In this document: piece after piece, positions 1 to 28,749 of the stretch
How the letters are laid out: every line of letters begins with the position of its first letter
Numbering within the stretch: the stretch's first letter is position 1
Source of the DNA: a virus
Taxonomy: Duplodnaviria > Heunggongvirae > Uroviricota > Caudoviricetes
Direction: 5' to 3' (one strand)
Length of the DNA stretch: 28,749 nt
Virus record (IMG/VR): IMGVR_UViG_2925914267_000002
Notes under the pieces: model-generated
Database searches by the model: none
Seen by the model: the letters and a program-made list of their open reading frames with translations, nothing else
Told to the model about the DNA's origin: nothing
Program-made: the position numbers and the translations under genes

Positions 1-19
1 CTATTTGATAAATATTAAA

Positions 20-1315
20 TTAATTTTTTATTGCTTCGTTATGGGGCATGGTTGGGGCAAACTCGCTTAACTGTGTATTTAACAAAGCTACCTGTGCATT
101 ATTGTTTTCAGACATCCATTTTCCGTATACCTGAAATACCATTTGCGCATCTGCATGGCCCATCTGGTTTGCTATAAATGCCGGGTTAGCACCAGCTGTC
201 AGCGACCAGCAGGCATAAGTATGTCTCGACTGATATGATTTTCGATGGCGGAGTCCGGCACGTTTTATCGCTGCGTCCCACATCTGCCTTATTGAGTCAA
301 CGGTAAAATGGTCACCATAATTTTTTACTCTCGCTGACACTTCAGGTTGAAAAACAAAGGTGCATTTTTGTTTTTCTGTTCTGCCATACTCTCTGAGGTG
401 AACATCAATGATATGCTCTTTACTCAGTCTCGTTAATGTCATCTGACTCCGGAGAGCGTCGATTGCTGGCTTAATAAGATGAATGACCCGATTGGTTCCC
501 GCCTGTGTTTTTGGTACCGTGAAACGGTCTTTTGCTAAATTTCTCCTGATCATCATTGTTCCATTTTTCAGATCTATGTCCTCCCATCCAAGTGCACACA
601 GCTCACCAGGGCGAACGCCAGTATAAACAGAAACACACCATAAATTTTTTGCTTGCTGATTTCTGCACGCATCGATAAGACGGATAAATTCCTCCCGCGA
701 AAGAGGATCCGGAATGGTTCTTGATTCCTTTAATGGCGAGATCCCCTTAAACGGATTATCTGCCAGGTAACCGTTATCAACACCAAACTGGAACACGGCG
801 TTAAGATTTGTCATGTAATTATTTACAGTTACAGCCGATCTCCCTGGTTGTGTAACAATATAGTTGCTTTTGGGGATCTGGTATCCAGTCAGTAGCTCTT
901 TACGAACCTCCAGTAATTTTTCTTTATTAATCGATGAGGCAAGATTTTTTTCACCGATTATGCTCAGGATATTTTTGATGACGGCACGGTATGTGTTGAG
1001 TGATGTTTTGGCGACTTCATTTTCTTTCAGTGCCAGAAATTTTTCAGCCAGTTCTTTTATGGTTAAATCTTGTCGGGCCTCACCAAATTTTTCCAGATTG
1101 CGTGAGGAGGGAAACTGTTTTGCATAGTCGAAAACACCAGTTTTTATTGCGTAACAAACAGAGGAGCGTAGTTCACCTGCAACGCGCCTGTTTTTTGCTG
1201 TGTCAGGAACCCCCAGATTTTCCCTGACTCTTACGCCTTTATAAACAAACCAGATACGTAATTTCCCTCCATGGTTTTCCACGCCTGTCGGATATTTCAT
1301 TTCAACTTCTCTCAT
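20..1315 (-). CDS. Tyrosine-type phage integrase
   Basis: 431-aa ORF with C-terminal catalytic signature (RHRKSYQSRHTYA, GHADAQMVFQVYGKW). Transcribed toward the window edge and followed by an excisionase-like ORF, the usual int-xis layout at a prophage end. Position corresponds to intQ of K-12 Qin (from memory). Confidence 0.9.
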   Translation of the reverse strand: MREVEMKYPTGVENHGGKLRIWFVYKGVRVRENLGVPDTAKNRRVAGELRSSVCYAIKTGVFDYAKQFPSSRNLEKFGEARQDLTIKELAEKFLALKENEVAKTSLNTYRAVIKNILSIIGEKNLASSINKEKLLEVRKELLTGYQIPKSNYIVTQPGRSAVTVNNYMTNLNAVFQFGVDNGYLADNPFKGISPLKESRTIPDPLSREEFIRLIDACRNQQAKNLWCVSVYTGVRPGELCALGWEDIDLKNGTMMIRRNLAKDRFTVPKTQAGTNRVIHLIKPAIDALRSQMTLTRLSKEHIIDVHLREYGRTEKQKCTFVFQPEVSARVKNYGDHFTVDSIRQMWDAAIKRAGLRHRKSYQSRHTYACWSLTAGANPAFIANQMGHADAQMVFQVYGKWMSENNNAQVALLNTQLSEFAPTMPHNEAIKN

Positions 1316-1334
1316 TAGTTAGTGTGGCTTTTAG

Positions 1335-1586
1335 TCAAGTAAGATGACGTCTTGGTCTCGCTGATGCCTGGCGCTCAATCCAGCGATCAATTTCTTCCAG
1401 GTTGTAAAAGCATGGACTGTTATCCCATGGCATACCGTCATGAGCGACATGCTTATATTCCCTTCCTTCCATAAACGATTTTTCCCGGGCCTTTTTTAAC
1501 GTACCTTTTTTTATTCCTTTCAGCGCAATTAACTGCTCTTCGGATACCCATTTGCCGGGAGAGACAATCATGATTACTTCGCTCAT
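1335..1586 (-). CDS. Excisionase-like small protein
   Basis: 83-aa basic ORF immediately upstream of int on the same strand; position and size fit a xis-like directionality factor. Family not verified. Confidence 0.55.
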   Translation of the reverse strand: MSEVIMIVSPGKWVSEEQLIALKGIKKGTLKKAREKSFMEGREYKHVAHDGMPWDNSPCFYNLEEIDRWIERQASARPRRHLT

Positions 1587-1658
1587 CGATTTCTTTATCT
1601 CTTACATCAGACGAGCGCCGGTTGCAGAATACCAGTCACAACCGGCGACAGTTGAACA

Positions 1659-4130
1659 TTAAGAATCAGCCTGACTCGGGATCAGTTTTTGCCAGATAAC
1701 TGAAACGTATTTTGCCTGGTAACGGGCGTCATCAAGTGCATTATGGCGCTCACCTTCGAATGGAATAGCCGTTCTGGCATCGAAGTCTATGGCTTTCCCC
1801 AGCTCAACGATTGTGCGTACATCGCGATCGTTGTAGTAACGCCACGGGCAGGGGATCCCCTGCCGTTCGTATGAACGGCGCAAAATCGTGTTGTCGAAGT
1901 TGGCTCCATTTCCCCAAACCTGAACAAAAAATTCACCGGAGTTTTCGTCGATAAATTCCCGCAATTGTAACAGTGCATCATCTAACGGGATTTCATCGGT
2001 CATAATGGCAGATTGCGCTTCGCGTGATTGCTTAAGCCACCATTTAATGGTGTCCCGATCAATGACTCCGCCAGCAGTTTCCAGATCGATAGTCTTACTA
2101 AATTCCGGTCCCATATCTCCGGTTTGCGGATCGAAAAATATTGCACCTATTGAGATGATCGGGGCATCAGGATTTTTTCCCATGGTTTCAAGGTCGATCA
2201 TTAGATGGTCACACGTCCTGCTGGTGGATGTGATTTCATGATGACCGTTCACCTTAATTGAGTGATCTGCCGTCTCGCCAGTTTCATTATCGCTATTGTG
2301 ATGCTGATTGCCGCCAGTGTTCTCCTTGTGTGGATGTTCAGCGCCTTCCATTTCCTCCGGATCATCTTCCTGAACTTCAACCTGATACTCTTCATCGAAT
2401 GTTTCCTGGTATGTTGCGTCGCCCATCACCGCGCCACAATCAGGGCAGTTGCCGCCGCCGGTCTGACCGCAGGCGGTGCAGACTTTTTCCACTTCCTGTT
2501 GCGCCACTGGTTCAGGCTGTTTCGTTTCTGGCTCGTTTTGTAACGCATTTGGGCTGTTTTGTTCCGCTTTTTGGTAGTTCCGTTCCGATTCATGCTGGTT
2601 CTGGTTCACAGAATCGCGGGTCTGGATCCCCTTAACCCATTTCGGATCATTCGGGTCACTAATCCCTTCAACAAATTCACCACGTGATGCAGCAAGCAAC
2701 TTATCGGCGTCAGGCTGGCTGATATTGGCTGCCTGCATAATTTTGTTTACTTCGTCAGCGGTAACTTTTATCGGTTCTGGTTGTTCTGAATCTTCAGCGG
2801 TATCTACATTTTGCGGTAAGCCCGTGTATGTGCCATTTTTTCGGGCAAAATATTCTTCTTTTGTGATTTCAGTGGCGCCAGCAGCCAGTGCCTTATCCAG
2901 ACCAGAAAGTTTGTTTGCGCGACCGTATTTTTCTCCGTCCTTATCTGCGAAGAGGAAATAGAACGGCCCCTCACGCTCTACAGATGGTTCAGCTTCCGGC
3001 GCGGTTTCATTTTTTGGGATATCAGATACCTCAGTTTCCACTGCATCAGTTTGTGTTTCTGATGACTGGAGAACATCAACAGTGCCCAGGTCTGTTTCTT
3101 CATTCTCAAACACGCCCTTTGTCGTCAGGTATTCGCAGATATATTTGTTCAGTGCTACGGGATCTTTGTGAATGTCGATCGGACGCTCACGGACAAGGCC
3201 AAAAATAGTTTGGCGGTCGTAGCGAAGGGCATCAGGCTGTTTGCGCATTGATGCCGAGATACGCTTCCAGTCTTCGCGGTCGTTGTCGATAACTTCTTTT
3301 TTTGCCCAGCGATGGATGCTGCCGTCAATGTTTCCGGCATCCACATCACCAGGCCAGAGAGCGTAGGCCAGTTCGTCATCCAGTGTTTTCCATGTCTGCT
3401 TGTATTCGCGATGAATGGCAGCAATGACCGGGCTGATTTTTCCTGTTGAATTTTCAGTGTACTGTTGATTGGCTCTGGTGCGGGCGAGATCAACAACAGA
3501 CGTGTATTTTCCGGTTTCCTTGCGTTCACCTTCGCGACGTTTTTTCCAGATGCGCATCTCTGCCTGAATTTCGGGCCATTTAGCACCAGGAATACATTTA
3601 TGCTTAACCCACCCAATGGCGTGCAACTTAAGCTCCGGAAACATGGCGTTAACTTCTGGCATTTTCATCAACGCTTCAACGATATGTCCGTCGAATGTTG
3701 CCATGTCTTCCTGCAACAATTCCTGTGCGCTAATAACCATATCAACGGTGATGTTTTCACATGTGTCGAACTTAACCATGACAGCGTTCTGTACTTCAGG
3801 GGCCAGCTTGTCAAAAGTGACGTTCATCGGATCGGATTTAGTCTCAACCGGGACAAAAGAAGCAGACTCCTCATCCCAGCGGTTTTCCTGCATATATTCA
3901 GCATCCCATGAATCGAGGGCAGGGCGGGGTATGCCAGGTTTATCCTCGCAGACAATAAATTTATAAGCGCAGTCCTGAGCAGCCGGATAATGTTCCAGGA
4001 ACTGCCAGTGAAATTTTGCTCGAGCACGGCGTTCGTCGCCAGCTTCAATGGCTGTGGCTACAGCCACAGCGCCTTCTTCCCTTGTTGCCAGTTCGTCAGG
4101 AATAGCGGCGCAAATAAAGACTTTACTCAT
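1659..4130 (-). CDS. Large prophage exonuclease with C-terminal DEDDh 3'-5' exonuclease domain (often annotated exodeoxyribonuclease VIII-like)
   Basis: 823-aa ORF. C-terminal motifs HLMIDLETMG (Exo I D-x-E), WGNGANFD (Exo II) and HNALDDARY (Exo III H-x4-D). Central acidic low-complexity linker containing a CxxC-x13-CxxC zinc-ribbon-like motif (CTACGQTGGGNCPDCG). Confidence 0.7.
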   Translation of the reverse strand: MSKVFICAAIPDELATREEGAVAVATAIEAGDERRARAKFHWQFLEHYPAAQDCAYKFIVCEDKPGIPRPALDSWDAEYMQENRWDEESASFVPVETKSDPMNVTFDKLAPEVQNAVMVKFDTCENITVDMVISAQELLQEDMATFDGHIVEALMKMPEVNAMFPELKLHAIGWVKHKCIPGAKWPEIQAEMRIWKKRREGERKETGKYTSVVDLARTRANQQYTENSTGKISPVIAAIHREYKQTWKTLDDELAYALWPGDVDAGNIDGSIHRWAKKEVIDNDREDWKRISASMRKQPDALRYDRQTIFGLVRERPIDIHKDPVALNKYICEYLTTKGVFENEETDLGTVDVLQSSETQTDAVETEVSDIPKNETAPEAEPSVEREGPFYFLFADKDGEKYGRANKLSGLDKALAAGATEITKEEYFARKNGTYTGLPQNVDTAEDSEQPEPIKVTADEVNKIMQAANISQPDADKLLAASRGEFVEGISDPNDPKWVKGIQTRDSVNQNQHESERNYQKAEQNSPNALQNEPETKQPEPVAQQEVEKVCTACGQTGGGNCPDCGAVMGDATYQETFDEEYQVEVQEDDPEEMEGAEHPHKENTGGNQHHNSDNETGETADHSIKVNGHHEITSTSRTCDHLMIDLETMGKNPDAPIISIGAIFFDPQTGDMGPEFSKTIDLETAGGVIDRDTIKWWLKQSREAQSAIMTDEIPLDDALLQLREFIDENSGEFFVQVWGNGANFDNTILRRSYERQGIPCPWRYYNDRDVRTIVELGKAIDFDARTAIPFEGERHNALDDARYQAKYVSVIWQKLIPSQADS

Positions 4131-4223
4131 TTTGTTTTAACCTCATGACAGATTTAAGGATGAACAAATCCCTGCCATTGCTGGCATATAAGAATGAAAC
4201 CGGATATTTATTACGGAACTGTT

Positions 4224-4415
4224 TTAAAGACCTGCCGGGATTTCGATATTATCCTGGTGAATAACTTTATCGACCGGGTAACAGTTACCGGGAATTTTCT
4301 GTTCGGTTGCTGCAGTCATACACTCCTGCATTGTCTTGTGAACACTGACTGCAATATCAACTGGCTCTCCGGAAACAAGAAAAACTGTCAGAACAAGCGC
4401 AAATGCTGAATTCAT
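4224..4415 (-). CDS. ydfD: YdfD-like small protein (start at internal Met of the 81-aa track ORF)
   Basis: 63-aa product MNSAFALVLTVFLVSGEP... with hydrophobic N-terminus; start overlaps the dicB stop (operon coupling). Resembles K-12 Qin YdfD as I recall it. Confidence 0.6.
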   Translation of the reverse strand: MNSAFALVLTVFLVSGEPVDIAVSVHKTMQECMTAATEQKIPGNCYPVDKVIHQDNIEIPAGL

Positions 4416-4580
4416 TGTGCACATCCTTTTGGCATCAGACGTAAACGAGCCAGCATTGAAACAATGCATATTTTATTTAATAGCTCCCGTTCTTGTTTTC
4501 TCTTGTTAATGGCATCTTCAGTAAATACAGGGTTACTGATAGTGACACCAATTTCAAAACAACCTTCAGACGTATTAACG
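4412..4580 (-). pseudogene. dicB: dicB cell-division inhibitor, codons 8 to end, separated from its start by the IS600-like insertion
   Basis: Track ORF 4412-4606 reads MSVKLRLPH-VNTSEGCFEIGVTISNPVFTEDAINKRKQERELLNKICIVSMLARLRLMPKGCAQ. From VNTSEGC onward this matches DicB; the first 9 residues are encoded by the IS left end (IS starts at 4581). Confidence 0.75.
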
Positions 4581-4644
4581 TGAGGTAGCCTGAGTTTAAC
4601 GGACACTCCTTCCTGAAATAGAATGGCATCAGAAGGAGCTAATA

Positions 4645-4947
4645 ATGAGCAGAAAAACCCAACGTTACTCTAAAGAGTTCAAAGCCGAAGCTGTCAGAAC
4701 GGTTCTTGAAAATCAACTTTCGATCAGTGAAGGCGCTTCCCGATTATCTCTTCCTGAAGGCACTTTAGGGCAATGGGTTACCGCCGCCAGAAAAGGGCTC
4801 GGTACTCCTGGTTCCCGCACGGTGGCTGAACTGGAATCTGAAATTCTGCAACTGCGTAAGGCGTTAAATGAAGCTCGCCTTGAGCGAGATATATTAAAAA
4901 AAGCAACAGCGTATTTTGCACAGGAGTCGCTGAAAAATACGCGTTAA
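4645..4947 (+). CDS. IS3-family transposase OrfA (HTH)
   Basis: 100-aa ORF MSRKTQRYSKEFKAEAVRTV... with a leucine-zipper-like C-terminus typical of IS3-family OrfA. Confidence 0.9.
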   Translation: MSRKTQRYSKEFKAEAVRTVLENQLSISEGASRLSLPEGTLGQWVTAARKGLGTPGSRTVAELESEILQLRKALNEARLERDILKKATAYFAQESLKNTR

Positions 4948-4982
4948 TCGAACAATGGCGACAACAATTTCCCATTGAAGCG

Positions 4983-5801
4983 ATGTGTCAGGTATTTGGT
5001 GTATCCAGGAGCGGTTATTACAACTGGGTACAGCATGAACCCTCAGACAGAAAACAAAGTGATGAGCGGCTAAAACTGGAGATTAAGGTGGCACATATCC
5101 GCACTCGCGAAACATATGGAACCCGGCGGCTCCAGACGGAGCTGGCAGAGAATGGCATCATCGTTGGTCGTGACCGACTGGCACGTCTTCGTAAGGAGCT
5201 AAGGCTACGCTGTAAGCAGAAACGCAAGTTCAGAGCGACTACGAACTCGAACCACAATCTGCCAGTTGCGCCAAATCTGCTGAACCAGACGTTCGCTCCT
5301 ACAGCACCAAATCAGGTCTGGGTGGCGGACCTGACGTATGTTGCCACACAGGAGGGATGGTTGTACCTCGCTGGCATCAAAGATGTTTATACGTGCGAAA
5401 TTGTCGGCTACGCCATGGGAGAGCGCATGACAAAAGAGCTGACAGGTAAAGCCCTGTTTATGGCGCTCAGGAGCCAGCGCCCACCTGCCGGGCTAATCCA
5501 CCACTCTGATCGAGGTTCACAGTACTGCGCATACGATTACCGGGTCATACAGGAGCAGTTTGGTCTGAAAACATCAATGTCGCGTAAAGGTAACTGTTAC
5601 GACAACGCTCCGATGGAAAGCTTCTGGGGAACGCTGAAAAATGAGAGCCTGAGCCACTATCGTTTTAATAACCGGGATGAAGCCATCTCAGTAATACGGG
5701 AATACATTGAGATTTTCTACAATCGTCAGCGTCGTCACTCTCGTCTGGGGAATATCTCCCCGGCAGCCTTCAGGGAAAAATATCATCAGATAGCTGCTTA
5801 A
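4983..5801 (+). CDS. IS3-family transposase OrfB (DDE catalytic domain), probably expressed as an OrfAB fusion by -1 frameshift
   Basis: 272 aa from the first Met, in the -1 frame relative to orfA. Contains DDE-type integrase-core motifs (WVADLTY, HSDRGSQY, YDNAPMESFW). Confidence 0.9.
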   Translation: MCQVFGVSRSGYYNWVQHEPSDRKQSDERLKLEIKVAHIRTRETYGTRRLQTELAENGIIVGRDRLARLRKELRLRCKQKRKFRATTNSNHNLPVAPNLLNQTFAPTAPNQVWVADLTYVATQEGWLYLAGIKDVYTCEIVGYAMGERMTKELTGKALFMALRSQRPPAGLIHHSDRGSQYCAYDYRVIQEQFGLKTSMSRKGNCYDNAPMESFWGTLKNESLSHYRFNNRDEAISVIREYIEIFYNRQRRHSRLGNISPAAFREKYHQIAA

Positions 5802-5844
5802 AAAAAGAACAAATGGTAGTGTCCGCTATTGCCAGTACACCTCA

Positions 5845-5867
5845 ACGTTTGGTAATAACGTTTTCAT
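5845..5867 (-). pseudogene. dicB: dicB N-terminal fragment (start codon and first 7 codons), detached by the IS600-like insertion
   Basis: Reverse complement of 5845-5867 reads ATG AAA ACG TTA TTA CCA AAC GT = MKTLLPN(V). Removing the IS and one ACG repeat rejoins it in frame with VNTSEGC at 4580. Confidence 0.75.
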
Positions 5868-6036
5868 TATGGCGTCCTCAACAATGAATTTTGTGATGCA
5901 GTGCCTGGTGCCTCCAGGTGACGTTAACCAGTTAACAATTAACGCCGGATACAGAGAATCCACCCATAACACTGTTTTTGGTTTTAACTGTTCCGCGTGC
6001 GCTTAGCCGCATTCACCGCATCACAAAATTCACTTT

Positions 6037-6094
6037 AAAAACGGCGGCAGAGCAGTCACGGAGTAAAACTGATACCGCCAAACGTCACCAGAAA
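6037..6094 (-). ncRNA. dicF: DicF small regulatory RNA, with terminator U-tract
   Basis: Minus-strand sequence TTTCTGGTGACGTTTGGCGGTATCAGTTTTACTCCGTGACTGCTCTGCCGCCGTTTTT matches the DicF sRNA as I recall it. Lies between the ydfA-like genes and dicB as in K-12 Qin; 3' GC-rich stem plus U-run. Confidence 0.75.
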
Positions 6095-6369
6095 ATTGAT
6101 AACAGAGGGCGTTGCAGCGGGGTTGTCACTTAAGCGTATGGTCAACCTGACAACTCGGTGTCCTCAACGGGGAAGGAATAACCCCGCCATACTTACCGCC
6201 GCGCCATTTCGCGGGTTGCCACAACCGGAAGCGCACGGTCGAATTAAATTTAACGACACCGTACAGTGAGACGAACTTCGCCGTGCGCTTTCGTGTTGTG
6301 TGCCTGCTTTTAACCACGTCAGGCGAGGTGGTATCCTTCTTATCCCGAATAACCAAGAAGGAAATCTAT

Positions 6370-6570
6370 ATGACTAAAGAAGAATTTGTCTCTTATATTT
6401 TTGATAAAACGGTTGAAATGTATGCCGCTACTTACGGGTCCTGTAATCCTCTGAATAAACCAGAGGGGAAAGATGATTTCGACAAAATTTACCGCTTCTT
6501 GGAGGACCGCTATATCAAAAGGTTAGAGGACGCAGGGATCAAATCCCCAGTGAAGTCACCATTGTCCTGA
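6370..6570 (+). CDS. Hypothetical small protein (67 aa from internal Met of track ORF 6283-6570)
   Basis: ATG at 6370 preceded by AAGGA; product MTKEEFVSYIFDKTVEMYAATYG... Lies on the strand opposite the dicB operon and overlaps the 3' end of the 6539-6916 ORF, so it is uncertain. Confidence 0.3.
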   Translation: MTKEEFVSYIFDKTVEMYAATYGSCNPLNKPEGKDDFDKIYRFLEDRYIKRLEDAGIKSPVKSPLS

Positions 6571-6916
6571 GAACTTGCAGGACGTCATGATCGTAACTTC
6601 CATCCAAACCGCGACGGCAAATTGCTTCTCGTATTACCGGAAGCAGTTCGCTGGAAATCTCGGTGCATATTTCACCTGCTAATACGCCTGGCTCAAGTGA
6701 GAATATTGGTGAACTTACGGTCTTGGTCTCGACAGTTTCAGAGTCAGTGCCAACATTATAAAGCTCAACGAAAGCGGTCTTGATTTTCCGGGCCAGATCT
6801 TTTGCTGGCTCGCTTGCAATATCTTTCCCGATTTCTCGCAGCACAGAATGCAATGTATGAGCTGCTGTTTTCTGTACATCAGACGGTAAATCTTTAAATT
6901 CCATCGTCAGCCTCAT
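6539..6916 (-). CDS. Hypothetical protein in the dicB-operon leader region (YdfB/YdfC-equivalent position)
   Basis: 125-aa ORF (possible start MEFKDLPSDVQ...) between the ydfA-like gene and dicF on the operon strand. Family not recognised with certainty. Confidence 0.45.
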   Translation of the reverse strand: MRLTMEFKDLPSDVQKTAAHTLHSVLREIGKDIASEPAKDLARKIKTAFVELYNVGTDSETVETKTVSSPIFSLEPGVLAGEICTEISSELLPVIREAICRRGLDGSYDHDVLQVLRTMVTSLGI

Positions 6917-7068
6917 CAGTCAGTGTTTCTGGCTAACCAGCAACGCGCGCCAGATTCGGTTTTAAACGTTTTGCTTTTGGTATATGTCATCGCGGTGAAC
7001 GTACCGTCCTGGTTGGGGAACACGCCACATACCAGAGATTCGCTGTTGCCAAGATCGATAGTATCCAT
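6916..7068 (-). CDS. ydfA: YdfA-like small protein (first gene of the dicB operon)
   Basis: 50-aa product MDTIDLGNSESLVCGVFPNQDGTFTAMTYTKSKTFKTESGARCWLARNTD from the internal Met of track ORF 6916-7224; resembles K-12 YdfA as I recall it. Confidence 0.55.
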   Translation of the reverse strand: MDTIDLGNSESLVCGVFPNQDGTFTAMTYTKSKTFKTESGARCWLARNTD

Positions 7069-7149
7069 GCTGACCTCATTTCCCCTTAACGCCGGGGTAG
7101 CGGAACTGTTTGCTGAGAACACCGTGCGGTGTGTTGATGGAGGTAATTT

Positions 7150-7196
7150 AGTTTTCTCATTATTTTTCGTCAAGGATTTTTGATGAGAAAACTCAA
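7150..7196. promoter_or_regulatory. Candidate operator in the promoter region of the dicB operon
   Basis: Perfect 11-bp inverted repeat AGTTTTCTCAT (7150-7160) / ATGAGAAAACT (7183-7193) with a 22-bp spacer. The 13-mer TGAGAAAACTCAA (7184-7196) recurs at 7720-7732 upstream of the dicC-like gene. Confidence 0.45.
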
Positions 7197-7260
7197 GTAT
7201 TGGCGCAAGATAAAGCCAATACATTGAAATGTAAGGCTTTAAAATTTTGTGAAGGGATGA

Positions 7261-7668
7261 TTATTGATGCTTGTTGCGTTTGCGAGCCTCTAATAGCTCG
7301 GTGAACAGGCGATTAAAATTCTCAACGCGGGCGCGGAGTTCGCTGAGTTGTGCTTGTTGCTCTGATTTAGGAAGTGCGCGATACAAACGCAGCATCTCTA
7401 ACTCATCTTCCGATAAGTCTAAGGCACTATCGAGTGAAACAGGGGGAGCTGGTGTTTTGTCCTCGTCGCCAAACAGTATCCAGGTTGGTGAACATTGCAA
7501 TACCTCGGCGAGGCGATGCAAATTTTGCCCGCGCGGGGCTGTATGGTCACTTTCCCATAATGAAATTGATGAGCCAGATACGCCAGCAGCTTTGCTTAAA
7601 CCGTTTTGACTTAAGCCTACCTGCTTACGTCTTTCTCTAATGCGTTGACCTAAAGTTTTCTCGTTCAT
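7261..7668 (-). CDS. dicA: DicA-like HTH (XRE-family) repressor, cI analogue
   Basis: 135-aa product from internal Met (MNEKTLGQRIRERRKQVGLSQ...). HTH motif and the stretch VLQCSPTWILFGDEDK match DicA as I recall it; divergent from a Cro/DicC-like gene. Confidence 0.85.
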   Translation of the reverse strand: MNEKTLGQRIRERRKQVGLSQNGLSKAAGVSGSSISLWESDHTAPRGQNLHRLAEVLQCSPTWILFGDEDKTPAPPVSLDSALDLSEDELEMLRLYRALPKSEQQAQLSELRARVENFNRLFTELLEARKRNKHQ

Positions 7669-7718
7669 ATTTAGATATCTTAATAACCCTTGACTTGAGA
7701 TTCCTTGAGTGATTAGCA

Positions 7719-7732
7719 TTGAGAAAACTCAA
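7719..7732. promoter_or_regulatory. Candidate operator between the dicA-like and dicC-like genes
   Basis: TTGAGAAAACTCAA (inverted ends TTGAG/CTCAA) 14 bp upstream of the dicC-like start; core 13-mer identical to 7184-7196. Additional TTGAG copies at 7695 and 7705. Confidence 0.4.
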
Positions 7733-7745
7733 TACTGGAGGTGCG

Positions 7746-7973
7746 ATGTTTAAATCAGACGTAATTAATTTTTACGGTACGAAAGCCAAAGTAGCGAAAG
7801 CTGCTGGCGTTGACCCATCTGCTGTTTCTCAATGGCAAGAGCTGGTTCCTGAAGGTCGCGCGATGCGTCTACAGGAGGCATCTGGCGGCGAGCTTCTGTA
7901 TGATCCCAAGGTTTATGACGAATATCGTAAGACGAAGCGGGCGGGGCGGTTGAACAATGAAAATCACTCCTGA
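7746..7973 (+). CDS. dicC: DicC/Cro-like small regulator
   Basis: 75-aa product from internal Met (MFKSDVINFYGTKAKVAKAAGVDPSAVSQWQ...); divergent from the dicA-like repressor; HTH-like N-terminus. Confidence 0.6.
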   Translation: MFKSDVINFYGTKAKVAKAAGVDPSAVSQWQELVPEGRAMRLQEASGGELLYDPKVYDEYRKTKRAGRLNNENHS

Positions 7974-8478
7974 ACAGGCTCGTGAGGCTCTGGATGCCTG
8001 GATATGTCGACCAGGAATGACACAGGAGCAGGCGACGATATTAATCACTGAAGCATTCTGGGCTTTGAAAGAGCGCCCGAACATCGATGTTCAGCGTGTC
8101 ACAGATGAAGGTGGCGCGGTTGATCAGCGAGCGCTTGGCGTTAATCGAGTGAAGATATTCGAACGCTGGAAGGCTATCGACACCAGGGATAAGCGTGAAA
8201 AGTTCACGGCGCTAGTGCCTGCAATTATGGAGGCTATCCGGATTAATGATTTCAGGTTGTATCGTGAAATTAGTGACGGAAAAAGCATCACGTACATGAT
8301 CGCCGGGTTAAACAAAGAATATGGCGATGTGGTGGAGTCCGGACTGCTTTTTGCTGATCCTGCCGTAGTGGATCGTGAAACTGACGAACTTATAGAAAAA
8401 GCAATTGCTTTCAAACTTGCGTATCGACAGCAATACCAACAAAAAGCTGGATGGAATTATGAGCCTTCTTTTTGCTGA
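7957..8478 (+). CDS. YdaT-like (CII-position) prophage protein
   Basis: 173-aa ORF overlapping the end of the cro-like gene, in the position occupied by ydaT/cII-like genes in lambdoid prophages. Family assignment is by position and general resemblance only. Confidence 0.5.
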   Translation: MKITPEQAREALDAWICRPGMTQEQATILITEAFWALKERPNIDVQRVTDEGGAVDQRALGVNRVKIFERWKAIDTRDKREKFTALVPAIMEAIRINDFRLYREISDGKSITYMIAGLNKEYGDVVESGLLFADPAVVDRETDELIEKAIAFKLAYRQQYQQKAGWNYEPSFC

Positions 8479-9424
8479 ACGCCCACTGGTTATAAACACA
8501 CAGCTTGCGATGAAGATTGGCTTAAATGAAGCCATTGTGTTGCAGCAGTTGCATTACTGGTTGAGAGATACCAATTCCGGCATGGAATGTGATGGTGTTC
8601 GCTGGATTTACAACACAACGGAACAATGGCTGGAACAGTTCCCATTCTGGTCAGAGTCAACGTTAAAGCGCGCGTTTGCAAGTCTGAAAACGCTGGGGCT
8701 TTTGCGTTGTGAAAAGCTCAATAAATCAAAGCGCGATATGACCAATTTCTACACGATTAACTATGGGAGCGAGCTTTTAGATGATGGCAAATTGAGCGAA
8801 TCCATCGGTTCAAAATGCGCCGCTCCATCAGGTCAAAATGACACGATGGAAGAGGTCAAAATGAAACGCTCCATTGGTTCAAAACGACCCAATGTCATCG
8901 GGTCAAAATGGCCCGATGATCCTACAGAGAATACAACAGAGATTACTACAGAGAATAAAAACACTTTTCGTCCGGAAGCTTCGCAACCGGACCCGCAGAC
9001 GGCTGAACAGGATTTTTTAATCCGGCACCCTGGCGCAGTTGTGTTTAGTGCGAAAAAACGCCAGTGGGGTAGCCAGGAGGATCTGGCGTGTGCGCAGTGG
9101 ATATGGGGGCGGATCGTGGGTCTCTACGAACAGGCCGCCAGTGATGATGGCGAGATCATGCGACCAAAAGAGCCTAACTGGACTGTCTGGGCCAATGATG
9201 TGCGCACAATGCGGATGCTGGATGGCAGAAGCCACAGACAAATTTGTGAAATGTTTGGTCGGGTACAGCGGGATCCATTCTGGGTAAAAAACATCATGAG
9301 CCCGTCAAAGCTCCGCGAAAAATGGGACGAACTGGTCATCCGCCTGGGGCGTTCACCTGTACAGCGTTGTGTTAATCATATTTCTGAACCGGATACAGAA
9401 ATTCCGCCTGGTTTCAGAGGATAA
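8459..9424 (+). CDS. Replication initiator (O-like) protein with embedded origin iterons
   Basis: About 321 aa from ATG 8459 (track ORF starts at 8405). N-terminal winged-helix-like region; central part encodes repeated SIGSK/VIGSK peptides that correspond to DNA iterons; start overlaps the preceding gene. Confidence 0.65.
   Translation: MSLLFAERPLVINTQLAMKIGLNEAIVLQQLHYWLRDTNSGMECDGVRWIYNTTEQWLEQFPFWSESTLKRAFASLKTLGLLRCEKLNKSKRDMTNFYTINYGSELLDDGKLSESIGSKCAAPSGQNDTMEEVKMKRSIGSKRPNVIGSKWPDDPTENTTEITTENKNTFRPEASQPDPQTAEQDFLIRHPGAVVFSAKKRQWGSQEDLACAQWIWGRIVGLYEQAASDDGEIMRPKEPNWTVWANDVRTMRMLDGRSHRQICEMFGRVQRDPFWVKNIMSPSKLREKWDELVIRLGRSPVQRCVNHISEPDTEIPPGFRG
8801..8912. repeat. Iteron array (5 direct repeats, 23-24 bp period) = candidate prophage replication origin
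   Basis: Repeats TCCATCGGTTCAAAATG, CATCAGGTCAAAATG, GAAGAGGTCAAAATG, CCATTGGTTCAAAACG and CATCGGGTCAAAATG ending at 8817, 8840, 8863, 8886 and 8910. Followed by an AT-rich stretch with 3 copies of ACAGAGA(A/T)TA (8921-8960). Confidence 0.7.
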
Positions 9425-9464
9425 GTTTTGATTTCAGGTCATGAGGTAATTTTAAGGGGGACTT

Positions 9465-9866
9465 GTGGCAAAAGTTTTTACACAAGAAGAGCGGGAAAAA
9501 ATTAAAGGGCAGGTGGTGGAACTCGTGCGCCAGAGCGGTCGTGAGACGTTACGGCAACTGGAAGCTAAAACAGGTGCGACTAGATATCTGATGAGCGTTC
9601 TTGCCAGAGAGCTGGTAGCCAGTGGCGATGTATACAACTCCGGCTACGGGTTATTCCCGTCTGAACAGGCGCGTAAGGACTGGCAAAACGCCCGCAAAAA
9701 ACTCTCGAGGGCAAAGGTGAAGAAAACAGCTGTGGTTGATCCGGACCTTATCTGGTCGTTACCTGATGGAGAAATACGTCGCTACGACAGTCGCCTAAAC
9801 ATAATCTGTCGCGAGTGCCGGATGAGTGAAGTTATGCAGCGCATACTGGCATTTTATCAGGGATAA
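9465..9866 (+). CDS. Hypothetical protein (GTG start)
   Basis: 133-aa ORF with GTG start 6 nt downstream of AAGGGGGA; follows the O-like gene on the same strand. No family recognised. Confidence 0.5.
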   Translation: MAKVFTQEEREKIKGQVVELVRQSGRETLRQLEAKTGATRYLMSVLARELVASGDVYNSGYGLFPSEQARKDWQNARKKLSRAKVKKTAVVDPDLIWSLPDGEIRRYDSRLNIICRECRMSEVMQRILAFYQG

Positions 9867-10084
9867 TGTTAGGTATTTTAGACGTTACTAGATTAAAAAG
9901 CATTAGTTCAGGAGTGAATTGACATTCTCATTTTTCATGGCACAGGGTAGATCTGGCGTGGTTGTCCGCTTTGTGCCAAAAGCGGACATCGAATAATTTC
10001 AGCAGCACTCAACCTTATTAACCAAATCGCCTCAACTCATATGGACATGCATCCGGAAGTGCCAACTTCGTAAACTTATTCACT

Positions 10085-10435
10085 TTAAGTCTGAGCCTCA
10101 CTCTCTTGGCCATAAGTGGCTTGCCAGTATCTCGCCGTAGGGTTCATTAGAATGTGCAATACAAGCCACCATGCAAAAATGCAGGGAGGTTGATTGTAGT
10201 AACCGGCAGGCACATATCCGTGAGCTAGTTGATTTCGTAAATCACCATAGATTTTATCTACCAGTAAGGCCTGAAGATTGCCAATTATGTCTACGCCGAA
10301 AGCTTCAATAATCAGTGGATTATCTAGTAATCCCTTGAGTCCATTTCGCTCTTGCGAACCGTCCCCGTGAAGCTGCGATGGTTCCTCACCTTTAATTTTA
10401 GCCACATATCTCAGACTATTTTCGATCTGGGGAAT
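10085..10435 (-). pseudogene. C-terminal part of an IS629-disrupted large gene; carries a HEPN-type R-x4-H-G motif
   Basis: Continues in frame from the 11746-13185 ORF once IS629 and one AAT repeat are removed (junction ...CHVLI-PQIENSLRY-VAKIKGEE...). Contains DLRNQLAHGY. Confidence 0.6.
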
Positions 10436-10489
10436 TGAACCGCCCCGGAAATCCTGGAGACTAAACTCCCTGAGAAAGAGGTAAACAGG

Positions 10490-10816
10490 ATGACTAAAAA
10501 TACTCGTTTTTCCCCCGAAGTCCGTCAGCGGGCGATTCGTATGGTTCTGGAAAGTCAGGATGAATATGACTCACAGTGGGCGGCAATTTGTTCCATTGCC
10601 CCAAAGATTGGCTGTACGCCGGAGACTCTGCGTGTCTGGGTTCGCCAGCATGAGCGGGATACCGGGGGCGGTGATGGTGGGCTCACCAGTGCTGAACGTC
10701 AGCGTCTGAAAGAGCTGGAACGTGAAAATCGTGAACTGCGCCGCAGTAACGATATCCTTCGCCAGGCTTCCGCTTATTTTGCGAAGGCGGAGTTCGACCG
10801 CCTCTGGAAAAAATGA
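10490..10816 (+). CDS. IS629 transposase OrfA
   Basis: 108-aa [26 protein letters not shown]..., typical IS3-family OrfA. Confidence 0.9.
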
Positions 10817-11703
10817 TGCCACTGCTGGATAAGCTGCGTGAGCAGTACGGGGTCGGACCGGTATGCAGCGAACTGCATATTGCCCCGTCAACGTATTACC
10901 ATTGTCAGCAACAGCGACATCATCCGGATAAACGCAGTGCCCGTGCGCAGCACGACGACTGGCTGAAGAGAGAGATACAGCGCGTATACGATGAAAATCA
11001 TCAGGTGTACGGTGTGCGTAAAGTCTGGCGTCAGTTGTTACGGGAAGGAATCAGGGTAGCCAGATGTACAGTGGCGCGCCTCATGGCGGTTATGGGACTT
11101 GCCGGTGTTCTCCGGGGTAAAAAGGTCCGCACTACCGTCAGCCGGAAAGCCGTTGCCGCAGGCGACCGCGTAAACCGTCAGTTTGTGGCAGAACGACCTG
11201 ACCAGCTGTGGGTGGCTGATTTTACTTACGTCAGCACATGGCAGGGCTTCGTCTATGTGGCGTTTATCATTGATGTGTTTGCCGGATACATCGTGGGGTG
11301 GCGGGTCTCATCGTCTATGGAAACGACATTCGTGCTGGATGCGCTGGAGCAGGCGTTGTGGGCCCGTCGTCCGTCTGGCACCATCCATCACAGCGATAAA
11401 GGCTCTCAGTATGTGTCACTGGCCTATACGGAGCGACTAAAAGAAGCCGGATTACTGGCATCAACAGGGAGTACAGGCGACTCGTATGACAACGCGATGG
11501 CTGAGAGCATCAATGGTCTTTACAAAGCGGAGGTAATACACCGTAAGAGCTGGAAAAACCGTGCAGAAGTGGAACTGGCCACACTAACGTGGGTGGACTG
11601 GTATAACAATCGACGATTGCTGGGAAGGCTGGGCCATACTCCTCCGGCAGAAGCAGAAAAAGCTTATTATGCTTCCATCGGAAACGATGATCTGGCAGCC
11701 TGA
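10813..11703 (+). CDS. IS629 transposase OrfB (DDE domain)
   Basis: 296-aa ORF overlapping orfA (ATGA); DDE-type motifs [25 protein letters not shown]. Confidence 0.9.
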
Positions 11704-11745
11704 GTTCACAGATAAAACACTCTCCAGGAAACCCGGGGCGGTTCA

Positions 11746-13185
11746 AATCAACACGTGGCATGCCGTCATAAAATCTCCATTGAAACCGCAAACCATACCC
11801 TTGATGAAAAACTCTTCATGCCCAAACGGGATGAAGGGATGATTGATGAACATATCGCGAAAAAACGCCTCCGAGATTGGATATTTCATTGTGATCTCAT
11901 CTGTAGCAGGAATAATTTGCCCAGCTACTGCCAACTCATGGTCGATACGCATTCTCGTCATCATTATGGGCCAAATAACTGCCCCATTTGCATCATCAAT
12001 CCCCAATCCTGCGGGTATGTGAGCAAGTGTCATTCCCTCATGATCAATATGTGTTGATCCAAACATCCAAGCTATGCTGTTGGCCTTTTGTTCTATTGCT
12101 TGAGCCTTAAGTCTCTCAATGCTGGTTGGCCGACAGACCAGCATCGCAAGTCTGAAAACCATATCAAACAAATCTCTTCCGACTACCCGACTCTTGGCTT
12201 GATGGACAATCTCACTAATATCTTGAGGGGGAGACTGAAGGATAGACATCTGGTGACGGGATTCGATTTGGTAATCACGCATTTCTTCATACAGCGCAAG
12301 ACGTTCTATTCGGGTTCCTGGAATATTAGCCAGTGCTTCAATAGCATTCTGCATGCAGGCTGCCGAAATCATACCGCCATCTTGGAATTTTGACTCTTCC
12401 AGATGTGTATCGGCAAGAAGCCGCCAGAATTCAAACTGTGTATCTCTGTCACAGCACCTATTCGCAATCGGGATTGCGGTTTTACAGGCATCGACGGCAA
12501 ATGAAAATAATTTTTGAGCCAGATAGTTTTTTGTCAGAAACAGGAGTTCCTGGGCAATAAAAGATGGCTCACTCACTTTACAGTCGATATCGAGTTGCAG
12601 GAGTCGCAGCGGATAAGGTGAATCGCCTTGTTCTCTGGTACGTTCATACTCTGCTAGTAGATGTGCCGAAAGCTGATCAAATTCATCCCTGAAATCAGTA
12701 TTCTTTCGAAAAAAACAACACAGCCTAAGCGCACGCTCTAGGCGTTCTAAAGCACTAACCCACGTCCCTTGCGATGTCATAATAGCTATACTGGACGCAT
12801 AATAAGCACGGACTGCCAGCAAAGGAAAACGGATTCCACCAATTTTACGAACCCAAAGTGTATCAGCAATACGAGCTTGAAGTTCGGGTAGCTCTATCGT
12901 CGGGCAAAATTGAGAAAGTACCTCCAGCGACAACCCGTTAATGTCATCCGGAATTGCAGATCTACCTTGGCTGCTTTGAAAGCACGGACCAAATGGTACC
13001 TGTGGATTTTCGGGACGAAAGTGAAAACCGCAAATATGGGTTAGCAGTCTTATCTCCGCTCTTCCATCACCTAGGCTAGAAAGATACTTTGTGATATCAA
13101 AGCAGGTAACTGGCAGCTTACTCTGGATTAAGGGGGATAAATCAATAGTGTTAAGTTCGTCGAGGCTGATATTAATATCGTCCAT
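11746..13185 (-). pseudogene. N-terminal 480 codons of the IS629-disrupted HEPN-motif gene
   Basis: The 480-aa track ORF ends on a stop codon located inside the IS629 right end (11743-11745), so the native reading frame continues beyond the IS. No NTPase motif seen. Confidence 0.6.
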
Positions 13186-13859
13186 GTCGTCACCTTGATG
13201 ATTTGTTAATGCGGGGGCAACATTAATAAATGTACTTGAGACCGCAATTTGTCGATGGAGCCAACATTTATAACTATGTGCTTCTACCCTCTGAATTTTT
13301 ACATGTGAATTGCTAGCTTGAATAGCTCTATCATTATATACGTGGCACTAAATTATGGCTGTTTTTCGCTCAAAGCGGACTAGAAGGTTAGCTTGTGTCG
13401 GACTTTGCGTATTAAAAGAAGTGCTGGTGGTGACTAGTGGTTGTGCCCCATTTCCACAGAAAAAATCAGAGAAACTATACCCAATAGTTGTATTGAATCA
13501 CTGACGAGACAGCCTCATATTCATCAGGACTGGTCTACGTCCAATACAGGAGGTTGTGGTGCTGGTTCTCAAATGTGCGCTGGCTATTACGGCTGTAATG
13601 GCGATTTATTGTCTTGCTATTGTTCTTATGGATCGCCTTTCTGACTGATTTCATATTGGCGAGGTAACGGTAGTTAAGTAGAATGGCTGCGGGTGCTTGA
13701 GGCTATCTGCCTCGGGCATGAACACCAAAGGCAGATAGAGAAAAGCCCCAGTTAACATTACGCGTCCTGCAAGACGCTTAACATTAATCTGAGGCCAATT
13801 TCATGCTAGACACATGTAGGTTAGCCTCTTACGTGCCGAAAGGCAAGGAGAAGCAGGCT

Positions 13860-14015
13860 ATGAAGCAGCAAAAGGCGATGTTAATCGCCCTGATCGTCAT
13901 CTGTTTAACCGTCATAGTGACGGCACTGGTAACGAGGAAAGACCTCTGCGAGGTACGAATCCGAACCGGCCAGACGGAGGTCGCTGTCTTCACAGCTTAC
14001 GAACCTGAGGAGTAA
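13860..14015 (+). CDS. hokD: Hok-family type I toxin (HokD/RelF-like)
   Basis: 51-aa product MKQQKAMLIALIVICLTVIVTALVTRKDLCEVRIRTGQTEVAVFTAYEPEE from ATG 13860 (RBS AAGGAGAA); single TM helix; matches HokD/RelF as I recall it. An in-frame ATG at 13803 extends the frame by 19 codons. Confidence 0.9.
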   Translation: MKQQKAMLIALIVICLTVIVTALVTRKDLCEVRIRTGQTEVAVFTAYEPEE

Positions 14016-14083
14016 GAGACCCGGCGAGGGAGAAATCCCTCGCCACCTCTGATGTGGCAGGCATCCTCAACGCACCCGCACTT

Positions 14084-14114
14084 AACCCGCTTCGGCGGGT
14101 TTTTGTTTTTATTT
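14084..14114 (+). terminator. Rho-independent terminator at the 3' end of the hok transcript
   Basis: CCCGC-TTCG-GCGGG hairpin followed by TTTTTGTTTTTATTTT. A second hairpin (CGAGGGAGAAATCCCTCG, about 14030-14048) lies just downstream of the hok stop. Confidence 0.6.
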
Positions 14115-14231
14115 TCAACGCGTTTGAAGATCTGGACGGTGCCGGAATAGAATCAAAAATACTTAAGTAGCGCGCAGGGATAAGAGGGATGGTCCCTTAA
14201 AGGGGAGAGCTAATTATCCGGAAGGATTCTG

Positions 14232-14483
14232 ATGATGAACATCGAAGAACTGCGTAAAATTTTTTGTGAAGATGGCCTCTATGCTGTGTGCGTTGAAAAT
14301 GGAAATCTTGTTAGTCATTACCGCATTATGTGTTTGCGAAAGAATGGGGCTGCGTTAATTAATTTTGTGGATGGTCGAGTGACAGACAGATTTATCTTGC
14401 GCGAAGGTGAGTTTGTCACTTCATTACAGGCACTGAAAGAGATCGGAATAAAAGCAGGCTTTTCAGCTTTTGCAGAAGAATAA
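14232..14483 (+). CDS. rem: Rem-like prophage protein
   Basis: 83-aa ORF MMNIEELRKIFCEDGLYAV... located directly after hokD as in K-12 Qin (rem-hokD neighbourhood, from memory). Confidence 0.6.
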   Translation: MMNIEELRKIFCEDGLYAVCVENGNLVSHYRIMCLRKNGAALINFVDGRVTDRFILREGEFVTSLQALKEIGIKAGFSAFAEE

Positions 14484-14549
14484 ACTCATCTACAATCTTG
14501 CGCGGGGCTGAACTCCCGCTGAGTAACACCGTGCCACCGGAGAAAACCG

Positions 14550-14828
14550 ATGGCACGCAACGTAAAATATTACAATTCTGATAATTCGCCCGTTCTTGCC
14601 TGCACGCACGAGCGGTATTCTCACGCATTCAAGTCTGAATGGTTCCAACACCCTCCATGCACTGAAGAGCAGGCTGAATGGATAATTCAGTGTTACCGCA
14701 GGCGCGGATACGAGGTTAAGAAAGCCCTTAGTCTCGACTACCGTCACTGGATAATCTCAGTCAGATTGCCTTACTCCGAACGCCCACCACGTGCGTCCCG
14801 CACTTTCCAGCAACGGATCTGGAGGTAA
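14550..14828 (+). CDS. Hypothetical protein, translationally coupled to ydfU
   Basis: 92-aa ORF with RBS GGAGAAAACCG before the ATG. Its stop TAA (14826-14828) sits between the ydfU RBS GGAGG and the ydfU GTG start at 14830. Confidence 0.5.
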   Translation: MARNVKYYNSDNSPVLACTHERYSHAFKSEWFQHPPCTEEQAEWIIQCYRRRGYEVKKALSLDYRHWIISVRLPYSERPPRASRTFQQRIWR

Positions 14829-14829
14829 C

Positions 14830-15879
14830 GTGCGGGTATTACTTAGACCTGTTCTGGTGCCTGAGCTTGGGCTGGTGGTCCTTAAGCCGGGCCGTGAATC
14901 CATACAGATATTTCATAATCCTCGAGTGCTGGTGGAACCGGAACCAAAAAGCATGCGTAATCTGCCATCAGGAGTCGTTCCTGCCGTTGGCCAGCCGCTG
15001 GCGGAAGACAAAACATTGCTGCCGTTTTTTAGTAACGAACGGGTGATTCGTGCTGCTGGCGGCGTTGGCTCATTGTCTGACTGGCTATTACGTCATGTTA
15101 CATCCTGCCAGTGGCCTAATGGCGATTACCATCACACTGAAACAGTCATTCACCGTTATGGTACCGGCGCAATGGTGTTGTGTTGGCACTGCGACAACCA
15201 ACTGCGTGACCAGACATCGGAATCACTGGAGCTGCTTGCTCAACAAAATCTGACAGCATGGGTGATTGACGTCATCCGTCACGCAATAAGCGGTACGCAG
15301 GAGCGGGAATTATCTTTGGCTGAATTATCCTGGTGGGCGGTCTGCAATCAGGTGGTGGATGCACTACCTGAGGCTGTATCGCGTCGTTCGCTGGGATTAC
15401 CAGCGGAAAAAATCTGCTCGGTGTACCGCGAAAGCGACATCGTACCGGGAGAGCAGACCGCCACCAGCATATTGAAACAACGCTCAAAAAATCTTGCACC
15501 GTTGCCTTACGCCCACCAGCAACAAAAACTACCACAGGAAAAGACGGTGGTAAGCATCACCGTTGATCCAGAGTCTCCGGAATCTTTCATGAAGCTGCCT
15601 AAACGTCGCCGCTGGGTTAAGGAGAAATACACACGTTGGGTTAAGACACAGCCGTGTGCTTGCTGCGGTATGCCAGCCGACGATCCGCATCATCTGATTG
15701 GTCACGGGCAGGGCGGAATGGGAACAAAAGCACATGATCTCTTTGTGTTGCCTTTGTGCAGAAAGCATCACAACGAGCTGCATACGGATACAGTGGCATT
15801 TGAAGAGAAGTATGGCTCCCAACTGGAGCTGATATTTCGTTTTATCGATCGCGCGCTGGCAATTGGCGTACTGGCGTAA
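14830..15879 (+). CDS. ydfU: YdfU-like (DUF968-type) protein with C-terminal HNH-like Cys/His motif
   Basis: 349 aa from GTG 14830 (track ORF begins 13 codons upstream at an ATG lacking an RBS). C-terminus CACCGMPADDPHHLIGHGQGG...CRKHHNELH. Confidence 0.7.
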   Translation: MRVLLRPVLVPELGLVVLKPGRESIQIFHNPRVLVEPEPKSMRNLPSGVVPAVGQPLAEDKTLLPFFSNERVIRAAGGVGSLSDWLLRHVTSCQWPNGDYHHTETVIHRYGTGAMVLCWHCDNQLRDQTSESLELLAQQNLTAWVIDVIRHAISGTQERELSLAELSWWAVCNQVVDALPEAVSRRSLGLPAEKICSVYRESDIVPGEQTATSILKQRSKNLAPLPYAHQQQKLPQEKTVVSITVDPESPESFMKLPKRRRWVKEKYTRWVKTQPCACCGMPADDPHHLIGHGQGGMGTKAHDLFVLPLCRKHHNELHTDTVAFEEKYGSQLELIFRFIDRALAIGVLA

Positions 15880-15892
15880 GTGGAGAACGAGC

Positions 15893-16645
15893 ATGAACCT
15901 TGAAGCCTTACCAAAATATTACTCCCCAAAATCTCCAAAATTGAGCGATGACGCTCCAGCGACAGGCACCGGTTGTTTAACAATTACGGATGTAATGGCA
16001 GCGCAGGGGATGGTGCAGTCGAAAGCACCACTTGGGTTGGCCTTATTTCTGGCAAAAGTTGGTGTTCAGGACCCTCAGTTTGCGATTGAAGGCCTGCTAA
16101 ATTACGCGATGGCACTGGATAACCAGACATTGAACAAATTGAGTGAAGAAATCCGGTTACAGATTATTCCTTACCTCGTGAGTTTTGCCTTTGCTGATTA
16201 CTCCAGGTCTGCGGCAAGTAAGGCTCGCTGTGAGCATTGTTCAGGTACGGGATTTTATAATGTATTGCGCGAAGTGGTGAAACACTACAGACGCGGGGAA
16301 TCTGTAATCAAGGAAGAATGGGTGAAGGAACTATGTCAGCATTGCCATGGTAAGGGCGAAGCCAGCACAGCGTGCAGAGGGTGTAAGGGTAAAGGGATTG
16401 TTCTGGATGAAAAAAGAACCCGGTTTCATGGCGTACCGGTATATAAGATTTGTGGGCGTTGTAATGGAAACCGGTTTAGTCGTTTACCGACCACGCTGGC
16501 ACGACGTCATGTCCAGAAGCTGGTACCAGACCTGACCGATTATCAGTGGTATAAGGGGTATGCGGACGTCATTGGTAAACTGGTAACAAAGTGCTGGCAG
16601 GAAGAAGCATACGCGGAAGCGCAATTGAGGAAGGTGACGAGATAA
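15893..16645 (+). CDS. quuQ: Late-gene antiterminator Q (phage 82/21-type)
   Basis: 250 aa from internal Met (MNLEALPKYYSPKSPK...); Cys-rich zinc-binding region (CEHCSGTG, CQHCHGKG, CRGCKGKG, CGRCNG); followed about 100 bp downstream by a strong terminator, as expected for pR'-tR'. Confidence 0.85.
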   Translation: MNLEALPKYYSPKSPKLSDDAPATGTGCLTITDVMAAQGMVQSKAPLGLALFLAKVGVQDPQFAIEGLLNYAMALDNQTLNKLSEEIRLQIIPYLVSFAFADYSRSAASKARCEHCSGTGFYNVLREVVKHYRRGESVIKEEWVKELCQHCHGKGEASTACRGCKGKGIVLDEKRTRFHGVPVYKICGRCNGNRFSRLPTTLARRHVQKLVPDLTDYQWYKGYADVIGKLVTKCWQEEAYAEAQLRKVTR

Positions 16646-16750
16646 ATGATTTTTGCTGAAGATGGCGACATGATGTTTGCATTTTTCAAAAAATATGGAT
16701 AAAATTTTTTCAACGATGGGCTTTGTATACCCGACGTTAAGAAAAAGTAG

Positions 16751-16780
16751 AAAACCCGCTGATGAGCGGGTTTTGTGCTT
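16751..16780 (+). terminator. Rho-independent terminator downstream of Q (tR'-like)
   Basis: AAAACCCGCT-GATG-AGCGGGTTTTGTGCTTT: 6-bp GC-rich stem, 4-nt loop, T-run. Confidence 0.6.
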
Positions 16781-17066
16781 TAAATGGGGCAATGGTAATG
16801 TTGAATCTCATCCCGGGACTCATGTCTGTTAACTTATTATTTAGCTGGTGACTTGGTTATTTGCCTGATGTTTAAAATGTTTTCTTCCAGTACAATGTCC
16901 CTAAACACAATGAGTCTGCTTATTATATTATTAGCAGAGCTATTACGGCCAAAGTACAGCATAAGCTTTTAAAGCCAATCAACCAGTCATCAAGACAGAC
17001 GGGGTTATTCATAAAAACTCTCCATGTGTGATCCGATGGGGCCTGAAATTAAAGCTTTAATATAGC

Positions 17067-17279
17067 TCATGAAAGGTAAACATTGGCAGCTGAAGGGCCA
17101 CGCAGACCATTTATCCGGCAAAATTCCACGCGTAATCCGGTGGTAATTTCTTCTGCATCGCGGAGATTGAGCGCTGAAACATGAAGCTGGACATCGATAC
17201 GACCATCGGATGGGGTGATAAGACCCTTGCCGCTTTTGCCGTCAAAGGTTTTGACAATTCCTGTCATTTTACGGGACAA
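17067..17279 (-). CDS. cspF: Cold-shock protein CspF (CspF/CspH subfamily)
   Basis: 70-aa [29 protein letters not shown]... with CSD fold signature; divergent from cspB as in K-12 Qin. Confidence 0.8.
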
Positions 17280-17579
17280 AAAAATTCCTTAATACTGATA
17301 ACTTGGCGCACTATACACACGTTCCTGAAGAAAGCTATAGTTTTTTGATGGGGTTGAAGATGGCTGGATGTCTAAAATAAACATTGCTTCATATGTTCAA
17401 CTATGCGTTAATGATTGCGTCGGTTTGAAGAACAGACGATATACGAAGTAGTTTACTAAAGCAGTTCTCATTTCAGGTGTTATTCACTTATTCCTTCTTT
17501 GAGTCTCTCCAATTAAGTACGAAGTCGTTTCTGTTATGCAAACCATTTATGCCGAAAGGCTCAAGTTAAGGAATGTAGA

Positions 17580-17795
17580 ATGTCAAATAAAATGACTGGT
17601 TTAGTAAAATGGTTTAACGCTGATAAAGGTTTCGGCTTTATTTCTCCTGTTGATGGTAGTAAAGATGTGTTTGTGCATTTTTCTGCGATTCAGAATGATA
17701 ATTATCGAACCTTATTTGAAGGTCAAAAGGTTACCTTCTCTATAGAGAGTGGTGCTAAAGGTCCTGCAGCAGCAAATGTCATCATTACTGATTAA
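17580..17795 (+). CDS. cspB: Cold-shock protein CspB
   Basis: 71-aa [74 protein letters not shown]; about 300-nt leader region shared divergently with cspF. Confidence 0.9.
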
Positions 17796-18075
17796 AATTC
17801 ATCGCTCGTCTGTATACGATAACGAAGAAGGCTGATGCCTGAGTAGAGATACGGACAGAGTAGTGAATATTGGATCTCTTTAATAAAAAGTAAGGAGGTC
17901 CAATACATGAAACAATGGCTAGCATATTTGGCAAAATCTTAATCAGGAAAAGTATGCTAACCATTGTGGTGAAGTGCAGGTTTGCTGCATGAATAGTTTT
18001 ACAGCAGAAGCTAACTGCTGGCATGGCAAAACAAAGTGCGTAAGTGGATGACTCCCACAAAAAGCACCACAATCT

Positions 18076-18100
18076 CAAACCCGCTCAGGCGGGTTTTTTA
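18076..18100 (+). terminator. Rho-independent terminator about 280 nt downstream of cspB
   Basis: AAACCCGC-TCAG-GCGGGTTTTTTATT. Confidence 0.55.
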
Positions 18101-18158
18101 TTATCTGCTTTAAATATATTATTAAAATATAAAAAATACTTGTTACTAATAAAATCAA

Positions 18159-18329
18159 TCAGGCTACAGCTTTAAGATTTGTCTGGAATACTTTGTTGCA
18201 ATGAGGGCAGATCAAAAGGGCACCTTTTTGTACTCTTGAAAAACTGTGTTCTGACTCTTGGGTGCAGTTTGGGCAGGAACATTTAACGAGATAATTACGG
18301 CGTGATTTTGAGTTTTTACGTTCTGACAT
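18159..18329 (-). CDS. Small zinc-ribbon protein (56 aa)
   Basis: From internal Met: MSERKNSKSRRNYLVKCSCPNCTQESEHSFSRVQKGALLICPHCNKVFQTNLKAVA with CxC-x2-C ... CxxC. RBS AGGA upstream. Possibly the Qin ynfU-type protein, but I cannot confirm the name. Confidence 0.5.
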   Translation of the reverse strand: MSERKNSKSRRNYLVKCSCPNCTQESEHSFSRVQKGALLICPHCNKVFQTNLKAVA

Positions 18330-18548
18330 AGGCTTTTCCTGTATAAATGGCCGTATACAGTACACTAAATATGAAAACATTTCTCGTATTATTATTTTAT
18401 ATATGACTTTCTTTCAAAATAATTACCCACATTTTTAATGTGTATGTTTTTTTAGCGCCGTTGAGAACAACGTGTGCTGTCAAAACTACCCCGTAGACTC
18501 CGATCTTTTCAAACATATTGCACCATCCGTGTACATCGGGGTGAGGAT

Positions 18549-18764
18549 ATGAAATCAATGGATAAGTTAACAACAGGTGTTGCCTATGGCACATCGGCGG
18601 GTAATGCTGGTTTCTGGGCATTGCAGTTACTCGATAAAGTAACTCCGTCACAGTGGGCTGCAATCGGTGTGCTGGGTAGCCTGGTTTTTGGCCTGCTGAC
18701 GTATCTGACAAATCTTTATTTCAAGATTAAAGAAGACAGGCGTAAGGCTGCGAGAGGAGAGTAA
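18549..18764 (+). CDS. essQ: Class II holin (phage 21 S-like pinholin)
   Basis: 71 aa from internal Met ([71 protein letters not shown]); two TM segments and charged C-terminus. Confidence 0.85.
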
Positions 18765-18768
18765 TCCA

Positions 18769-20102
<1,334 letters not shown>

Positions 20103-20465
20103 GGTAATATTAAATCGGAACATTTACATCGCGGAATGTAAAATTTAAATAAAAAGGACTCTTCCATGAGCCAAAATTCCTGAAATCTTAAGGGTAAGAT
20201 AAAAGGTCTTAATCAGAATGACACGTTTTATTAATAAATAAAGCTATTCTTTCATTGCTGTGTTTTTCTTTACAAAAGTAATCCTTGCTATGGGTGGTTA
20301 ATCATGCGTTAATGGTGTTCTGGTTTGTTACAAATTTATCTGAAGCAGTCATTGTTATAATTTTATTATTTGTACCTCTTGAGATTTCCTTGTTGGTTTT
20401 TCTCTCTGATATTTTTTTTTCGGACCATTCTGCCCAAGGGCTAATTTCTTCAAAAGGTAATAATT

Positions 20466-20678
20466 ATGTCTAACAAAATGACTGGTTTAGTGAAATGGTT
20501 TAACCCTGAAAAAGGTTTTGGTTTCATCACGCCGAAAGATGGCAGCAAAGATGTGTTTGTCCATTTCTCAGCAATTCAGAGCAACGATTTCAAAACATTA
20601 ACTGAGAATCAGGAAGTTGAATTTGGTATTGAGAACGGACCTAAAGGTCCTGCCGCTGTTCATGTAGTGGCGCTTTGA
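20466..20678 (+). CDS. cspI: Cold-shock protein CspI
   Basis: 70-aa [73 protein letters not shown]; long leader (20103-20465). Confidence 0.9.
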
Positions 20679-20711
20679 GGTAGACAATATTACAAACCAT
20701 ATTCACTTTAG

Positions 20712-20877
20712 ATGCCCGTGTTGTCATGGTTCCCAGTATAGAACATCATCTTTTGATGTTTCTGACATGAATCCTTTCGGGGCAAAATGTATCTTTTGTA
20801 AATCAATGATGATTACATTTGATAATATTTCACAATACTTAAATGCCAGCCGTCTGTCGTTGGATTTGAAAAAGTGA
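20712..20877 (+). pseudogene. Small Cys-rich zinc-ribbon ORF with an apparent +1 frameshift directly after its ATG
   Basis: Frame starting at 20713 reads CPCCHGSQYRTSSFDVSDMNPFGAKCIFCKSMMITFDNISQYLNASRLSLDLKK-stop, but ATG 20712 is one nucleotide out of frame (C3 run 20715-20717). Only ATG 20767 (36 aa) is in frame. Confidence 0.4.
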
Positions 20878-20883
20878 AAATGA

Positions 20884-20907
20884 AGGCTCCTTCGGGAGCT
20901 TTTTTGC
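20884..20907 (+). terminator. Rho-independent terminator after the cspI region
   Basis: GCTCC-TTCG-GGAGC followed by TTTTTTG. Confidence 0.5.
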
Positions 20908-20949
20908 TTGGTGTCTATTCGATGGATACTCACATACTACGGTAACATC

Positions 20950-21167
20950 ATGAAAAAAATCATAGTTTTTTTTAACTCTGAACCAGCAGTGGTAGTGCCA
21001 GCGATGACTGGAGTTAACACCATCATGCGTGAATATCCAAATGGCGAAAAAACACACCTTACTGTAATGGCCGCAGGGTTTCCATCTCTGACCGGAGATC
21101 ATAAAGTCATTTATGTAGCCGCGGATCGACATGTTACTTCAGAAGAAATTCTGGAAGCAGCAATAAG
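20950..21167 (+). pseudogene. Hypothetical prophage gene, 3'-truncated by IS1 (possibly YdfO/DUF1398-like)
   Basis: ORF MKKIIVFFNSEPAVVVPAMTGVNTIMREYPNGEK... runs into the IS1 terminal repeat; its last 7 codons and stop are IS1-encoded. Confidence 0.45.
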
Positions 21168-21182
21168 GGTAATGACTCCAAC

Positions 21183-21686
21183 TTATTGATAGTGTTTTAT
21201 GTTCAGATAATGCCCGATGACTTTGTCATGCAGCTCCACCGATTTTGAGAACGACAGCGACTTCCGTCCCAGCCGTGCCAGGTGCTGCCTCAGATTCAGG
21301 TTATGCCGCTCAATTCGCTGCGTATATCGCTTGCTGATTACGTGCAGCTTTCCCTTCAGGCGGGATTCATACAGCGGCCAGCCATCCGTCATCCATATCA
21401 CCACGTCAAAGGGTGACAGCAGGCTCATAAGACGCCCCAGCGTCGCCATAGTGCGTTCACCGAATACGTGCGCAACAACCGTCTTCCGGAGCCTGTCATA
21501 CGCGTAAAACAGCCAGCGCTGGCGCGATTTAGCCCCGACGTATCCCCACTGTTCGTCCATTTCCGCGCAGACGATGACGTCACTGCCCGGCTGTATGCGC
21601 GAGGTTACCGACTGCGGCCTGAGTTTTTTAAGTGACGTAAAATCGTGTTGAGGCCAACGCCCATAATGCGGGCAGTTGCCCGGCAT
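21183..21686 (-). CDS. insB: IS1 InsB (transposase catalytic part, made as InsAB' by frameshift)
   Basis: 167-aa [19 protein letters not shown]... overlapping insA. Confidence 0.95.
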
Positions 21687-21880
21687 CCAACGCCATTCAT
21701 GGCCATATCAATGATTTTCTGGTGCGTACCGGGTTGAGAAGCGGTGTAAGTGAACTGCAGTTGCCATGTTTTACGGCAGTGAGAGCAGAGATAGCGCTGA
21801 TGTCCGGCGGTGCTTTTGCCGTTACGCACCACCCCGTCAGTAGCTGAACAGGAGGGACAGCTGATAGAAACAGAAGCCAC
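21605..21880 (-). CDS. insA: IS1 InsA
   Basis: 91-aa zinc-finger/HTH protein [40 protein letters not shown]... Confidence 0.95.
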
Positions 21881-21935
21881 TGGAGCACCTCAAAAACACC
21901 ATCATACACTAAATCAGTAAGTTGGCAGCATCACC

Positions 21936-22807
21936 CGGATGGTGGCGTTCCCTGGAATGCCGAATCAGGCGCTTACAATGTCACCCGCTCTGGCAACAGC
22001 TATATTCTGGTTAACTTCTATACCGGAGTCGGAAGTTGCCGGACATTGCAGATGAAGGCGCATTACAGAAATGGAGGTCTGTTCTACCGTTCCTCAAGAG
22101 ATGGCTATGGTTTTGAGGAAGACTGGGCAGAAGTTTATACCTCGAAAAATCTTCCACCAGAAAGCTACCCAGTCGGTGCACCAATCCCGTGGCCATCAGA
22201 TACCGTTCCGTCTGGTTATGCCCTGATGCAGGGGCAGACTTTTGACAAATCTGCTTACCCGAAACTTGCAGCCGCTTATCCGTCAGGCGTGATCCCTGAT
22301 ATGCGTGGCTGGACGATTAAGGGCAAACCTGCCAGTGGTCGGGCCGTATTGTCTCAGGAACAGGACGGCATTAAATCGCACACCCACAGCGCCAGCGCAT
22401 CCAGTACGGATTTGGGGACGAAAACCACATCGTCGTTTGATTACGGCACTAAATCCACGAATAACACCGGGGCGCATACCCATAGTGTTAGCGGTACGGC
22501 TGCTTCAGCCGGTGCACATACCCATTCGATAACATTTGTTTCAGGTGGCACCAAAGGTGCTCCGGGAAGTGGATCACCTGATTATTCTAAATACAGTGTT
22601 AACACTTCTTCTGCAGGCGCTCATACGCACTCTGTATCGGGTACTGCTGCAAGCGCAGGTGCACACGCACATACTGTAGGTATTGGTGCGCATACGCACT
22701 CGGTTGCGATTGGTTCACATGGACACACCATCACCGTTAACGCTGCTGGTAACGCGGAAAACACCGTCAAAAACATCGCATTTAACTATATTGTGAGGCT
22801 TGCATAA
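21936..22807 (+). pseudogene. stfQ: Side tail fibre gene, 3' fragment (about 290 codons), 5' part deleted at the IS1 junction
   Basis: Open frame begins at the first base after IS1 (…[30 protein letters not shown]…) and contains GAHTHS-type His-rich repeats typical of lambdoid Stf C-termini. No start codon or RBS for the upstream portion. Confidence 0.85.
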
Positions 22808-23382
22808 TGGCATTCAGAATGAGTGAACAACCACGGACCATAAAAATTTATAATCTGCTGGCCGGAACTAATGAATTTATTGGTGAAGGTGATGCATATA
22901 TTCCGCCTCATACAGGTCTGCCAGCAAACAGTACCGATATTGCACCGCCAGATATTCCGGCTGGCTTCGTGGCTGTTTTCAACAGTGATGAGTCATCGTG
23001 GCATCTCGTTGAAGATCATCGGGGTAAAACGGTTTATGACGTGGCTTCCGGCGACGCGTTATTTATTTCTGAACTCGGTCCGTTACCGGAAAATGTTACC
23101 TGGTTATCGCCGGAAGGGGAGTTTCAGAAGTGGAACGGCACAGCCTGGGTGAAGGATACGGAAGCAGAAAAACTGTTCCGGATCCGGGAGGCGGAAGAAA
23201 CAAAAAACAACCTGATGCAGGTAGCCAGTGAGCATATTGCGCCGCTTCAGGATGCTGCAGATCTGGAAATCGCAACGGAGGAAGAAATCTCGTTGCTGGA
23301 AGCATGGAAAAAGTATCGGGTATTGCTGAACCGTGTTGATACGTCAACTGCACAGGATATTGAATGGCCAGCACTGCCGTAG
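22807..23382 (+). CDS. tfaQ: Tail fibre assembly protein (Tfa)
   Basis: 191-aa ORF; start overlaps the stf stop (TAATG); Tfa-like sequence and position. Confidence 0.85.
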
Positions 23383-23479
23383 GGTAAAACATATAAATTC
23401 TATAATTAGATGTATCTTTCCATTTACGGCAAGGAAGGGGGCTTGGAAGACGTAAAGCATCTCACACCGAGATTATTTT

Positions 23480-24070
23480 TTATATGTCAGGTGTCTGAAG
23501 TTTTGCTTTGGCTCTTAAAATGGTTTGCCGCGAGGTTTTGAATTCCCGGGCAATGGCACTTATACTTACACCTGACTTAATTCGTTCGAATACCGCCTGT
23601 TTCTGTTCTTCATTTAACACAGGTGGTCGACCAAAACGTTTCCCTGCGCCGCGGGCTCTTACTATCCCGGAATGAGTGCGTTCAAGTAAAAGGTCTCGTT
23701 CAAATTCAGCGACTGCTGAAATTACTTGCATCATCATTTTTCCTGTTGGACTGGTCAGGTCAATGCCCCCCAATGCTAAGCAATGCACTCTGATACCTGT
23801 TTCGGTCAGTTGTTCCACTGTTTTCCTGATATCCATTGCATTACAACCAAGGCGATCCAGTTTTGTCACAATCAATTGATCACCACATTTCAGGCGAGCA
23901 AGCAACCGGTTAAAACCAGGACGCTCACTGGTTGCTGCTGAGCCGCTAATGTGTTCTTCGATTATTTGCTGAGGTTTGATTTTAAAACCTGCACTTTCGA
24001 TTTCCCGGCGTTGATTTTCGGTGGTCTGATCCAGCGTTGATATCCGACAGTAAGCAAAAATTCGAGACAT
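23480..24070 (-). CDS. pinQ: Pin/Gin/Hin-family serine DNA invertase
   Basis: 196-aa ORF with N-terminal catalytic motif YCRISTLDQ (active-site Ser) and C-terminal HTH ([20 protein letters not shown]); adjacent to stf and tfa. Confidence 0.9.
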
Positions 24071-24386
24071 AGTGAGACTCTATACGAAATTGGTGTTCAT
24101 ATCATAATGCATCTCAGAAAATAATTATGATTATTTTTGTGCATATTTGTATGTACACGTTCGAAAATAAACGAATGCGTATGCAACCCCGTAATTTTGG
24201 TGAGACCCAAAATCGATTTTGTGAAAAATGGCTTTAACTCGGTTTGTTTTTCGAGTTCCGGGCGGACTCAAGGAAGAAGAATAGTGTTGCGTGTTATTTT
24301 AACCAGATTTCAAGTTGTTTGGTCGTGGAAAAGTGGAGCAAAATGTTGTTAAAGTGGAAAAATGATAAAAAAGTAAGTTTATTATA

Positions 24387-24539
24387 TTACATTTTACCAT
24401 TTAAATTTTGGTTGTCTTTAAGAACTGATATCGCTGTTTGTAATAATTCTTTGTTATCCAGCCATGATTTTTTCTTTATGTTTCCTTCAATGTAATCAAG
24501 CAATGTTCTGGTATTGATAGGTCTTCCCTGTTTTGCTAC
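24387..24539 (-). pseudogene. ydfK: ydfK (cold-shock-induced small protein), C-terminal 51 codons, separated by IS3
   Basis: Reverse complement reads VAKQGRPINTRTLLDYIEGNIKKKSWLDNKELLQTAISVLKDNQNLNGKM-stop; continues from the N-terminal fragment at 25798-25872 across IS3. Confidence 0.8.
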
Positions 24540-24569
24540 TGATCCTACCCACGTAATATGGACACAGGC

Positions 24570-25436
24570 CTAAGCGAGGTTCTTGTTTTCAAATTGTTCC
24601 GGACTGAGGCCGCCACACCAACTGTGCCGCCGCCACCGATTGTAATCACATTCGATATAATTAAACACCGTTGCCCGCATTATTTCCCGGCTGATAAAGT
24701 GTTCTCCATGGATACATTCCACTTTCAGCGAATGAAAGAAGCTTTCCACGCAGGCATTATCGTAGCAGCAACCTTTTGCGCTCATACTTCCACGCAGATT
24801 ATGCCGCTTCAGTTGCGCCTGATAATCTGCTGAACAGTACTGGCCTCCACGGTCCGTGTGAACGATAACGTTCCGGGGCCTCTTACGCCGCCACAGCGCC
24901 ATCTGCAGGGCATCGCAGGCCAGTTGCGCCGTCATGCGTGGCGACATTGACCAGCCAATAACGGCACGTGACCACAGGTCAATGACCACTGCCAGATACA
25001 GCCAGCCTTCATCTGTACGTAAGTACGTGATGTCTCCTGCCCACTTCTGGTTCGGGCCACTGGCGTAAAAATCCTGCTCCAACAGATTTTCTGACACAGG
25101 CAGGCCGTGTGCGCGGTAGCTGACCGGGCTGAACTTCCGGGAGGCCTTTGCCCTCAGTCCCTGACGGCGCAGGCTTGCCGCCACGGTTTTTACGTTAAAG
25201 GGGTAACCCTGAGCACGCAGTTCATCCGTCAGGCGTGGGGCACCGTAACGCTGTTTTGACCGGGTAAAAGCCGCGAGGACAACGCTGTCGCAGTGTTGGC
25301 GGAACTGCTGACGCGTGCTTATCCTTGTCCGCCGCTGACACCACGTATACCAGCCGCTGCGGGCCACCCGGAGCACGCGGCACATTGCTTTGATGCTGAA
25401 CTCAGCCTGATGTTTTTCAATAAAGACATACTTCAT
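24570..25436 (-). CDS. insF: IS3 transposase OrfB (InsF)
   Basis: 288-aa DDE-domain ORF overlapping orfA. Confidence 0.95.
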
Positions 25437-25741
25437 TTCAGGCGCTTCGCGAAGTATGTCGCGGCCTTTTGGAGGATAGCCAGCTCTTCATCCCGTTCTG
25501 CCAGCTGGCGTTTGAGACGTGCAATCTCGGTAGACATCTCCAGTTCACGTTCAGAAGACGTCTGCTGATTTTGCTGTTTACTGCGCCAGTTGTAGAGTTG
25601 TGATTCATACAGGCTGAGTTCACGGGCTGCGGCAGTAACACCGATGCGTTCAGCAAGCTTCAGGGCTTCACTGCGAAATTCAGGCGAATGCTGTTTACGG
25701 GGTTTTTTACTGGTTGATACTGTTTTTGTCATGTGAGTCAC
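25433..25741 (-). CDS. insE: IS3 transposase OrfA (InsE)
   Basis: 102-aa [38 protein letters not shown]... Confidence 0.95.
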
Positions 25742-25797
25742 CTCTGACTGAGAGTTTACTCACTTAGCCGCGTGTCCACTATTGCTGGGTAAGATCA

Positions 25798-25872
25798 TAC
25801 AGCATCCCCTAGGATAATTCTTACTTCAGGAAGCTGCGCAGGGAACCACTTTAGGGTGTCTTTTGATTTCAT
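25798..25872 (-). pseudogene. ydfK: ydfK N-terminal 25 codons, with start codon
   Basis: Reverse complement reads ATG AAA TCA AAA GAC ACC ... = MKSKDTLKWFPAQLPEVRIILGDAV, ending at the IS3 target repeat. Confidence 0.8.
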
Positions 25873-26658
25873 GAAGATATTCCTTAAAATATTATTGATT
25901 TTCATTGCGATATTGTATGTCTGATTCAGGATATGTTGACTTATACATCGGTTTTGTCTGGGTTATTGGATATGCCAATCCCTAATTTTATTAGGGCATG
26001 ACTAAAAATGCTGAATATGATAAGGAGAGATGTGATTATCAGTATGCTGTTCATATAGCCTCGAATTAGTAATGTGTTATATATGATATAGTTGACAATT
26101 TTTATCTTGGGTGTTCTTAAAGTTCGTAGATAAACATTGTCGTTTCAGGTATACAGGAATGCTAACAGGTGGCAGCAAAAATCAGGCGGTTTATGGCGCA
26201 AGCTGAAGCGGCAACTGCAAACTATCTTATGCAGAGACTCTACACGGATTGGGTTTAAAAGTATACATAGATAACAGTTTTTATCTGAAAAAGAAAAATA
26301 TCAAGGTGATATAGCCTATATGCCTTTGATGCGGAGGAATGAATGTGATGGGAGTGATGTATCTGAATAGTTGAAAAACCGCAGACACGCCTTATGCAAG
26401 AACGTGCTGCGGTTGGCTGGTAAATTTTTCGATAGTGTGAGTATTGAATGATTTCCAGCCGTTCTTGATTTTACGCATAAATCCATGAAAAAACTACTTA
26501 TCTGTTGGGGAGTTTTTTTTGGGGCATATATGGGACAGAAATAGGCCCCAGATAGACACTGAGATCGAACTTAGGATGCTTTTTAAAAAATGCAACTATC
26601 TGAAAAAACCTAGAAAACGCCAAGGAAACCACAGGATGGGAAAAAACACCTGTGAATT

Positions 26659-27942
26659 ATGGATTTCCAGTTATATTCGCTCGGCGCAGCGTTAGTGTTT
26701 CATGAAATATTTTTTCCTGAATCATCAACGGCAATGGCGTTAATTCTGGCAATGGGAACCTACGGTGCAGGTTATGTGGCGCGTATTGTCGGAGCATTTA
26801 TTTTCGGCAAAATGGGCGACAGAATAGGGCGTAAAAAAGTGCTCTTTATTACCATCACCATGATGGGGATCTGTACCACCTTAATTGGTGTGTTACCGAC
26901 CTATGCACAGATTGGTGTTTTTGCACCCATCTTGCTGGTGACGTTGCGTATTATTCAGGGGTTGGGTGCAGGTGCGGAAATTTCCGGTGCCGGTACGATG
27001 CTGGCGGAATATGCGCCAAAAGGTAAGCGCGGAATTATCTCCTCATTTGTGGCTATGGGAACTAACTGCGGAACCTTGAGCGCAACGGCAATCTGGGCCT
27101 TTATGTTCTTCATTCTCAGTAAAGAGGAACTGCTGGCGTGGGGATGGCGTATACCGTTCCTGGCGAGCGTTGTCGTGATGGTCTTTGCTATCTGGTTGCG
27201 TATGAATCTGAAAGAAAGCCCGGTCTTTGAGAAGGTTAACGACAGTAACCAACCGACAGCAAAACCTGCACCTGCTGGTAGCATGTTCCAGAGCAAATCC
27301 TTCTGGCTGGCAACAGGGCTGCGTTTTGGTCAGGCGGGTAACTCCGGGTTAATTCAGACTTTCCTTGCAGGCTATTTAGTGCAGACGTTATTGTTTAACA
27401 AAGCAATTCCAACAGATGCATTGATGATCAGTTCGATTCTCGGCTTTATGACCATTCCGTTCCTTGGTTGGTTATCCGATAAAATTGGTCGCCGGATCCC
27501 GTATATTATTATGAATACCTCCGCGATTGTGCTGGCATGGCCAATGCTTTCTATCATTGTAGATAAAAGCTATGCCCCGAGCACCATTATGGTTGCACTG
27601 ATTGTGATTCATAACTGTGCGGTGCTGGGATTATTTGCTCTGGAAAACATTACCATGGCAGAAATGTTCGGCTGTAAAAACCGCTTTACCCGGATGGCTA
27701 TTTCTAAAGAAATTGGTGGTCTTATCGCTTCCGGTTTTGGTCCTATCCTGGCGGGTATTTTCTGCACCATGACGGAATCCTGGTATCCGATCGCCATTAT
27801 GATCATGGCATATTCAGTGATTGGTTTAATCTCTGCGCTGAAAATGCCAGAGGTGAAAGACCGTGATTTAAGTGCGCTGGAAGACGCTGCGGAAGATCAA
27901 CCGCGTGTTGTAAGAGCTGCGCAACCTTCCAGAAGTCTGTAA
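26659..27942 (+). CDS. ydfJ: MFS transporter (metabolite:H+ symporter family), YdfJ-like, apparently N-terminally truncated at the prophage junction
   Basis: 427-aa ORF with MFS motifs (GDRIGRKK after TM2, multiple TM segments) but starting inside the first TM helix (MDFQLYSLGAALVF...). No RBS before the ATG and an in-frame TGA two codons upstream. Confidence 0.8.
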   Translation: MDFQLYSLGAALVFHEIFFPESSTAMALILAMGTYGAGYVARIVGAFIFGKMGDRIGRKKVLFITITMMGICTTLIGVLPTYAQIGVFAPILLVTLRIIQGLGAGAEISGAGTMLAEYAPKGKRGIISSFVAMGTNCGTLSATAIWAFMFFILSKEELLAWGWRIPFLASVVVMVFAIWLRMNLKESPVFEKVNDSNQPTAKPAPAGSMFQSKSFWLATGLRFGQAGNSGLIQTFLAGYLVQTLLFNKAIPTDALMISSILGFMTIPFLGWLSDKIGRRIPYIIMNTSAIVLAWPMLSIIVDKSYAPSTIMVALIVIHNCAVLGLFALENITMAEMFGCKNRFTRMAISKEIGGLIASGFGPILAGIFCTMTESWYPIAIMIMAYSVIGLISALKMPEVKDRDLSALEDAAEDQPRVVRAAQPSRSL

Positions 27943-27951
27943 ACCCTTAAT

Positions 27952-27982
27952 CCCTTCTCTTACCGGAGAGGGGATTTTTATT
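27952..27982 (+). terminator. Rho-independent terminator after the ydfJ-like gene
   Basis: CCCTTCTC-TTACCG-GAGAGGGG hairpin (one G-U pair) followed by ATTTTTATT. Confidence 0.55.
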
Positions 27983-28051
27983 CATATAACAAAACAGGTG
28001 ATGCTGCCAACTTACTGATTTAGTGTATGATGGTGTTTTTGAGGTGCTCCA

Positions 28052-28327
28052 GTGGCTTCTGTTTCTATCAGCTGTCCCTCCTGTTCAGCTACTGACGGGG
28101 TGGTGCGTAACGGCAAAAGCACCGCCGGACATCAGCGCTATCTCTGCTCTCACTGCCGTAAAACATGGCAACTGCAGTTCACTTACACCGCTTCTCAACC
28201 CGGTACGCACCAGAAAATCATTGATATGGCCATGAATGGCGTTGGATGCCGGGCAACTGCCCGCATTATGGGCGTTGGCCTCAACACGATTTTACGTCAC
28301 TTAAAAAACTCAGGCCGCAGTCGGTAA
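28052..28327 (+). CDS. insA: IS1 InsA
   Basis: 91 aa, identical in protein sequence to the insA of the first IS1 copy. Confidence 0.95.
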
Positions 28328-28749
28328 CCTCGCGCATACAGCCGGGCAGTGACGTCATCGTCTGCGCGGAAATGGACGAACAGTGGGGATACGTCGGGGC
28401 TAAATCGCGCCAGCGCTGGCTGTTTTACGCGTATGACAGGCTCCGGAAGACGGTTGTTGCGCACGTATTCGGTGAACGCACTCTGGCCACACTGGAGCGT
28501 CTTCTGAGCCTGCTGTCGGCCTTTGAGGTCGTGGTATGGATGACGGATGGCTGGCCGCTGTATGAATCACGCCTGAAGGGAAAGCTGCACGTTATCAGCA
28601 AGCGTTACACTCAGCGCATTGAGCGACATAATCTGAATCTGAGACAACATCTGGCAAGGCTGGGACGGAAGTCGCTGTCGTTCTCAAAATCGGTGGAGCT
28701 GCATGACAAAGTCATCGGGCATTATCTGAACATAAAACACTATCAATAA
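28246..28749 (+). CDS. insB: IS1 InsB (variant isoform)
   Basis: 167 aa; differs from the first copy at several clustered positions ([20 protein letters not shown] vs [20 protein letters not shown]). Confidence 0.95.

Follow-up and report, generated by a model that had tools for sequence, protein, structure and literature searches.

The stretch of DNA analysed here (the window, 28,749 nucleotides) is the Qin-site cryptic prophage of the enterotoxigenic E. coli (ETEC) strain 720632 (chromosome NZ_CP025842.1). In the segment considered below, the sRNA DicF, dicB (the gene for a MinC-dependent inhibitor of cell division) and the lysis gene ydfD follow one another on the minus strand, with a complete insertion sequence (IS) lying within dicB on the plus strand. 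The relevant features are, by position in the window:

4224-4415, minus strand: ydfD, coding for a lysis protein (DUF1482; Pfam PF07358, PGAP annotation)
4412-4579, minus strand: dicB codons 8-62 and stop codon, the protein being identical to residues 8-62 of K-12 DicB
4412-4606, minus strand: hybrid ORF of 64 codons with a GTG start in IRL, coding for MSVKLRLPH (nine IS-encoded residues) followed by DicB residues 8-62
4578-4580, no strand assigned: left copy of the target-site duplication, ACG (3 bp; CGT on the dicB strand), present as a single ACG in the IS-free relative L012
4581-5844, plus strand: complete IS600 (IS3 family), 1264 bp, TGAGGTAGCC... at IRL and ...TACACCTCA at IRR
4645-4947, plus strand: IS600 orfA, 100 aa, HTH_Tnp_1 (Pfam PF01527, E = 1.5e-20)
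4884-5801, plus strand: IS600 orfB frame, rve DDE integrase core (Pfam PF00665, E = 3.2e-26)
5826-5867, minus strand: dicB 5' stub, in which the native Shine-Dalgarno precedes codons 1-7 (from the native ATG onwards) and the IS supplies the following codons as far as a stop (MKTLLPNVEVYWQ, then stop)
5845-5847, no strand assigned: right copy of the target-site duplication, ACG (3 bp), present as a single ACG in L012
6037-6094, minus strand: DicF sRNA of 53 nt (6094-6042; Rfam RF00039) including the hairpin and T-run of the terminator
7261-7668, minus strand: DicA-like repressor, 135 aa, 57% identical to K-12 DicA

The length and identity of the inserted element, its TG...CA repeats, the 3-bp duplication, the -1 frameshift arrangement and the combination of rve and helix-turn-helix domains are all those of IS600. 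The element matches over 1264 bp, at 100%, copies annotated as "IS3-like element IS600 family transposase". Its ends read TGAGGT...ACCTCA, that is 5'-TG...CA-3' (IRL starting at 4581 and IRR ending at 5844), with imperfect terminal inverted repeats (19 of 27 positions identical), and duplications of 3 bp also flank five other IS600 copies. The orfA and orfB reading frames are intact. The latter is read in the -1 frame with respect to orfA, with its earliest ATG at 4983, and an A7G slippery run (4896-4903) provides a -1 frameshift site within the orfA/orfB overlap, in line with the "programmed frameshift" remark in the PGAP annotation. IS600 was originally described from Shigella sonnei, and its ISfinder entry corresponds to an IS3-family element of 1264 bp. 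Compared with this reference the element itself presents no differences, only its insertion site being peculiar to strain 720632. An initial annotation, made from the sequence alone, had proposed an IS3-family, "IS600-like" element of 1264 bp between ACG repeats. The family, the length and the repeats were borne out, while the "like" understated an identity of 100% to annotated IS600 copies.

The native dicB ATG lies at 5867-5865 and codons 1-7 (MKTLLPN) occupy 5867-5847 on the minus strand, with the insertion point falling within codon 8. When the IS and one ACG were removed in silico, a 62-aa protein was restored (MKTLLPNVNTSEGC...GCAQ followed by the stop codon) that is the same as K-12 DicB. 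The restored 1333-bp empty site was found contiguous, at 99.9%, in many genomes where it is annotated as exonuclease, ydfD and dicB (3421 E. coli genomes at >=80% coverage), and L012 is colinear with the window over 8.6 kb at 99.69%, with one ACG at the site. The initial annotation was therefore right that the insertion splits dicB after codon 7, and both checks that it had named as able to refute it turned out in its favour: the flanks are contiguous dicB in IS-free relatives, and the DicB and DicF sequences match those of K-12 and Rfam. In the interrupted allele, the native GAGGA and ATG lead into a 13-aa peptide, recorded by PGAP as a partial DicB pseudogene. No intact native DicB N-terminus is left, since residues 1-7 are separated by 1264 bp from the remainder, which carries MSVKLRLPH in the hybrid ORF, and the native ribosome-binding site and start are no longer joined to a full dicB ORF.

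The prophage shares with the K-12 Qin dicBF operon (ydfABC-dicF-dicB-ydfD-ydfE) its chromosomal site, between rspB and ydfJ, and both prophages carry rem, hokD, cspB, cspF and cspI. Without the IS, the block from 6311 to 3364, extending from upstream of DicF through dicB/ydfD into ydfE, is 98.0% identical to K-12, the restored DicB protein being identical and DicF matching at 52 of 53 bases. Apart from the splitting of dicB by IS600, the two prophages differ in their immunity region, as the DicA-like repressor of the window is only 57% identical to its K-12 counterpart, and another ORF stands here in place of ydfB and ydfC. In addition, the ydfE-type exonuclease gene of the window is unbroken, as are xis and int; in K-12, by contrast, ydfE is cut short where a partial copy of IS2 (IS2E) lies, and the annotation lists intQ as a pseudogene. 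A promoter-like site equivalent to dicBp (TTGACG-17-TAAATT, 7173-7145, minus strand) lies downstream of the DicA-like repressor gene and corresponds in alignment to the region between dicA and ydfA of K-12.

The sRNA located between this promoter and dicB was recognised by Rfam RF00039 with 72.5 bits (gathering score 48) at 6042-6093 (minus strand), covering model positions 1-52 of 52. Its terminator hairpin folds with -16.6 kcal/mol and is followed by UUUUU. The initial annotation held that DicF keeps its sequence and terminator. The terminator is indeed present, but one base of the 53 differs from K-12, the last one being G instead of C. This change (C53G), which might allow an extra U-G pair at the stem base, is unrelated to the IS because the IS-free L012 has the same G, and it represents a lineage variant. 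[quoted passage not shown] The insertion has touched neither DicF nor this upstream processing region.

Taken as a whole, the locus is very probably the product of a recent, strain-specific transposition that brought IS600 into the Qin-site cryptic prophage of ETEC 720632 at dicB codon 8, with loss of function as its consequence. A recent event fits the observation that this IS600 copy is 100% identical to the others in the genome, where the element occupies 17 chromosomal places. As no internal promoter was found in the dicBF operon (PMC10448788), dicB depends on dicBp transcripts that read through the DicF terminator. This organisation agrees with the earlier proposal that dicB would, through the insertion, be cut off from the promoter of its operon. 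Production of native DicB should no longer be possible, with the native ribosome-binding site serving only the 13-residue peptide. Transcripts from dicBp extending past the DicF terminator would have to extend over 1.26 kb of antisense IS sequence, for the most part untranslated, and for this reason Rho-dependent polarity should reduce the number of those reaching the dicB remainder and ydfD. The antisense IS strand is weakly C-rich by GC skew, which gives weak support to Rho utilisation (rut) sites; terminator-like hairpins on the same strand showed no excess over shuffled sequence (5 found, versus 3.5 +/- 1.6 expected; three in another count). Moreover, since the start codon of ydfD shares bases with the stop codon of dicB (ATGA), ydfD is expected to lose its translational coupling as well. 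DicF, which needs only the upstream RNase III/RNase E sites and its own terminator, should be unaffected. As for the hybrid GTG ORF, it would probably be poorly translated, and its product, if made, should be attenuated given that the native DicB N-terminus is required for full toxicity. The most likely net effect, as judged from sequence, would be that one copy of dicB has lost its function, with a polar effect on ydfD, in an IS-riddled cryptic prophage that carries four further IS elements.

The interruption is rare. The IS600-dicB junction was present in 1 of 5426 complete genomes, with the insertion seen only in strain 720632, and the exact hybrid protein was found in just two assemblies, the complete genome of this strain and an independent draft with the same junction ORF (GCA_001912615.1). 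Exact searches for the 32-nt junction gave no match in GTDB species-representative genomes or JGI metagenome contigs, and no paper in the collection searched mentioned DicB together with IS600. Other IS insertions are nevertheless known at or near the same genes. In strain 2017C-4173W12 an IS5 interrupts dicB with a duplication (TTAA) that overlaps the IS600 site by one base; here too, dicB is left with a 5' stub, and a hybrid "dicB" ORF arises in frame. In an O26 strain (L002) IS600 lies 62 bp upstream of DicF and in strain 2015C-3163 it precedes the dicB ATG by about 40 bp, with an intact dicB ORF in both cases, and some other Shiga-toxin-type E. coli prophages have IS600 inside the exonuclease gene. 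Such independent hits in one short segment raise the question of selection, in the sense that silencing the toxic dicB-ydfD pair would guard the host against accidental derepression while DicF is kept. DicB and YdfD are indeed toxic (PMC4967827, PMC8835842), and spontaneous activation of dicBp occurs in a subpopulation of cells (PMC10448788). This explanation is nonetheless unlikely. IS insertions in the dicB region amount to a handful among about 11,000 places in 5426 genomes, and the carrier strains are IS-rich. Furthermore, at least one more locus resembling dicB/ydfD and two more resembling dicF are retained on the chromosome of strain 720632. The near coincidence of the IS5 and IS600 positions has a chance of about 1 in 3, with only three candidate YTAR sites for IS5 in dicB, and on the same grounds an insertion hot spot, considered because of the one-base distance, was rejected.

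A different outcome would be that the insertion rewired dicB, the hybrid being translated from the GTG in IRL, with MSVKLRLPH replacing MKTLLPN and the product still inhibiting division or ManYZ. This is improbable. In its favour, the hybrid forms an uninterrupted in-frame ORF that scores 123.5 bits against Pfam DicB PF05358 (cut-off 27), with residues 7-64 placed on profile positions 5-62, so that its L-P-H falls on positions 5-7. The K, L and P of its N-terminus occupy the places of native K2, L5 and P6. Mutational work has shown K2 to be replaceable and positions 3 and 4 to tolerate alanine, with L5 being sensitive (PMC4967827). In the same study full-length dicB was lethal in three different pET vectors and an N-terminal MBP fusion was not, the loss of even one N-terminal residue abolished lethality, and DicB lacking 2 to 7 N-terminal residues, or carrying L5A, lost lethality and kept weak activity (PMC4967827). 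Given its K/L/P register, which includes the sensitive L5, the hybrid, if made, could retain more activity than a plain 7-residue deletion.

Expression of such a protein would have to rely on transcripts crossing the IS or arising within it. The initial annotation had placed an ATG at 4604-4606 and suggested expression by read-through from the IS. The start codon is in fact a GTG (4606-4604), and ordinary IS transcription cannot feed the hybrid ORF because orfA and orfB, on the plus strand, point away from dicB, on the minus strand. Standard and relaxed scans for an outward sigma-70-like promoter at IRL (minus strand) revealed no convincing candidate, only sites with 19-nt spacers, in an operon without a known internal promoter. 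The sequence that best matches a Shine-Dalgarno runs into the start codon itself, while a weaker AGGA that could favour translation is located just 4 nt upstream of the GTG, a poor spacing, and some 1.2 kb of largely untranslated RNA would precede the ORF. All this makes the read-through proposal weak. In-frame hybrid ORFs can moreover arise by chance, as the IS5 insertion one base away also creates one, with an unrelated N-terminus. Even more doubtful is the specific claim that the nine IS-encoded residues rebuild the K-x-x-L-P register so as to make the 64-aa hybrid an active division or ManYZ inhibitor with IS600-dependent expression; if true, the hybrid would be not a dead gene but an IS-rewired prophage toxin, its expression shifted away from clean dicBp control. 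Finally, the misplacement of a repeated IS600 during assembly, conceivable for a multicopy element, can be practically dismissed, considering that a real transposition would account for the perfect duplication of 3 bp and for the exact empty site and that the junction ORF is also present in the independent draft.

With loss of function through transposition retained as the preferred explanation, the allele represents ordinary prophage decay, and both the IS and the dicB fragment are already annotated in the public RefSeq record of strain 720632. IS600, dicB, DicF and the Qin prophage being all well characterised, its importance lies mainly in correct annotation: the hybrid is named dicB by PGAP (WP_074638058.1), and the label "cell division inhibition protein DicB" is misleading because the protein lacks the native N-terminus experimentally needed for full activity. 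The allele can also be viewed as a natural separation-of-function variant (DicF present, native DicB absent) that could be useful in work on the dicBF operon, keeping in mind that any phenotype would be confounded by the further loci of the strain that resemble dicB and dicF.

Two further observations concern the IS600 insertions themselves. All seven insertions detected in the operon had their transposase antisense to the operon, but an orientation bias was rejected as an artefact, because the BLAST procedure joined same-strand pieces only and insertions in the opposite orientation could not show. Outside the duplication, the target flank matches the IS600 end at 5 of 8 bases, with an estimated p of about 0.03.

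The window matches the genome of E. coli strain 720632 (NZ_CP025842.1) without a difference. The record gives its source as human stool, Pakistan, and the strain is among those in a study (PMC6446980) of enterotoxigenic E. coli (ETEC) isolates with heat-stable toxin only. The element is the cryptic prophage of the Qin site, flanked by rspB and ydfJ. Its genes include int and xis, a full-length exonuclease gene of the ydfE type, ydfD, dicB, DicF, a DicA-like repressor gene and a cro-like gene, and further genes are hokD/sok, rem, ydfU, ydfT, cspF, cspB, essD, rrrQ, cspI, tfaQ and pinQ. K-12 Qin differs in having a partial IS2 copy (IS2E) at its truncated ydfE end. The initial annotation proposed that an IS3-family element flanked by ACG repeats splits dicB after codon 7, and this observation proved real and accurately located. 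The features concerned are as follows.

4578-4580 and 5845-5847: direct repeat ACG
4645-4947: orfA, HTH_Tnp_1 protein
4884 onwards: orfB frame (-1), open from this position, with an A7G slippery run at 4896-4903
4983 (ATG), end 5801: orfB, rve DDE core
4596-4624, plus strand: predicted IS transposase promoter TTAACG-17-TAGAAT, pointing away from dicB
6042-6093, minus strand: DicF, Rfam RF00039 (72.5 bits; gathering score 48)
7173-7145, minus strand: promoter-like site TTGACG-17-TAAATT at the position of K-12 dicBp
10490-11703: IS1203, overlapping a DUF4209 gene and including an Rfam ALIL pseudoknot (10771-10887)
21183-21880: IS1A
24570-25732: IS3, splitting ydfK
28052-28749: IS1, adjoining a truncated ydfJ

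The inserted block spans exactly 1264 bp (4581-5844), ends in TG...CA and has imperfect inverted repeats (19/27 positions matching). On the minus strand, with the junctions marked by a slash, the dicB start side (5867-5844) reads ...GAGGACGCCATA ATG AAA ACG TTA TTA CCA AAC GT / TGAGGTGTACTGG..., and the other junction (about 4581-4578) reads ...GGCTACCTCA / CGT TAA TAC GTC TGA AGG.... Removal of the IS and one ACG restores a 62-codon ORF, MKTLLPNVNTSEGCFEIGVTISNPVFTEDAINKRKQERELLNKICIVSMLARLRLMPKGCAQ*, identical to K-12 DicB. The block carries all sequence-testable defining features of IS600 and the IS3 family and shows 100% identity with copies that carry the annotation "IS3-like element IS600 family transposase"; of 5426 complete E. 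coli genomes, 3487 contain IS600.

The contiguity of the flanks in IS-free genomes, on which the original reading depended, was confirmed. The restored 1333-bp site occurs unbroken at 99.9% in many genomes, annotated as exonuclease, ydfD and dicB, and at least 80% of it is covered in 3421 genomes. Among the IS-free relatives retrieved, the closest, strain 2017.01.04CC, aligns colinearly along 8.6 kb (99.69%) with the window after deletion of the IS and has just one ACG at the insertion site. Conversely, the IS600-dicB junction was found in one of 5426 genomes, that of strain 720632, and just two assemblies, the complete genome and the draft GCA_001912615.1, have the exact hybrid protein on record. 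The 32-nt junction had no match in GTDB species-representative genomes (genome_contigs) or JGI metagenome contigs, and a literature search found no paper mentioning DicB together with IS600. Because the IS is 100% identical to other IS600 copies of this genome, its insertion is read as a recent, strain-level event. In RefSeq the IS600 transposase is already annotated, the 5' stub is entered as a partial DicB pseudogene, and the hybrid ORF bears the name "dicB" (WP_074638058.1). The allele is an ordinary IS600 insertion in a decaying cryptic prophage that holds four further IS copies.

The native Shine-Dalgarno sequence and ATG of dicB now encode MKTLLPNVEVYWQ*. To reach codons 8-62, a transcript would have to read past the DicF terminator and continue through 1.26 kb of IS600 in antisense. 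This stretch contains only short, scattered ORFs, and Rho-dependent polarity across it is therefore expected, although sequence checks did not demonstrate it: the C-over-G skew is modest, and terminator-like hairpins were not enriched in the antisense strand. As the start codon of ydfD and the stop codon of dicB overlap (ATGA, 4415-4412), ydfD probably loses translational coupling as well. A substitution is present at 5871, in the spacer that separates the Shine-Dalgarno sequence of dicB from its ATG (GAGGACGCcATAATG); K-12 and the IS-free relative have G there.

DicF had been described as intact, which holds for the Rfam match and the terminator, although the 53-nt RNA differs from K-12 in its last base (6042), G instead of C. 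This G is shared with the IS-free relative, C being present in K-12 and six other prophage copies examined, and it is a lineage variant located where the terminator stem begins to pair at its base. The stem still folds (-16.6 kcal/mol, followed by U5), with a possible extra U-G pair at its base. Ragunathan et al. 2023 (PMC10448788) report that the 5' ends of DicF arise by processing of a transcript initiated at dicBp, RNase III giving the 190-nt species and RNase E the 53-nt species; dicBp was the sole promoter they found in the operon. Everything known to be needed for DicF sits upstream of the IS, and homology of the IS-deleted window to K-12 Qin (98.0%, from 6311 to 3364) takes in the 190-nt precursor region. 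The DicA-like repressor is only 57% identical to K-12 DicA. The right inverted repeat (5829-5858, plus strand) bears an outward TTGCCA that forms with the dicB flank a weak hybrid promoter-like site, TTGCCA-18-TGgTAATAA, without the final T; if active, it would produce RNA antisense first to the stub of dicB and then, some 190 nt further on, to DicF.

The interpretation offered initially was otherwise essentially right, apart from two points on the hybrid ORF (4412-4606, minus strand; IS-encoded MSVKLRLPH plus DicB residues 8-62). Its start codon is GTG, not ATG; the best Shine-Dalgarno match, AAGGAG, overlaps it, and a second, AGGA, lies just 4 nt upstream. "Read-through from the IS" is a poor description because the transposase genes and their predicted promoter point away from dicB and promoter scans found no outward site at the left inverted repeat. 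Any hybrid protein made lacks the native DicB N-terminus. DicB deprived of 2 to 7 N-terminal residues, or carrying L5A, allows colonies to grow and has only weak filamentation activity (Yang et al. 2016, PMC4967827). Counting back from the junction, the K, L and P of the IS-encoded K-L-R-L-P-H line up with K2, L5 and P6 of native DicB, an alignment that Pfam also gives, so that some residual activity is conceivable. Matches in the strain 720632 chromosome to the dicB-ydfD segment (two places, one besides the window) and the dicF-dicB 5' segment (three, two besides the window) suggest that paralogues in other prophages probably still supply DicB-like and DicF-like functions. At 13691-13865, 14232-14483, 17419-17811, 20319-20705 and 23150-23348 lie sok (adjoining hokD), two cspA-type thermoregulator leaders (cspB, cspI) and IS009 RNA, all detected with Rfam, together with rem, which encodes the antirepressor of the dicBF switch.

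IS insertions in the same operon recur in other strains.

L002 3591-4854: IS600, O26 strain RM8426, 62 bp upstream of DicF, TSD CCC
L003 3343-4606: IS600, strain 2015C-3163, about 40 bp upstream of the dicB ATG, TSD TGG
L005, L006 and L008 2501-3764, L007 3575-4838: IS600, three in the exonuclease gene and one in an upstream ORF
L013 1808-3006 (NZ_CP030768.1, strain 2017C-4173W12): IS5 in dicB at TTAA, 4-bp duplication

The IS600 copies entered this early-left operon independently, in other lambdoid prophages; the 2015C-3163 pattern also occurs in an O103:H2 strain. Such recurrence could hint at selection against the toxic module, an unproven reading, but set against about 11,000 dicB-region places such insertions are few, and the strains carrying them are rich in IS elements. 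The IS5 site, equivalent to window 4574-4577, has a one-base overlap with the IS600 target, and here too dicB is left as a 5' stub plus a hybrid ORF in frame (MISYQGLVRTFL plus NTSEGC...), which PGAP names dicB. Its unrelated N-terminus indicates that in-frame IS-dicB hybrids are accidental by-products. Strain LR-58-2 gave the same BLAST pattern as this IS5 insertion. An apparent common orientation of IS600 in the operon was rejected as an artefact of the search joining pieces. In L008 (1-2500 and 2501-3764) the IS600 flanks lack a matching 3-bp duplication (GTA vs GTC), and the piece of the exonuclease gene enclosed by two IS600 copies of opposite orientation is inverted, an arrangement that looks like an IS600-mediated inversion. 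Just outside the right inverted repeat, three of six IS600 targets (L002, L003, L005) show a CCTCA-like motif (GTCCTCA, GCCTCCA, CTCCTCA) resembling the IS600 terminus ACCTCA; IS600 may choose targets near end-like sequences.

Follow-up and report, generated by a model that had tools for sequence, protein, structure and literature searches.

Three copies of a 14-bp dyad, TTGAG-N4-CTCAA (5+4+5), flank the DicA-like repressor gene of an Escherichia coli Qin-like prophage and form, as judged from the DNA sequence, the functional unit of its control regions, that is, predicted operators. The three sites, here termed OB1, OB2 and OC, are in all likelihood the operators of a P22/Qin-type immunity switch, bound by dimers of the DicA-like repressor. 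The switch is a known one and the site sequence is a new, heteroimmune one; no new mechanism is involved. The stretch of DNA analyzed (28,749 nucleotides, hereafter the window) is the Qin-like prophage adjoining rspAB/ynfE, and the genes relevant to the immunity region are as follows.

7261 to 7668, - strand: dicA-like repressor gene (135 aa; HTH_3 domain, E = 2e-15; 57% identical to K-12 DicA)
7746 to 7973, + strand: dicC-like cro gene (75 aa; P22_Cro family, E = 3e-16; 70% identical to K-12 DicC)
6916 to 7068, - strand: ydfA (DUF1391, by domain match)
6042 to 6093, - strand: DicF RNA, downstream of the dicA-like gene

These domain matches and K-12 identities bear out the gene calls of a preliminary description of this DNA (a DicA-like repressor, a dicC-like gene and a dicB/dicF side), and the gene order matches that of K-12 Qin, with dicC followed by dicA and then by ydfA, dicF and dicB. 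The repressor has a P22 C2-type N-terminal helix-turn-helix (HTH) and a short helical C-terminal part, without an S24 peptidase domain. The dicB gene is present, but in the window an IS3 element interrupts it after codon 8, so that the left operon can here deliver DicF and not DicB. The region occurs in about 800 of the 5426 complete genomes, counting those in which 80% or more of a 1.1-kb query is covered, and the isolated phage HannyBb encodes a repressor with a sequence identical to that of the window. As far as the citations in PMC10448788 and PMC3441716 convey, the dicA/dicC locus has long been described as a P22-like immunity region.

The preliminary description had reported a 13-mer, TGAGAAAACTCAA, on either side of the repressor gene and, in addition, a perfect 11-bp inverted repeat with a 22-bp spacer. 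Sequence reading and an exact search placed the 13-mer at 7184-7196 and 7720-7732, both on the + strand, and the arms of the repeat (agttttctcat at 7150-7160 and atgagaaaact at 7183-7193) proved to be perfectly complementary and 22 bp apart. Searching the window added a third copy with one mismatch (TGAGAAAACTAAA) on the - strand at 7147-7159, and the inverted repeat is the overlap of copy 1 and copy 2 in opposite orientation. The 13-mer positions were thus correct, and the unit was not: instead of a word occurring twice plus a separate inverted repeat, the window contains the 14-bp dyad three times, with 0, 1 and 2 mismatches to TTGAG-N4-CTCAA.

7147 to 7160: OB1, predicted operator, TTTAGTTTTCTCAT on the + strand and ATGAGAAAACTAAA on the - strand (sequence, motif and promoter scan)
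7183 to 7196: OB2, predicted operator, ATGAGAAAACTCAA, just upstream of the -35 of the dicB-operon promoter
7719 to 7732: OC, predicted operator, TTGAGAAAACTCAA, a perfect 5+4+5 dyad

Copy number by itself would be compatible with a chance or recently duplicated word of no function in AT-rich intergenic DNA. The motif is A/T-rich, and over the whole window neither the 13-mer (three occurrences with up to two mismatches versus 1.03 expected, with 6 of 100 shuffles reaching three) nor TTGAGNNNNCTCAA (two occurrences with up to one mismatch versus 1.11 expected) is significant. Therefore, the case stands on position and conservation and not on copy number, and region-restricted shuffles were used in place of whole-window copy-number statistics. 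A 13-nt word common to both intergenic regions (7140-7260 and 7669-7745) was reached in only 4 of 5000 dinucleotide shuffles, and an 11-bp inverted repeat inside 7140-7260 in 13 of 3000 shuffles. The dyad TGAG-N4-CT[CA]A has no match in the 28.7-kb window beyond the three sites. Given that the cores are moreover invariant across eight enterobacterial genera while their flanks diverge, that none of their positions is polymorphic in three or more of 51 E. coli haplotypes, and that their positions match those of known operators (see below), a word without function is an extremely unlikely explanation.

A promoter scan of 6900-7800 identified only two sigma-70-like promoters, one leftward and one rightward, and both are overlapped by the predicted operators.

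7145 to 7173, - strand: predicted dicB-operon promoter (PL analogue), -35 TTGACG at 7173-7168, 17-bp spacer, -10 TAAATT at 7150-7145
7690 to 7719, + strand: predicted dicC promoter (PR analogue), -35 TTGACT at 7690-7695, 18-bp spacer, -10 TAGCAT at 7714-7719

On the left side, OB1 overlaps the -10 and the spacer of the dicB-operon promoter, which scores 9/12 matches and whose transcript would start near 7138 by analogy with the P22 annotation. The promoter-proximal (outer) half of OB1 reads CTAA, not CTCA, as a result of its fusion with the -10 hexamer TAAATT (CTAAATT), and in all 10 other orthologous loci compared TGAG-N4-CTAA is likewise fused to a TAA(A/T/C)(T/C/G)(T/C) -10 hexamer at OB1. 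OB1 and OB2 lie 36 bp apart, centre to centre, in the window. Their spacing is 35-36 bp in the window and in the 11 related loci where both were located, and the corresponding distance is 35 bp in K-12 as well as between OL1 and OL2 of P22. Since this spacing amounts to about 3.4 helical turns, two bound dimers would lie on different faces of the DNA, and direct side-by-side cooperativity between them is doubtful.

The complementarity of OB2 and OB1 also raises the possibility of an RNA or DNA hairpin, which might, for example, terminate transcription between dicA and the dicB operon or insulate one from the other, the copy at dicC then being incidental. Folding of the - strand RNA of 7140-7262 gives two hairpins, including the 11-bp OB2/OB1 stem (MFE -23.7 kcal/mol, z = -5.0, with 0 of 200 shuffles folding as well), but no U-run follows the stem, a terminator scan of 6900-7800 finds 0 sites, and the stem would put the -35 hexamer inside the 22-nt loop. 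In addition, the OB2/OB1 complementarity falls to 8-9 of 12 in 3 of the 11 orthologous loci, with the half-sites TGAG/CT.A intact and the changes not compensatory, so that the arms are kept as sequence, and the same word is found unpaired at the dicC promoter. A function of the repeat as a hairpin is accordingly very unlikely, and for RNA it was rejected for the lack of a U-run and of compensatory change. In the conserved leader of the left operon, RNAalifold recovers a 4-bp stem only, with almost no covariation; where stems in this leader seem by eye to show compensatory changes, the aligned sequences are out of register.

On the right side, OC begins at the last base of the dicC -10, abutting or overlapping its edge, and spans the start site predicted near 7726; in K-12, the dicC start site has been mapped by 5'RACE (PMC3441716). 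The -35 of this promoter, TTGACT, is identical in P22 PR and in the K-12 dicC promoter. Two further, degenerate sites lie between OC and the repressor gene.

7693 to 7710: OM, degenerate site, ACTTGAGATTCCTTGAGT, with one good half-site (TTGAG); homologue of P22 OR2 (ACTAAAGATTCCTTTAGT)
7669 to 7684: OA, degenerate site, ATTTAGATATCTTAAT, abutting the dicA start codon; homologue of P22 OR3

Across genera, the conservation of OM is confined to the TGAG half and the centre, and in Enterobacter asburiae (locus L102) it is a complete dyad, TGAGGAATCTCA. OA contains a candidate dicA -10 (TAAGAT, - strand, 7682-7677) and has no variable position from 7670 to 7684 in the 51 haplotypes. As it is also kept in loci with other operator types (L007 and L008, see below), OA may be chiefly a promoter element, the dicA -10, and not a specificity-matched operator. 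The dicA transcript, predicted to start near 7671 on the - strand, would be nearly leaderless. The K-12 counterparts of the two sites, Om and Oa, are not bound by DicA alone (PMC3441716). The right side thus comprises one full site and two degenerate ones at 23-24-bp intervals, the left side two sites 36 bp apart, and with a single full dyad on the right, a lambda-style cooperative occupancy of three sites is not evident.

The closest solved structure to the repressor is the P22 C2 N-terminal domain (E = 8e-16), and similarity to the 434 repressor and 434 Cro is distant (E = 5e-4 and 2e-6, respectively). In 434 and lambda, repeated dyad operators common to repressor and Cro overlap divergent promoters, and the 14-bp sites of 434 have an uncontacted centre that tunes affinity. 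The window resembles these phages in its repeated dyads over divergent promoters and differs from them in that its half-sites are unrelated to theirs and that three evenly spaced, full cooperative sites per side, as found there, are not evident. The correspondence with P22 goes further. OB1, OB2 and OC align with the annotated OL1, OL2 and OR1 (P22 genome BK000583), and in both systems repressor and cro are divergent, the early-left promoter lies downstream of the repressor gene, and the dyad is built as 5+4+5 with a preference for an A/T centre. P22 PL (TTGACC/TAAATT) has the identical -10 and the same spacing, with OL1 fused to TAAATT; P22 OL2 (TTGAAGAAAACTTAAAT) is located upstream of the -35, at 35 bp from OL1, and has a GAAAACT core in common with OB2; and OR1 lies at the -10 and start of the cro promoter. 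As DNA identity between P22 and the window across the control regions is only about 50-56%, this homology is block-level, given by blocks and positions.

Unlike in P22, the half-site is TTGAG here and TTAAG there, and the OR2 and OR3 counterparts are degenerate, with no OL3 counterpart seen. The repressor is 135 aa long with a short helical C-terminal part, in contrast to the RecA-cleavable S24 domain of C2, and differs from C2 at the DNA-facing positions (V33S, N32G, Q37L, E44A, N46R and E48Q). The P22 consensus is ATTTAAG-ATAT-CTTAAAT, and V33 sits in the thymine-methyl cleft of TTAA (PMC5175364). The 4-bp centre of the P22 operator is uncontacted and read indirectly through groove shape, an A-tract centre being bound tightest (PMC4267663), and the conserved AAAA centre of the present dyads is in line with that preference. 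In C2, E44 and E48 face the central minor groove and N46 is at its mouth (PMC4267663, PMC5175364); A44 and R46 are kept as TAPRG in all proteins of the group to which the window belongs (group A), and the window repressor also has Q48. We tentatively consider, as a possible though doubtful reading, that the central A-tract is read directly in this repressor group, unlike in P22, possibly by R46. If true, P22, the present type, the L007/L008 type and K-12 would be successive natural steps of specificity switching on a shared scaffold, and this series would include a shift from indirect to direct readout of the operator centre.

For the analysis of conservation, orthologous loci were used whose repressors are 68-76% identical to that of the window, with one 96% identical E. 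coli variant added. The sources were Buttiauxella (two species), Salmonella, Scandinavium, Citrobacter koseri, Klebsiella, Enterobacter (two species), Yokenella and a second E. coli type. Since a scan of species-representative genomes gave 14 loci only, the divergent group-A loci were fetched singly by exact protein look-up. A scan of viral contigs with a family alignment returned 80 near-identical E. coli copies, which were of no use for divergence and served the polymorphism analysis.

All three sites were found in 11 loci, from Escherichia, Buttiauxella, Salmonella, Scandinavium, Citrobacter, Enterobacter and Yokenella. Dyad positions 2-5 (TGAG), 10-11 (CT) and 13 (A) are invariant in 33 of the 33 sites of these loci; position 12 is C or A, and always A in OB1; and the centre is A or T in 130 of 132 letters. 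The bases adjoining the dyads diverge freely between the same 11 loci. In the Klebsiella locus (L100), OC is retained, and the 12-bp core of OC, TGAGTTTTCTCA, is invariant in 12/12 group-A sequences. Within each locus (1.1-5.4 kb), the dyad pattern occurs in the expected places only, and OC keeps its distance to the dicA ATG (57.5 bp, or 55.5 bp in two loci). The preliminary description had named a lack of conservation in related immunity regions as the outcome speaking against its motif, and this outcome did not occur, the dyad being conserved at orthologous positions in the group-A loci.

The same contrast between cores and surroundings is seen within E. coli. Among 51 distinct haplotypes, none of the 36 core positions varies in at least three haplotypes, compared with 30 of 161 other non-coding positions (Fisher one-sided p = 0.0013); because of the phylogenetic relatedness among the 51 haplotypes and among the 11 loci, these statistics overstate independence, and the p-value should be taken as a rough guide. 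Of the positions up to 6 bp from the sites, 17 of 36 vary in at least three haplotypes. At OC, 0 of 14 positions vary at all, and the bases at 7716-7718 and 7733-7735, on its two sides, vary in up to nine haplotypes.

The window is about 98% identical to K-12 Qin up to 7139 and again from about 7846, and the two are diverged in between. Therefore, the operators, both promoters, dicA and the HTH part of dicC have been exchanged as one module. The likeness to K-12 extends from the orthologous locus with its near-identical flanks (the ydfA leader and the 3' half of dicC) to the 135-aa repressor architecture and the operator layout, in which a single strong site sits at the dicC promoter -10 and the dicB promoter -35 has a site on each side. 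In contrast, K-12 Oc is TTGTTAGTCATAACTAACAA (20 bp, TTAG-N6-CTAA), with another half-site and spacing than TTGAG-N4-CTCAA, DicA is only 57% identical, both recognition helices differ, and dicB is cut by IS3 in the window. From these differences in operators, DicA and helices, the window and K-12 are heteroimmune alleles. The same specificity as K-12 DicA immunity was considered as well and rejected, as the window operator does not match K-12 Oc and helix 3 differs. A third type is represented by L007 and L008, and the three recognition-helix classes correspond to three dyad types, all at the same positions.

This window and 11 related loci: DicA helix 3 S[GDEN]S[ST][IV]SLWE, DicC helix DPSAVSQW, dyad TGAG-N4-CTCA
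L007 and L008: DicA helix 3 SHATISLWE or SYASISLWE, DicC helix D/E-RSAVSQW, dyad TTGTTGAG..TTAACAA
K-12 type: DicA helix 3 SHVSVSQWE, DicC helix RLASLYSW, dyad TTGTTAG-N6-CTAACAA

In P22, 434 and lambda, repressor and Cro use common operators, which speaks against assigning the sites solely to the DicC-like Cro or to a host factor, with the DicA-like repressor binding elsewhere. Such an assignment would agree with the DicC helix DPSAVSQW, near SDAAVSQW of P22 Cro and invariant in 12/12 group-A loci, and with the first residue of the DicA helix, which varies (G, D, E or N) while the site is unchanged; in K-12, DicC ChIP-seq peaks flank dicA, with sites on both sides of the gene (PMC11430063). 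However, residues 33, 34 and 37 of DicA helix 3 co-vary with the operator type, and the K-12 site corresponding to OC, Oc, is bound by DicA itself. DicA is titrated by Oc and no longer binds it after single-base changes, and from Oc it represses dicC and activates dicA (PMC3441716). Furthermore, the K-12 dicB promoter is derepressed by deletion of dicA (22-fold) and not by deletion of dicC (PMC10448788). We consider it improbable, on this evidence, that the repressor binds elsewhere, and the DicC-like Cro is probably a second user of the same operators.

Comparison with the published DicA operator, which the preliminary description had proposed, places OC at the position of the genetically validated K-12 Oc (PMC3441716). 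For the left side, the Reg-Seq paper lists a DicA site for dicB as low-evidence and of unknown location (PMC7567609). The earlier prediction of operators for both the dicB/dicF and the dicC sides, following an OL/OR-like logic, is supported by their placement on the promoters, by their conservation and by the positions of K-12 Oc and of the P22 operators.

What is observed comprises the sites themselves, where they lie on the predicted promoters, how they are conserved and how they co-vary with the recognition helices; binding, stoichiometry, cooperativity and activation at these sites are what we infer, and the switch might work as follows. A dimer of the DicA-like repressor would occupy each 14-bp dyad, with the HTH of each subunit reading one TTGAG half-site and the A/T-only 4-bp centre being read through DNA shape. 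Judging from their positions, OB1, which covers the left -10 and spacer, and OB2, which lies before the -35, would together exclude RNA polymerase and silence the ydfA-dicF-(dicB) operon. From its place over the start site and the edge of the dicC -10, OC would repress dicC, a ydaT-like gene and the replication genes. If K-12 is a guide, repressor bound at OC may also stimulate a weak dicA promoter, and the DicC-like Cro, acting on the same sites, may flip the switch.

A full-text literature search for the operator word returned, among the papers covered, unrelated primer sequences only. TTGAG-N4-CTCAA is put forward as the predicted immunity specificity of a prophage type common in E. coli. 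It leaves the general picture of these switches unaltered. What the comparison adds is where the predicted dicB-promoter operators are in all members of the family, including K-12: one at the -10 and spacer, the other immediately upstream of the -35. As a side observation, the change of residue 33 from Val in P22 to Ser here accompanies the change of the half-site from TTAAG to TTGAG.

Among the compared loci, the Enterobacter asburiae region (L102) carries a full dyad, TGAGGAATCTCA, at the position of OM, the degenerate site of the window (7693-7710) that is the homologue of P22 OR2. This dyad lies upstream of dicA, 33.5 bp from its ATG and 24 bp from OC, the putative repressor operator at 7719-7732 in the window, and the L102 repressor has the same helix as that of the window (SGSSISLWE). 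Therefore, two full, putative right-hand operators are kept in some family members.

The following features bear on the start of the repressor gene.

Features at the 5' end of dicA
7261-7719, - strand: long repressor form, from an upstream ATG at the OC edge (7719-7717); 2450-2908 in locus L106
7705-7700, - strand: hexamer AGGAAT
7682-7677, - strand: hexamer TAAGAT, 17 bp from the former

In the isolated phage HannyBb and several database proteins, the repressor is annotated as 150-153 aa, starting from the upstream ATG. K-12 DicA and all the diverged homologues have 133-135 aa and begin at the 7668 ATG; the longer form is probably a start-codon mis-call. The dicA ATG is not preceded by a Shine-Dalgarno sequence (7669-7705, - strand), and the same two hexamers recur in P22 within the annotated PRM span; transcription from PRM begins 4 nt upstream of c2. 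Taken together, the missing Shine-Dalgarno sequence and the match to the P22 PRM span suggest a near-leaderless dicA mRNA, with a predicted start near 7671.

At the other end of the gene, a hairpin (GTATTGGC-N10-GCCAATAC, 7197-7222) is found 3' of dicA, adjoining OB2, the putative operator at 7183-7196. It is included in the predicted minimum-energy fold and may act as a weak dicA terminator. The segment is polymorphic (11 of 26 positions), the hairpin is lost in the 96% variant from E. coli, and other genera have different stems at this position.

The leader of the left operon (7072-7139, - strand; CATCAA..GTTCCGC..) is kept across genera, even between immunity types. Two stems were seen by eye, with differences that look compensatory (ACACC/GGTGT versus AATCAC/GTGATT and CCCC/GGGG versus GCC/GGC). 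RNAalifold on the leader alignment supported a 4-bp stem only, because the alignment register varies from sequence to sequence. The leader may serve as a nut-like element or as a processing element.

Further along this operon, dicB is interrupted.

Insertion at dicB
4582-5843: insertion sequence of 1262 bp, present relative to strain A1
4983-5801: IS3-type transposase ORF carried by the insertion
5826-5870, - strand: dicB remnant, interrupted by the insertion

The gene is broken after codon 8 (MKTLLPNV, followed by EVYWQ and a stop), and thus this prophage copy can make DicF but not DicB. Separately, the strain A1 locus, which is otherwise 98-99% identical, lacks a segment of ~362 bp (6159-6520) that is located between dicF and the 121-aa ORF in the window; a small ORF on the + strand (6283-6570) overlaps this segment.

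Other Rfam matches were obtained in the window, the first of which suggests a second IS3-family element.

Other Rfam matches
10771-10887: ALIL frameshift pseudoknot
13691-13865: sok antitoxin RNA
17419-17811 and 20319-20705: cspA-type thermoregulator leaders
23150-23348: IS009 RNA

Finally, E. coli-type Qin immunity regions were found on contigs of metagenome-assembled genomes labelled Bacillota, Veillonella parvula and Collinsella (L003, L004 and L009). The repressors of L003 and L004 are 100% identical to that of the window and the one of L009 is of the K-12 type; binning contamination is the most likely origin of these regions.

Follow-up and report, generated by a model that had tools for sequence, protein, structure and literature searches.

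A predicted replication origin inside the initiator gene of a loaderless lambdoid prophage at the Qin site of Escherichia coli

Origins lying within the gene of their own initiator are described for ori-lambda and for the six-iteron origins of Stx phages. In these, four to six iterons with internal dyad symmetry, 20–24 bp apart, sit between the parts of the gene that encode the N- and C-terminal domains. The lambda record annotates ori iterons 1–4 at about codons 117–145 of O, spaced by 20, 24 and 23 nt, with a purine-rich A/T tract on their C-terminal side; in vitro, the pair of iterons adjoining the tract is enough (PMC7466680). The initiator gene belongs to a rightward operon, after cro and cII-like genes, and in systems of the lambda type a cognate loader (P or DnaC-like) or helicase gene stands beside it. 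A related three-part layout, with a central origin within rep, is found in the RepA_N plasmid initiators (pSK41, pTZ2162). The N-terminal domain of pSK41 Rep binds four boxes located centrally in rep, the linker encoded by the origin is dispensable and the C-terminal domain is host-specific (PMC5703833); the RepA_N iterons are semi-palindromes converging on a poly-A tract (PMC7145576), and the C-terminal domain contacts host replication proteins (PMC5703833, PMC7145576). Finally, some lambdoid phages, such as LLS and mEp460_4F5, carry a single O homolog and no helicase or loader gene. In a 2025 survey of Enterobacterales lambdoid phages, 34 of 314 encode an O homolog only, and the way in which they replicate is described as "not yet understood"; in the accessible part, the origin, the iterons and a DnaT-like tail are not described (PMC12315714).

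We have analyzed a stretch of phage DNA of 28,749 nt (the window, 28.7 kb), which matches a prophage found at the Qin site, beside rspB/ynfA, in many E. coli strains. Very probably, as judged by sequence, structure prediction and comparison, positions 8780–8965 are the vegetative replication origin of this lambdoid prophage, located inside the interdomain linker of its own initiator gene; we put the probability of this reading at roughly 0.8. Such an origin is what is expected for a lambdoid prophage, and the core finding is a confirmation, not a surprise. From its sequence, the module is a variant that brings together a RepA_N-like N-terminal domain, a lambda-O-type C-terminal domain, a DnaT-like tail and conserved 12-mers, with no loader gene. 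The genes and signals around the predicted origin are the following.

7261–7719, minus strand: HTH repressor gene, CI/DicA-like, divergent from the cro-like gene (Pfam HTH_3, E 2e-15)
7690–7719, plus strand: weak sigma-70-like promoter match TTGACT-18-TAGCAT, a possible pR equivalent (consensus scan only)
7746–7973, plus strand: Cro-like regulator gene (Pfam P22_Cro, E 4e-16; coordinates from phage records)
7957–8478, plus strand: CII-like/YdaT-family gene, upstream of the initiator gene in the same rightward operon (phrog_163, E 2.3e-40; Pfam YdaT_toxin)
8459–9424, plus strand: O-like replication initiator gene, 321 aa (phrog_391 "replication initiation O-like", E 3.5e-92)
9465–9866, plus strand: DUF977/LygF/Ren-like gene, downstream of the initiator gene (Pfam PF06163, E 6e-27; phrog_142 Ren-like exclusion protein)

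The order of a leftward repressor gene followed by Cro-like, CII/YdaT-like, O-like and DUF977/Ren-like genes is the lambdoid immunity-replication layout minus P. As in lambda, the initiator gene comes after cro and cII-like genes in a rightward operon, and the C-terminal domains of the two initiators are homologous. The weak promoter match at 7690–7719, if functional, would transcribe through the origin. An IS3-family element splits a gene near the predicted origin. No Rfam family reached its gathering score in 8400–9500.

The initiator is a "hypothetical protein" in RefSeq. Pfam gave no match for the whole protein or for either half, so its identity rests on PHROGs, on BLASTP to lambda O and on the predicted fold. 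Two segments of the gene can be distinguished.

8459–8779, plus strand: coding segment for the N-terminal winged-helix domain, the presumed iteron binder
8897–9340, plus strand: stretch aligned by BLASTP to lambda O residues 135–270, comprising the last iteron, the A/T tract and the C-terminal domain

In the structural model the N-terminal domain folds most like the N-terminal domains of RepA_N and DnaD proteins, a winged-helix type shared with the plasmid initiators. A Pfam scan of this domain up to E = 10 gave no RepA_N match (PF06970) and only weak, unrelated ones (Slx4, E 0.0044; YLR146W-A, E 0.015). It does not match Phage_rep_O (PF04492) either, which lambda O matches at 5.7e-36. Homology to lambda O, to which the O-like PHROG assignment also points, is established by BLASTP for the other half: residues 147–294 align with lambda O residues 135–270 at 34% identity (E 3e-27), and in both proteins the alignment begins at the last iteron and A/T tract. 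The C-terminal half is thus a true lambda-O-type domain, a conclusion that Foldseek supports weakly. The full-length AlphaFold model, built on a shallow alignment with an overall pLDDT of 59 and used here for domain boundaries and disorder only, predicts folded regions at residues 10–105 and 183–296, the latter helical, and a pLDDT below 30 for residues 109–175. The stretch predicted to be disordered is the part encoded by the repeats described below. Among sequence matches to the PDB, the top ones, to the YteR glycosyl hydrolase (E 0.003), were judged to be due to chance, only the match of the C-terminal tail to DnaT being meaningful. A protein search with the C-terminal domain returned mostly gene fragments, together with some frameshifted products.

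Between the two folded regions, the gene contains two adjoining arrays of repeats.

8780–8802, plus strand: iteron 0, degenerate, GATGATGGCAAATTGAGCGAATC, 13/23 identical to the consensus
8803–8918, plus strand: iterons 1–5, 23-nt palindromes with core GGTCAAAATG (repeat finder and Tandem Repeats Finder)
8922–8965, plus strand: three 12-nt (N)ACAGAGAWTAC units and an A-rich tail, the presumed unwinding element (repeat finder, stability, conservation)

An earlier note on this DNA had reported five direct repeats, GG(T)TCAAAA(T/C)G, every 23–24 bp. The repeat finder recovers them within slightly wider limits, with starts at 8803, 8826, 8849, 8872 and 8896 (spacing 23, 23, 23 and 24 nt), and to these we add the sixth, degenerate copy, whose counterpart is better kept in relatives, where it reads GAGGTCAAAGTGA. 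The consensus of copies 2–6 is CATCGGGTCA-AAA-TGACCCGATG, a 23-nt unit with perfect 10-nt inverted arms, and the best copy (22/23) is the one adjoining the 12-mer array. With six copies, internal dyad symmetry and a 23/24-nt period, the array conforms to the lambda type, for which at least four such direct repeats about 20–24 bp apart are expected, and as in that type the iterons lie inside the initiator ORF between the DNA-binding N-terminal domain and the C-terminal domain (codons 108–153 of 321, between folded regions 10–105 and 183–296). They sit where the lambda record annotates ori iterons 1–4. A lambda iteron, ATCCCTCAAAACGAGGGAT, shares with the present units the outer ATC...GAT and the central CAAAAYG, and the arms differ (ATC-CCT-CAAAAC-GAG-GGAT in lambda versus ATC-GGGT-CAAAAT-GACCC-GAT here). 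Both sets of iterons have a purine-rich A/T tract on their C-terminal side. The same features, i.e. central semi-palindromic iterons converging on an A-tract, are those of RepA_N origins. The present system differs from RepA_N initiators in that it belongs to a phage and not to a plasmid, has a lambda-O-type C-terminal domain and gives no Pfam RepA_N match. It differs from lambda in its RepA_N/DnaD-like N-terminal domain, in an A/T tract made of conserved 12-nt ACAGAGA units, in the absence of a P gene and in a DnaT-like tail that takes the place of lambda O's own C-terminus.

The iteron and 12-mer arrays are the only tandem repeats scoring at least 50 with Tandem Repeats Finder in the whole window. 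When up to two mismatches were allowed, the core GGTCAAAATG matched five times inside 120 nt. The window was simulated 300 times with a first-order Markov model; the largest cluster comprised 2 matches in 245 runs, 3 in 36 and 4 in 1, and 5 were never reached. The test is post hoc, as the motif came from the same data. No second cluster of the motif exists anywhere in the window. This bears on the possibility that the iterons are genuine initiator sites serving autoregulation, copy control or incompatibility by handcuffing, with replication starting elsewhere in the phage genome. Plasmid iterons do act in control as well; but the window has no second cluster, the array is far from the operon promoter, and the iterons are directly joined, as in ori-lambda, to the least stable and strand-asymmetric segment of the gene. 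Moreover, the two characterized relatives, lambda O and pSK41 Rep, both have their origin at this very position. We consider a purely regulatory role improbable and retain the origin reading.

That the repeats are constrained as DNA is indicated by their phase relative to the codons. The six iteron copies start in codon phases 0, 2, 1, 0, 2 and 2 and yield unrelated peptides (IGSKC, SGQND, EVKMK). Repeats occurring in all three codon phases are DNA repeats and not peptide repeats. The mean pairwise nucleotide identity across ten aligned Enterobacterales homologs of the gene points in the same direction.

N-terminal domain, codon positions 1, 2 and 3: identity 0.85, 0.93 and 0.56
Iteron cores: identity 0.87
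Between iteron cores: identity 0.75
12-mer array: identity 0.92
Just after the array: identity 0.45

The best-conserved DNA of the initiator gene therefore encodes the linker predicted to be disordered. The drop just after the array is a module junction, as relatives have different C-terminal domains there; the C-terminal domain of Klebsiella phage Kp4882-3, for example, is Pfam Phg_2220_C.

The 12-nt units read CTACAGAGAATA, CAACAGAGATTA and CTACAGAGAATA at 8922–8957 (repeat finder). The earlier note had described an AT-rich stretch with three ACAGAGA(A/T)TA repeats; the repeats are there as described, while the AT-richness turned out to be only moderate (62–68% A+T after the iterons versus about 50% in the flanks). 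Positions 8928–8968 are the least stable 40 bp of the initiator gene (68% A+T, 64% purine on the top strand) and fall within the least stable 2% of the window, an instability that is moderate rather than extreme. An easily melted A/T-rich segment on the C-terminal side of the iterons, another trait of the lambda type, is thus present to a moderate degree. We read the 12-mer array as an unwinding or single-strand-handling element of the predicted origin.

Relatives of the N-terminal domain were found in phages of Klebsiella, Erwinia, Pseudomonas, Staphylococcus, Geobacillus and others, and in 80 loci of different bacterial species through an alignment-based scan of species genomes. A scan of viral contigs with the whole protein retrieved 80 near-identical loci (96–100%), of no use for covariation. 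Most of the 88 N-domain loci have, after the N-terminal domain, 3–6 semi-palindromic repeats with a period of 21–24 nt, and the N-terminal domain, the iteron array and the CAGAGA 12-mer array occur together in most of them, from Proteobacteria to Firmicutes. The iteron centre, CAAA(A/T)TG, is constant and the arms vary by clade.

Escherichia, Citrobacter, Enterobacter: iteron core GGTCAAAATGACC
Pantoea, Erwinia, Pseudomonas, Yersinia: iteron core GGGCAAATTGCCC
Campylobacterales: iteron core GTGCAAAATGCAC
Geobacillus: iteron core CTGTTCAAAATGAACAG
Staphylococcus-like: iteron core CGTATCAAAATGATACG

Phage Tritos, which has a different N-terminal domain, carries different repeats (GTCACG) at the same place. 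The repeats are hence kept in homologs and vary with the presumed binding domain. The earlier note had named O-like homologs devoid of repeats at the DNA level as an observation that would speak against its reading; upon inspection, diverged homologs keep them.

The ACAGAGA heptamer is about 125-fold enriched in the 320 nt following the N-terminal domain, its density being 5.5 per kb there and 0.044 per kb in the rest of these loci. Of the 88 loci, 68 contain it, 48 of them in at least two copies; the other 20 are without it, and some Bacillaceae loci show other repeats. Of the distances between motif copies, 107 measure 12 nt and 6 measure 11 nt. Here again a role at the protein level has to be weighed, namely that the repeats encode peptide repeats or a flexible linker under selection as protein and have no function as DNA sites. 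The 12-mer period is indeed a multiple of 3 and encodes T-E-N/I-T repeats, and 193 of 203 CAGAGA copies share one reading frame. Against this stand the nine loci that read the motif in more than one frame (two in each), the unrelated peptides given by the 23-nt repeats in all three phases, and the conservation of DNA that encodes a presumably disordered stretch, yet exceeds wobble positions and even codon position 1 of the folded domain. Codon choice provides a further argument. Eight codon pairs can encode Thr-Glu, and in the linker 155 of 184 such dipeptides (84%) use ACAGAG, compared with 10 of 66 in the remainder of these ORFs (Fisher p 5e-24, a value inflated, like the other homolog statistics, because shared ancestry is ignored). 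The test took all Thr-Glu dipeptides and not arrays defined by CAGAGA, and is hence non-circular. The preference holds in hosts of very different GC content, including those above 55% GC (14/16). The motif is also still there when N-domain identity has fallen to about 50%, a divergence at which saturation of synonymous sites is expected. Selection on the peptide alone is therefore a very remote prospect in our opinion, and constraint on the DNA of the origin is the reading that we keep. The array is co-inherited, as far as the sequences compared indicate, with the N-terminal domain and the iterons rather than with the C-terminal domain. The 12-mers are probably where the initiator melts DNA or holds it single-stranded, or where the primosome enters. 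If confirmed, an (A/C)CAGAGAYTAC array that is constrained as DNA, keeps its codons and its 11–12 nt phasing and extends from Proteobacteria to Firmicutes would be new. We found no description of the motif in the searchable literature, where the motif strings gave unrelated primers, which is not proof of novelty; an ACAGAGA array is not mentioned for RepA_N origins in the accessible parts of PMC5703833 and PMC7145576. As a simple cross-phylum signature, the array could help to find the origins of phages and prophages in thousands of genomes.

Taken with the identity of the gene, its homology to lambda O, the position of the repeats, their codon phases and the homologs, these data strongly support the suggestion of a lambda-style origin within O, made of iterons and an unwinding element. 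The same note stated that no helicase-loader gene follows, which is correct, the next gene being the DUF977/Ren-like one, and deduced that the replication module looks incomplete, which our comparison does not bear out. The isolated plaque-forming phages HannyBb and mEp460_ev081 have a 98% identical O-then-DUF977 module that is likewise devoid of P, DnaC and DnaB genes and shows 3–4 mismatches across the 186-nt predicted origin. Phage mEp460_4F5 has a similar loaderless module with the same iterons, 12-mers and tail. An O homolog with no helicase or loader gene, as here, is thus compatible with viability, and the O-only phages of the survey cited above (PMC12315714) agree with this. The absence of a loader gene is real but is normal for this phage type, and is no sign of decay.

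One may still suppose that the origin, real in kind, is a fossil copy in a decaying prophage whose replication module is incomplete. The missing loader gene, the nearby gene split by the IS3-family element and the location, occupied in K-12 by the cryptic prophage Qin, would all fit. The initiator ORF is intact, though, and its protein is 100% identical in many viral contigs; the module is nearly unchanged in the plaque-forming phages, which are likewise loaderless; and at least 80% of the module (segment 7200–10500) is present in 414 complete E. coli genomes. We hold a decayed origin to be unlikely, and the module is better taken as that of an O-only phage. For such phages, the present analysis provides a concrete predicted origin and an explicit domain map of the initiator, including an N-terminal domain for which there is no Pfam model.

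The C-terminus of the initiator offers a testable explanation for the absent loader.

9362–9421, plus strand: DnaT-like C-terminal tail, QRCVNHISEPDTEIPPGFRG, matching 14 of the 20 C-terminal residues of E. coli K-12 DnaT (E 1e-7)

The tail is 70% identical to the last 20 residues of DnaT and stands at the extreme C-terminus in both proteins. Nothing else of the initiator aligns with DnaT, the BLASTP match covering these last 20 residues only, and DnaT, unlike the initiator, has no iteron-binding domain. RAST calls this phage protein DnaT (primosomal protein I), a name that full-length similarity does not support: NCBIfam PRK02854 gave 16.3 bits against a cutoff of 201, over profile positions 160–179 only.

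Across homologs, the tail is associated with the lack of a loader gene. The 25 distinct ORFs that follow tail-bearing initiators include no match to a loader or helicase Pfam family, their matches being to PerC, HTH_24, DUF977 and Dam. Downstream of 28 tail-less cases, there were 12 matches to IstB/DnaC-like, 2 to lambda P and 2 to DnaB_C. A Walker-A ORF follows 1 of 25 tail-bearing and 28 of 61 tail-less initiators, a crude proxy that misses lambda P and an unassigned family of about 260 aa, so that the Pfam counts are the better evidence. Since the other 33 of the 61 tail-less initiators are also without a downstream Walker-A ORF, the association runs in one direction only. Initiators with a different tail, HWNSPEAWENTL, are followed by lambda P. 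From these sequences we infer that the extreme tail could be a partner-specific recruitment peptide, and that the DnaT-type tail would let the phage use the host machinery. Its host partner is a guess, the role of DnaT residues 154–179 and the route by which DnaB/DnaC is recruited being left open by earlier work (PMC4132743, PMC13377028). The literature search yielded nothing relevant on mimicry of the DnaT tail by phage initiators. The tail may be a handle on the recruitment of DnaB/DnaC by DnaT, left open by recent structural work, and if the proposal is true, the tail peptide would point to the recruitment motif of DnaT itself.

A possible scheme for initiation can be proposed. Through their N-terminal winged helices, initiator dimers would occupy the 23-bp palindromic iterons, five or six in number, and form an O-some-like nucleoprotein complex. 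The resulting strain would be relieved as the ACAGAGA 12-mers next to the iterons open, this purine-rich array being the least stable part of the gene. The lambda-O-type C-terminal domain and the DnaT-derived tail would then bring in the helicase-loading machinery of the host, either DnaB-DnaC directly or via PriA/PriB, a recruitment that would make a P or DnaC gene of the phage's own dispensable. That the initiator binds the iterons, that the 12-mers unwind and that the segment acts as an origin are, like the partner of the tail, predictions of this scheme drawn from sequence comparison. Its two less expected parts taken together, i.e. that the 12-mers are a conserved cis-acting origin element travelling with the winged-helix N-terminal domain and that a copy of the DnaT peptide replaces the loader gene in O-only phages, are put forward tentatively, at somewhat less than even odds. 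As to the start of the initiator, an in-frame TTG at 8405 would make it 339 aa long; phage records annotate the 966-nt form.

The N-terminal domain of the initiator (window 8459-8779) is widespread, with 1642 proteins retrieved at E <= 1e-5. Pfam has no model for it, and no Pfam domain was found on any of the N-domain matches listed. The E. coli protein is labelled 'hypothetical protein' by RefSeq versus 'Primosomal protein I' by RAST. A search with the lambda-O-type C-terminal domain showed that this domain is also joined to a different N-terminal domain, Pfam HTH_36 (PF13730), through a DPS-rich linker (proteins P0012, P0050, P0069 and P0081). These fusions show that cassettes of a binding domain plus origin are shuffled against C-terminal domains. 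The same swap to PF13730 is described for the staphylococcal plasmid pPR9 (PMC5703833).

A 12-nt unit, (A/C)CAGAGAYTAC, is present in 2-5 phased copies 3' of the iterons in 68 of the 88 loci with this N-domain. Its carriers are Enterobacterales, Pseudomonas, Desulfuromonas, Campylobacterales, Bacillaceae, Staphylococcus and Lactobacillus, and its codon usage is fixed (ACA GAG).

Positions of the 12-mer array
8922-8957, in the window
about 290-600 nt downstream of the N-domain start, in loci L086-L171

The initiator closes on a stretch that nearly repeats the C-terminal 20 residues of host DnaT (window 9362-9421; 14/20 identical). Among the relatives examined, a helicase-loader gene is never next after initiators bearing this tail; a lambda-P homolog comes next after those ending in HWNSPEAWENTL. 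In elements from Erwinia, Klebsiella, Pseudomonas, Yersinia and Desulfuromonas, tail-less initiators are directly followed by members of one protein family, about 250-275 aa in size.

Members of this family, by locus
L086, 2863-3684
L088, 2936-3685
L089, 2983-3771
L111, 3350-4123
L123, 3519-4334

Individual Pfam scans of two members (L086, L111) gave no match, and 0/5 of these loci have a Walker-A ORF downstream of the initiator. This may be an unrecognised helicase-loader family.

Elsewhere in the window (10085-13185), a DUF7380/DUF4209 gene, intact as a 595-aa ORF in E. coli 118UI, is split by an IS3-family element.

Split gene and insertion
10085-10405 and 11743-13185, minus strand, DUF7380/DUF4209 gene fragments
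10490-10816 and 10813-11703, IS3-family element ORFs
10771-10887, ALIL frameshift pseudoknot of the element

The RNA elements reported by Rfam at gathering score are typical Qin-type prophage cargo.

Rfam matches in the window
6042-6093, minus strand, DicF sRNA
13691-13865, plus strand, sok antitoxin RNA, adjoining hokD
17419-17811, plus strand, first cspA-type thermoregulator leader
20319-20705, plus strand, second cspA-type thermoregulator leader
23150-23348, plus strand, IS009 RNA

Follow-up and report, generated by a model that had tools for sequence, protein, structure and literature searches.

An IS629-disrupted prophage gene encodes a HEPN-domain protein of the PDC-S39 anti-phage candidate family

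Results

A minus-strand gene is split by IS629

One minus-strand gene is split in two by IS629 in the window, the 28,749-nucleotide stretch of Caudoviricetes DNA that was analyzed (IMG/VR record IMGVR_UViG_2925914267_000002). The gene belongs to a Qin-like lambdoid prophage and was inactivated by a recent insertion; it is a dead allele of an already catalogued family of anti-phage candidates, PDC-S39, and not a new system. The features of the locus are collected in Table 1.

The inserted element measures about 1.3 kb, ends in inverted repeats (TGAACCGCCCCGG), and is bounded on both sides by AAT, a perfect 3-bp target-site duplication. It carries overlapping orfA and orfB reading frames with an ALIL pseudoknot for programmed -1 frameshifting (Rfam, 121 bits), the features of IS629/IS1203 in the IS3 family, and RefSeq labels it IS3-like, of the IS1203 family. 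To its right lies a 480-aa minus-strand ORF (11743-13185), which ends in ...CHVLI followed by a TGA that is part of the IS end. When the element and one AAT copy were removed, positions 13185 to 11749 joined positions 10435 to 10085 in frame on the minus strand, giving 1788 nt and a protein of 595 aa, as the sequence-only reading had proposed. The translation runs ...CHVLI-PQIENSLRY-VAKIKGEE... across the junction and contains DLRNQLAHGY at residues 544 to 553. That reading had taken a 106-aa ORF (10085-10405) as the second piece; this ORF covers only the portion after an internal GTG, and the true 3' fragment comprises codons 480 to 595. The split gene is antisense to the flanking replication-side genes and to hokD, and a scan for promoter and terminator consensus sequences around it gave nothing above chance.

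Because IS629 lies between I480 and P481, the 5' part specifies a 480-aa product with no part of the HEPN domain, and the fragment that encodes this domain is left without expression signals. The copy in the window is an inactive null allele, cut within catalytic helix 1. Current annotation lists the split gene as two separate "domain-containing proteins," and the start of one lies within the IS; a single pseudogene entry would be correct.

Table 1. Features of the split gene and its surroundings (window positions)
Feature	Position	Strand	Basis or remark
sok antisense RNA and hokD toxin gene	13691-14015	+	Rfam sok (118 bits), ORF, RefSeq; one boundary of the cargo slot, outside the system
AT-rich intergenic region (~500 bp) from gene start to sok/hokD	13186-13690		GC 0.42; presumed promoter region
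Split gene, 5' part, codons 1-479	11749-13185	-	ATG start at 13183-13185, AAGGTGA Shine-Dalgarno just upstream; identical to intact alleles
DUF7380 N-terminal domain, residues 4-166	12688-13176	-	Pfam PF24098, E = 2e-34
Right AAT target duplication	11746-11748		Minus-strand reading is codon I480 of the truncated 480-aa ORF
TGA stop of truncated ORF	11743-11745		Supplied by the right end of IS629
IS629/IS1203 (IS3 family), 1310 bp	10436-11745	+	ORFs, Rfam ALIL, RefSeq
IS629 orfB	10813-11703
IS629 ALIL pseudoknot	10771-10887
IS629 orfA	10490-10816
Left AAT target duplication	10433-10435		Codon I480 of the rejoined gene
Split gene, 3' part, codons 480-595 and stop, HEPN domain	10085-10435	-	Cut off from promoter, ribosome-binding site, and start codon
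PQIENSLR, residues 481-488, of the invariant helix-1 motif LIPQIENSLR	10409-10432	-	IS immediately 5', between I480 and P481
DUF4209/EMARD_N match, residues 484-573, C6orf70-family HEPN core	10154-10423	-	Pfam PF13910
Predicted catalytic motif R546-N-Q-L-A-H551-G552 (R-x4-H-G)	10217-10237	-	Sequence and alignments

Intact alleles occupy the same slot in E. coli

Uninterrupted E. coli genes match the rejoined DNA over its full length at 99.7-100% identity. Of 5426 complete E. coli genomes, 152 gave a match, which covered at least 80% of the query in 147. The allele of ATCC 25922 (Seattle 1946; locus NP429_RS11805), whose intact product is WP_000340969.1 (595 aa), differs from the rejoined DNA by only 2 nt, and the insertion of IS629 is therefore recent. 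The intact genes occupy the same slot, between hokD and a DUF977 replication-side gene. At the matching place in K-12 Qin, relE-relB-ydfV-flxA adjoins hokD, which bears out the earlier suggestion that the position next to hok is a typical cargo slot, filled by relBE in K-12. Between the window allele and the Klebsiella plasmid allele there are 54 nucleotide differences but only 15 amino acid differences, and we count this comparison as evidence on selection.

The rejoined protein ends in a HEPN domain

A Pfam scan of the rejoined protein identified DUF7380 (PF24098) and DUF4209 (PF13910, since renamed EMARD_N; E = 3e-8, 33.9 bits against a gathering cutoff of 22.3). Each was found in all 45 homologues scanned, and the architecture of the family is constant: an N-terminal DUF7380, a TPR-like α-helical region, and a C-terminal DUF4209 HEPN domain. 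In 2013, DUF4209 was recognized as a member of the HEPN superfamily, the C6orf70 family, with an Rx4-6H motif and predicted catalytic activity (Anantharaman 2013, PMC3710099). Its proteins are described as commoner among bacteria than among eukaryotes, as fused to TPRs in some cases, and as found in R-M-related neighborhoods; the eukaryotic ones are described as having a transmembrane segment and as ER associated (PMC3710099). The C-terminal 90 residues of the protein described here match PF13910 above the gathering score and conserve the DLR...HG motif; in contrast to the eukaryotic members as described, no convincing transmembrane segment is seen in the E. coli protein, and its N terminus is the bacterial DUF7380.

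The HEPN domain has the expected core, an all-α four-helix up-and-down bundle, with R-x4-6-H at the start of the catalytic helix. In a structure model, made on an intact allele 99% identical to the rejoined protein, R546-NQLA-H551-G552 falls at helix 545-551, and LIPQIENSLR lies on helix 472-493. In alignments of 34, 45, and 19 sequences, R546, H551, and G552, together with L479, Q482, E484, S486, and R488, did not vary, even at 24% identity and in P2-phage relatives; N485 is nearly invariant. Judged from this conservation, the polar or acidic helix-1 residues E484 and N485 are candidates to complete the HEPN active site. Among 264 near-full-length relatives, 262 carry R-x4-H-G; the motif noted in the sequence-only reading is a conserved feature of the family. 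The sequence-only reading had also seen no NTPase motif, and the rejoined protein indeed contains neither Walker A nor Walker B.

None of the 45 homologues matched any other Pfam HEPN-clan family (E ≤ 10), the rejoined protein had no match in NCBIfam, and the only PHROGs matches were to families of unknown function (5183 and 31613). Sequence searches of the PDB with full-length and C-terminal profiles returned only weak TPR or chance matches, such as TrkA kinase, which were discarded; a Foldseek search of a protein fragment against the PDB gave no significant match.

The family is already listed among defense candidates

PADLOC assigned the rejoined protein to PDC-S39; the two PDC-S39 models, PDLC05011 and PDLC05012, were the only ones returned, and they matched residues 43 to 581 of 595 with E values of 3.6e-102 and 6.9e-102. 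Relatives from Vibrio, Pseudomonas, cyanobacteria, haloarchaea, and P2 phages match both models. The gene is a member of PDC-S39 by this nearly full-length match, by its size (~600 aa), and by its single-gene organization; it differs in that the window copy is disrupted by an IS. DefensePredictor labels the 90% cluster that contains the protein a "predicted novel defense gene" (log-odds 4.3-5.7), and the HHblits search of its authors gave as the nearest known defense protein the C-terminal (HEPN) domain of AbiJ (probability 67-73, ~19% coverage). DUF4209 also appears as systems #13 and #55 in the table of the P2 gpA-gpQ hotspot (Rousset 2022), where relatives of the protein rank 13th among the systems. 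The suggestion that the family might be undescribed is contradicted by these entries and by the Pfam domains. It is also large: at E ≤ 1e-3 there are 7410 relatives as 50%-identity cluster representatives, and the best 150 of these are all about 570-670 aa long and align over nearly their whole length.

DUF4209 proteins are absent from the systems validated from the P2 hotspot (Rousset 2022), and the family is absent from the transcription units cloned for DefensePredictor. We found no experiment on any family member in the literature, where PDC-S39 figures as a prediction only. The proposal of a candidate single-gene defense module is supported by PADLOC and DefensePredictor, which both flag the protein; the allele in the window itself is null.

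Homologues travel as single genes in variable cargo slots

The gene had been thought to have no partner, and this holds across the family: no gene family recurs beside the homologues in E. coli, Enterobacter, Vibrio, Aeromonas, Pseudomonas, Klebsiella plasmids, a Natrinema plasmid, and a P2-like phage. An ORF of ~160 aa downstream of the gene in Vibrio cholerae and in Aeromonas was considered as a partner and rejected; the two ORFs are unrelated, and neither has a Pfam or PADLOC match.

Temperate phages carry family members in at least three cargo slots; other members lie on plasmids and in small islets of the chromosome. The phage members are found in the slot after the Q antiterminator of lambdoid phages, one of them near AbiL, and in the P2 gpA-gpQ defense hotspot; relatives are encoded on 35 viral contigs in IMG/VR, and the Natrinema plasmid member adjoins a restriction endonuclease. 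Many other contexts are plain chromosomal islets without known defense neighbors. Klebsiella IncF plasmids carry 97%-identical copies, in which the gene lies on the leading-region side, beside ardA, ssb, and a methyltransferase in the same orientation. The leading region of plasmids is a zone also known for anti-defense genes. An IS110 and a group II intron flank the Klebsiella copy and suggest that it was inserted as an accessory and is not a core gene of the leading region.

Discussion

A proposed sensor and HEPN RNase

We consider it moderately likely that the intact form of this IS629-inactivated Qin-like prophage gene encodes a self-contained sensor and HEPN RNase that acts in abortive infection, much as HepS does. 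The helical, TPR-like N-terminal two-thirds would keep the HEPN domain inactive and sense a trigger made by the phage. In the activated state, the R546/H551 motifs of two HEPN domains would come together, with E484 and N485 of helix 1, as an RNase site that would cut host or phage RNA, or both (tRNA, rRNA, or mRNA). Cleavage would end the infection but sacrifice the cell, and this abortive infection would protect the lysogen population and the prophage. In this scheme the RNase activity, the trigger, the dimerization, and the defense phenotype are inferred.

HepS, a solo HEPN protein from the accessory slot of Gifsy-1, a lambdoid prophage of Salmonella, is an anticodon nuclease that inhibits itself until triggered by the phage tail-tip protein J; its target is tRNA (Sargen et al., Nature 2026, PMC13043305). 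Its solved chain, however, has 218 residues, with the motif at R100-H105, and lacks both DUF7380 and a TPR-like region. The two proteins have no detectable sequence similarity; neither homology beyond the generic HEPN core nor the small tetrameric solo-HEPN form of the HepS family was found here. The likeness lies in the probable way of working, not in family membership.

Lactococcal AbiJ is also a single-protein Abi system with a C-terminal HEPN domain, but the N-terminal domains are unrelated, and the similarity does not extend beyond the HEPN core and is too weak for the usual confidence thresholds; the protein has no AbiJ N-terminal domain and matched no AbiJ model in the PADLOC scan. Compared with HepT-MntA, a type VII toxin-antitoxin pair of HEPN toxin and MNT antitoxin, the protein described here is four times larger, and no MNT nucleotidyltransferase gene is adjacent in any locus examined; control must therefore be intramolecular or trigger dependent.

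Alternative roles

The gene could instead encode a HEPN RNase that serves some other conflict between mobile elements, as a plasmid exclusion factor, an addiction-type toxin, or a counterdefense enzyme that degrades host immune RNAs or signals. Its travel on prophages, P2-like phages, and conjugative plasmids fits such a role, as do its place beside the hok/sok post-segregational killing module and, on the Klebsiella IncF plasmids, the ardA anti-restriction gene and the rest of the leading-region neighborhood. A conserved antitoxin or partner is missing, however, and the gene also resides in stable chromosomal islets. The P2 gpA-gpQ and post-Q slots are best known for defense cargo, both predictors place the protein on the defense side, and the mobile elements that flank the plasmid copy again speak for an accessory gene. 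On this evidence we regard a role in another conflict as unlikely.

A housekeeping or regulatory function that serves prophage or host (RNA processing, for instance, or an MtlR-like, noncatalytic HEPN scaffold), with the cargo slots merely incidental, seems quite improbable. The gene is patchily distributed and moves horizontally (~3% of E. coli genomes, and 97%-identical copies on Klebsiella plasmids), it has repeatedly been lost or disrupted, and it sits in known hotspots of variable cargo; a scaffold, moreover, is hard to square with invariant catalytic R, H, and E residues. That the rejoined frame is an artefact of two unrelated ORFs, which would have a one-in-three chance a priori of lying in frame across the IS, is excluded for practical purposes by the nearly identical uninterrupted genes in 147 genomes, by homologues that align across the junction, inside an invariant motif, from 24% identity up, and by the perfect target-site duplication at the junction.

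Significance

The window itself adds little, as it holds a broken copy of a gene that is already in RefSeq and already listed as a defense candidate. The interest lies in the family, which is large and constant in architecture, recurs in temperate-phage cargo slots where validated defense genes occur, is intact in a standard laboratory strain (ATCC 25922), and has as its catalytic domain the HEPN family of human ERMARD. We put forward, as a tentative possibility, that DUF7380-TPR-HEPN proteins are single-protein immune sensors of a mechanistically distinct class, and that their HEPN module corresponds, in prokaryotes, to the LECA-conserved domain of human ERMARD/C6orf70.

Should an intact allele, such as that of ATCC 25922, prove to be a trigger-activated RNase, the sensor and HEPN RNase proposed here would represent a widespread defense family, with more than 7000 50%-identity clusters, that is a common occupant of the P2 hotspot and is carried on Klebsiella resistance-type plasmids. 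In that case the family would also offer the first functional handle on ERMARD, a human disease-associated protein whose biochemistry is uncharacterized. With defense demonstrated, the HepS/Tha class would gain a solo sensor-plus-RNase, and what is now a database candidate would become a characterized system.

Results

A single gene interrupted by IS629

The last codons of the minus-strand ORF at 11743-13185 encode ...CHVLI, and its TGA stop codon falls within the end of IS629, an element with overlapping orfA and orfB and an ALIL frameshift pseudoknot (Rfam, 121 bits), labeled IS3-like IS1203 family in RefSeq. When the IS and a single AAT are taken out, 13185..11749 and 10435..10085 form one 1788-nt frame of 595 codons, which reads ...CHVLI-PQIENSLRY-VAKIKGEE... 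across the junction and encodes DLRNQLAHGY as residues 544-553. Of 5426 complete E. coli genomes, 152 have uninterrupted genes 99.7-100% identical to the rejoined DNA, with the match covering at least 80% of it in 147; together with the homologue alignment, these near-identical genes refute a chance in-frame join of two ORFs. The sequence-only reading of one gene split by IS629, with an AAT duplication and an in-frame rejoin, thus agrees with the coordinates, the reading frame, and the intact alleles in E. coli. The window is 100% identical to E. coli 720632 (NZ_CP025842.1), the only one of the 5426 genomes with the exact IS629 junction. The rejoined gene differs from the Seattle 1946 (ATCC 25922) allele by 2 nucleotides; its halves show no added decay, and because they carry only these two substitutions, the insertion is recent.

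The insertion point of IS629, between I480 and P481, directly precedes the invariant PQIENSLR in catalytic helix 1. None of the HEPN domain remains in the 480-aa product, and the HEPN fragment is deprived of promoter, ribosome-binding site, and start codon. RefSeq lists the N-terminal piece separately, as a "DUF7380 domain-containing protein." Its 160-aa CDS for the other piece starts with isoleucine rather than with ATG, GTG, or TTG, one codon past an in-frame stop, and is best read as an annotation artifact; the two entries should be merged into one pseudogene. What the window carries is an allele, inactivated by the IS, of PDC-S39, a known defense candidate whose HEPN domain is of the DUF4209 type.

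Features of the window and of the Klebsiella plasmid locus
Feature	Location	Strand	Details	Source
IS629 (IS3 family)	10436-11745		1310 bp; both ends start TGAACCGCCCCGG, inverted orientation	
Target duplication AAT	10433-10435 and 11746-11748		flanks IS629	
160-aa "DUF4209 domain-containing protein"	10085-10567	-	start inside IS629	RefSeq
IS600	~4645-5801		splits dicB	RefSeq annotation of NZ_CP025842.1, coordinates converted
IS1A	~21183-21880		beside truncated tail-fiber gene	RefSeq annotation of NZ_CP025842.1, coordinates converted
IS3	~24570-25732		splits ydfK	RefSeq annotation of NZ_CP025842.1, coordinates converted
sok antisense RNA	13691-13865	+	adjoins hokD	Rfam
DicF sRNA	6042-6093	-		Rfam
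cspA-type thermoregulator leaders (two)	17419-17811 and 20319-20705	+	at cspB and cspI	Rfam
"IS009" sRNA family	23150-23348	+	near pinQ/tfaQ	Rfam
97%-identical copy of the gene	L013 8001-9788		Klebsiella pneumoniae plasmid NZ_CP031801.1 (IncFIB/IncFII)	

The host element, a Qin-like lambdoid prophage, is integrated next to rspAB/ynfA. The split gene lies between replication-side genes (a DUF977 gene and neighbors) and sok/hokD-rem-ydfU-Q antiterminator, antisense to both flanks. K-12 Qin carries hokD-relE-relB-ydfV-flxA at the equivalent place, so the slot is variable; an antisense gene in a cargo slot by hok, with relBE in K-12 Qin, had been proposed, and K-12 Qin content and annotation agree. 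Four IS elements, all different (IS600, IS629, IS1A, and IS3), occupy the prophage and point to general IS expansion in the strain, a burst of activity sufficient to account for the gene disruption.

A widespread family with a DUF4209-type HEPN domain

The rejoined protein matched Pfam DUF7380 over residues 4-166 (E 2e-34) and DUF4209, named EMARD_N in a newer Pfam release, over residues 484-573 (E 3e-8, above the gathering score). PADLOC PDC-S39 models matched almost its entire length (E 4e-102); PHROGs gave only families of unknown function, and NCBIfam gave no match. Within the HEPN superfamily, DUF4209 is the C6orf70 (ERMARD) family, which is predicted to be catalytically active, is commoner in bacteria than in eukaryotes, is sometimes joined to TPR, and occurs in restriction-modification-related operons (Anantharaman et al. 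2013, PMC3710099).

A word-indexed search returned 156 relatives from Enterobacteriaceae, Vibrio, Aeromonas, Pseudomonas, and cyanobacteria, nearly all of ~600 aa with both domains. An exhaustive profile search of 50%-identity cluster representatives returned 7410 at E ≤ 1e-3 and 2803 at E ≤ 1e-30; for the best 150 of the 7410, the match spans essentially the full length. R546, H551, and G552 of the R-x4-H-G motif are invariant in alignments down to 24% identity, as are L479, Q482, E484, S486, and R488 of the helix-1 motif LIPQIENSLR, and 262 of 264 near-full-length relatives retrieved contain R-x4-H-G. The HEPN assignment, first made from this motif, is therefore backed by the DUF4209 match and by conservation of the R/H residues among homologues. 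A scan found no Walker A or B motif in the rejoined protein, as had been noted, and no convincing transmembrane segment.

Four homologues (P0075, P0110, P0116, and P0120) share a C-terminal extension of ~45 aa, DPWVxFAGMFKDDPLFDEFVEDMxxYRRELD, in columns ~665-710 of the homologue alignment (A1); one is from the cyanobacterium Trichocoleus, and proteobacterial members are without it.

The window-encoded C-terminal fragment, residues 480-595, was modeled on its own (pLDDT 87.5). In the list of matches to this model, AbiA, sacsin HEPN, Csm6, Cas13b, MtlR, and HepS stand lower down; a separate Foldseek search gave no significant match to it. Sequence profiles found no solved relative.

One gene in many mobile contexts

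No recurring gene family was found beside homologues among the loci examined; neighbors differ from locus to locus, consistent with the earlier proposal that the gene has no partner. A ~160-aa ORF follows the gene on the same strand in V. cholerae (L003, 11958-12440) and Aeromonas media (L012, 11912-12391). The two were rejected as a conserved partner, being unrelated to each other with no significant Pfam and no PADLOC match; their like size and position look coincidental. Pseudomonas homologues have yet other neighbors.

The family recurs in cargo positions of mobile elements, and 35 IMG/VR viral contigs carry a relative. Homologues sit directly behind the Q antiterminator, with the lysis genes following, in Enterobacter kobei (39% identity) and in IMG/VR contigs (40% identity). 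In one lambdoid contig (L036), the 40%-identical member (5995-7809) immediately follows the Q antiterminator, 1.7 kb downstream of AbiLi/AbiLii (2238-4337; PADLOC E 4e-86 and 4e-21). In P2-like phages, the gpA-gpQ hotspot harbors full-length members of 612-643 aa (PDC-S39 E 1e-67 to 1e-85), and Rousset et al. 2022 list "DUF4209" there as systems #13 (193 occurrences; its sequence is the vB_EcoM-569R9 protein) and #55 (76 occurrences). Klebsiella IncFIB/IncFII conjugative plasmids carry 97%-identical copies, and a 29%-identical copy adjoins a restriction endonuclease on a Natrinema plasmid.

Between the window and Klebsiella plasmid alleles there are 54 nucleotide differences but only 15 residue differences, indicative of purifying selection acting on intact copies. 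A second IS3-family insertion and truncated alleles show that the gene has been repeatedly inactivated: in E. coli FHI_NMBU_11 (NZ_CP045712.1; L016, 1501-4601) the independent insertion is at a different site, ~200 nt upstream from that in the window, with the IS end at ~nt 1241 of the gene and an N-terminal fragment annotated as 426 aa; alleles truncated to 392-563 aa are frequent in the 90% cluster.

Discussion

The family had been thought possibly undescribed, which is not so. PDC-S39, the C6orf70 HEPN assignment, DefensePredictor, and Rousset et al. 2022 all list it, and the PDC-S39, DefensePredictor, and Rousset et al. entries make it a catalogued, repeatedly predicted candidate. DefensePredictor (Science 2026) gives the 595-aa WP_021514655.1 as a "predicted novel defense gene" (log-odds 4.3-5.7); its cluster contains WP_001429192.1, which falls in the 90% cluster of P0001, an intact allele product 99% identical to the rejoined protein. 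The nearest known defense protein by HHblits in that study was the AbiJ C-terminal HEPN domain (probability 67-73, ~19% of length), and the gene is absent from the transcription units cloned there. The P2-hotspot systems validated by Rousset et al. 2022 were others, none of the DUF4209 kind. PDC-S39 appears in the searchable literature solely as a prediction in genome surveys, and no paper was found that names DUF7380 or WP_000340969. The PADLOC and DefensePredictor listings, the cargo slots, and the absent partner all back the proposed single-gene defense candidate.

By analogy with solo HEPN defense proteins, the protein is most likely an auto-inhibited sensor-effector, a proposal that draws on the observed architecture, motif conservation, fold resemblance, lack of any partner, and setting in mobile cargo. 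DUF7380 and TPR-like regions would detect a phage component, and detection would free or assemble HEPN dimers, whose composite R546/H551 site, aided by E484/N485, would cut RNA, so that the infected cell would no longer sustain phage growth; the RNase activity, oligomerization, trigger, and phenotype are all predicted from that analogy. HepS of the Gifsy-1 prophage, found in the equivalent accessory slot, offers the closest precedent: its expression alone does no harm, but binding of a phage tail-tip protein turns it into a tRNA anticodon nuclease (PMC13043305).

A role in other inter-element conflict, as an anti-plasmid, addiction, or counter-defense factor, is possible. The Klebsiella plasmid copy lies on the leading-region side, where anti-defense genes are known to occur, and has ardA, ssb, and a methyltransferase to one side; however, IS110 on that side and a group II intron, with umuDC, on the other bracket the copy, and the phage contexts favor defense. 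A housekeeping or non-catalytic role is unlikely because the distribution is patchy and mobile and the catalytic residues are invariant.

The window itself is of modest interest; the family is a reasonable target for validation as a defense system, for which ATCC 25922 offers an intact allele.

Follow-up and report, generated by a model that had tools for sequence, protein, structure and literature searches.

Does the hok gene of a Qin-like lambdoid prophage stand alone as an orphan toxin, or is it part of a regulated type I toxin-antitoxin module? The question is raised by a 28,749-nt stretch of Caudoviricetes DNA (IMGVR_UViG_2925914267_000002; hereafter the window, meaning the whole stretch that was analysed), in which a first-pass annotation recognized a toxin gene of the HokD/RelF type, remarked on the absence of the relBE genes that accompany hokD in Escherichia coli K-12, and regarded the locus as an orphan whose toxin might be unregulated or silent. 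Comparison with annotated relatives indicates that positions 13656-14110 very probably constitute a complete hok/mok/sok module of the hokD/hokW lineage. Modules of this kind are already known, this form is widespread in E. coli, phage records already annotate it, and current knowledge of hok/sok biology is unchanged by the present locus. Most E. coli genomes have the full module, but their annotation marks only the toxin coding sequence and leaves mok and sok unmarked, so that a module under full regulation can look like an orphan toxin to readers who rely on it.

The toxin gene and its K-12 counterpart

Two features define the translated part of the toxin gene:

13860-14015, plus strand: hok toxin ORF (HokD, 51 aa), identified by Pfam PF01848, by DNA identity to K-12 hokD and by the RefSeq name hokD
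13845-13850, plus strand: hok Shine-Dalgarno (SD) sequence AAGGAG, overlapping the sok -35 element of the opposite strand

The toxin ORF is confirmed by the list of open reading frames and by its match to the Pfam family Hok/Gef (PF01848; E = 1.2e-23, 82.9 bits against a cut-off of 22). K-12 HokD, a peptide encoded by DNA identical to that of the window, has been used as a toxic control (bioRxiv 10.1101/2025.08.07.668861), and through this identity the window's Hok is predicted to be toxic as well.

Alignment of the K-12 Qin prophage with the window reveals identity from position 13846, 14 nt before the hok ATG, into rem, interrupted only by two mismatches in the 3' untranslated region (UTR), and no similarity upstream of 13846. 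The identical stretch covers the hok SD, the coding sequence, the 3' UTR with the fold-back inhibitory element (fbi) and the terminator, and the downstream genes rem, ydfU and Q are common to both loci. In K-12, relB-relE is fused 14 nt upstream of the hok ATG of hokD (relF), whereas the window is without relBE. The K-12 locus keeps the hok SD, the coding sequence and fbi, the last as a partnerless relic, but it is devoid of the hok promoter, tac, ucb, the mok start, the Sok target and sok, all of which the window has. Since homology begins 14 nt before the hok ATG, K-12 carries the rearranged form, from which the leader has been lost. Passages in papers citing Pedersen & Gerdes 1999 likewise describe K-12 hokD as inactivated by rearrangement (PMC12214031; PMC7232551).

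The two forms differ in frequency among 5426 complete E. coli genomes. When leader types were counted by coverage of at least 80% of positions 13640-13859, the window-type leader was present in 4232 genomes, whereas the K-12 relE-hokD junction occurred in 1201 of the same set. The K-12 locus against which the toxin gene had been judged is thus a derived, minority state, and a misleading hokD reference because its copy is truncated and fused to relBE. A 601-bp region of the window is 100% identical to chromosomal loci of many E. coli genomes, where the sole annotation is 'hokD'.

The absence of relBE itself was correctly observed. Neither blastn nor tblastn detects a relB or relE match, as DNA or as protein, anywhere in the window, which therefore holds no relB-relE-hokD operon of the K-12 type. 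Because relBE is a separate type II system and does not serve hok as antitoxin, the toxin is not orphaned by the lack of it.

Control elements of the module

The elements that would govern the messenger are, in order along the plus strand:

13656-13684, plus strand: predicted hok/mok mRNA promoter from a consensus scan, with -35 TTGGCG (13656-13661), a 17-nt spacer and -10 TAGAAT (13679-13684)
13691-14107, plus strand: predicted full-length hok/mok mRNA of ~417 nt, its 5' end placed by the start of the RF01794 match and by family alignment, its 3' end by the terminator
13691-13702, plus strand: tac (translational activator element), GGGUGCUUGAGG, predicted partner of fbi in the full-length RNA and of ucb once the 3' end is trimmed
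13703-13738, plus strand: upper part of the tac-stem, CTATCTGCC...GGCAGATAG, indicated by folds and by covariation columns 15/63 and 21/57
13743-13749, plus strand: ucb (upstream complementary box, a mok anti-SD), AAGCCCC, predicted partner of the mok SD in the full-length RNA and of tac in the trimmed RNA
13791-13794, plus strand: mok SD sequence GAGG, masked in the full-length fold
13803-14015, plus strand: mok reading frame, 70 aa, in frame with hok and with a common stop codon
13806-13812, plus strand: loop of the mok initiation hairpin in the trimmed RNA, CUAGACA, which opens with the YUNR motif CUAG and is complementary to the 5' end of Sok
13824-13828, plus strand: dcb (downstream complementary box), GCCUC, pairing with the mok SD region in folds of 13691-14060 and 13786-13832
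14023-14044, plus strand: 3'-UTR hairpin, GGCGAGGGA-GAAA-UCCCUCGCC, from the fold
14065-14077, plus strand: fbi, forming 12 pairs with tac, with C14071 bulged
14084-14110, plus strand: intrinsic terminator, a hairpin (14084-14101) followed by a T run

A whole-window scan places a match to Rfam RF01794 at 13691-13865 on the plus strand, spanning model positions 1-157 of 157 with a score of 118.3 bits against a gathering score of 59 (E = 1.1e-26). RF01794 is named 'sok', but, judging by strand and extent, what it describes is the leader of the hok mRNA between the 5' end and the hok start codon, and not the antisense RNA; the end-to-end match thus indicates that the family-defining leader is present in full. 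The -10 element and start region of the hok/mok promoter align with those of hokC, hokB and hokW, and the mRNA is predicted to begin at G13691. Leader bases 13691-13750 fold with z = -5.5. The hairpin at 13703-13738 that had been reported in the presumed leader is real and correctly located, though its stem comprises 10 bp in the minimum-energy fold instead of the 9 bp described. The account of the 3' end, with two hairpins, a terminator and an fbi-like position, also holds: the hairpins lie at 14023-14044 and 14084-14101, and fbi (14065-14077) is complementary to the 5' end of the mRNA. Regarding the loop of the mok initiation hairpin, the role of the U-turn (YUNR) motif was reportedly treated by Franch and colleagues in 1999.

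The ATG at 13803, with GAGG at 13791-13794, had been described as a mok-like arrangement made peculiar by its sharing the hok frame. The start codon is present and opens a 70-aa ORF that runs to the hok stop, and its offset of 57 nt from the hok ATG puts mok and hok in the same frame. The arrangement is mok-like, but its frame is no oddity, given that annotated mokC/hokC of K-12 and mokW/hokW of VT2-Sakai likewise have a 57-nt offset and a common stop codon; MokD of the window is identical to annotated MokW at 65/70 residues and to annotated MokC at 51/70. Across the hok family the mok frame is not fixed in the sequences compared. The offset is 58 nt, and hence out of frame, in hokB/mokB and in two P1-like or plasmid copies, while mok ends after 17 codons in phage PhiR12_3. 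In plasmid R1, the mok ATG (116-118) and the hok ATG (174-176) are likewise 58 nt apart and out of frame (PMC9841398). This variability fits the published view that it is the act of translating mok that matters, not the product of mok (PMC9841398). In-frame loci could possibly also yield a 70-aa Mok-Hok isoform with an activity of its own.

The opposite strand carries the antisense gene:

13741-13811, minus strand: predicted Sok gene ('SokD'), 71 nt, transferred from annotated sokW and supported by the sokC alignment
13818-13846, minus strand: predicted sok promoter, with -35 TTGCCT (13846-13841), a 17-nt spacer, -10 TAACCT (13823-13818) and +1 at 13811

By homology, a cis-encoded Sok gene with its own promoter thus lies over the mok start. 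The -10 element sits six bases before 13811, and the 3' end of the gene would fall at 13735 if the end of K-12 sokC were adopted. The predicted SokD RNA comprises a 15-nt single-stranded 5' tail complementary to 13797-13811, spanning the mok AUG, followed by a long hairpin and a U-rich tail (-28.7 kcal/mol, z = -5.1). A literature search for the names 'sokD' and 'mokD' returned unrelated words only.

Mapping of tac, ucb, the Sok target and the sok promoter had been proposed as a check on the locus, and all of these can be placed. The window has the full set of control elements known from the family, and alternative folds are predicted for them. It could still be argued that hok has lost its control partners and is either expressed with no antitoxin to check it or has fallen silent by decay: RefSeq shows the hokD coding sequence alone, with nothing under the leader, and the window is without relBE. 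This is most improbable. The type II system relBE was never hok's partner, the control elements are complete and align with the whole length of the family model, and homology to annotated sokW and sokC places the sok gene and its promoter; the elements in question have been lost in K-12, not in the window. At the level of sequence, with the mok and sok elements mapped, neither the description as an orphan nor that of a possibly unregulated or silent toxin finds support.

Predicted folding of the hok/mok RNA

The unconstrained minimum-energy fold of the full-length RNA (13691-14107; -176 kcal/mol) is closed between its 5' and 3' ends, with 13691-13702 paired to 14065-14077 and the mok SD (13791-13795) paired to 13745-13749. 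An R1-type hok mRNA folded in the same way as a positive control adopts the same tac-fbi and ucb-SD architecture and reproduces the alternate pairing pattern of ucb. The tac-fbi duplex has a predicted energy of -21.5 kcal/mol, which was reached by 9 of 2000 shuffled 3' UTRs. When the RNA is trimmed to 14060, a tac-ucb stem forms instead (13691-13698 with 13743-13749), and the mok SD pairs with 13824-13828 in a hairpin whose 7-nt loop is CUAGACA. The minimum-energy fold of RNAs trimmed to 14064 or 14068 stays closed and switches only at ~14060, and the fold analysis accordingly supports a switch without locating the processing site. The three G's of the mok SD have unpaired probabilities of 0.00-0.01 in the full-length RNA, compared with 0.11-0.20 in RNA trimmed to 14064.

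In the nascent RNA, tac is predicted to be held in a metastable hairpin (13693-13703 with 13709-13719), and the fold of the first 32 nt (-18.8 kcal/mol, z = -5.4) sequesters it. Together, the local folds of the metastable hairpin, the tac-stem and Sok have z values of -5.1 to -5.5. The tac, fbi, ucb, dcb and metastable elements were defined for R1 (PMC9841398), and in silico folding reproduces the R1 model for the window mRNA.

Covariation was sought among more distant relatives. Scanning viral contigs with the 70-aa Mok-Hok as query returned 80 loci, all 94-100% identical, which served to show the pattern of substitutions but are too alike for covariation, and annotated phage, plasmid and K-12 relatives were therefore used instead. 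The consensus fold of eight hok leaders recovers the tac-stem, with three pairs (in the hairpin or the enclosing stem) changed on both sides. Compensated changes between tac and fbi are seen relative to both hokB and R1. In hokB, tac position 7 changes from U to C while its ucb and fbi partners both change from A to G, and tac position 12 changes from G to A with a C-to-U change in its fbi partner.

Taken with the R1 model, these predictions outline how the module would operate. A constitutive promoter would give rise to the ~417-nt hok/mok mRNA, in which tac would be held in the metastable hairpin for as long as transcription proceeds. In the finished mRNA, tac would pair with fbi and ucb would mask the mok ribosome-binding site; with this site masked, the full-length RNA would be inert and unable to bind Sok. 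Slow trimming of the 3' end would then remove fbi, allowing tac to pair with ucb and the mok start to refold with dcb. The trimmed RNA would meet one of two fates: either short-lived Sok binds through its free 5' tail and the RNA is destroyed, or, once Sok has decayed, mok is translated and hok with it by coupling. Hok would subsequently enter the inner membrane, and the cell would be killed or lysed. For the window copy, we infer transcription, processing, Sok action and biological role from its sequence and from its relatives.

Relatives, probable role and prophage context

The closest characterised relative, by sequence, is the hokW-mokW-sokW locus of the Stx2 phage VT2-Sakai (Sp5) of E. 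coli O157:H7 Sakai, with 366 of 390 positions identical from the mRNA +1 to fbi. Both loci have a 169-nt leader, an in-frame 70-aa mok and an extended Sok hairpin, both lie in lambdoid prophages, and the VT2-Sakai record annotates mokW (70 aa), hokW (51 aa) and sokW at equivalent positions. The two sequences are identical from 13810 to the hok ATG, including the sok promoter region, and differ by six substitutions in the region of the Sok 5' tail and mok start. They diverge upstream of the -35 element and past fbi, such that the terminators differ, and their neighbouring genes are different. The Hok proteins agree at 47 of 51 residues, the four differences falling in the C-terminus (TAYEPEE in the window, VDYESEK in HokW). 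Between the predicted SokD and sokW there are seven differences, six of them in the 5' tail, and the function of sokW is consequently not simply transferable to SokD. The Sok target changes along with the tail, because the two are specified by opposite strands of one DNA segment.

Two further systems share the plan of the module. K-12 hokC/mokC/sokC (gef) resembles the window in the order of its elements, in the in-frame 57-nt mok offset and in the shared stop codon, and annotated SokC aligns to the minus strand of the window with its 5' end, GGGUGCUUGAGGC, conserved; in contrast to the window's Sok, SokC is 59 nt long and without the 18-nt hairpin extension. IS186 lies just past the hokC stop codon in K-12, and no genuine fbi was found downstream of it; an 'fbi' reported there by the duplex search was rejected as a chance match, given the position of IS186 directly past the stop. 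Plasmid R1's hok/sok system (parB) shares the window module's regulatory logic and minimum-energy architecture, and its Hok matches that of the window at 28 positions of a 54-column alignment. Unlike the window, the R1 system is plasmid-borne, with plasmid stabilisation demonstrated, and its mok is out of frame.

Experimental work on hokW-sokW offers the most direct guide to function. Northern blots detected the sokW RNA, and antitoxin activity was lost in a promoter mutant and partly regained when sokW was provided in trans (PMC8621323). The locus acts as a toxin-antitoxin system of type I and aids the release of Sp5: after mitomycin C the sokW RNA is gone, HokW, in a manner that depends on RecA, appears in the inner membrane ~1 h ahead of the endolysin, and deletion of hokW-sokW halves phage release (PMC8621323). 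Control of hok by Sok and activation by 3' processing have thereby been partly shown for a locus 94% identical to that of the window (PMC8621323). The window module lies between replication-region genes and the rem, ydfU and Q genes of a Qin-like lambdoid prophage, a placement resembling that of hokW-sokW in Sp5. By analogy with the behaviour and prophage position of hokW-sokW, the window most likely holds a regulated module that would be triggered once Sok is no longer made, and its likeliest roles are help with lysis on prophage induction, as for hokW-sokW, or retention of the prophage.

Within the lineage, the role documented best is assistance with lysis upon induction; retention of the prophage and exclusion of phages are also candidates. 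That the module serves mainly for defence or retention, through abortive infection or the killing of prophage-free cells, and not as a lysis helper, is possible but somewhat unlikely. R1 hok/sok lowered the plating of T4, according to a report cited in PMC8621323, and the VT2-Sakai record carries the note 'prophage maintenance'. Against this, no enrichment of hok beside defence systems was found (bioRxiv 10.1101/2025.08.07.668861), and roles in defence or retention would in any case be compatible with help in lysis.

The copy might alternatively be intact yet physiologically inert, being transcribed and repressed, never firing under natural conditions and persisting by hitch-hiking with the prophage. 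Such inertness has been proposed for chromosomal hok loci: the sequence-intact hokA, hokB and hokC reportedly produced neither post-segregational killing nor activation by rifampicin (summarised in bioRxiv 10.1101/2025.08.07.668861). In addition, a neighbouring gene of the window's prophage is disrupted by an insertion sequence. Activation of the 94%-identical hokW-sokW on induction, with an approximately two-fold effect on phage yield (PMC8621323), speaks against inertness, as does the pattern of variation among 31 near-identical variants: tac is invariant, and fbi varies only at the bulge (14071) and by a C-to-T change at 14076 that keeps a G-U pair. We consider an inert copy unlikely, and a module that fires on loss of Sok remains the preferred reading.

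The disrupted neighbour had been described as a HEPN gene interrupted by IS629. The disruption is evident, a gene for a DUF7380/DUF4209 protein being split by an IS3-family element; Pfam gives only DUF7380 and DUF4209 for this protein. Near-identical copies of the inserted element are annotated 'IS3-like element IS1203 family', and the name IS629 fits by way of IS1203, which we take to be an IS629 isoform. With this insertion next door to the module, the host prophage may be non-inducible or defective.

One further feature concerns Sok. The predicted SokD hairpin is extended by ~18-21 nt relative to SokC, SokB and R1 Sok, and the extension is common to SokW and several relatives, while a prophage 'gef' copy with an identical HokD protein is without it. 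It is conceivable, if quite doubtful, that the hokD/hokW lineage carries a lineage-specific Sok, with a longer terminator hairpin and a fast-diverging 5' recognition tail. Such a Sok, if real, could make the hok modules of co-resident prophages mutually orthogonal and alter the lifetime of Sok.

The leader and the Sok antisense RNA

The Rfam family named 'sok antitoxin' (RF01794, a 157-position model) matches the leader of the hok mRNA in the sense orientation (window 13691-13865). If annotation were to follow the family name alone, the antitoxin would be placed on the wrong strand.

The predicted antisense gene, SokD (13741-13811, -), differs at 7 of 71 positions from the annotated SokW of the Stx2 phage VT2-Sakai (370-440 in L087, the sequence carrying that annotation). 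Six of these seven differences fall within nucleotides 3-16, which span the unpaired 5' tail plus the stem's first position, and this divergence could confer separate specificity on each module. The hairpin of the RNA contains an insert:

13760-13778, 18-nt insert in the Sok hairpin, with its own small stem (GCGTC/GACGC)

On the hok mRNA, the hairpin sequence with this insert doubles as the site that Sok targets. The insert is common to the window, hokW and the P1-like and PhiR12_3 copies. It is lacking in hokC, hokB and R1, and also in the PPompW 'gef' prophage copy (L089), where the encoded HokD protein is identical to that of the window.

The mok frame among relatives

The position of the leader ATG relative to that of hok varies among related copies. 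In the R1-type hok of an IncFII plasmid (L005), the leader's first ATG is positioned 57 nt 5' of the hok ATG and in frame with it, giving 71 aa; for R1 itself, published positions imply 58 nt between the mok and hok ATGs (PMC9841398). The P1-like and pH8 copies likewise have a 58-nt offset between the leader ATG and the hok ATG, and mok of PhiR12_3 ends after 17 codons. As read from these sequences, the mok frame switches between close relatives. Within hok, the Tyr47 codon TAC and the following G form TACG (window 13998-14001).

A small ORF upstream of the hok promoter

The hok promoter is adjoined on its upstream side by a short hydrophobic ORF:

13559-13648 (+), 29-aa ORF, VLVLKCALAITAVMAIYCLAIVLMDRLSD; GTG start at 13559, Shine-Dalgarno AGGAGG at 13548-13553

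It is uninterrupted in all 32 viral-contig relatives that have the region (11 nucleotide and 9 protein versions), with one variant group, represented by two protein versions, using an ATG start and being one codon shorter. A Pfam search with the ORF returned no match, and it is unannotated in nearly all of the ~1000 E. coli genomes that have the region. It may represent an unannotated small membrane protein.

Prophage setting and the interrupted neighbour

The window has further Rfam matches that exceed the gathering score, and these are consistent with a Qin-like lambdoid prophage:

6042-6093 (-), DicF sRNA
17419-17811 (+), cspA-type thermoregulator leader
20319-20705 (+), cspA-type thermoregulator leader
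23150-23348 (+), IS009

The DUF7380/DUF4209 gene (about 10085-13185), which is unbroken in strain D2 (595 aa), is interrupted in the window by an IS3-family element, near-identical copies of which carry the annotation 'IS1203 family'. Within this element lies one further feature:

10771-10887, ALIL frameshift pseudoknot

Follow-up and report, generated by a model that had tools for sequence, protein, structure and literature searches.

The stretch of viral DNA analyzed here (28,749 nucleotides, from a member of the Caudoviricetes, below referred to as the window) harbors a compact lambdoid (Qin-like) prophage unit at 13490-13660 on the plus strand, between a gene on the minus strand that starts at 13185 and the toxin gene hok (13860-14015). 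The unit is composed of a promoter, a 5′ UTR of ~30 nt, a Shine-Dalgarno (SD) sequence and a 29-codon frame (13559-13648, plus strand; GTG start, TGA stop at 13646-13648), which encodes the microprotein MLVLKCALAITAVMAIYCLAIVLMDRLSD; its translation reads (M)LVLKCALAITAVMAIYCLAIVLMDRLSD. The SD sequence AGGAGG (13548-13553) is followed by the five bases TTGTG and then by the GTG at 13559. The SD sequence, the start and the frame, as well as the placement just upstream of the hok locus, are found as given in the original prediction. ORF calling positioned the start at a GTG one codon further upstream (13556). In relatives this codon is GTC, GTT, ATC, ATT or TAT and, because it is not kept, 13559 is identified as the conserved start of the microprotein, in agreement with the earlier choice.

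The hok locus beside the microprotein is intact. A promoter scan identified the neighboring hok promoter, TTGGCG-17-TAGAAT, at 13656-13684 (plus strand), the hok leader with its sok target is located at 13691-13865 (plus strand; Rfam RF01794, 118 bits, E = 6e-28), and the hokD coding sequence (plus strand) matches Pfam HOK_GEF (E = 1e-23). The stop codon of the microprotein is found 8 nt from the hok −35 element and 43 nt from the 5′ end of the hok mRNA (13691), and the ORF is located outside the hok transcript as set by the Rfam family model. At the 3′ end of hok and its terminator (14024-14105) there is a sub-threshold match to isrK, a small RNA of Salmonella prophages (25.7 bits, gathering threshold 50, E = 0.004).

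The divergent gene (11743-13185, minus strand) gave a match to Pfam DUF7380 (1e-34) and another to PDC-S39 (5e-72), a defence candidate of PADLOC. Truncation has left it with 480 residues, and its homology to the 595-residue DUF4209 gene of strain LR-06 breaks at 11746. The segment 13200-13330 is identical to that of LR-06 (L001) except that the latter holds 19 more bases; these look like a short duplication around TGCTAGCTTGAATAGCTCT, in the region that contains the promoter of the divergent gene.

Predicted product and expression signals

The microprotein displays a Kyte-Doolittle GRAVY of 1.74, where the most hydrophobic 19-residue window comprises residues 6-24, and the AlphaFold2 model is a single helix (residues 2-29, pLDDT 92). 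Lys5 precedes the hydrophobic span, the C-terminal tail is D-R-L-S-D, and Tyr17-Cys18 with the flanking Ile is invariant in all alleles. These predictions agree with the earlier description of a hydrophobic one-helix peptide with a charged tail; taken together, hydropathy and helix prediction point to a putative single-pass membrane peptide. The positive-inside rule is the basis for topology calls of membrane proteins, and the distribution of charges suggests that the N-terminus and Lys5 would reside on the cytoplasmic side and the acidic DRLSD tail on the periplasmic side.

Searches with the microprotein against the Pfam, NCBIfam, PHROGs and PADLOC profiles gave no match. The Pfam HOK_GEF profile (PF01848) gave no hit to it at E up to 1 and BLASTP gave no alignment to HokD at E up to 100; on the BLASTP result, a truncated Hok paralogue was rejected. 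A phmmer search against 1.84 billion representatives returned only nine matches, each with an identity of 83% or more and each a gene call whose N-terminus is spuriously extended; neither distant relatives nor a parent protein were found in that search. The ORF was also considered as the tail of a decayed larger gene, which was rejected for lack of such a parent and because the conserved SD, start and promoter also speak against it.

The expression signals were defined from an alignment of the 85 nt 5′ of the start codon in ten lineages with diverged spacers, including the copy on the Shigella virulence plasmid (pINV) and a context that lacks hok. The longest stretch without variation 5′ of the ORF is the predicted −10 hexamer CATATT (13516-13521, plus strand), of which all six positions, like the 17-nt spacing from the −35 hexamer, are fixed in the ten lineages. 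The predicted sigma-70 −35 hexamer, TTGAAT at 13493-13498 (plus strand), is likewise assigned from conservation: ATTG is invariant, and the forms TTGAAT, TTGAAG, TTGAGT and TTGCTG are found. Further downstream, the motif TACGTC(C/A)AA (13536-13544, plus strand) is conserved in the 5′ UTR between the −10 hexamer and the SD sequence in most lineages. Within the SD sequence (plus strand), GGAG is invariant (variants AGGAGG, GGGAGG and AGGAGA), and the gap to the start is always 5 nt, the sequence of which varies. From the position of the −10 hexamer we infer that transcription would start near 13528. The promoter TTGAAT-17-CATATT agrees with the consensus at 8 of 12 positions, i.e., it falls below the threshold of the promoter scan and was therefore missed there. 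The conservation supports a promoter of the microprotein's own at 13493-13521.

Upstream of these signals, a block of ~130 nt (13359-13492, no strand assigned) is conserved at 83-99% identity in the main prophage lineage only. It is absent or cannot be aligned in the L005, L031 and L142 lineages, and the homology of the pINV copy starts at 13462. The block has no Rfam match, no conserved ORF and no fold signal (z = +0.92).

The scan of the window revealed no intrinsic terminator after the microprotein stop, and a terminator-like hairpin inside the ORF (13583-13602) was dismissed because it is not conserved in the pINV copy. The predicted transcript (13528-13690) displays no fold signal relative to shuffled sequences (z = −0.16), and the fold analysis identified no stable conserved stem that would hide the SD sequence. 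A structured or small RNA at the ORF region was rejected on the basis of this z value and the absence of an Rfam match. On the minus strand, the promoter scan found no promoter-like site over or beside the ORF, and the lone Rfam match is a sub-threshold sok (18 bits, E = 0.23). Nor does the locus fit a leader peptide or attenuator, as the downstream gene is not fixed (three contexts) and there is no structure signal.

Coding selection and separability from hok

The pattern AGGAGG-N5-DTG occurs twice in the window, where 0.41 occurrences are expected, and at least two occurrences are reached in 8 of 100 shuffles; ORFs of at least 20 codons are abundant in the region. By itself, the combination of SD and start is not beyond chance, and it is the comparison with relatives that, on present alignments, lifts the frame above it. 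Loci for this comparison were gathered in two ways, i.e., with an anchor that spans the ORF stop and the −35 region of hok, and with a pattern inside the ORF.

Among the loci found with the ORF-internal pattern, the frame is unbroken in 109 of 109, where one allele lacks the stop codon. The 27 distinct alleles contain 46 distinct variants, of which 21 are synonymous, 25 are non-synonymous and none is a stop. The synonymous share expected is ~30%, which gives a binomial P of 0.02 for this frame, the best of six. Replacements in the microprotein are mostly conservative (A/T/S/V, V/I, M/L/V/I, D/E/N, L/F and R/H). Few codons of this frame are one mutation from a stop, and 46 variants would contain none with a probability of 0.68, such that the lack of stops carries little weight.

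The strongest tests use the pINV copy and the hok-less chromosomal copy L142, both of which are just 77% identical at the DNA level, and gave dN/dS ratios of 0.18 for the window and pINV (Fisher P = 9e-4), 0.13 for the window and L142 (P = 2e-4) and 0.10 for pINV and L142 (P = 2.5e-5). In the same three comparisons, the other two forward frames meet stop codons or yield ratios of 0.27-3. Ratios among close relatives are weaker (0.4-0.55 in some pairs). Two independent changes of the start from GTG to ATG are found, one in pINV and one in the L073 lineage, which also holds the sole indel seen in the frame, an in-frame loss of 3 nt (one codon). In the hok-less copies the last codons vary at third positions only. 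At the nucleotide level, the flanks are conserved to the same degree as the ORF. The comparison of synonymous and non-synonymous changes that had been proposed as a check on the frame thus comes out in its favor, and selection on the frame, start, SD and promoter hexamers of the microprotein is, at the level of sequence comparison, shown. Two overlapping candidates, a 67-codon ORF (13441-13644) and a 39-codon antisense ORF (13535-13654), fail the substitution test and gain stops in relatives.

The gene hok is found directly 3′ of the ORF in 97 of the 109 ORF-bearing loci (~89%). Ten of the 109 (nine IMG/VR loci and E. coli E10, which is L142) hold the promoter, SD and ORF but lack hok; here, homology ends ~12 nt past the ORF stop and is followed by a convergent TehB-family gene. 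Conversely, at five independent junctions at 13606-13626, hok is retained while the ORF is destroyed and everything upstream is swapped. The commonest of these junctions has QueH on its upstream side and makes up 45 of the 139 anchor matches (totals that include two chance matches in unrelated genera). Together, these rearrangements show, in terms of sequence architecture, a microprotein module that is separable from hok in both directions. The link to the hok locus drawn in the original prediction is therefore one of position: the ORF adjoins hok, but it is found outside the hok transcript and recombines away from it both ways. The microprotein is missing in 51 of 131 scorable anchor-bearing loci (~39%; IMG/VR and the genome sample) and in K-12, and the gene is therefore dispensable.

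The sequence that flanks the hok promoter on its upstream side is at the same time the 3′ third of the ORF (13606-13648), and every hok-keeping junction retains this flank. The five junctions fall within 20 nt (13606-13626) and each leaves 30 nt or more in place before the hok −35 element, which suggests that the hok promoter needs a T-rich flank upstream of −35, possibly an UP-like element. This double use may explain the extra nucleotide conservation of the ORF 3′ third.

Distribution, genomic contexts and prior record

The segment 13516-13625, i.e., the leader and the first two-thirds of the ORF, is found at a coverage of at least 80% in 1879 of 5426 complete E. coli genomes (~35%), in up to three copies per genome that are nearly always unannotated, and E. 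coli holds roughly 2,100 copies in all; one RefSeq record labels the microprotein a hypothetical protein (WP_000960667.1). E. albertii and E. ruysiae have it as well, and so do four temperate phages of known sequence (mEp460_ev081, Tritos, Evi and HannyBb). The record of HannyBb (L008, PP925841.1, 2411-2700) annotates two antisense hypothetical ORFs over the microprotein position and not the forward frame. Short contigs with the segment (L011, L015 and L017) have been placed in metagenome-assembled genomes under the names Collinsella, Candidatus Scatousia and Haemophilus, probably through contamination of the bins.

Upstream genes differ by strain and encode DUF4209/DUF7380, QueH, a TPR protein, DUF262, DUF4145 and others; the site, which has the replication module on one side and hok-rem-ydfU-Q on the other, is best described as a hotspot for cargo. 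Downstream of the microprotein, three contexts are found: hok, icsP and the convergent TehB-family gene. The icsP context is that of the 77%-identical copy on the virulence plasmids of Shigella and enteroinvasive E. coli (135 plasmid records). On pWR501 (L007, NC_002698.1), the segment 3001-3284, which precedes the Shigella protease gene icsP, aligns with window positions 13462-13743 at 77% identity. Here, the ORF (3097-3186) is followed by a remnant of the hok promoter, the first hairpin of the hok leader and icsP, the ATG of which is at 3477, and the hok gene is absent. In the S. dysenteriae copy the ORF is identical. The upstream region of icsP is much studied and has an unusual long-range regulation, and its classic regulatory fragment, used in studies of H-NS and VirB silencing, looks to be prophage-derived with an intact small gene inside.

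No copy of the microprotein was found near hokD or ompT in K-12, such that K-12 start-site datasets are of no help. In the Qin prophage of K-12 MG1655 (L140), homology is found only from window position 13846, 14 nt before the hok start codon, and the promoter, leader and sok target of hok have given way to relBE. In BL21(DE3) (L141, NC_012971.2, ~1591437-1591560), a deletion has joined a shortened DUF977 gene to a point 23 nt upstream of the microprotein SD, by which the native promoter was deleted and the DUF977 frame was extended into the small ORF.

The BL21(DE3) allele has been catalogued previously. Table S4 of Fesenko, Sahakyan, Shabalina and Koonin (2024) gives it as VLVLKCTLAIVAVMAIYCLVIVLMDHLSD (NC_012971.2, 1591437-1591524), and places the family in cluster Escherichia_98807 (size 389, dN/dS 0.46) of Entero67K, a set classed as being under purifying selection (PMC11188072). 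For this cluster, the readable supplementary text lists coordinates, counts and dN/dS only. The allele taken from NC_012971.2 is identical to the L005-class allele and 25 of its 29 residues are identical to the window peptide; by this comparison, Escherichia_98807 and the microprotein are the same gene family (PMC11188072). The same source lists, from Ribo-RET, 13 retapamulin start-site (TIS) reads and 38 ribosome-protected fragment (RPF) reads over 90% of the ORF (PMC11188072). Ribosome profiling, which had been proposed as a check, therefore gives reads on the frame, but these are few and come from a copy that lacks the native promoter and is overlapped by the extended DUF977 frame, i.e., the signal in the tabulated data is thin. 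Because this copy has lost its promoter, the dataset as tabulated probably understates expression.

An exact-sequence look-up returned the submitters' labels "hypothetical protein" or "membrane protein", with named GenBank entries for the peptide in REL606 (ACT39199.1) and BL21(DE3) (ACT43394.1); for the pINV form there is an entry in UniRef. A search of the Sakai small-gene supplements did not return the ORF, and the peptide strings did not occur in the full texts searched. What is already known is thus a family in a computational catalogue and scattered annotations. Relative to the readable literature, the conserved promoter, the position of the gene with respect to hok and the mosaic junctions are new, as are the hok-less context, the pINV copy upstream of icsP and the promoter loss in the BL21 copy.

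Interpretation and known systems

We consider it probable that the unit is an autonomous gene for a single-pass inner-membrane microprotein, carried as moron-like accessory cargo of lambdoid prophages and not serving hok. A moderate sigma-70 promoter, TTGAAT-17-CATATT, presumably active, together with a strong SD sequence, would drive the 29-codon frame. The module is co-oriented with the early-right operon, such that in lysogens its own promoter would drive its transcription and in lytic growth read-through would do so. The peptide would insert in the inner membrane with the N-terminus in and the C-terminus out, and act as a small accessory protein, most likely binding or perturbing a membrane component in a presumably non-lethal role. 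It would often, but not necessarily, be parked against the hok promoter.

A second membrane toxin, i.e., a type I toxin with an undetected RNA antitoxin or an unregulated weak toxin that acts alongside Hok in post-segregational killing, abortive infection or lysis timing, is an unlikely identity for the product, even though it is small, very hydrophobic and has one helix with a charged tail, like many type I toxins, and adjoins an intact member of a verified toxin family (hok, 13860-14015). The hokW-sokW pair at the equivalent position of prophage Sp5 affects phage release, which would also fit a toxin; the paper on this pair makes no mention of an upstream ORF (PMC8621323). Against a toxin speak the lack of similarity to Hok and of any Pfam, NCBIfam, PHROG or PADLOC family, the scan that gave no promoter-like site on the opposite strand, the unstructured leader (z = −0.16) with its SD sequence not sequestered, and the footprints tabulated for the allele in growing BL21 (PMC11188072). 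A constitutive-looking promoter combined with AGGAGG would be hard to tolerate if the toxin were potent; a mild toxin would still be compatible with these signals. Of the type I toxin architecture that had been suggested, size and hydrophobicity stand, while no toxin-family match, antisense promoter or SD-sequestering structure was found, and beyond these two properties the assignment is not supported.

It is improbable that the ORF is a cis-acting element upstream of hok, where read-through would give a 5′-extended hok mRNA or promoter occlusion, tuning hok with the peptide being incidental. The interval from the stop (13648) to the promoter and leader of hok holds no terminator, hok is directly downstream in 97 of 109 loci, and the ORF 3′ third overlaps the hok promoter flank retained at every hok-keeping junction, all of which would suit such a role. 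However, selection acts on the amino-acid sequence beyond the DNA, the ORF is intact without hok in pINV and in the 10 hok-less loci, and hok loci often lack the ORF (the QueH junction alone in 45 of 139 anchor matches). On these comparisons, a cis role on hok cannot be the main reason for conservation of the peptide.

A further proposal, that the microprotein is a working partner of Hok, we regard as similarly doubtful. The peptide would then modulate insertion or pore formation of Hok as a protein brake or enhancer, or its transcript would read into hok and give a second, 5′-extended class of mRNA with other activation kinetics. If such a partnership were true, the pINV copy would be an expressed gene or a promoter that contributes to the long-range regulation of the icsP region.

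Least likely is the chance ORF that the original prediction had left open, i.e., a frame in conserved non-coding DNA that reflects an upstream element of the hok promoter, binding of a nucleoid protein or recent spread: the flanks are conserved like the ORF, the SD-plus-start motif alone is not significant, the no-stop result is weak (probability 0.68 in 46 variants) and RefSeq annotation is almost nil, but substitutions cluster at synonymous sites in this frame only (P down to 2.5e-5), the last codons of the hok-less copies vary at third positions only, two independent GTG-to-ATG changes keep the start and the single indel is 3 nt, frame, start, SD and length are kept at 77% DNA identity with dN/dS of 0.10-0.18, and an independent catalogue, in its tabulated part, adds a purifying-selection class and a ribosome signal (PMC11188072).

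Returning to the favored reading of an autonomous small membrane protein gene, the locus is an example of a short gene missed by standard annotation in well-studied genomes, here one that is present in ~35% of complete E. coli genomes, in temperate phages that are active and in all of the Shigella virulence plasmids examined. Deletions or reporters around prophage hok loci may unknowingly cut the microprotein gene, and the icsP regulatory fragment contains this gene together with the hok promoter remnant. The variable cargo site, which holds defence-like genes, is bounded on its right by this gene as a conserved edge. If it confers a membrane phenotype, a small factor made of protein alone would be found next to a classic toxin under RNA control; if it does not, it would still be a well-supported entry in the catalogue of small proteins.

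Among the known systems, the Hok/Gef type I toxins invite comparison: the microprotein is adjacent to and co-oriented with hok, and like Hok/Gef it is small and hydrophobic with an N-terminal lysine before the span. In contrast to Hok/Gef, it lacks the ~25-residue periplasmic domain and a HOK_GEF match and is located outside the hok mRNA, and unlike in Hok/Gef with sok, neither mok-like coupling nor fold-back or antisense elements were detected at the microprotein.

Phage morons are autonomous promoter-gene units inserted between conserved phage genes, e.g., bor and lom of lambda. The microprotein unit resembles them in being compact, in having its own predicted promoter and in its location in a variable region between the replication and nin/Q modules; furthermore, its presence varies among otherwise syntenic prophages and the mosaic boundaries hug the unit. 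It differs from morons in lacking an identified terminator (terminator-like hits are found inside the ORF and are not conserved) and from classic morons in being far smaller (29 codons), with lysogen expression that is predicted.

Small inner-membrane proteins of E. coli (the YohP, YncL and AcrZ class) were reportedly identified by Hemm et al. in 2008 from ribosome-binding-site models combined with conservation. Like this class, the microprotein has fewer than 50 residues, one predicted transmembrane helix and a strong conserved SD and start, has no enzymatic domain and was missed by annotation pipelines. Unlike the class, it is prophage-borne and patchy in distribution (35% of E. coli genomes, not K-12), its membrane location is predicted and it has no similarity to the named members. 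In the alignments it nevertheless displays the conserved frame, SD and start together with the signature of purifying selection by which bacterial small membrane proteins (up to 50 residues) are recognized.

Follow-up and report, generated by a model that had tools for sequence, protein, structure and literature searches.

How does a complete IS1 element come to stand between the end of ynfN and the interior of a side-tail-fibre gene, with two different 9-mers at its ends? The question arises in the window, by which we mean the whole stretch of 28,749 nucleotides that was analysed, and our answer is that a deletion running from one end of the IS1 has probably removed about 23.4 kb of the prophage in which the element lies.

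The prophage and its insertion sequences

Almost the whole of a Qin-like lambdoid prophage lies in the window; its integration site is ydfJ, and its host is an IS-rich E. coli. The window opens with the integrase gene (20..1315, minus strand), followed by genes for a RecE-like exonuclease and a DicA-like repressor. There is ~99.3% identity to K-12 Qin through hokD, rem, ydfU, Q, cspF, cspB, the lysis cassette, cspI, ymcF, ynfR and ynfN, and beyond the IS1 lie, in order, the 3' end of stf, tfaQ, pinQ, ydfK and ydfJ'. Positions 13846-21168 and 21936-27996 align at ~99% to both K-12 Qin and the prophage of E. coli N18-04097, ending in ydfJ' and then ydfI. The order hokD-rem-ydfU-Q-cspF-cspB-lysis-cspI-ynfN ... 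tfaQ-pinQ-ydfK is that of a Qin-like prophage at ydfJ. Within the lysis genes (19077-20102) a 2-bp deletion (GT) at ~19607, relative to the related locus L026, falls at the end of the endolysin gene rrrQ, so that this gene and the spanin gene rzpQ form one in-frame ORF of 341 aa. The same sequence is present in L006, and in the other relatives the two genes are separate, encoding 177 aa and 165 aa.

The IS1 at the junction is a standard, complete, IS1A-like element of 768 bp on the minus strand, occupying 21168-21935, and both of its termini can be read directly. The first-pass annotation had placed it at 21159-21944; the element is indeed there, and that span additionally takes in the 9-mer on each side. 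The IRR end adjoins ynfN and reads GGTAATGACTCC..., or at greater length GGTAATGACTCCAACTTATTGAT, while the IRL end adjoins stf and reads ...GGCAGCATCACC, or at greater length ...ATCAGTAAGTTGGCAGCATCACC. The size of ~768 bp and the imperfect terminal inverted repeats of ~23 bp (GGTGATGCTGCCAACTTACTGAT and GGTAATGACTCCAACTTATTGAT) are those of the IS1 family. Both reading frames are open and intact on the minus strand, insA at 21880..21605 (91 aa) and the insB frame at 21686..21183 (167 aa), and the A6C motif TTAAAAAAC lies on the minus strand within their overlap as the site for a -1 frameshift. The element shares 99.6% identity with an annotated copy of the IS1A family in N18-04097, and 100% with IS1 copies in two further relatives, L027 and L028.

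A simple IS1 insertion leaves a direct duplication of 9 bp (rarely 8 bp) of the target. No such duplication is found here. The left flanking 9-mer AGCAATAAG (21159-21167) and the right flanking 9-mer CGGATGGTG (21936-21944) agree at three of nine positions and are unrelated, which bears out the earlier description of a complete IS1 with differing flanks. The missing duplication bears on the type of insertion and not on membership of the IS1 family. Simple IS1 insertions in sister genomes carry perfect 9-bp duplications (AGGAGGTCC, GAATCGCCT and TGACACGTT), and all three of the IS3-family elements in the window have clean 3-bp duplications (ACG, AAT and TAC). The lack of one at the junction IS1 is therefore meaningful and not noise.

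These three IS3-family elements are an IS600-like element at 4582-5843 (orfA 100 aa, orfB 272 aa; ACG), an IS629-like element at 10436-11745 (108 aa and 296 aa; AAT) and a minus-strand element in ydfK at 24541-25797 (orfA 102 aa, orfB 288 aa; TAC). The IS629-like element cuts short a 595-aa DUF7380/EMARD_N gene (11743..13185, minus strand), leaving 480 aa, and a protein look-up with the truncated ORF returned no public record. The ydfK insertion is common to the window and GCA_020556165.1 and is absent in K-12, N18-04097, L017 and L019; beside it the window lacks the 9 bp TTCCACTAC that are found in N18-04097.

A second IS1 (27997-28749, continuing past the window end) follows the ydfJ' remnant, at a point 35 bp upstream of ydfI. 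A search for matching 9-bp repeats beside other IS1 copies had been suggested, and this element was considered as a reciprocal partner. We rejected it, as it is inverted relative to the first copy, only 97.1% identical to it, and its left 9-mer AACAAAACA matches neither flank. Neither AGCAATAAG nor CGGATGGTG occurs again beside the other IS1 of the window. In CP170291.1 (L028) an IS1 of the other sequence type lies at nearly the same ydfI-side point (ACAAAACATATAG) and is tied to a far larger deletion, joining the region downstream of cspB straight to that upstream of ydfI.

The two flanks and the interval missing between them

On the left the IS1 meets ynfN very near its end. Comparing translations of the window and of the intact gene, as annotated in relatives, we find that native YnfN has 76 aa and ends ...EAAIRLLS*, and that the chimeric ynfN' ORF (20950..21189, plus strand) encodes 79 aa. 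Residues 1-73 are native, and the last six (VMTPTY) together with the stop codon come from the IRR end of the IS1. This agrees with the earlier reading of seven terminal IS1-encoded codons, if the stop is counted, but the truncation that it described is slight: ynfN has lost just three native codons. The 79-aa protein is in public records as 'protein YnfN [Escherichia coli]' on 26 contigs, a label that lends no support to a Shigella origin, which had been considered at first. The left junction is the same in the window, L024, L027 and L006-L015. An exact-pattern scan for it among GTDB species representatives gave no match.

On the right the IS1 adjoins a 3' remnant of stf (21936..22807, plus strand), 872 bp comprising the last ~290 codons. 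It maps to positions 38271-39142 of the N18-04097 locus (L005), where the intact stf is at 36035..39142, so that the flank enters the gene at nt 2237 of 3108. The native context at the breakpoint, ...ATATGCCGATG followed directly by CGGATGGTGGCG, is present in five relatives. The flank had been described as an open frame beginning mid-gene at the first base after the IS1, with no start. There is no ATG, GTG or TTG upstream of the TTG at 22046, and the next ATG is at 22052; the frame itself, however, is open backwards for 30 codons into the IS1. Downstream of the deletion an intact tfaQ-like tail-fibre assembly gene (22807..23382, plus strand) and a pinQ-like serine invertase gene (23480..24070, minus strand) are kept. 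A look-up with the Tfa protein returned 13,191 blocks and is too common to discriminate.

The region of stf around the breakpoint has two further features. In GCA_002518135.1 (L019 1-140) stf adjoins the end of a different, oppositely oriented IS1, 57 bp upstream of where the right junction of the window lies, so this short stretch of stf has been struck by IS1 at least twice independently. In addition, the stf alleles of N18-04097 (L005 ~37521-38261) and of the window's relatives (L016 8891-9874) cannot be aligned over ~0.75-1 kb, with homology returning just 10 bp upstream of the window's IS1 junction. The end-point of the deletion thus falls almost exactly on a boundary of the tail-fibre mosaic.

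At the same ydfJ site N18-04097 has a Qin-like prophage of full length, and aligning the two flanks to it allows the missing interval to be measured. Its genes run from ynfN through gnsB, ydfO, ynfO, nohA, terL, head-tail joining, portal, protease, decoration and capsid to FI, FII, the tail genes, tape measure, M, L, K, I, J, lom, stf (3108 bp), tfaQ and pinQ. The left flank of the window ends at position 14133, 12 bp short of the end of ynfN, and the right flank begins at 38271, with both flanks collinear and on the same strand. The 24,137 bp between them include an unrelated IS1 belonging to N18-04097, and subtracting that element and its duplication leaves ~23.36 kb. The alignments support a loss of ~23.4 kb of virus-particle genes that would have occurred on the IRL side of the ynfN IS1. 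The first-pass annotation had proposed that terminase, head and tail genes were removed together with the 5' part of stf. All of these are gone, including the large terminase subunit, portal, protease and capsid genes, every tail gene, J and lom, and nt 1-2236 of stf. That list was incomplete, however, as gnsB, ydfO, ynfO and nohA have gone too.

Both flanks retain their ancestral order and strand, which excludes an inversion. Derivation from a deleted Qin of the K-12 type is also excluded, as K-12 lacks window positions 21936-22165.

Had the flanks been contiguous in IS-free relatives, the proposal of an IS1-linked deletion would have been overturned. They are joined without an IS in none of 5,426 complete E. 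coli genomes. The full ynfN-IS1-stf' structure is likewise found in none of these, and a search with each junction alone gave no contiguous match in the complete E. coli genomes; apparent junction matches of at least 80% proved to be two separate pieces 115-450 bp apart. Four genomes with an IS1 near ynfN (BS74R-D, N18-04097, CT02 and 7/2) were considered as intermediates and rejected, because their IS1 elements are at other positions. The 251-aa stf' remnant protein occurs on eight contigs, and none of the eight has the window junction. The right junction (IRL with CGGATGGTG) is absent from the 5,426 E. coli genomes, the GTDB representatives, the JGI metagenome contigs and the contigs bearing the stf remnant, and so is known from the window only.

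This uniqueness raises the question of whether the join is real. IS1 is a high-copy repeat in the lineage, and two copies, one in ynfN and one elsewhere, might have been collapsed in assembly, falsely joining ynfN to stf. We consider such an artefact very improbable. The window contains five IS elements with clean junctions, three of them with duplications, which is what a finished or long-read assembly should show. The two sides of the join are collinear and correctly oriented, and the artefact would still require a second direct IS1 at the stf site, which has never been observed.

A relative retaining the deleted genes, and the route of loss

A protein look-up with YdfU led to the locus L024, and one with the stf remnant protein led to L016. 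Both lie on a single 4.89-Mb contig of GCA_020556165.1, a closer relative than N18-04097. Its left junction is identical to that of the window, AGCAATAAG being followed directly by GGTAATGAC (written at greater length, ...GAAGCAGCAATAAG followed by GGTAATGACTCC), with the IS1 in the same orientation. It also has the identical ydfK insertion of the IS3 family, and window positions 21936-27996, this IS included, align to it as one piece. Its IS1 is followed on the right by gnsB, ydfO, nohA and terL, and further on by tape measure, J, lom, a complete stf, tfa and pin. In record coordinates there are 23,430 bp from the IRL end of the IS1 to the CGGATGGTG site in stf. The gap of 10,381 bp between L024 and L016 was assessed by length only, and agrees with the size of the head and tail genes in the intact reference, 10,390 bp. 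Thus GCA_020556165.1 preserves the pre-deletion state. The two flanks of the window are non-adjacent but collinear and on the same strand both here and in N18-04097, ~23.4 kb apart, as an IS1 adjacent deletion would predict. The IS600-like and IS629-like elements of the window are absent from relatives with the ynfN-IS1 junction (L006, L024 and L029), and both must therefore be younger than that junction.

GCA_974498845.1 (L027) has both of its IS1 junctions the same as L024. In these two relatives, too, the IS1 has no duplication; its IRL end adjoins AACAGACTA, and the start codon of gnsB follows 21 bp downstream. The IS-free relative L026 has 163 bp between the ynfN site and AACAGACTA that both of them lack. 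The shared IS1 had already lost its duplication in relatives that still keep the structural genes, and these show an adjacent loss of 163 bp. In IS-free coordinates the IRL flanks of the same IS1 lie 163 bp from the ynfN site in these relatives and 23.6 kb from it in the window. Thus one end of the element, the IRR-ynfN flank, is fixed, while the IRL flank takes at least two forms, AACAGACTA in the two relatives and CGGATGGTG in the window. This is the pattern to be expected of IS1 adjacent deletions. Either AGCAATAAG or AACAGACTA may have been the site of the original insertion, and in both cases the window lineage requires one deletion of ~23.4 kb on the IRL side. Comparable losses linked to IS1 occur in sister genomes: besides the one in CP170291.1, L027 has a further IS1 without a duplication, near dicB.

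IS1-promoted adjacent deletions begin exactly at an IS terminus and run to variable end-points. We consider it likely that the window records such an event, an IS1 adjacent deletion of ~23.4 kb on the IRL side in a Qin-like prophage at ydfJ. The IS1 would have transposed within the same DNA molecule, in a replicative, cointegrate-type reaction, from its IRL end into stf. Such an intramolecular transposition would keep the IS and its other flank, make no target duplication and discard the intervening DNA as a circle. The IRL end is now fused to CGGATGGTG in stf, and the ~23.4 kb would have been lost in a single step.

The same product could be made in another way. If direct copies of IS1 had been present in ynfN and in stf, the latter within a duplication of CGGATGGTG, a RecA crossover between them would delete the interval and one IS. 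The end product is identical to that observed, and sequence alone cannot separate this route from intramolecular transposition. The lineage has many nearly identical IS1 copies, an IS1 has independently entered stf 57 bp away in L019 (though in the opposite orientation), and a deletion following two insertions in this way has been described by Raeside et al. (PMC4173774). Against this, an IS1 at the CGGATGGTG site, the two-copy intermediate, was found in none of the E. coli genomes, GTDB representatives, JGI contigs or stf-remnant contigs. Moreover, the same IS1 is associated with a 163-bp loss on its IRL side in L024 and L027, and repeated one-ended events are the simpler account. We regard recombination between two copies as possible but rather doubtful, and favour the adjacent deletion over it only circumstantially.

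The loss might also have been stepwise, with the structural module largely gone beforehand, by an IS-independent or IS66-linked event, and the IS1 then removing only 2.3-7.3 kb. In L017 and L018 nohA runs directly into stf, at a point 216 bp upstream of the window junction, and W13-16 joins terL' to IS66 and then to 'stf further upstream. The window flanks are 2.3 kb apart in L017 and 7.3 kb apart in W13-16, and are 100% identical to the latter over 1.2 kb and 0.74 kb. These smaller intervals make an earlier loss conceivable. However, types such as L017 and W13-16 have neither the ynfN IS1 junction nor the IS3-family insertion in ydfK, which makes them unlikely ancestors, and GCA_020556165.1, which has both markers in common with the window, retains the full 23.4 kb. 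A stepwise loss is thus improbable, and we retain an IS1 adjacent deletion in one step as the likely event.

Loss of the structural region in this and other Qin prophages

The classical case is that of the IS1 adjacent deletions at gal and chl, which Reif and Saedler reportedly described, with IS1 said to act by intramolecular replicative transposition. The window resembles these in that an IS1 is kept at the junction, the deletion starts from the exact IS1 terminus and there is no 9-bp duplication; in the window lineage, too, one flank is constant and the other varies among relatives. It differs in that the event is deduced by comparative genomics and was not obtained by laboratory selection, but nothing essential differs.

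K-12 Qin (nohA-'stfQ-tfaQ-pinQ) shares with the window the ydfJ site, the absence of the structural module, and, at ~99.3% identity, the gene order from hokD through cspI, ynfN and tfaQ-pinQ-ydfK to ydfJ'. The two differ in how the genes were lost. K-12 Qin has an IS-free join from within nohA/terL to stf and keeps gnsB, ydfO, ynfO and nohA, whereas in the window the deletion begins in ynfN and is linked to IS1; upstream of hokD the early regions differ as well. The K-12 stf remnant starts at the equivalent of window position 22166 and is 230 bp shorter than that of the window. Since these 230 bp are present in the window, the K-12 deletion must be a separate event.

Deletions of the Qin module without an IS are found in at least four other architectures (L017, L018, L020, L021, L003 and L002), which have one exact left breakpoint, at the 3' end of nohA (N18-04097 locus ~17016), after ...GCGCTGGATGAACTGATA and 14 bp before the terL start. 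The right partners differ (two stf sites, a lom fragment and a J fragment), and the joins have microhomology of only 2-7 bp. K-12 breaks 21 bp beyond this shared point. Here too a fixed end is combined with variable partners, in this case without an IS.

In the long-term evolution experiment with E. coli B, Raeside et al. 2014 (PMC4173774) observed IS-mediated deletions in which remnants of prophages made up far more of the lost DNA than their share, and a Qin-like locus was deleted in 6 of 12 populations. Those were laboratory events in REL606 with other end-points, unlike the window, which comes from a natural isolate lineage.

The many independent architectures of Qin structural-module deletion in public genomes show that loss of this region is clearly recurrent. 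It might be proposed further that this IS1 copy, and the Qin structural region generally, constitute a recurrent and selectively favoured generator of deletions, but we think this unlikely. If it were true, nested one-ended deletions would disarm the prophage again and again but leave the cold-shock, lysis, tfa and pin genes in place, and the many independent Qin deletions, several of them IS-free with one exact breakpoint in nohA in common, would amount to parallel domestication and not to neutral decay.

The prophage of the window can no longer make particles, and it still keeps its immunity, lysis, cold-shock and tfa-pin genes. IS1-linked deletion, and its tendency to remove prophage DNA, are already known and belong to the textbook; this is an ordinary way for bacteria to erode their resident prophages. 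The finding explains why this Qin-like prophage is defective, with little import beyond its annotation, and the stf fragment and slightly altered ynfN are by-products of an IS1 event. The locus provides a clean natural example of how IS1 erodes a prophage in an IS-rich lineage of E. coli, and a relative still preserves the state before the deletion.

Follow-up and report, generated by a model that had tools for sequence, protein, structure and literature searches.

The Gin, Hin, Cin and Pin recombinases form a family whose members are roughly 60–70% identical to each other, and inversion by the Gin family involves a Fis-bound enhancer in cis, which usually lies within the invertase gene, in its 5' portion. 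In the R64 shufflon, the tyrosine recombinase Rci works with several 19-bp sfx repeats that flank multiple segments. The cryptic prophages of Escherichia coli K-12 carry the stfQ'-tfaQ-pinQ (Qin) and stfR-tfaR-pinR (Rac) modules, and the same block is found in mEp460, 2H10 and Tritos. Overproduction of PinQ lifted inversion of the e14 P segment, measured by qPCR, from ∼30% in the wild type to ∼88%, deletion of pinQ lowered it, and T2 survivors carried the 1797-bp P-segment inversion (Kirigo et al., 2025; PMC12529663). The PinQ effect was lost upon deletion of stfP, stfE or e14 (PMC12529663).

The window (the whole stretch of DNA analysed, 28,749 nucleotides) contains a stf'-tfaQ-pinQ block at the ydfJ end of a prophage whose other end is marked by int beside rspB. 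We identify it as the right-hand end of a cryptic lambdoid prophage of the Qin/Rac type: the late-region end of such a prophage was recognised by tfa, a 97-bp spacer, a convergent pin and then ydfK, all collinear and beside the attachment-site end. In E. coli genomes, stf-tfaQ-pinQ is annotated with 100% identity to the window locus, and identical genomes annotate the assembly gene as tfaQ. Such a locus is textbook material for E. coli cryptic prophages and was already known; a new category is not needed. The coordinates of its features are collected in Table 1.

Table 1. Features of the stf'-tfaQ-pinQ locus and its surroundings (positions in the window).
Feature	Position	Strand	Remarks
IS1, 768 bp	21168..21935	-	Terminal inverted repeats; InsA and InsB Pfam matches
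stf'-tfaQ-pinQ block	21936-24070	fibre genes +, pinQ -	Tail-fibre fragment, assembly gene, convergent recombinase
stf', C-terminal 289 codons	21936..22807	+	Frame from 21938; stop at 22807
tfaQ, intact, 191 aa	22807..23382	+	Caudo_TAP, E 3.6e-43; tail fibre assembly
tfa-pin spacer, non-transposon part, 54 bp	23383..23436		Outside the blastn homology starting at ∼23435
Probable decayed terminal inverted repeat	23437..23471	+	Reads inward to pinQ; GGGG---GCTTGGAAGACGTAAAGCATCTCACACCGAG vs. intact 38-bp GGGGTCCGCTTGGAAAACGGAAAATATCCCACGCTAAG
pinQ, 196 aa	23480..24070	-	Resolvase and HTH_7 domains, E 2.5e-36
pinQ codon 76, TGT (Cys)	23843..23845	-	At catalytic Arg71 of Tn3/gamma-delta resolvase
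pinQ codon 11, catalytic Ser (Ser10 of resolvase)	24038..24040	-	Retained; aligned to Gin and gamma-delta resolvase
Decayed res	24071..24185	-	115 bp upstream of pinQ; aligned with four transposon res regions
Site III-like	24081-24099	-	Within decayed res
Site II-like	24112-24143	-	Within decayed res; scores 12/16
Site I-like	24158-24183	-	Within decayed res
Further homology to DNA past res site I, plasmid pPK8275	24186..24259	-	Local alignment score 36
IS3, 1258 bp, within ydfK	24540..25797	-	Junctions; OrfA and OrfB ORFs
Second IS1	27997..28749	+	Inverted relative to the first IS1; cut off by window edge

The first IS1 truncates stf. Its flanks (AGCAATAAG vs. CGGATGGTG) show no 9-bp target duplication, which points to a deletion associated with IS1; compared with two related loci (L046 and L001), this deletion runs between the 3' end of ynfN and codon 827 of stf. 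The remaining stf' has neither start codon nor N-terminal part, is 100% identical to residues 828–1116 of the intact 1116-aa Stf of L001 and matches the Pfam families Collar, Phage_fiber and gp37_C. The IS1/stf junction had no match among complete E. coli genomes. IS3 is flanked on both sides by TAC and interrupts ydfK, which lies upstream of pinQ according to the position of ydfK in L001. When the first IS1 was compared with the window by blastn, the second copy was 97.1% identical over 753 bp in reverse orientation; the two IS1 copies bracket the stf'-tfaQ-pinQ-ydfJ' block, and recombination between them could invert ∼21936–27996.

The first-pass annotation had placed a recombinase gene convergent to tfa, and its coordinates and gene content were right. 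It had also described a single fibre C-terminus and tfa cassette, a 97-bp spacer devoid of an inverted alternative cassette, and no convincing 26-bp crossover sites, and our searches agreed on each point. With TfaQ, Stf, the e14 proteins TfaE, TfaP and StfP, and Mu S, S', U and U' as tblastn queries, the whole 28.7-kb window yielded a single fibre C-terminus, a single tfa and a single recombinase, and a second fibre/tfa cassette was absent. Every 26-mer was scored against the Gin-family consensus: the best in the window matched 13 of the 18 defined positions, vs. 12–14 in shuffled sequence and 16–17 for real gix and pix sites, and there was thus no gix/pix-like site in the window. A gix-like site was absent too from the intact relative with a full-length stf (L001), and related loci scanned for Gin-family crossover sites gave nothing above the shuffled background. 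In a search for direct and inverted repeats between positions 20900 and 24600, the IS1 ends alone were meaningful. With neither alternative cassette nor crossover sites nearby, the earlier suggestion of an orphan recombinase held.

The tfa-97 bp-pin geometry was present in 2,655 of 5,426 complete E. coli genomes. Among phage genome records it was found in, for example, Tritos, mEp460, 2H10 and HannyBb, and the phages sharing it carry quite different fibre genes. Because the arrangement occurs in ∼2,650 genomes and in isolated phages, a single cassette is the normal state of the locus, and nothing indicates that an invertible fibre segment formerly existed there.

The relatives of PinQ lie elsewhere than its name implies. 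PinQ is 36% identical to Gin and 38% to PinE, vs. 84% (164 of 196 residues) to a plasmid TnpR whose gene is divergent to a Tn3-family transposase gene; 'Gin/Pin/Hin-type', as it had been called, thus applies in name only. At 11 of the 12 places sampled, PinQ homologues of 78–84% identity had a 994-aa DDE_Tnp_Tn3 gene, complete or as a truncated remnant, at a distance of 160 bp (two samples, with DDE_Tnp_Tn3 adjoining in 5/6 and 6/6 places), and a Shewanella copy has an identical resolvase-transposase layout. A PinQ-like tnpR gene was found on 1,651 plasmids. We call these transposons Tn5403-like, a provisional name. Positions 23435–24126 of the window aligned by blastn to the transposon repeat-tnpR-res segment at 82.8%. 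The dS between pinQ and the E. coli plasmid tnpR was 0.61, and between plasmid tnpR and the Shewanella copy it was saturated; pinQ is closer at silent sites to plasmid tnpR than the latter is to the Shewanella copy, and is therefore nested in the transposon clade. Neighbouring tfa or stf genes were found beside none of the non-enterobacterial homologues of 57–77% identity (L015–L022). An NCBIfam scan of PinQ, plasmid TnpR, PinE and Gin was non-discriminating, since no family reached the cut-off. Against the set of solved structures PinQ scored 106 bits with Gin, 84 with gamma-delta resolvase and 80 with Tn3 resolvase; Gin is slightly ahead, and the PinQ clade, taken together, is at no great distance from the invertases, which counts against a resolvase origin. 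By its homology, pinQ is very probably a Tn3-family tnpR by descent.

The first-pass annotation had instead read the locus as a shufflon remnant. On this reading, or on that of a G-segment remnant, a Gin/Pin/Hin-type invertase would be left beside an invertible segment decayed to one fixed cassette. Although pinQ, like gin, cin and pinE, has tail-fibre genes for neighbours, shares the above identity with Gin and PinE, and has Gin as its best match among solved structures, we regard this reading as highly improbable and largely refuted already. The nearest relatives of PinQ are resolvases of transposons that have a tnpA gene, a res of three sites, terminal repeats and a target duplication, and the spacer and the upstream region of pinQ hold probable remnants of such a repeat and res. 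The comparison with e14 pin and Mu gin, which had been proposed as a check, showed that pinQ points its 3' end at tfa; in gin and pinE it is the 5' end that abuts the invertible segment. The missing gix-like sites, in the window and in the full-length-stf relative, and the recurrence of one geometry across thousands of genomes and phages with differing fibre genes argue in the same direction.

Beside a Tn3-family TnpR module, a terminal inverted repeat of ∼38 bp that starts with GGGG and ends with ACGYTAAG would be expected; the element that encodes the 84% identical plasmid TnpR, at positions 6994–10808 of L030, has perfect 38-bp terminal repeats (GGGG...ACGCTAAG) and a 5-bp TAAAA duplication. 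In a global alignment, the putative repeat of the window kept the GGGG, had a 3-bp deletion and showed ∼27 matches over 35 positions with ∼8 mismatches, with the inner motif CACACCGAG in place of CACGCTAAG. The 54-bp part of the spacer that is not transposon-like is conserved in Tritos and in a second prophage lineage. The partner terminal repeat was absent, and tblastn detected no tnpA in the window. Since the window lacks tnpA, though close homologues of pinQ adjoin one, the locus is a remnant and not a member transposon.

The intergenic res of the transposons contains three TGWCCGAAA dyads that are conserved across enterobacterial, Hafnia and Shewanella copies. The corresponding half-site cores upstream of pinQ in the window are mostly mutated, and its best dyads scored 12–13/16, which is chance level, vs. 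15–16/16 for the transposon sites; the subsites were nevertheless recognisable by position in alignments with transposon res, at scores of 12/16 or less. The homology to pPK8275 past site I (score 36 vs. 17.2 ± 2.2 in 300 shuffles) suggests that this stretch is probably still transposon-derived. A remnant ending exactly at the res site I crossover point was also considered, and it was dropped because the pPK8275 homology extends ∼75 bp past site I. No genome spanned the junction of a putative empty site (tfa end plus 54 bp joined to position 24186 onward). The far boundary of the remnant is placed roughly, and the remnant of the terminal repeat is decayed. A promoter and terminator scan of positions 23300–24545 returned weak promoter matches (9/12 at best) and no terminator.

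These data indicate that (i) PinQ has no substrate in cis, because gix/pix-like sites, tnpA and a second cassette are all missing from the window and its res-like dyads do not exceed chance; and (ii) the stf'-tfaQ segment is fixed, and pinQ is an orphan without a local substrate.

PinQ retains Y7, R9, S11 and R73, and the equivalent of D36 is Glu across the whole clade. In HMMER alignments to gamma-delta resolvase (1gdt) and Gin, Cys76 of PinQ aligned with Arg71, and PinQ fails to match the full Tn3-resolvase catalytic set (Y6, R8, S10, D36, R68 and R71). All transposon copies have CGT (Arg) at this position, and Arg was found in 114 of 120 homologue clusters; the five clusters with Cys were all of the prophage type. 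The protein encoded here differs from the phage copies in one residue (A158 vs. V). In Tn3 resolvase, the R71A and R71K mutations abolished recombination and reduced cleavage ∼1000-fold (PMC2794168). If the effect of the Arg-to-Cys change is extrapolated from these mutants to PinQ, the protein would probably be slow or inactive as a stand-alone recombinase; the change makes direct catalysis by PinQ questionable, but does not refute it.

Action in trans or inactivity, as the first-pass annotation had put it, are the two live options: trans action on e14 is published (PMC12529663), and the Arg-to-Cys change argues for impaired catalysis. Kirigo et al. (2025) proposed that PinQ is a fully competent invertase that acts in trans on the e14 pix sites as an anti-phage switch. 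We consider this rather unlikely, even though their inversion data speak for it and the transposon site I half-site (ATGTCCGAAACC) matches gix and pix half-sites at 8–9 of 12 positions, which makes cross-recognition of pix by PinQ plausible. The crossover site of the PinQ family is 28 bp long with a 4-bp centre, whereas those of the invertases are 26 bp with a 2-bp centre; Cys occupies the place of Arg71; and a simple reversible invertase would not give an 88:12 ratio. A pinE mutant was locked in one orientation despite the presence of pinQ and pinR (PMC12529663), a result that is ambiguous because the deletion may also have removed the enhancer. The searched text of PMC12529663 contained no control with a mutated catalytic serine, and the window itself contains no e14 DNA.

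The two prophage lineages have Cys76 and the junctions in common, and they differ at 26 synonymous and 34 non-synonymous positions (dN/dS 0.37), an excess of synonymous changes consistent with purifying selection (binomial p 5e-4 against neutrality). Among transposon copies dN/dS was 0.03–0.15. Constraint on pinQ is thus relaxed relative to the transposon copies, frameshifted pinQ copies exist in some genomes (L023 and L024), and tnpA, res and the catalytic arginine are all lost, as would be expected of a functionless relic that drifts to a pseudogene while carried in a lambdoid recombining block. We find such drift improbable in the face of the synonymous excess between the two Cys76 lineages, an intact 196-codon reading frame in thousands of genomes and isolated phages, and a published phenotype of the pinQ deletion (PMC12529663). 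Because phages and prophages have kept pinQ intact under purifying selection, a retained role, in DNA binding or in trans, is implied.

Taken together, the locus is in all likelihood best explained as a Tn5403-like tnpR stranded in a lambdoid prophage, and not as the leftover of a local fibre switch. The layout of the locus, its homologies, the absence of sites and the altered residue are shown directly, and the order of events and the functional consequences are inferred. In an ancestral lambdoid phage, a Tn5403-like Tn3-family transposon would have inserted on the downstream side of tfa; the transposase gene, the far inverted repeat and a functional res would have been lost afterwards. What would be left of the transposon is the recombinase gene, with a decayed terminal repeat in the 97-bp spacer on one side and a decayed res on the other. 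The loss of tnpA, far repeat and working res would leave PinQ without a cis substrate and stf'-tfaQ fixed, and PinQ may have been kept for DNA binding or a trans function after loss of the catalytic arginine.

Tentatively, PinQ and PinR could be captured resolvases kept for a non-catalytic or accessory role since the arginine was lost. PinQ may be a DNA-binding regulator, may bias a different invertase (e.g., PinE) at pix, or may interfere with incoming Tn5403-like transposons by binding their res. If so, the published e14 inversion by PinQ would be an indirect effect, with PinQ not the catalyst. The published proposal casts PinQ as the enzyme that catalyses a recombinase-activated anti-phage switch, and a Cys at Arg71 together with a resolvase-type cognate site is unexpected for such an enzyme. 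The label 'Pin invertase' stands in thousands of genomes and several papers, and pipelines pass the name on to Tn5403 resolvases; automatic annotation has given a Tn5403-adjacent resolvase the name 'pinR' (PMC13253593). The sequence evidence suggests that the transfer ran the other way, from a Tn3-family resolvase that became stranded in a phage.

The window and the Qin and Rac modules share 99.8–100% DNA identity across tfa, spacer and pin and on the side towards ydfK, and the 97-bp spacer, the convergence and the position at the ydfJ end are all alike. Unlike in those modules, IS1 interrupts stf in the window at codon 828, with an associated deletion, and IS3 splits ydfK. The Tn5403-like element (e.g., the 3.8-kb copy on pRM10386-2) is 84% identical in protein and 83% in DNA over repeat, tnpR and res, has the same order of repeat, tnpR and sites III, II and I as the window, and its TnpR has a recognition-helix region (K/RT-S/T-RQTILR) in common with PinQ. 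In contrast to that element, the window has neither tnpA nor a second repeat, its res half-sites are at chance level, and the equivalent of Arg76 has become Cys. Gin (Mu), PinE (e14), Cin (P1) and Hin share with PinQ the serine recombinase fold, the C-terminal HTH and the GRPP arm; Gin, PinE and Cin, like PinQ, are encoded beside tail-fibre or tfa genes, and cross-reaction of PinQ with the e14 P segment has been reported (PMC12529663). The recognition helix differs, however (RQTILR in PinQ vs. STLY in the invertases), and the G, P, C and H segments have paired 26-bp sites (TTATCNNAAACC NN GGTTTNNGATAA), with none at pinQ. With the R64-type shufflon, the pinQ locus shares solely the idea of recombinase-driven switching of an adhesin C-terminus; unlike the shufflon, it has a serine recombinase, no repeat families and one segment.

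The locus is the already known stfQ′-tfaQ-pinQ module, further damaged here by IS1 and IS3. Its anatomy was read from the ORF list, the sequence and a Pfam scan. The truncated fibre gene, stf′, corresponds to residues 828-1116 of the intact 1116-aa Stf of a related prophage (tblastn/sequence comparison), and a 97-bp spacer separates tfaQ from pinQ.

Features of the stf′-tfaQ-pinQ block and the adjoining IS1 copy
Feature	Position	Strand	Content	Basis
IS1	21168-21935	minus	InsA and InsB	terminal repeats (inverted pair I2), Pfam scan
stf′	21936, in frame from 21938, stop 22807	plus	Collar and Phage_fiber domains	Pfam
tfaQ	22807-23382	plus	intact Caudo_TAP gene	Pfam
pinQ	23480-24070	minus	196 codons, convergent to tfaQ; Resolvase and HTH_7 domains	Pfam

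The remainder of a Qin-like prophage fills the leftmost 21 kb of the window, running from int beside rspB through dicB, the immunity region, hokD, an antiterminator and lysis genes to cspI and ynfN. Near 19607 (ORF 19077-20102), a 2-bp deletion (TG) abolishes the rrrQ stop/rzpQ start overlap and thereby fuses the lysozyme and Rz-like genes, two overlapping genes in strain SCU-102, into one 341-codon ORF. The first IS1 lacks a 9-bp target duplication (AGCAATAAG at 21159-21167 vs. CGGATGGTG at 21936-21944), and through it the ynfN 3′ end directly abuts stf codon 828. An IS1-associated deletion must therefore have taken out gnsB, the terminase and every head and tail gene, a span of >20 kb in intact relatives. 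A second IS1 copy (27997-28749, cut by the window end) is 97.1% identical to the first and inverted relative to it, and the two flank a 6-kb stf′-tfaQ-pinQ-IS3-ydfJ′ block. Homologous IS1 × IS1 recombination could flip this block and imitate "inversion isomers" in reads without PinQ. The gene immediately upstream of pinQ, ydfK, is interrupted by a 1258-bp IS3 (24540-25797) bordered by TAC on each side; the IS3 flanks depart by 6-9 bp from the uninterrupted ydfK allele of the related prophage with full-length stf.

The first-pass annotation had described one fibre/tfa cassette beside a convergent recombinase, with no convincing 26-bp crossover sites. ORFs, Pfam and tblastn of the 28.7-kb window with Tfa, Stf and the fibre proteins of Mu and e14 bore this out, returning one fibre cassette and one recombinase. 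All 26-mers were then scored against the consensus common to gix (TTATCCAAAACCTCGGTTTACAGGAA, phage Mu) and pixL and pixR (e14 of K-12), which has 18 defined positions. True gix/pix sites score 16-17/18, and the best 26-mer in the window reached 13/18 vs. 12-14 in shuffled windows; the same scan found no gix/pix-like site in the relative with full-length stf. The stf′-tfaQ segment is fixed, and the recombinase, rightly called an orphan, has no partner site, second cassette or transposase in cis.

The view that the locus is a shufflon remnant did not hold. Several E. coli genomes carry the 2.4-kb stretch at 100% identity under the annotation "tail fiber protein, tfaQ, pinQ", and it is matched in 5,059 of 5,426 complete genomes. 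The gene order in an uninterrupted relative is J, lom, stf, tfaQ, pinQ (convergent), ydfK, ynfT and ydfJ′, and 2,655 genomes are collinear over the stretch that starts at the tfa end, takes in the spacer and pinQ and reaches the ydfK side. PinQ also occurs at 98.5-99.5% identity in phage records (HannyBb, mEp460, 2H10, Tritos and others). Since the same module recurs in genomes and phages, a single cassette is its usual state and not a product of local decay. In Tritos a different fibre gene set precedes pinQ, and homology to the window begins only in the final 110 bp of tfa. These 110 bp, the spacer, pinQ and the ydfK-side intergenic DNA form one 99%-identical block (window 23272-24540, Tritos contig 5531-6799), which moves as a unit among phages with otherwise unrelated fibre genes; the tfa tail is a non-coding remnant in Tritos.

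The Gin/Pin/Hin-type assignment did not hold either: PinQ shares just 36-38% identity with Gin and PinE vs. 164/196 identical residues in a Tn3-family resolvase. The latter, a 196-aa protein of plasmid pRM10386-2 found via partial plasmid matches, is encoded divergently to a Tn3-family transposase (tnpR-tnpA gap, 160 bp) in a complete element that is bounded by two identical 38-bp terminal inverted repeats, GGGGTCCGCTTGGAAAACGGAAAATATCCCACGCTAAG, and has a 5-bp TAAAA target duplication. The genes are arranged likewise on a Shewanella contig (77% and 86% identity). Places sampled from two abundant homologue clusters showed a DDE_Tnp_Tn3 gene at 160 bp from the recombinase in 5/6 and 6/6 cases; this gene encodes 994 aa if intact and is truncated in two places of one cluster (P0116). 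PinQ-like tnpR genes are present on 1,651 plasmids, chiefly of Klebsiella and Escherichia. The dS is 0.61 between pinQ and E. coli plasmid tnpR and saturated between the latter and the Shewanella copy; this pattern nests pinQ in the transposon clade and thus points to transfer from transposon to phage. Taken at the sequence level, pinQ and pinR are descendants of a Tn3-family resolvase.

Tn5403 is an active Tn3-family transposon with transposition genes only, whose insertions are flanked by 5-bp repeats; we use "Tn5403-like" for these elements as a label of convenience. Published plasmid maps carry the label "Tn5403-pinR", so pipelines already name a Tn5403-adjacent resolvase pinR. The name "Serine recombinase PinR" has spread by automatic annotation to Tn3-family resolvases on resistance plasmids (PMC13253593, PMC13340248; plasmid OW849235.1), an artefact that obscures the true relationship.

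Transposon remnants surround pinQ. A blastn alignment of the plasmid element to the window, at 82.8%, covers its repeat, tnpR and proximal res and spans 23435-24126. Within the spacer, the initial 54 bp do not resemble the transposon; 23437-23471 can be matched to the terminal repeat with one 3-bp gap (∼27/35 positions), retaining GGGG, and the inner motif CACGCTAAG of the transposon has become CACACCGAG. IS5075 targets terminal repeats of Tn21-type transposons, and in the pPK8275 locus (region 5873-7000) it lies within the corresponding repeat, adjoining a PinQ-like resolvase, which supports the assignment. Transposon copies share three dyads of half-site TGWCCGAAA, ordered III, II, I moving away from tnpR, with a 28-bp site I and a ∼32-bp site II. 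This arrangement is the classic res layout of γδ and Tn3. The positional homologues in the window (24081-24099, 24112-24143 and 24158-24183) have mutated half-site cores, and a dyad scan of the window found no res-like dyad above 13/16, the shuffle level, vs. 15-16/16 for transposon sites. Weak homology to pPK8275 extends ∼75 bp past site I (24186-24259; local score 36 vs. 17 ± 2 in shuffles); no tnpA was found in the window. In pPK8275, the DNA past res leads to a CopG/RelE toxin-antitoxin pair in place of tnpA. A second prophage lineage of PinQ-like recombinase, 85% identical and also beside a tfa, has the same spacer, repeat deletion and upstream junction; capture and decay are therefore older than the split of the two lineages.

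HMMER alignments to γδ resolvase and Gin place PinQ Cys76 opposite resolvase Arg71 (motif KLDRLG-R). Codon 76 is TGT in the window, Tritos and the second prophage lineage, and CGT in every transposon copy examined. Arg occupies the position in 114/120 homologue clusters and Cys in 5, all prophage PinQ/PinR types. Of the other key residues, Y7, R9, S11, Q15, Q20, R50, D72, R73, E122 and R123 are retained, and the D36 equivalent is Glu throughout the clade. The two Cys76 lineages differ by 26 synonymous and 34 non-synonymous changes (dN/dS 0.37), a significant silent excess (p 5e-4) which argues that pinQ is not simply decaying; constraint is weaker than among transposon copies (0.03-0.15). Chimeric recombinases (P0004-P0008) join a transposon-type N-terminal part, including Arg76, to a prophage-type C-terminus. 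One of them, P0008 (L045 6001-6591), has an ordinary ydfK-pin-tfa prophage context and looks like gene conversion from plasmid tnpR to prophage pinQ, restoring the catalytic arginine.

The Tn3 resolvase mutants R71A and R71K do not recombine and cleave ∼1000-fold more slowly, and site binding persists (PMC2794168). PinQ is most likely a stranded resolvase, probably still able to bind DNA and a poor catalyst. Resolvase descent of pinQ/pinR and the active-site Arg-to-Cys change, for which evidence is added here, were not encountered in the literature searched; each is relevant to the mechanism recently proposed for PinQ. Kirigo et al. reported that PinQ from Qin increases inversion of the e14 P segment, so blocking T2 adsorption (PMC12529663), in accord with action in trans, an option raised in the first-pass annotation. 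Their report mentions neither resolvase ancestry nor the Cys76 change. The same authors note that losing pinE leaves a mutant locked despite its pinQ and pinR (PMC12529663), an ambiguous result because the pinE deletion may also take out the enhancer, and the 88:12 orientation ratio (PMC12529663) is unusual for a simple invertase. No e14 DNA is present in the window. The transposon-family site I half-site matches pix/gix half-sites at 8-9/12 positions, which makes binding of PinQ to the pix sites of e14 plausible.

Follow-up and report, generated by a model that had tools for sequence, protein, structure and literature searches.

The prophage gene ydfK is interrupted by a complete copy of the insertion sequence IS3 in the window, by which we mean the whole 28,749-nucleotide stretch of DNA analysed here. 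The ydfK reading frame breaks after codon 25 and resumes beyond the element at wild-type codon 28, and 9 bp of the uninterrupted gene are absent at the junction when the element and one flanking TAC are removed. The arrangement is very probably the outcome of a canonical IS3 insertion into codons 25–28 of ydfK that gave rise to a loss-of-function allele, and the junction probably formed in two steps. An event of this kind, the disruption of a prophage gene by IS3, is ordinary and already known; the IS3 site at ydfK itself was not found in the genomes and contigs that were searched.

The element occupies positions 24540–25797 on the minus strand and was delimited by its identity to annotated copies, its terminal inverted repeats and an alignment to the empty site, which bears out the 1258-bp IS3 described in an earlier note on this DNA. 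Over its full length (element positions 1–1258) it was 100% identical to Escherichia coli elements annotated as "IS3-like element IS3 family transposase," and 3816 of 5426 E. coli genomes contain a copy that spans 80% or more of its length. By its sequence, the element is IS3 itself and not a relative. It terminates in imperfect inverted repeats of 39 nt (TGATCCTACCC... and ...GGGTAAGATCA) with arms that are 72% complementary; the left repeat (IRL), upstream of orfA, lies at 25759–25797 and the right repeat of the same pair (IRR) at 24540–24578, both on the minus strand. The exact termini, TGATC...GATCA, have the TG...CA form of the IS3 family. Both transposase genes run on the minus strand, in the direction of ydfK. 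orfA (25433–25732, minus strand, 99 amino acids in the open reading frame list) carries an HTH_Tnp_1 domain (Pfam PF01527, E = 5e-10) and matches the N-terminal part of the NCBIfam transpos_IS3 model, and orfB (24570–25436, minus strand, 288 amino acids) carries the DDE integrase core (Pfam rve, E = 5e-28; NCBIfam NF033516, 339 bits) and also matches PF00665 and PF13333. The two frames overlap at 25433–25436, and RefSeq annotates their fusion by a -1 programmed frameshift on identical IS3 copies. Because the element is full-length, identical to known copies and intact in the domains of both orfA and orfB, it is probably still mobile.

Both sides of the element belong to ydfK. The 5' fragment (25798–25872, minus strand) holds codons 1–25 (MKSKDTLKWFPAQLPEVRIILGDAV) and matches intact ydfK from E. 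coli W5-6 exactly, and the 3' fragment (24387–24539, minus strand) holds, by reading frame and alignment, wild-type codons 28–77 and a TAA stop (VAKQGRPINT...NLNGKM). On the minus strand, the open reading frame that starts at ATG 25872 encodes the 25 residues of MKSKDTLKWFPAQLPEVRIILGDAV and then meets a TGA contributed by the outermost three bases of IRL (25795–25797, minus strand); past IS3 the frame resumes as AKQGRPINT...NGKM and reaches its stop codon at 24387–24389. The identity of the gene and its interruption after codon 25, both claimed in the earlier note, are confirmed by the W5-6 alignment. When the flanks were joined without IS3 and one TAC and searched against the E. coli genomes, they matched 2808 genomes, and the features under the match were annotated "ydfK: cold shock protein YdfK" and "ynfT." The flanks showed no mismatch to intact ydfK of W5-6 in 940 nt, with a 9-nt gap as the sole difference, and the order of the neighboring genes is kept; they are thus collinear with an intact ydfK in relatives. 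Neither fragment differs from the common allele WP_000836768.1, and the exact 77-amino-acid YdfK was found on at least 1000 contigs of a public protein collection. The window does not encode this full 77-residue protein, as its gene is split and amounts to 74 codons after removal of the element.

Translation of the interrupted gene would end after 25 residues at the TGA borne by IS3, and the remaining 50 codons would be severed from the promoter and the start codon. Initiation at an upstream ATG, at 25905, would give 36 residues rather than a 25-residue stub. Judged from the reading frames, ydfK here is a pseudogene and not a functional family member, and the insertion is best described as a simple null allele with a predicted loss of function. 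The cold shock label of ydfK is the RefSeq name for the gene. Transcripts of ydfK and ynaE were up-regulated together with those of the cold shock genes cspB and cspI (PMC7406224). A literature search for ydfK together with IS3 returned nothing relevant and no earlier report of this allele. The ydfK "mutations" that do appear in the literature are K51T/T51K. Residue 51 (K or T) is a difference between YdfK and YnaE, so these reports are probably the result of mis-mapping between the paralogs.

The junction is where the sequence departs from a textbook insertion. Read on the coding strand, the wild type is GCT GTA GTG GAA GTA GCA and the window is GCT GTA [IS3] GTA GCA. One TAC adjoins IRL (25798–25800, unstranded) and corresponds to wild-type codon 25 (GTA); the other adjoins IRR (24537–24539, unstranded) and is either wild-type codon 28 (GTA) or a duplicated copy. 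In the window, 6 bp (GTGGAA on the coding strand, codons 26–27; TTCCAC on the plus strand) are replaced by IS3. Counted with one TAC removed, the deficit is 9 bp, and the reconstructed frame has 74 codons compared with the 77 of intact YdfK (...GDAVVEVAKQG...). The earlier note had stated that ydfK is recovered exactly by removing IS3 and one TAC; the frame is indeed restored in this way, but three codons are missing from it. It had also reported a 3-bp target duplication. A TAC does stand on each side of IS3, but uninterrupted ydfK already has both TAC/GTA triplets, at codons 25 and 28. Since TAC occurs twice in the empty site, 9 bp apart, the flanking triplets cannot by themselves show a duplication. 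These features of the junction, including the deficit, are observed directly in the alignment.

A target duplication at ydfK is nonetheless plausible. Four of four arbitrarily chosen identical IS3 copies elsewhere had perfect 3-bp flanking repeats (GTC, GTA, GGA, and GAA), indicating that a 3-bp duplication is normal for IS3. The order and mechanism of the events are what we infer from this and from the repeat structure of the site. The most likely history involves two steps: a normal insertion of IS3 at either GTA codon, which would have duplicated 3 bp (TAC/GTA), and slipped-strand mispairing of the direct repeats GTAG...GTAG (codons 25–26 and 28–29), which would have removed 9 bp before or after the insertion. 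Slippage is favored because its expected product, the loss of exactly one repeat unit, is what is seen: the absent 9 bp correspond to one period of a 4-bp direct repeat with a spacing of 9 bp (CTAC-TTCCA-CTAC on the plus strand). Against this history, two independent events within 9 bp are a coincidence, and IS3 looks recent, being 100% identical to other copies and inserted at this site in none of the 5426 genomes. The intermediate that the history calls for was likewise not found among the genomes, proteins and contigs searched.

The search for that intermediate was extensive. Every one of the 2795 E. coli genomes that cover the site has the three missing codons, and no uninterrupted, 9-bp-shorter ydfK was detected among them; the site-covering matches were all in the band of 80–90% identity, which is what a 9-nt gap yields in a search with the shorter allele. 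Four records with at least 99% identity spanned under 80% of the query and fall outside the site-covering count. An exact look-up among about 15 billion proteins did not return the shorter protein, and a scan of the genome and metagenome contig collections did not return the shorter allele. Searches for the insertion were similarly negative: megablast with the left and right IS3-ydfK junctions found none in the 5426 complete E. coli genomes, the exact junction patterns were absent from the genome and metagenome contig collections, and none of the 5426 complete genomes has an IS3 here that retains the 9 bp on one side or the other.

The absence of an intermediate or shorter allele from every collection searched is also what a single, non-canonical event would leave behind. 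IS3 would then have integrated between the GTA codons 25 and 28 and replaced GTGGAA with no duplication. Parsimony favors one event over two, and both TACs sit in the uninterrupted gene exactly at the flanks of the element. IS3 transposes by a copy-out/paste-in route, and strand transfer by DDE transposases uses staggered cuts that give duplications and not deletions. A replacement of this kind conflicts with that established expectation and with the 3-bp repeats at four of four other IS3 copies, and identical flanking triplets would be expected without duplication only about 1 time in 64. We regard such an event as unlikely, though it is the more credible of the departures from an insertion followed or preceded by slippage.

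An error of assembly or consensus at the repeat boundary, for example by the joining of contigs through CTAC, could also account for the 9-bp deficit around a real IS3 insertion. The window has three IS elements and ends inside one of them, an IS1 at 27998–28749, and IS junctions in such genomes are often rebuilt indirectly; the shorter allele, as noted, was seen nowhere else in the collections searched. The loss is nevertheless clean, in-frame and 9 bp long, with a direct repeat at its borders, and apart from it the 940 nt of flanks contain no error and bear no positive sign of misassembly. We consider an artifact improbable; in that case, one side of the junction would read CTACTTCCACTAC.

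A recombinant origin has far less to recommend it. IS3 insertions at both GTA codons, in ydfK and/or the near-identical ynaE, could have recombined with loss of the intervening segment, and the final sequence is compatible with this. The ydfK/ynaE paralogs are present in many genomes, at up to three places in each E. coli genome, and another strain, PKF8, has an IS3 in ydfK whose two flanks do not match and which adjoins a large deletion. Such an origin requires two insertions 9 bp apart in addition to the recombination, and insertions of this kind were found in none of the 5426 genomes, making it very improbable. Insertion combined with slippage, in either order, is thus the reading that we carry forward.

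The genes around the insertion have the arrangement found in relatives. In W5-6 the order is tfaQ, pinQ, ydfK, ynfT, truncated ydfJ, and ydfI, and the order pinQ-ydfK-ynfT-ydfJ, in the same orientation, was found in W5-6 and in several other assemblies. Next downstream of ydfK is an intact gene for a pinQ-type serine recombinase of 196 amino acids (23480–24070, minus strand; Pfam Resolvase and HTH_7), which is pinQ in W5-6. Upstream of ydfK, ynfT (25941–26054, minus strand) is intact and encodes a small protein of 37 amino acids, assigned by Pfam YnaM (E = 6.5e-28), the NCBIfam family YnaM_YnfT_fam and the W5-6 annotation. Its product is identical to a 37-amino-acid protein shown to be expressed in K-12, where the gene was called ynfQ (PMC6001520). 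The MFS transporter gene ydfJ (26659–27942, plus strand; open reading frame list and annotation in relatives) marks the boundary between prophage and chromosome, and in relatives RefSeq annotates it as truncated at the N terminus. The earlier note had described a long AT-rich region upstream of ydfK (25873–26658). The region is AT-rich, with 36.6% G+C vs. 46.4% for the window, but it is not an empty leader, as it contains ynfT. In the spacer between ynfT and ydfJ, there is also a weak Rfam match to CssrB, the chromosome-encoded Shigella sRNA B (26274–26411, plus strand); it falls below threshold (25.3 bits; gathering score, 76; E = 0.019) and is probably a chance match.

With IS3 facing the same way as ydfK, transcripts that arrive from the ydfK side would run on into orfA. 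It is conceivable, but doubtful, that IS3 integration replaced the 6 bp and that, separately or additionally, read-through from the ydfK side under stress or cold feeds the transposase; if so, the ydfK copy of IS3 would be a temperature-sensitive source of transposition. A promoter scan for read-through or hybrid promoters gave nine sites compared with 5.1 ± 2.0 expected, which is not meaningful, and the RNA fold of the junction showed no special structure (z = -0.73). A search for a structured cold shock leader upstream of ydfK gave no significant Rfam match in positions 24080–26700, either to a cspA-type thermoregulator or to any other family.

The wider setting is that of a lambdoid prophage. 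Rfam matches at the gathering level were obtained for DicF (6042–6093), sok, an antitoxin RNA of the hokD type (13691–13865), two cspA thermoregulator leaders (17419–17811 and 20319–20705) and IS009 (23150–23348), which together identify the window as a Qin-like prophage. By position, the two cspA-type leaders should belong to cspI-like and cspB-like genes. From these features and the gene order, the window represents the right-hand end of such a prophage, with ydfJ as the integration site. Coverage of positions 1–24539 did not exceed 84% in any genome of the E. coli collection. The source of the window is absent from that collection; an IS-rich lineage of E. coli or Shigella is a plausible origin. 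The query from 25798 to 28749, which spans the IS1 and ydfJ, was covered to at least 80% in only 76 of 5426 E. coli genomes. Two IS elements besides IS3 are present. A complete, 1310-bp IS629/IS1203-like element of the IS3 family lies between the DicF and sok regions (10436–11745) with AAT on both flanks, an orfA at 10490–10816 and an orfB at 10813–11703, and it contains an ALIL frameshift pseudoknot (10771–10887; Rfam, 121.5 bits). The IS1, which starts with GGTGATGCTGCCAACTTACTG in the ydfJ-ydfI spacer, is cut off by the end of the window and lacks about 16 bp of the full 768-bp length; since it runs off the end, the window or contig ends inside a repeat. The presence of IS3, the IS629-like element and IS1 within 29 kb marks this Qin-like prophage as rich in IS elements and decaying.

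Insertion sequences have struck ydfK repeatedly in other strains. IS1 was found in ydfK at two positions, at about codons 37–39 and in both orientations, in four unrelated assemblies (CP059288.1, CP053247.1, LVSI01000012.1, and JABUWJ010000143.1). An independent IS3 insertion in the same orientation follows codon 5 of ydfK in E. coli PKF8 (NZ_CP156813.1; locus L004, positions 2893–4150), 60 bp closer to the start of ydfK than the insertion in the window. The PKF8 element has its other end in ydfU (DUF968), and the sequences flanking it are not alike (ATGG and GTC), which points to an IS3-associated deletion from ydfU to ydfK. Several independent IS1 and IS3 events in a gene of 234 bp suggest that ydfK is dispensable and lies in an AT-rich, insertion-prone region.

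Two further sets of candidates were examined and rejected. Two metagenome contigs that encode the exact 36-amino-acid N-terminal open reading frame had appeared to share the junction, but these were merely contig ends. Contigs L002 (positions 3425–3427) and L003 (positions 905–907), which carry ydfK-like genes, break off no more than 2 nt from the point where IS3 inserted, just past GCTGTA; one of them continues into wild-type GTAGT and the other stops at GTA. Their ends are probably branch points of the assembly graph among ydfK/ynaE paralogs and not IS junctions. A called 38-amino-acid C-terminal ydfK open reading frame was considered as the same IS3 allele, and its contexts proved to be either intact ydfK under an old annotation or ydfK interrupted by IS1.

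The insertion has little consequence beyond annotation, in that ydfK becomes a pseudogene in this genome, which also holds an intact, potentially mobile copy of IS3. The ambiguous junction with its 9-bp deficit is the sole point of mild interest, and it carries a caution: identical flanking triplets are no proof of a target duplication where the empty site has a short direct repeat.

Compared with known systems, the element resembles the IS3 of E. coli (IS3 group; insE/insF, IS3A–E of K-12) in length, sequence, terminal repeats, orfA and orfB and in its identical flanking triplets. It differs from IS3 elsewhere in E. coli only by location, the target here showing a net loss of 6 bp and not a clean gain of 3 bp. 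The interrupted gene resembles ydfK (Qin) and ynaE (Rac) of K-12, members of the 77-amino-acid YnaE family, in its fragments and its neighbor genes, and it differs from them in being split by IS3 and lacking codons 26–28 (equivalently 25–27). Like the IS-disrupted ydfK genes of other strains, it would be inactivated by an IS, although the positions differ and, for IS1, the element differs as well. One of these, the IS3 in ydfK of PKF8, is accompanied by a large deletion to ydfU and has no matching flanks, unlike the TAC-flanked IS3 of the window.

Follow-up and report, generated by a model that had tools for sequence, protein, structure and literature searches.

In phage lambda, recombination between attP and attB gives attL (BOP') and attR (POB'). 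The prophage described here resembles the lambda Int/Xis system: its tyrosine integrase has an arm-binding domain at the N-terminus, an excisionase is encoded, the identical core is short, and int adjoins the P' arm. It differs from lambda in the core sequence, in the arm-type motif (the candidate is TGGGGCA here) and in the family of the arm-binding domain (PF12167 here), and whereas the lambda attB lies between gal and bio, the Qin-type attB lies within a coding sequence. Site-specific integration within coding genes of E. coli is described for e14 and phage 21, both in icd, and for Rac, in ttcA (PMC6379469). In the case of e14 and phage 21, a substitute gene end brought by the phage keeps the icd protein complete, and in the case of Rac, ttcA gains an alternative N-terminus. 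At ydfJ, on the other hand, the phage side contributes a stop codon, and 28 residues of YdfJ are lost.

For the Qin prophage, a 2019 paper (PMC6379469) reported site-specific integration at the 5' end of ydfJ, resulting in loss of the promoter and a truncation of 28 codons, and ydfJ is listed as the Qin site in comparative-genome papers. In the MG1655 annotation, the "cryptic prophage Qin" (1632277..1652745) abuts the 427-aa ydfJ (b1543) and ynfP (b4534) at its opposite ends. The truncation of ydfJ by prophage integration is already known and very common, and our additions are mild: an explicit 11-bp core verified against the attP of a free phage, the use of the site across genera, candidate arm sites, and intact int and xis genes, unlike those of K-12 Qin.

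The window, that is, the whole stretch of 28,749 nt analyzed here (IMG/VR record IMGVR_UViG_2925914267_000002, Caudoviricetes), carries the right-hand junction of such an insertion close to its right end. We interpret positions 25873 to 26700 as the attR of a defective lambdoid prophage of the Qin/mEp460 type that was integrated in ydfJ by its integrase, leaving a likely non-functional remnant of the gene, and we give this reading a probability of about 0.96. The features involved are the following:

Positions 1 to 70, no strand assigned: P' arm of attP at the left end of the prophage, placed from the attL of TUM18781 and of a K-12 derivative, where the core and AAGAGTCATGCGTGTTAA are followed by window position 1 onward.
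Positions 20 to 1300, minus strand: apparently full-length tyrosine integrase, 426 aa when counted from MKYPTG in an ORF reaching 1315, with PF12167 Arm-DNA-bind_2 (1.6e-23) and PF00589 Phage_integrase (3.9e-18).
Positions 41 to 62, no strand assigned: candidate arm sites of the P' arm, a tandem ATGGGGCATGG / TTGGGGCAAAC found by motif scan and overlapping the 3' end of int.
Positions 1335 to 1586, minus strand: excisionase of 83 aa (PF06806 putative excisionase, 1.6e-31), annotated as xisR or excisionase in matching genomes.
Positions 24540 to 25797: IS3, flanking the junction region.
Positions 25798 to 25872, minus strand: the 5' 75 nt of ydfK, a prophage cold-shock protein gene (ATG at 25872-25870), colinear with ydfK of CT01.
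Positions 25941 to 26054, minus strand: ynfT, a prophage cargo gene for a 37-aa small protein of the YnaM/YnfT type (PF23676 YnaM, 6.5e-28), annotated as ynfT in CT01 and MG1655.
Positions 26379 to 26656, plus strand: putative P arm of attP at the right end of the prophage, non-coding.
Positions 26520 to 26550, plus strand: candidate Int arm-type sites of the P arm, a tandem TGGGGCATATA / TGGGACAGAAA with an 11-bp period and an inverted GGCCCCA at 26544-26550.
Positions 26653 to 26655, plus strand: in-frame TGA two codons before Met29, derived from the phage, with identical bases in the mEp460 attP.
Positions 26657 to 26667, no strand assigned: common core (O) of attR, TTATGGATTTC, which contains the ATG of the ORF (26659-26661), the native Met29 codon.
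Positions 26659 to 27942, plus strand: ydfJ', codons 29-455 (the 3' 427 codons) of the MHS-family MFS transporter gene ydfJ (TIGR00883).
From position 27997: IS1, just after ydfJ, flanking the junction region.

Four att sites were aligned, namely attR from the window, attB from the prophage-free E. coli CRE1493, attL from TUM18781 and a K-12 derivative, and attP from the free lambdoid phage mEp460. The core TTATGGATTTC, with 11 bp, is identical in all of them:

attP: left flank cacctgtgaa, core TTATGGATTTC, right flank aagagtcat.
attB: left flank gcgcttgaat, core TTATGGATTTC, right flank cagttatat.
attL: left flank of the B side, core, right flank of the P' side.
attR (window): left flank of the P side, core, right flank of the B' side.

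The window site is a hybrid, with at least 40 nt on the left equal to the mEp460 attP and the right side equal to the CRE1493 attB, and attL is its reciprocal product. Over 600 nt to the left of the core, the window is 99.8% identical to mEp460. Aligned with the intact ydfJ of CRE1493, the window is identical from 26657 rightward and unrelated to the left of the 26656/26657 breakpoint. The initial annotation had proposed a prophage integrated in the 5' end of ydfJ and suggested this alignment with prophage-free genomes, which indeed gives the breakpoint; the core and the integration itself are shown by the four att sites, including an intact attB and a contiguous attP. Its placement of the core a few tens of bp upstream of 26659 has to be corrected, as the core straddles the start of the ORF and includes the ATG.

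In genomes sharing the left end of the window, attL consists of rspB, 57 nt, ydfJ codons 1-28, TTATGGATTTC and AAGAGTCATGCGTGTTAA, followed by window position 1. The window thus starts within the prophage, with 18 nt separating it from the attL core on its left. The other half of ydfJ, expected past int from the beginning, is there in every related genome examined that shares this left end. In the source genome, the matching attL would be found just left of the window, where the sequence before position 1 would read ...GCGCTTGAATTTATGGATTTCAAGAGTCATGCGTGTTAA, preceded by ydfJ codons 1-28 and rspB. We also predicted the attP (606 nt) by joining the phage sequence from the right end of the window, the core, the 18 nt and window positions 1-300. 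It occurs in one uninterrupted piece in four phage genomes (mEp460_ev081, HannyBb, Tritos and PhiR42_1), with 98.2-99.7% identity. The last ~275 bp before the core are common to otherwise different prophages at this site, with matches from those carrying other tail-fibre modules beginning at 26379 or 26393, and we take this segment to be the P arm.

Judging from these sequences, Int/Xis of this phage family would act by a lambda Int-like exchange between attP and attB within TTATGGATTTC. The tyrosine integrase, whose gene sits at the opposite end of the element and is called a site-specific integrase in matching genomes, would have recombined attP with attB in ydfJ codons 28-31. One product of the exchange, attL, would contain rspB, the first 28 codons of ydfJ, the core and the phage P' arm with int; the other, attR, contains the phage P arm, the core and ydfJ codons 29-455. 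No replacement N-terminus comes from the phage side, and the 427-codon ORF begins at the native Met29, present by chance within the core. The tandem TGGGGCA copies spaced by 11 bp are candidate arm-type sites for this integrase. The P-arm tandem (26520-26541) is 137 bp from the core, and Enterobacter prophages with an otherwise unrelated P arm keep a tandem TGGGGCATATATGGGGCAAAAA at the identical distance.

The element shares with K-12 MG1655 Qin the attB, the 11-bp core, the attR sequence and the 427-aa ydfJ remnant, besides the cargo genes ynfT, ydfK, pinQ and tfaQ and content of the DicF, dicB and relBE-hokD type. The differences are in the preservation of the genes and in the insertion sequences. 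In K-12, IS2 interrupts the pseudogenes intQ and ydfE, whereas in the window both int (426 aa) and xis have their full length and the gene for an 823-aa exonuclease is intact. The window copy, in turn, has an IS3 in ydfK, with the remainder of this gene displaced and the IS3 end at 25797, as well as the IS1 just after ydfJ and additional copies of IS1 and of the IS3 family within the prophage. No colinear match was found for 23400-28749, which covers the IS3 in ydfK and the IS1 after ydfJ, and the best full-coverage match comes in 4 pieces over 8.5 kb. With mEp460 (LR597641.1), HannyBb, Tritos and PhiR42_1, the element shares a contiguous attP (P arm, TTATGGATTTC and P' arm), int and xis, with 98-99.7% identity, and the gene order tfa-pin-ydfK-attP-int-xis-exo. 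However, these are complete phages of 45-49 kb, and the window element is IS-ridden and devoid of head and tail morphogenesis genes. In an Rfam search of 25798-26700 with a permissive threshold, the only matches were one to CssrB, whose 25.3 bits fell short of the gathering score (76), and a spurious one to a miRNA, and we claim no RNA gene there.

Since int and xis are full length, the attR core is perfect and the morphogenesis genes are lost, a reversible switch is conceivable, and the prerequisites for such "active lysogeny" (intact int, xis and attR core) are seen in the window. Excision by Int/Xis would rebuild the 455-codon ydfJ and rejoin ydfJ-ydfI to rspAB, so that a cluster for sugar-acid uptake and catabolism would be on in a subpopulation, with the conserved tandem TGGGGCA arm sites, which unrelated Enterobacter prophages also have, as control points. 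We consider this scenario unlikely.

Under the attR reading, the ORF at 26659-27942 is what the integration left of ydfJ. It starts with MDFQLYSLGAALVF, and its 427-aa product equals residues 29-455 of YdfJ from CRE1493 (427/427 identical), a protein of 455 aa whose locus has the order rspA-rspB-ydfJ-ydfI. The in-frame codons ahead of it are TGA, ATT and ATG. The TIGR00883 profile places both proteins in the MHS family, with 453.5 bits for ydfJ' (cutoff 443.45) and 462.9 bits for the full-length YdfJ, but the match in ydfJ' begins at profile position 7 rather than 1, and that of the ShiA model at position 37 rather than 12. The 116 distant MHS homologues all have residues at position 13 and beyond. 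G23 is found in 115 of them and E27 in 113, and both residues are missing from ydfJ'. Position 29, on the other hand, is usually Tyr in these homologues, so the Met creating the apparent start is peculiar to YdfJ.

The full-length YdfJ was modeled with AF2 using 121 diverse MHS homologues in the alignment, with pLDDT of 93.7 and pTM of 0.91. A first model built with a shallow alignment of 83-100% identical sequences had pLDDT of 37.7 and was discarded. The accepted model shows a canonical MFS fold (TM-score of 0.77 to XylE) in which helix 1 spans residues 10-46 and Met29 is located in the middle of the helix, so the cut takes away 19 of the 37 helix residues. In ydfJ' the 12-TM MFS core is incomplete, as a whole TM1 with the conserved G..xE.xDF motif is not present. 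Three observations of the initial annotation are upheld: an ORF without its N-terminal segment, beginning in the middle of TM1, with an in-frame TGA two codons upstream. Kyte-Doolittle hydropathy gave no clear TM1 limits, with values around 1.0 over residues 13-60, and a PDB sequence search with the full-length YdfJ returned nothing at E<=1e-5.

The state of ydfJ' itself leaves some room for another interpretation, in which it is still expressed from Met29 and works, with a shortened TM1, as a functional or neo-functional transporter. There is no decay in the intact ORF, which has 100% identity with the uninterrupted allele; its sequence therefore does not demonstrate a loss of function, and the TIGR00883 score is above the cutoff. 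An RNA-seq study lists ydfJ among the genes with RNA change on DicC induction, which means that some ydfJ transcript exists in K-12. The lack of a ribosome-binding site, previously used as an argument for truncation, is literally true, with anti-SD pairing upstream of Met29 of -3.3 kcal/mol against a mean of -2.3 for random 18-mers of the window. As an argument it does not discriminate, since the authentic start of the intact ydfJ is equally weak (-2.9 kcal/mol).

Nevertheless, this interpretation must deal with the loss of half of helix 1 and of the nearly invariant G23 and E27, and with the surroundings of the ORF. Its phage neighbors ynfT and ydfK lie on the other strand and are transcribed away from ydfJ', and the insertion has moved ydfJ' ~26.7 kb away from rspAB, which run in the same direction. 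A scan of 25750-26800 for promoters and terminators found no promoter-like site facing ydfJ' that exceeded chance; because shuffled sequence gave counts at least as high, we do not claim a phage promoter reading into the gene. RefSeq also labels the ORF as a pseudogene ("incomplete; missing N-terminus"). We therefore see a functional ydfJ' as very unlikely. As half of TM1 is gone with G23 and E27, and the gene is split from its own start and from rspAB, ydfJ' is most likely a silent or non-functional remnant. In the literature searched, we found nothing usable on a physiological role that would connect ydfJ and rspA with gulonate.

The insertion described by the attR reading is widespread. Three junction probes of 200 nt were searched in 5426 complete E. 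coli genomes, counting only full-coverage matches. The intact attB was found in 2009 genomes, where the site is empty, the attR junction of the window in 3169, and the attL junction in 2710. Since the identical breakpoint recurs in thousands of genomes, the junction is not a chance pattern. As an integration site, ydfJ is a major hotspot: roughly 60% of the complete E. coli genomes have it occupied, and it is used in Enterobacter too. In Enterobacter kobei, 427-aa forms are preceded by prophage genes (tailspike, gtrABC and UmuD-like), with the junction at the identical codon (...cacctttaaatc|ATGGATTTCCAG). We first regarded these as possible natural short orthologues and rejected this possibility for the same two reasons.

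The gene callers tell a different story, as they give the 427-aa product in thousands of assemblies (a cluster of 3723 members), and MG1655 lists b1543 as a 427-aa CDS. It could be argued from this that the 427-aa ORF is a natural full-length gene preceded by host intergenic DNA, the longer forms being products of mis-annotated starts. This has hardly any chance of being right. The 600 nt upstream match mEp460 phage DNA with 99.8% identity, the 28 extra codons lie directly after rspB in prophage-free strains, and positions 13-28, part of a helix that runs from residue 10 to 46, are covered by all of the distant homologues. The initial annotation had pointed to full-length orthologues starting at the same Met as evidence that would speak against a truncation; in four other genera (Enterobacter, Citrobacter, Lelliottia and Pantoea), the YdfJ orthologues have 455-458 aa with a conserved N-terminus. 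The CRE1493 locus, the lengths of the orthologues, the coverage of the homologues and the mEp460 match already refute a natural 427-aa gene.

It is equally implausible that an IS-mediated deletion or rearrangement, instead of site-specific recombination by the integrase, truncated ydfJ: the junction is flanked by IS3 and IS1 and there are more IS copies inside the prophage, but no IS end is found at the breakpoint, which agrees with single-base precision with the position of the 11-bp core shared by a contiguous attP and an intact attB, and the identical junction is present in the 3169 genomes, most of them without the IS copies of the window.

As an integrase-made junction, the locus is of little consequence except for correct annotation. 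Thousands of assemblies list a 427-aa "YdfJ", which is a prophage-truncated remnant and should be annotated as a pseudogene or a split gene. The precise core TTATGGATTTC, together with the candidate arm sites, is useful for automatic prophage delimitation and for curing or engineering the ydfJ locus. At the opposite end of the K-12 prophage, the chimeric 36-aa product of ynfP, MTIEKHERSTKDLVKAAVSGWLGTALEFMDFKSHAC, corresponds to YdfJ residues 1-31 followed by five phage-encoded codons and is identical to the translation of attL. YnfP is the N-terminal fragment of YdfJ fused to phage codons, and it should be annotated accordingly.

In Enterobacter kobei, the 427-aa forms of YdfJ reflect different prophages inserted at the same ydfJ codon (contigs L007-L010, junction at ~4000), which carry tailspike, gtrABC and UmuD-like genes, and therefore this attB is used across genera. 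The phage-side flank of the core is related in the Enterobacter prophages (cacctNtNaatN-ATGGATTTC). In the window, TGGGGCA motifs in tandem, with a spacing of 11 bp, are present on both att arms (26520-26550 and 41-62), and a tandem of the same motif occurs at 3862-3883 of L007-L010, at the same distance from the core (about 137 bp) within otherwise unrelated arms. We consider these tandem motifs candidate arm-type binding sites of Int. Around 15 genomes of Stx2a-converting phages (records H122-H132) also match portions of the reconstructed attP and the 3' end of int, in two pieces with about 90% identity and 65% query coverage, which suggests that Shiga-toxin phages, too, may have an integration module related to this one.

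On the other side of the prophage, in the attL loci of TUM18781 (L004, 2890-3000) and of the K-12 derivative (L005), the severed 5' fragment of ydfJ continues for five codons (KSHAC) into phage DNA and then meets a TAA, which ends exactly one base before window position 1. The resulting 36-aa chimera is the small ORF annotated in K-12 as ynfP.

The remaining elements found in the window are given below.

Features of the window (coordinates, strand where assigned, description)
6042-6093, minus: DicF sRNA (Rfam, above gathering score)
10490-11703: IS3-family element adjoining the 479-aa ORF, with an ALIL frameshift pseudoknot at 10771-10887
11743-13185, minus: 479-aa ORF, DUF7380 as sole match
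13691-13865, plus: antitoxin RNA sok, belonging to a hok/sok locus (Rfam, above gathering score)
17419-17811, plus: cspA-type thermoregulator leader, first of two (Rfam, above gathering score)
19077-20102, plus: 341-aa ORF, phage lysozyme and DUF2514 (Rz-like) domains in a single ORF
20319-20705, plus: second cspA-type thermoregulator leader (Rfam, above gathering score)
23150-23348, plus: IS009 (Rfam, above gathering score)
24540-25797: IS3, 1258 bp, with a 3-bp target duplication (TAC) at 24537-24539 and 25798-25800
27997-28749, continuing past the window end: IS1 (GGTGATGCTGCC...), inserted 55 nt 3' of the ydfJ stop codon

The IS1 lies immediately beyond a terminator-like hairpin, at the expected start of ydfI, and therefore the ydfJ remnant is severed from its downstream partner too. 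This exact colinear arrangement with IS1 after ydfJ was found in no complete E. coli genome of the collection. Within the prophage, the cold-shock gene ydfK is interrupted by IS3, leaving its first 75 nt at 25798-25872 (minus strand) and the remainder to the left of 24540. Position 25873, where the initial annotation placed the start of the prophage-host junction, is the base directly after the ydfK ATG.

The hits to DicF, sok, the two cspA-type leaders and IS009 are typical of Qin. Rfam also matches CssrB, an sRNA encoded on the Shigella chromosome, to 26274-26411 (plus strand), in non-coding DNA that lies between ynfT and the P arm, with a score below threshold (25.3 bits; gathering score 76; E=0.007).

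Two ORFs differ from K-12 Qin. The lysozyme and Rz-like domains are encoded there by two separate genes, rrrQ and rzpQ, whereas the single 341-aa ORF of the window looks like a fusion or a frameshift. The 479-aa ORF with DUF7380 may be cargo, since the K-12 Qin annotation has no gene of such size at the corresponding place.
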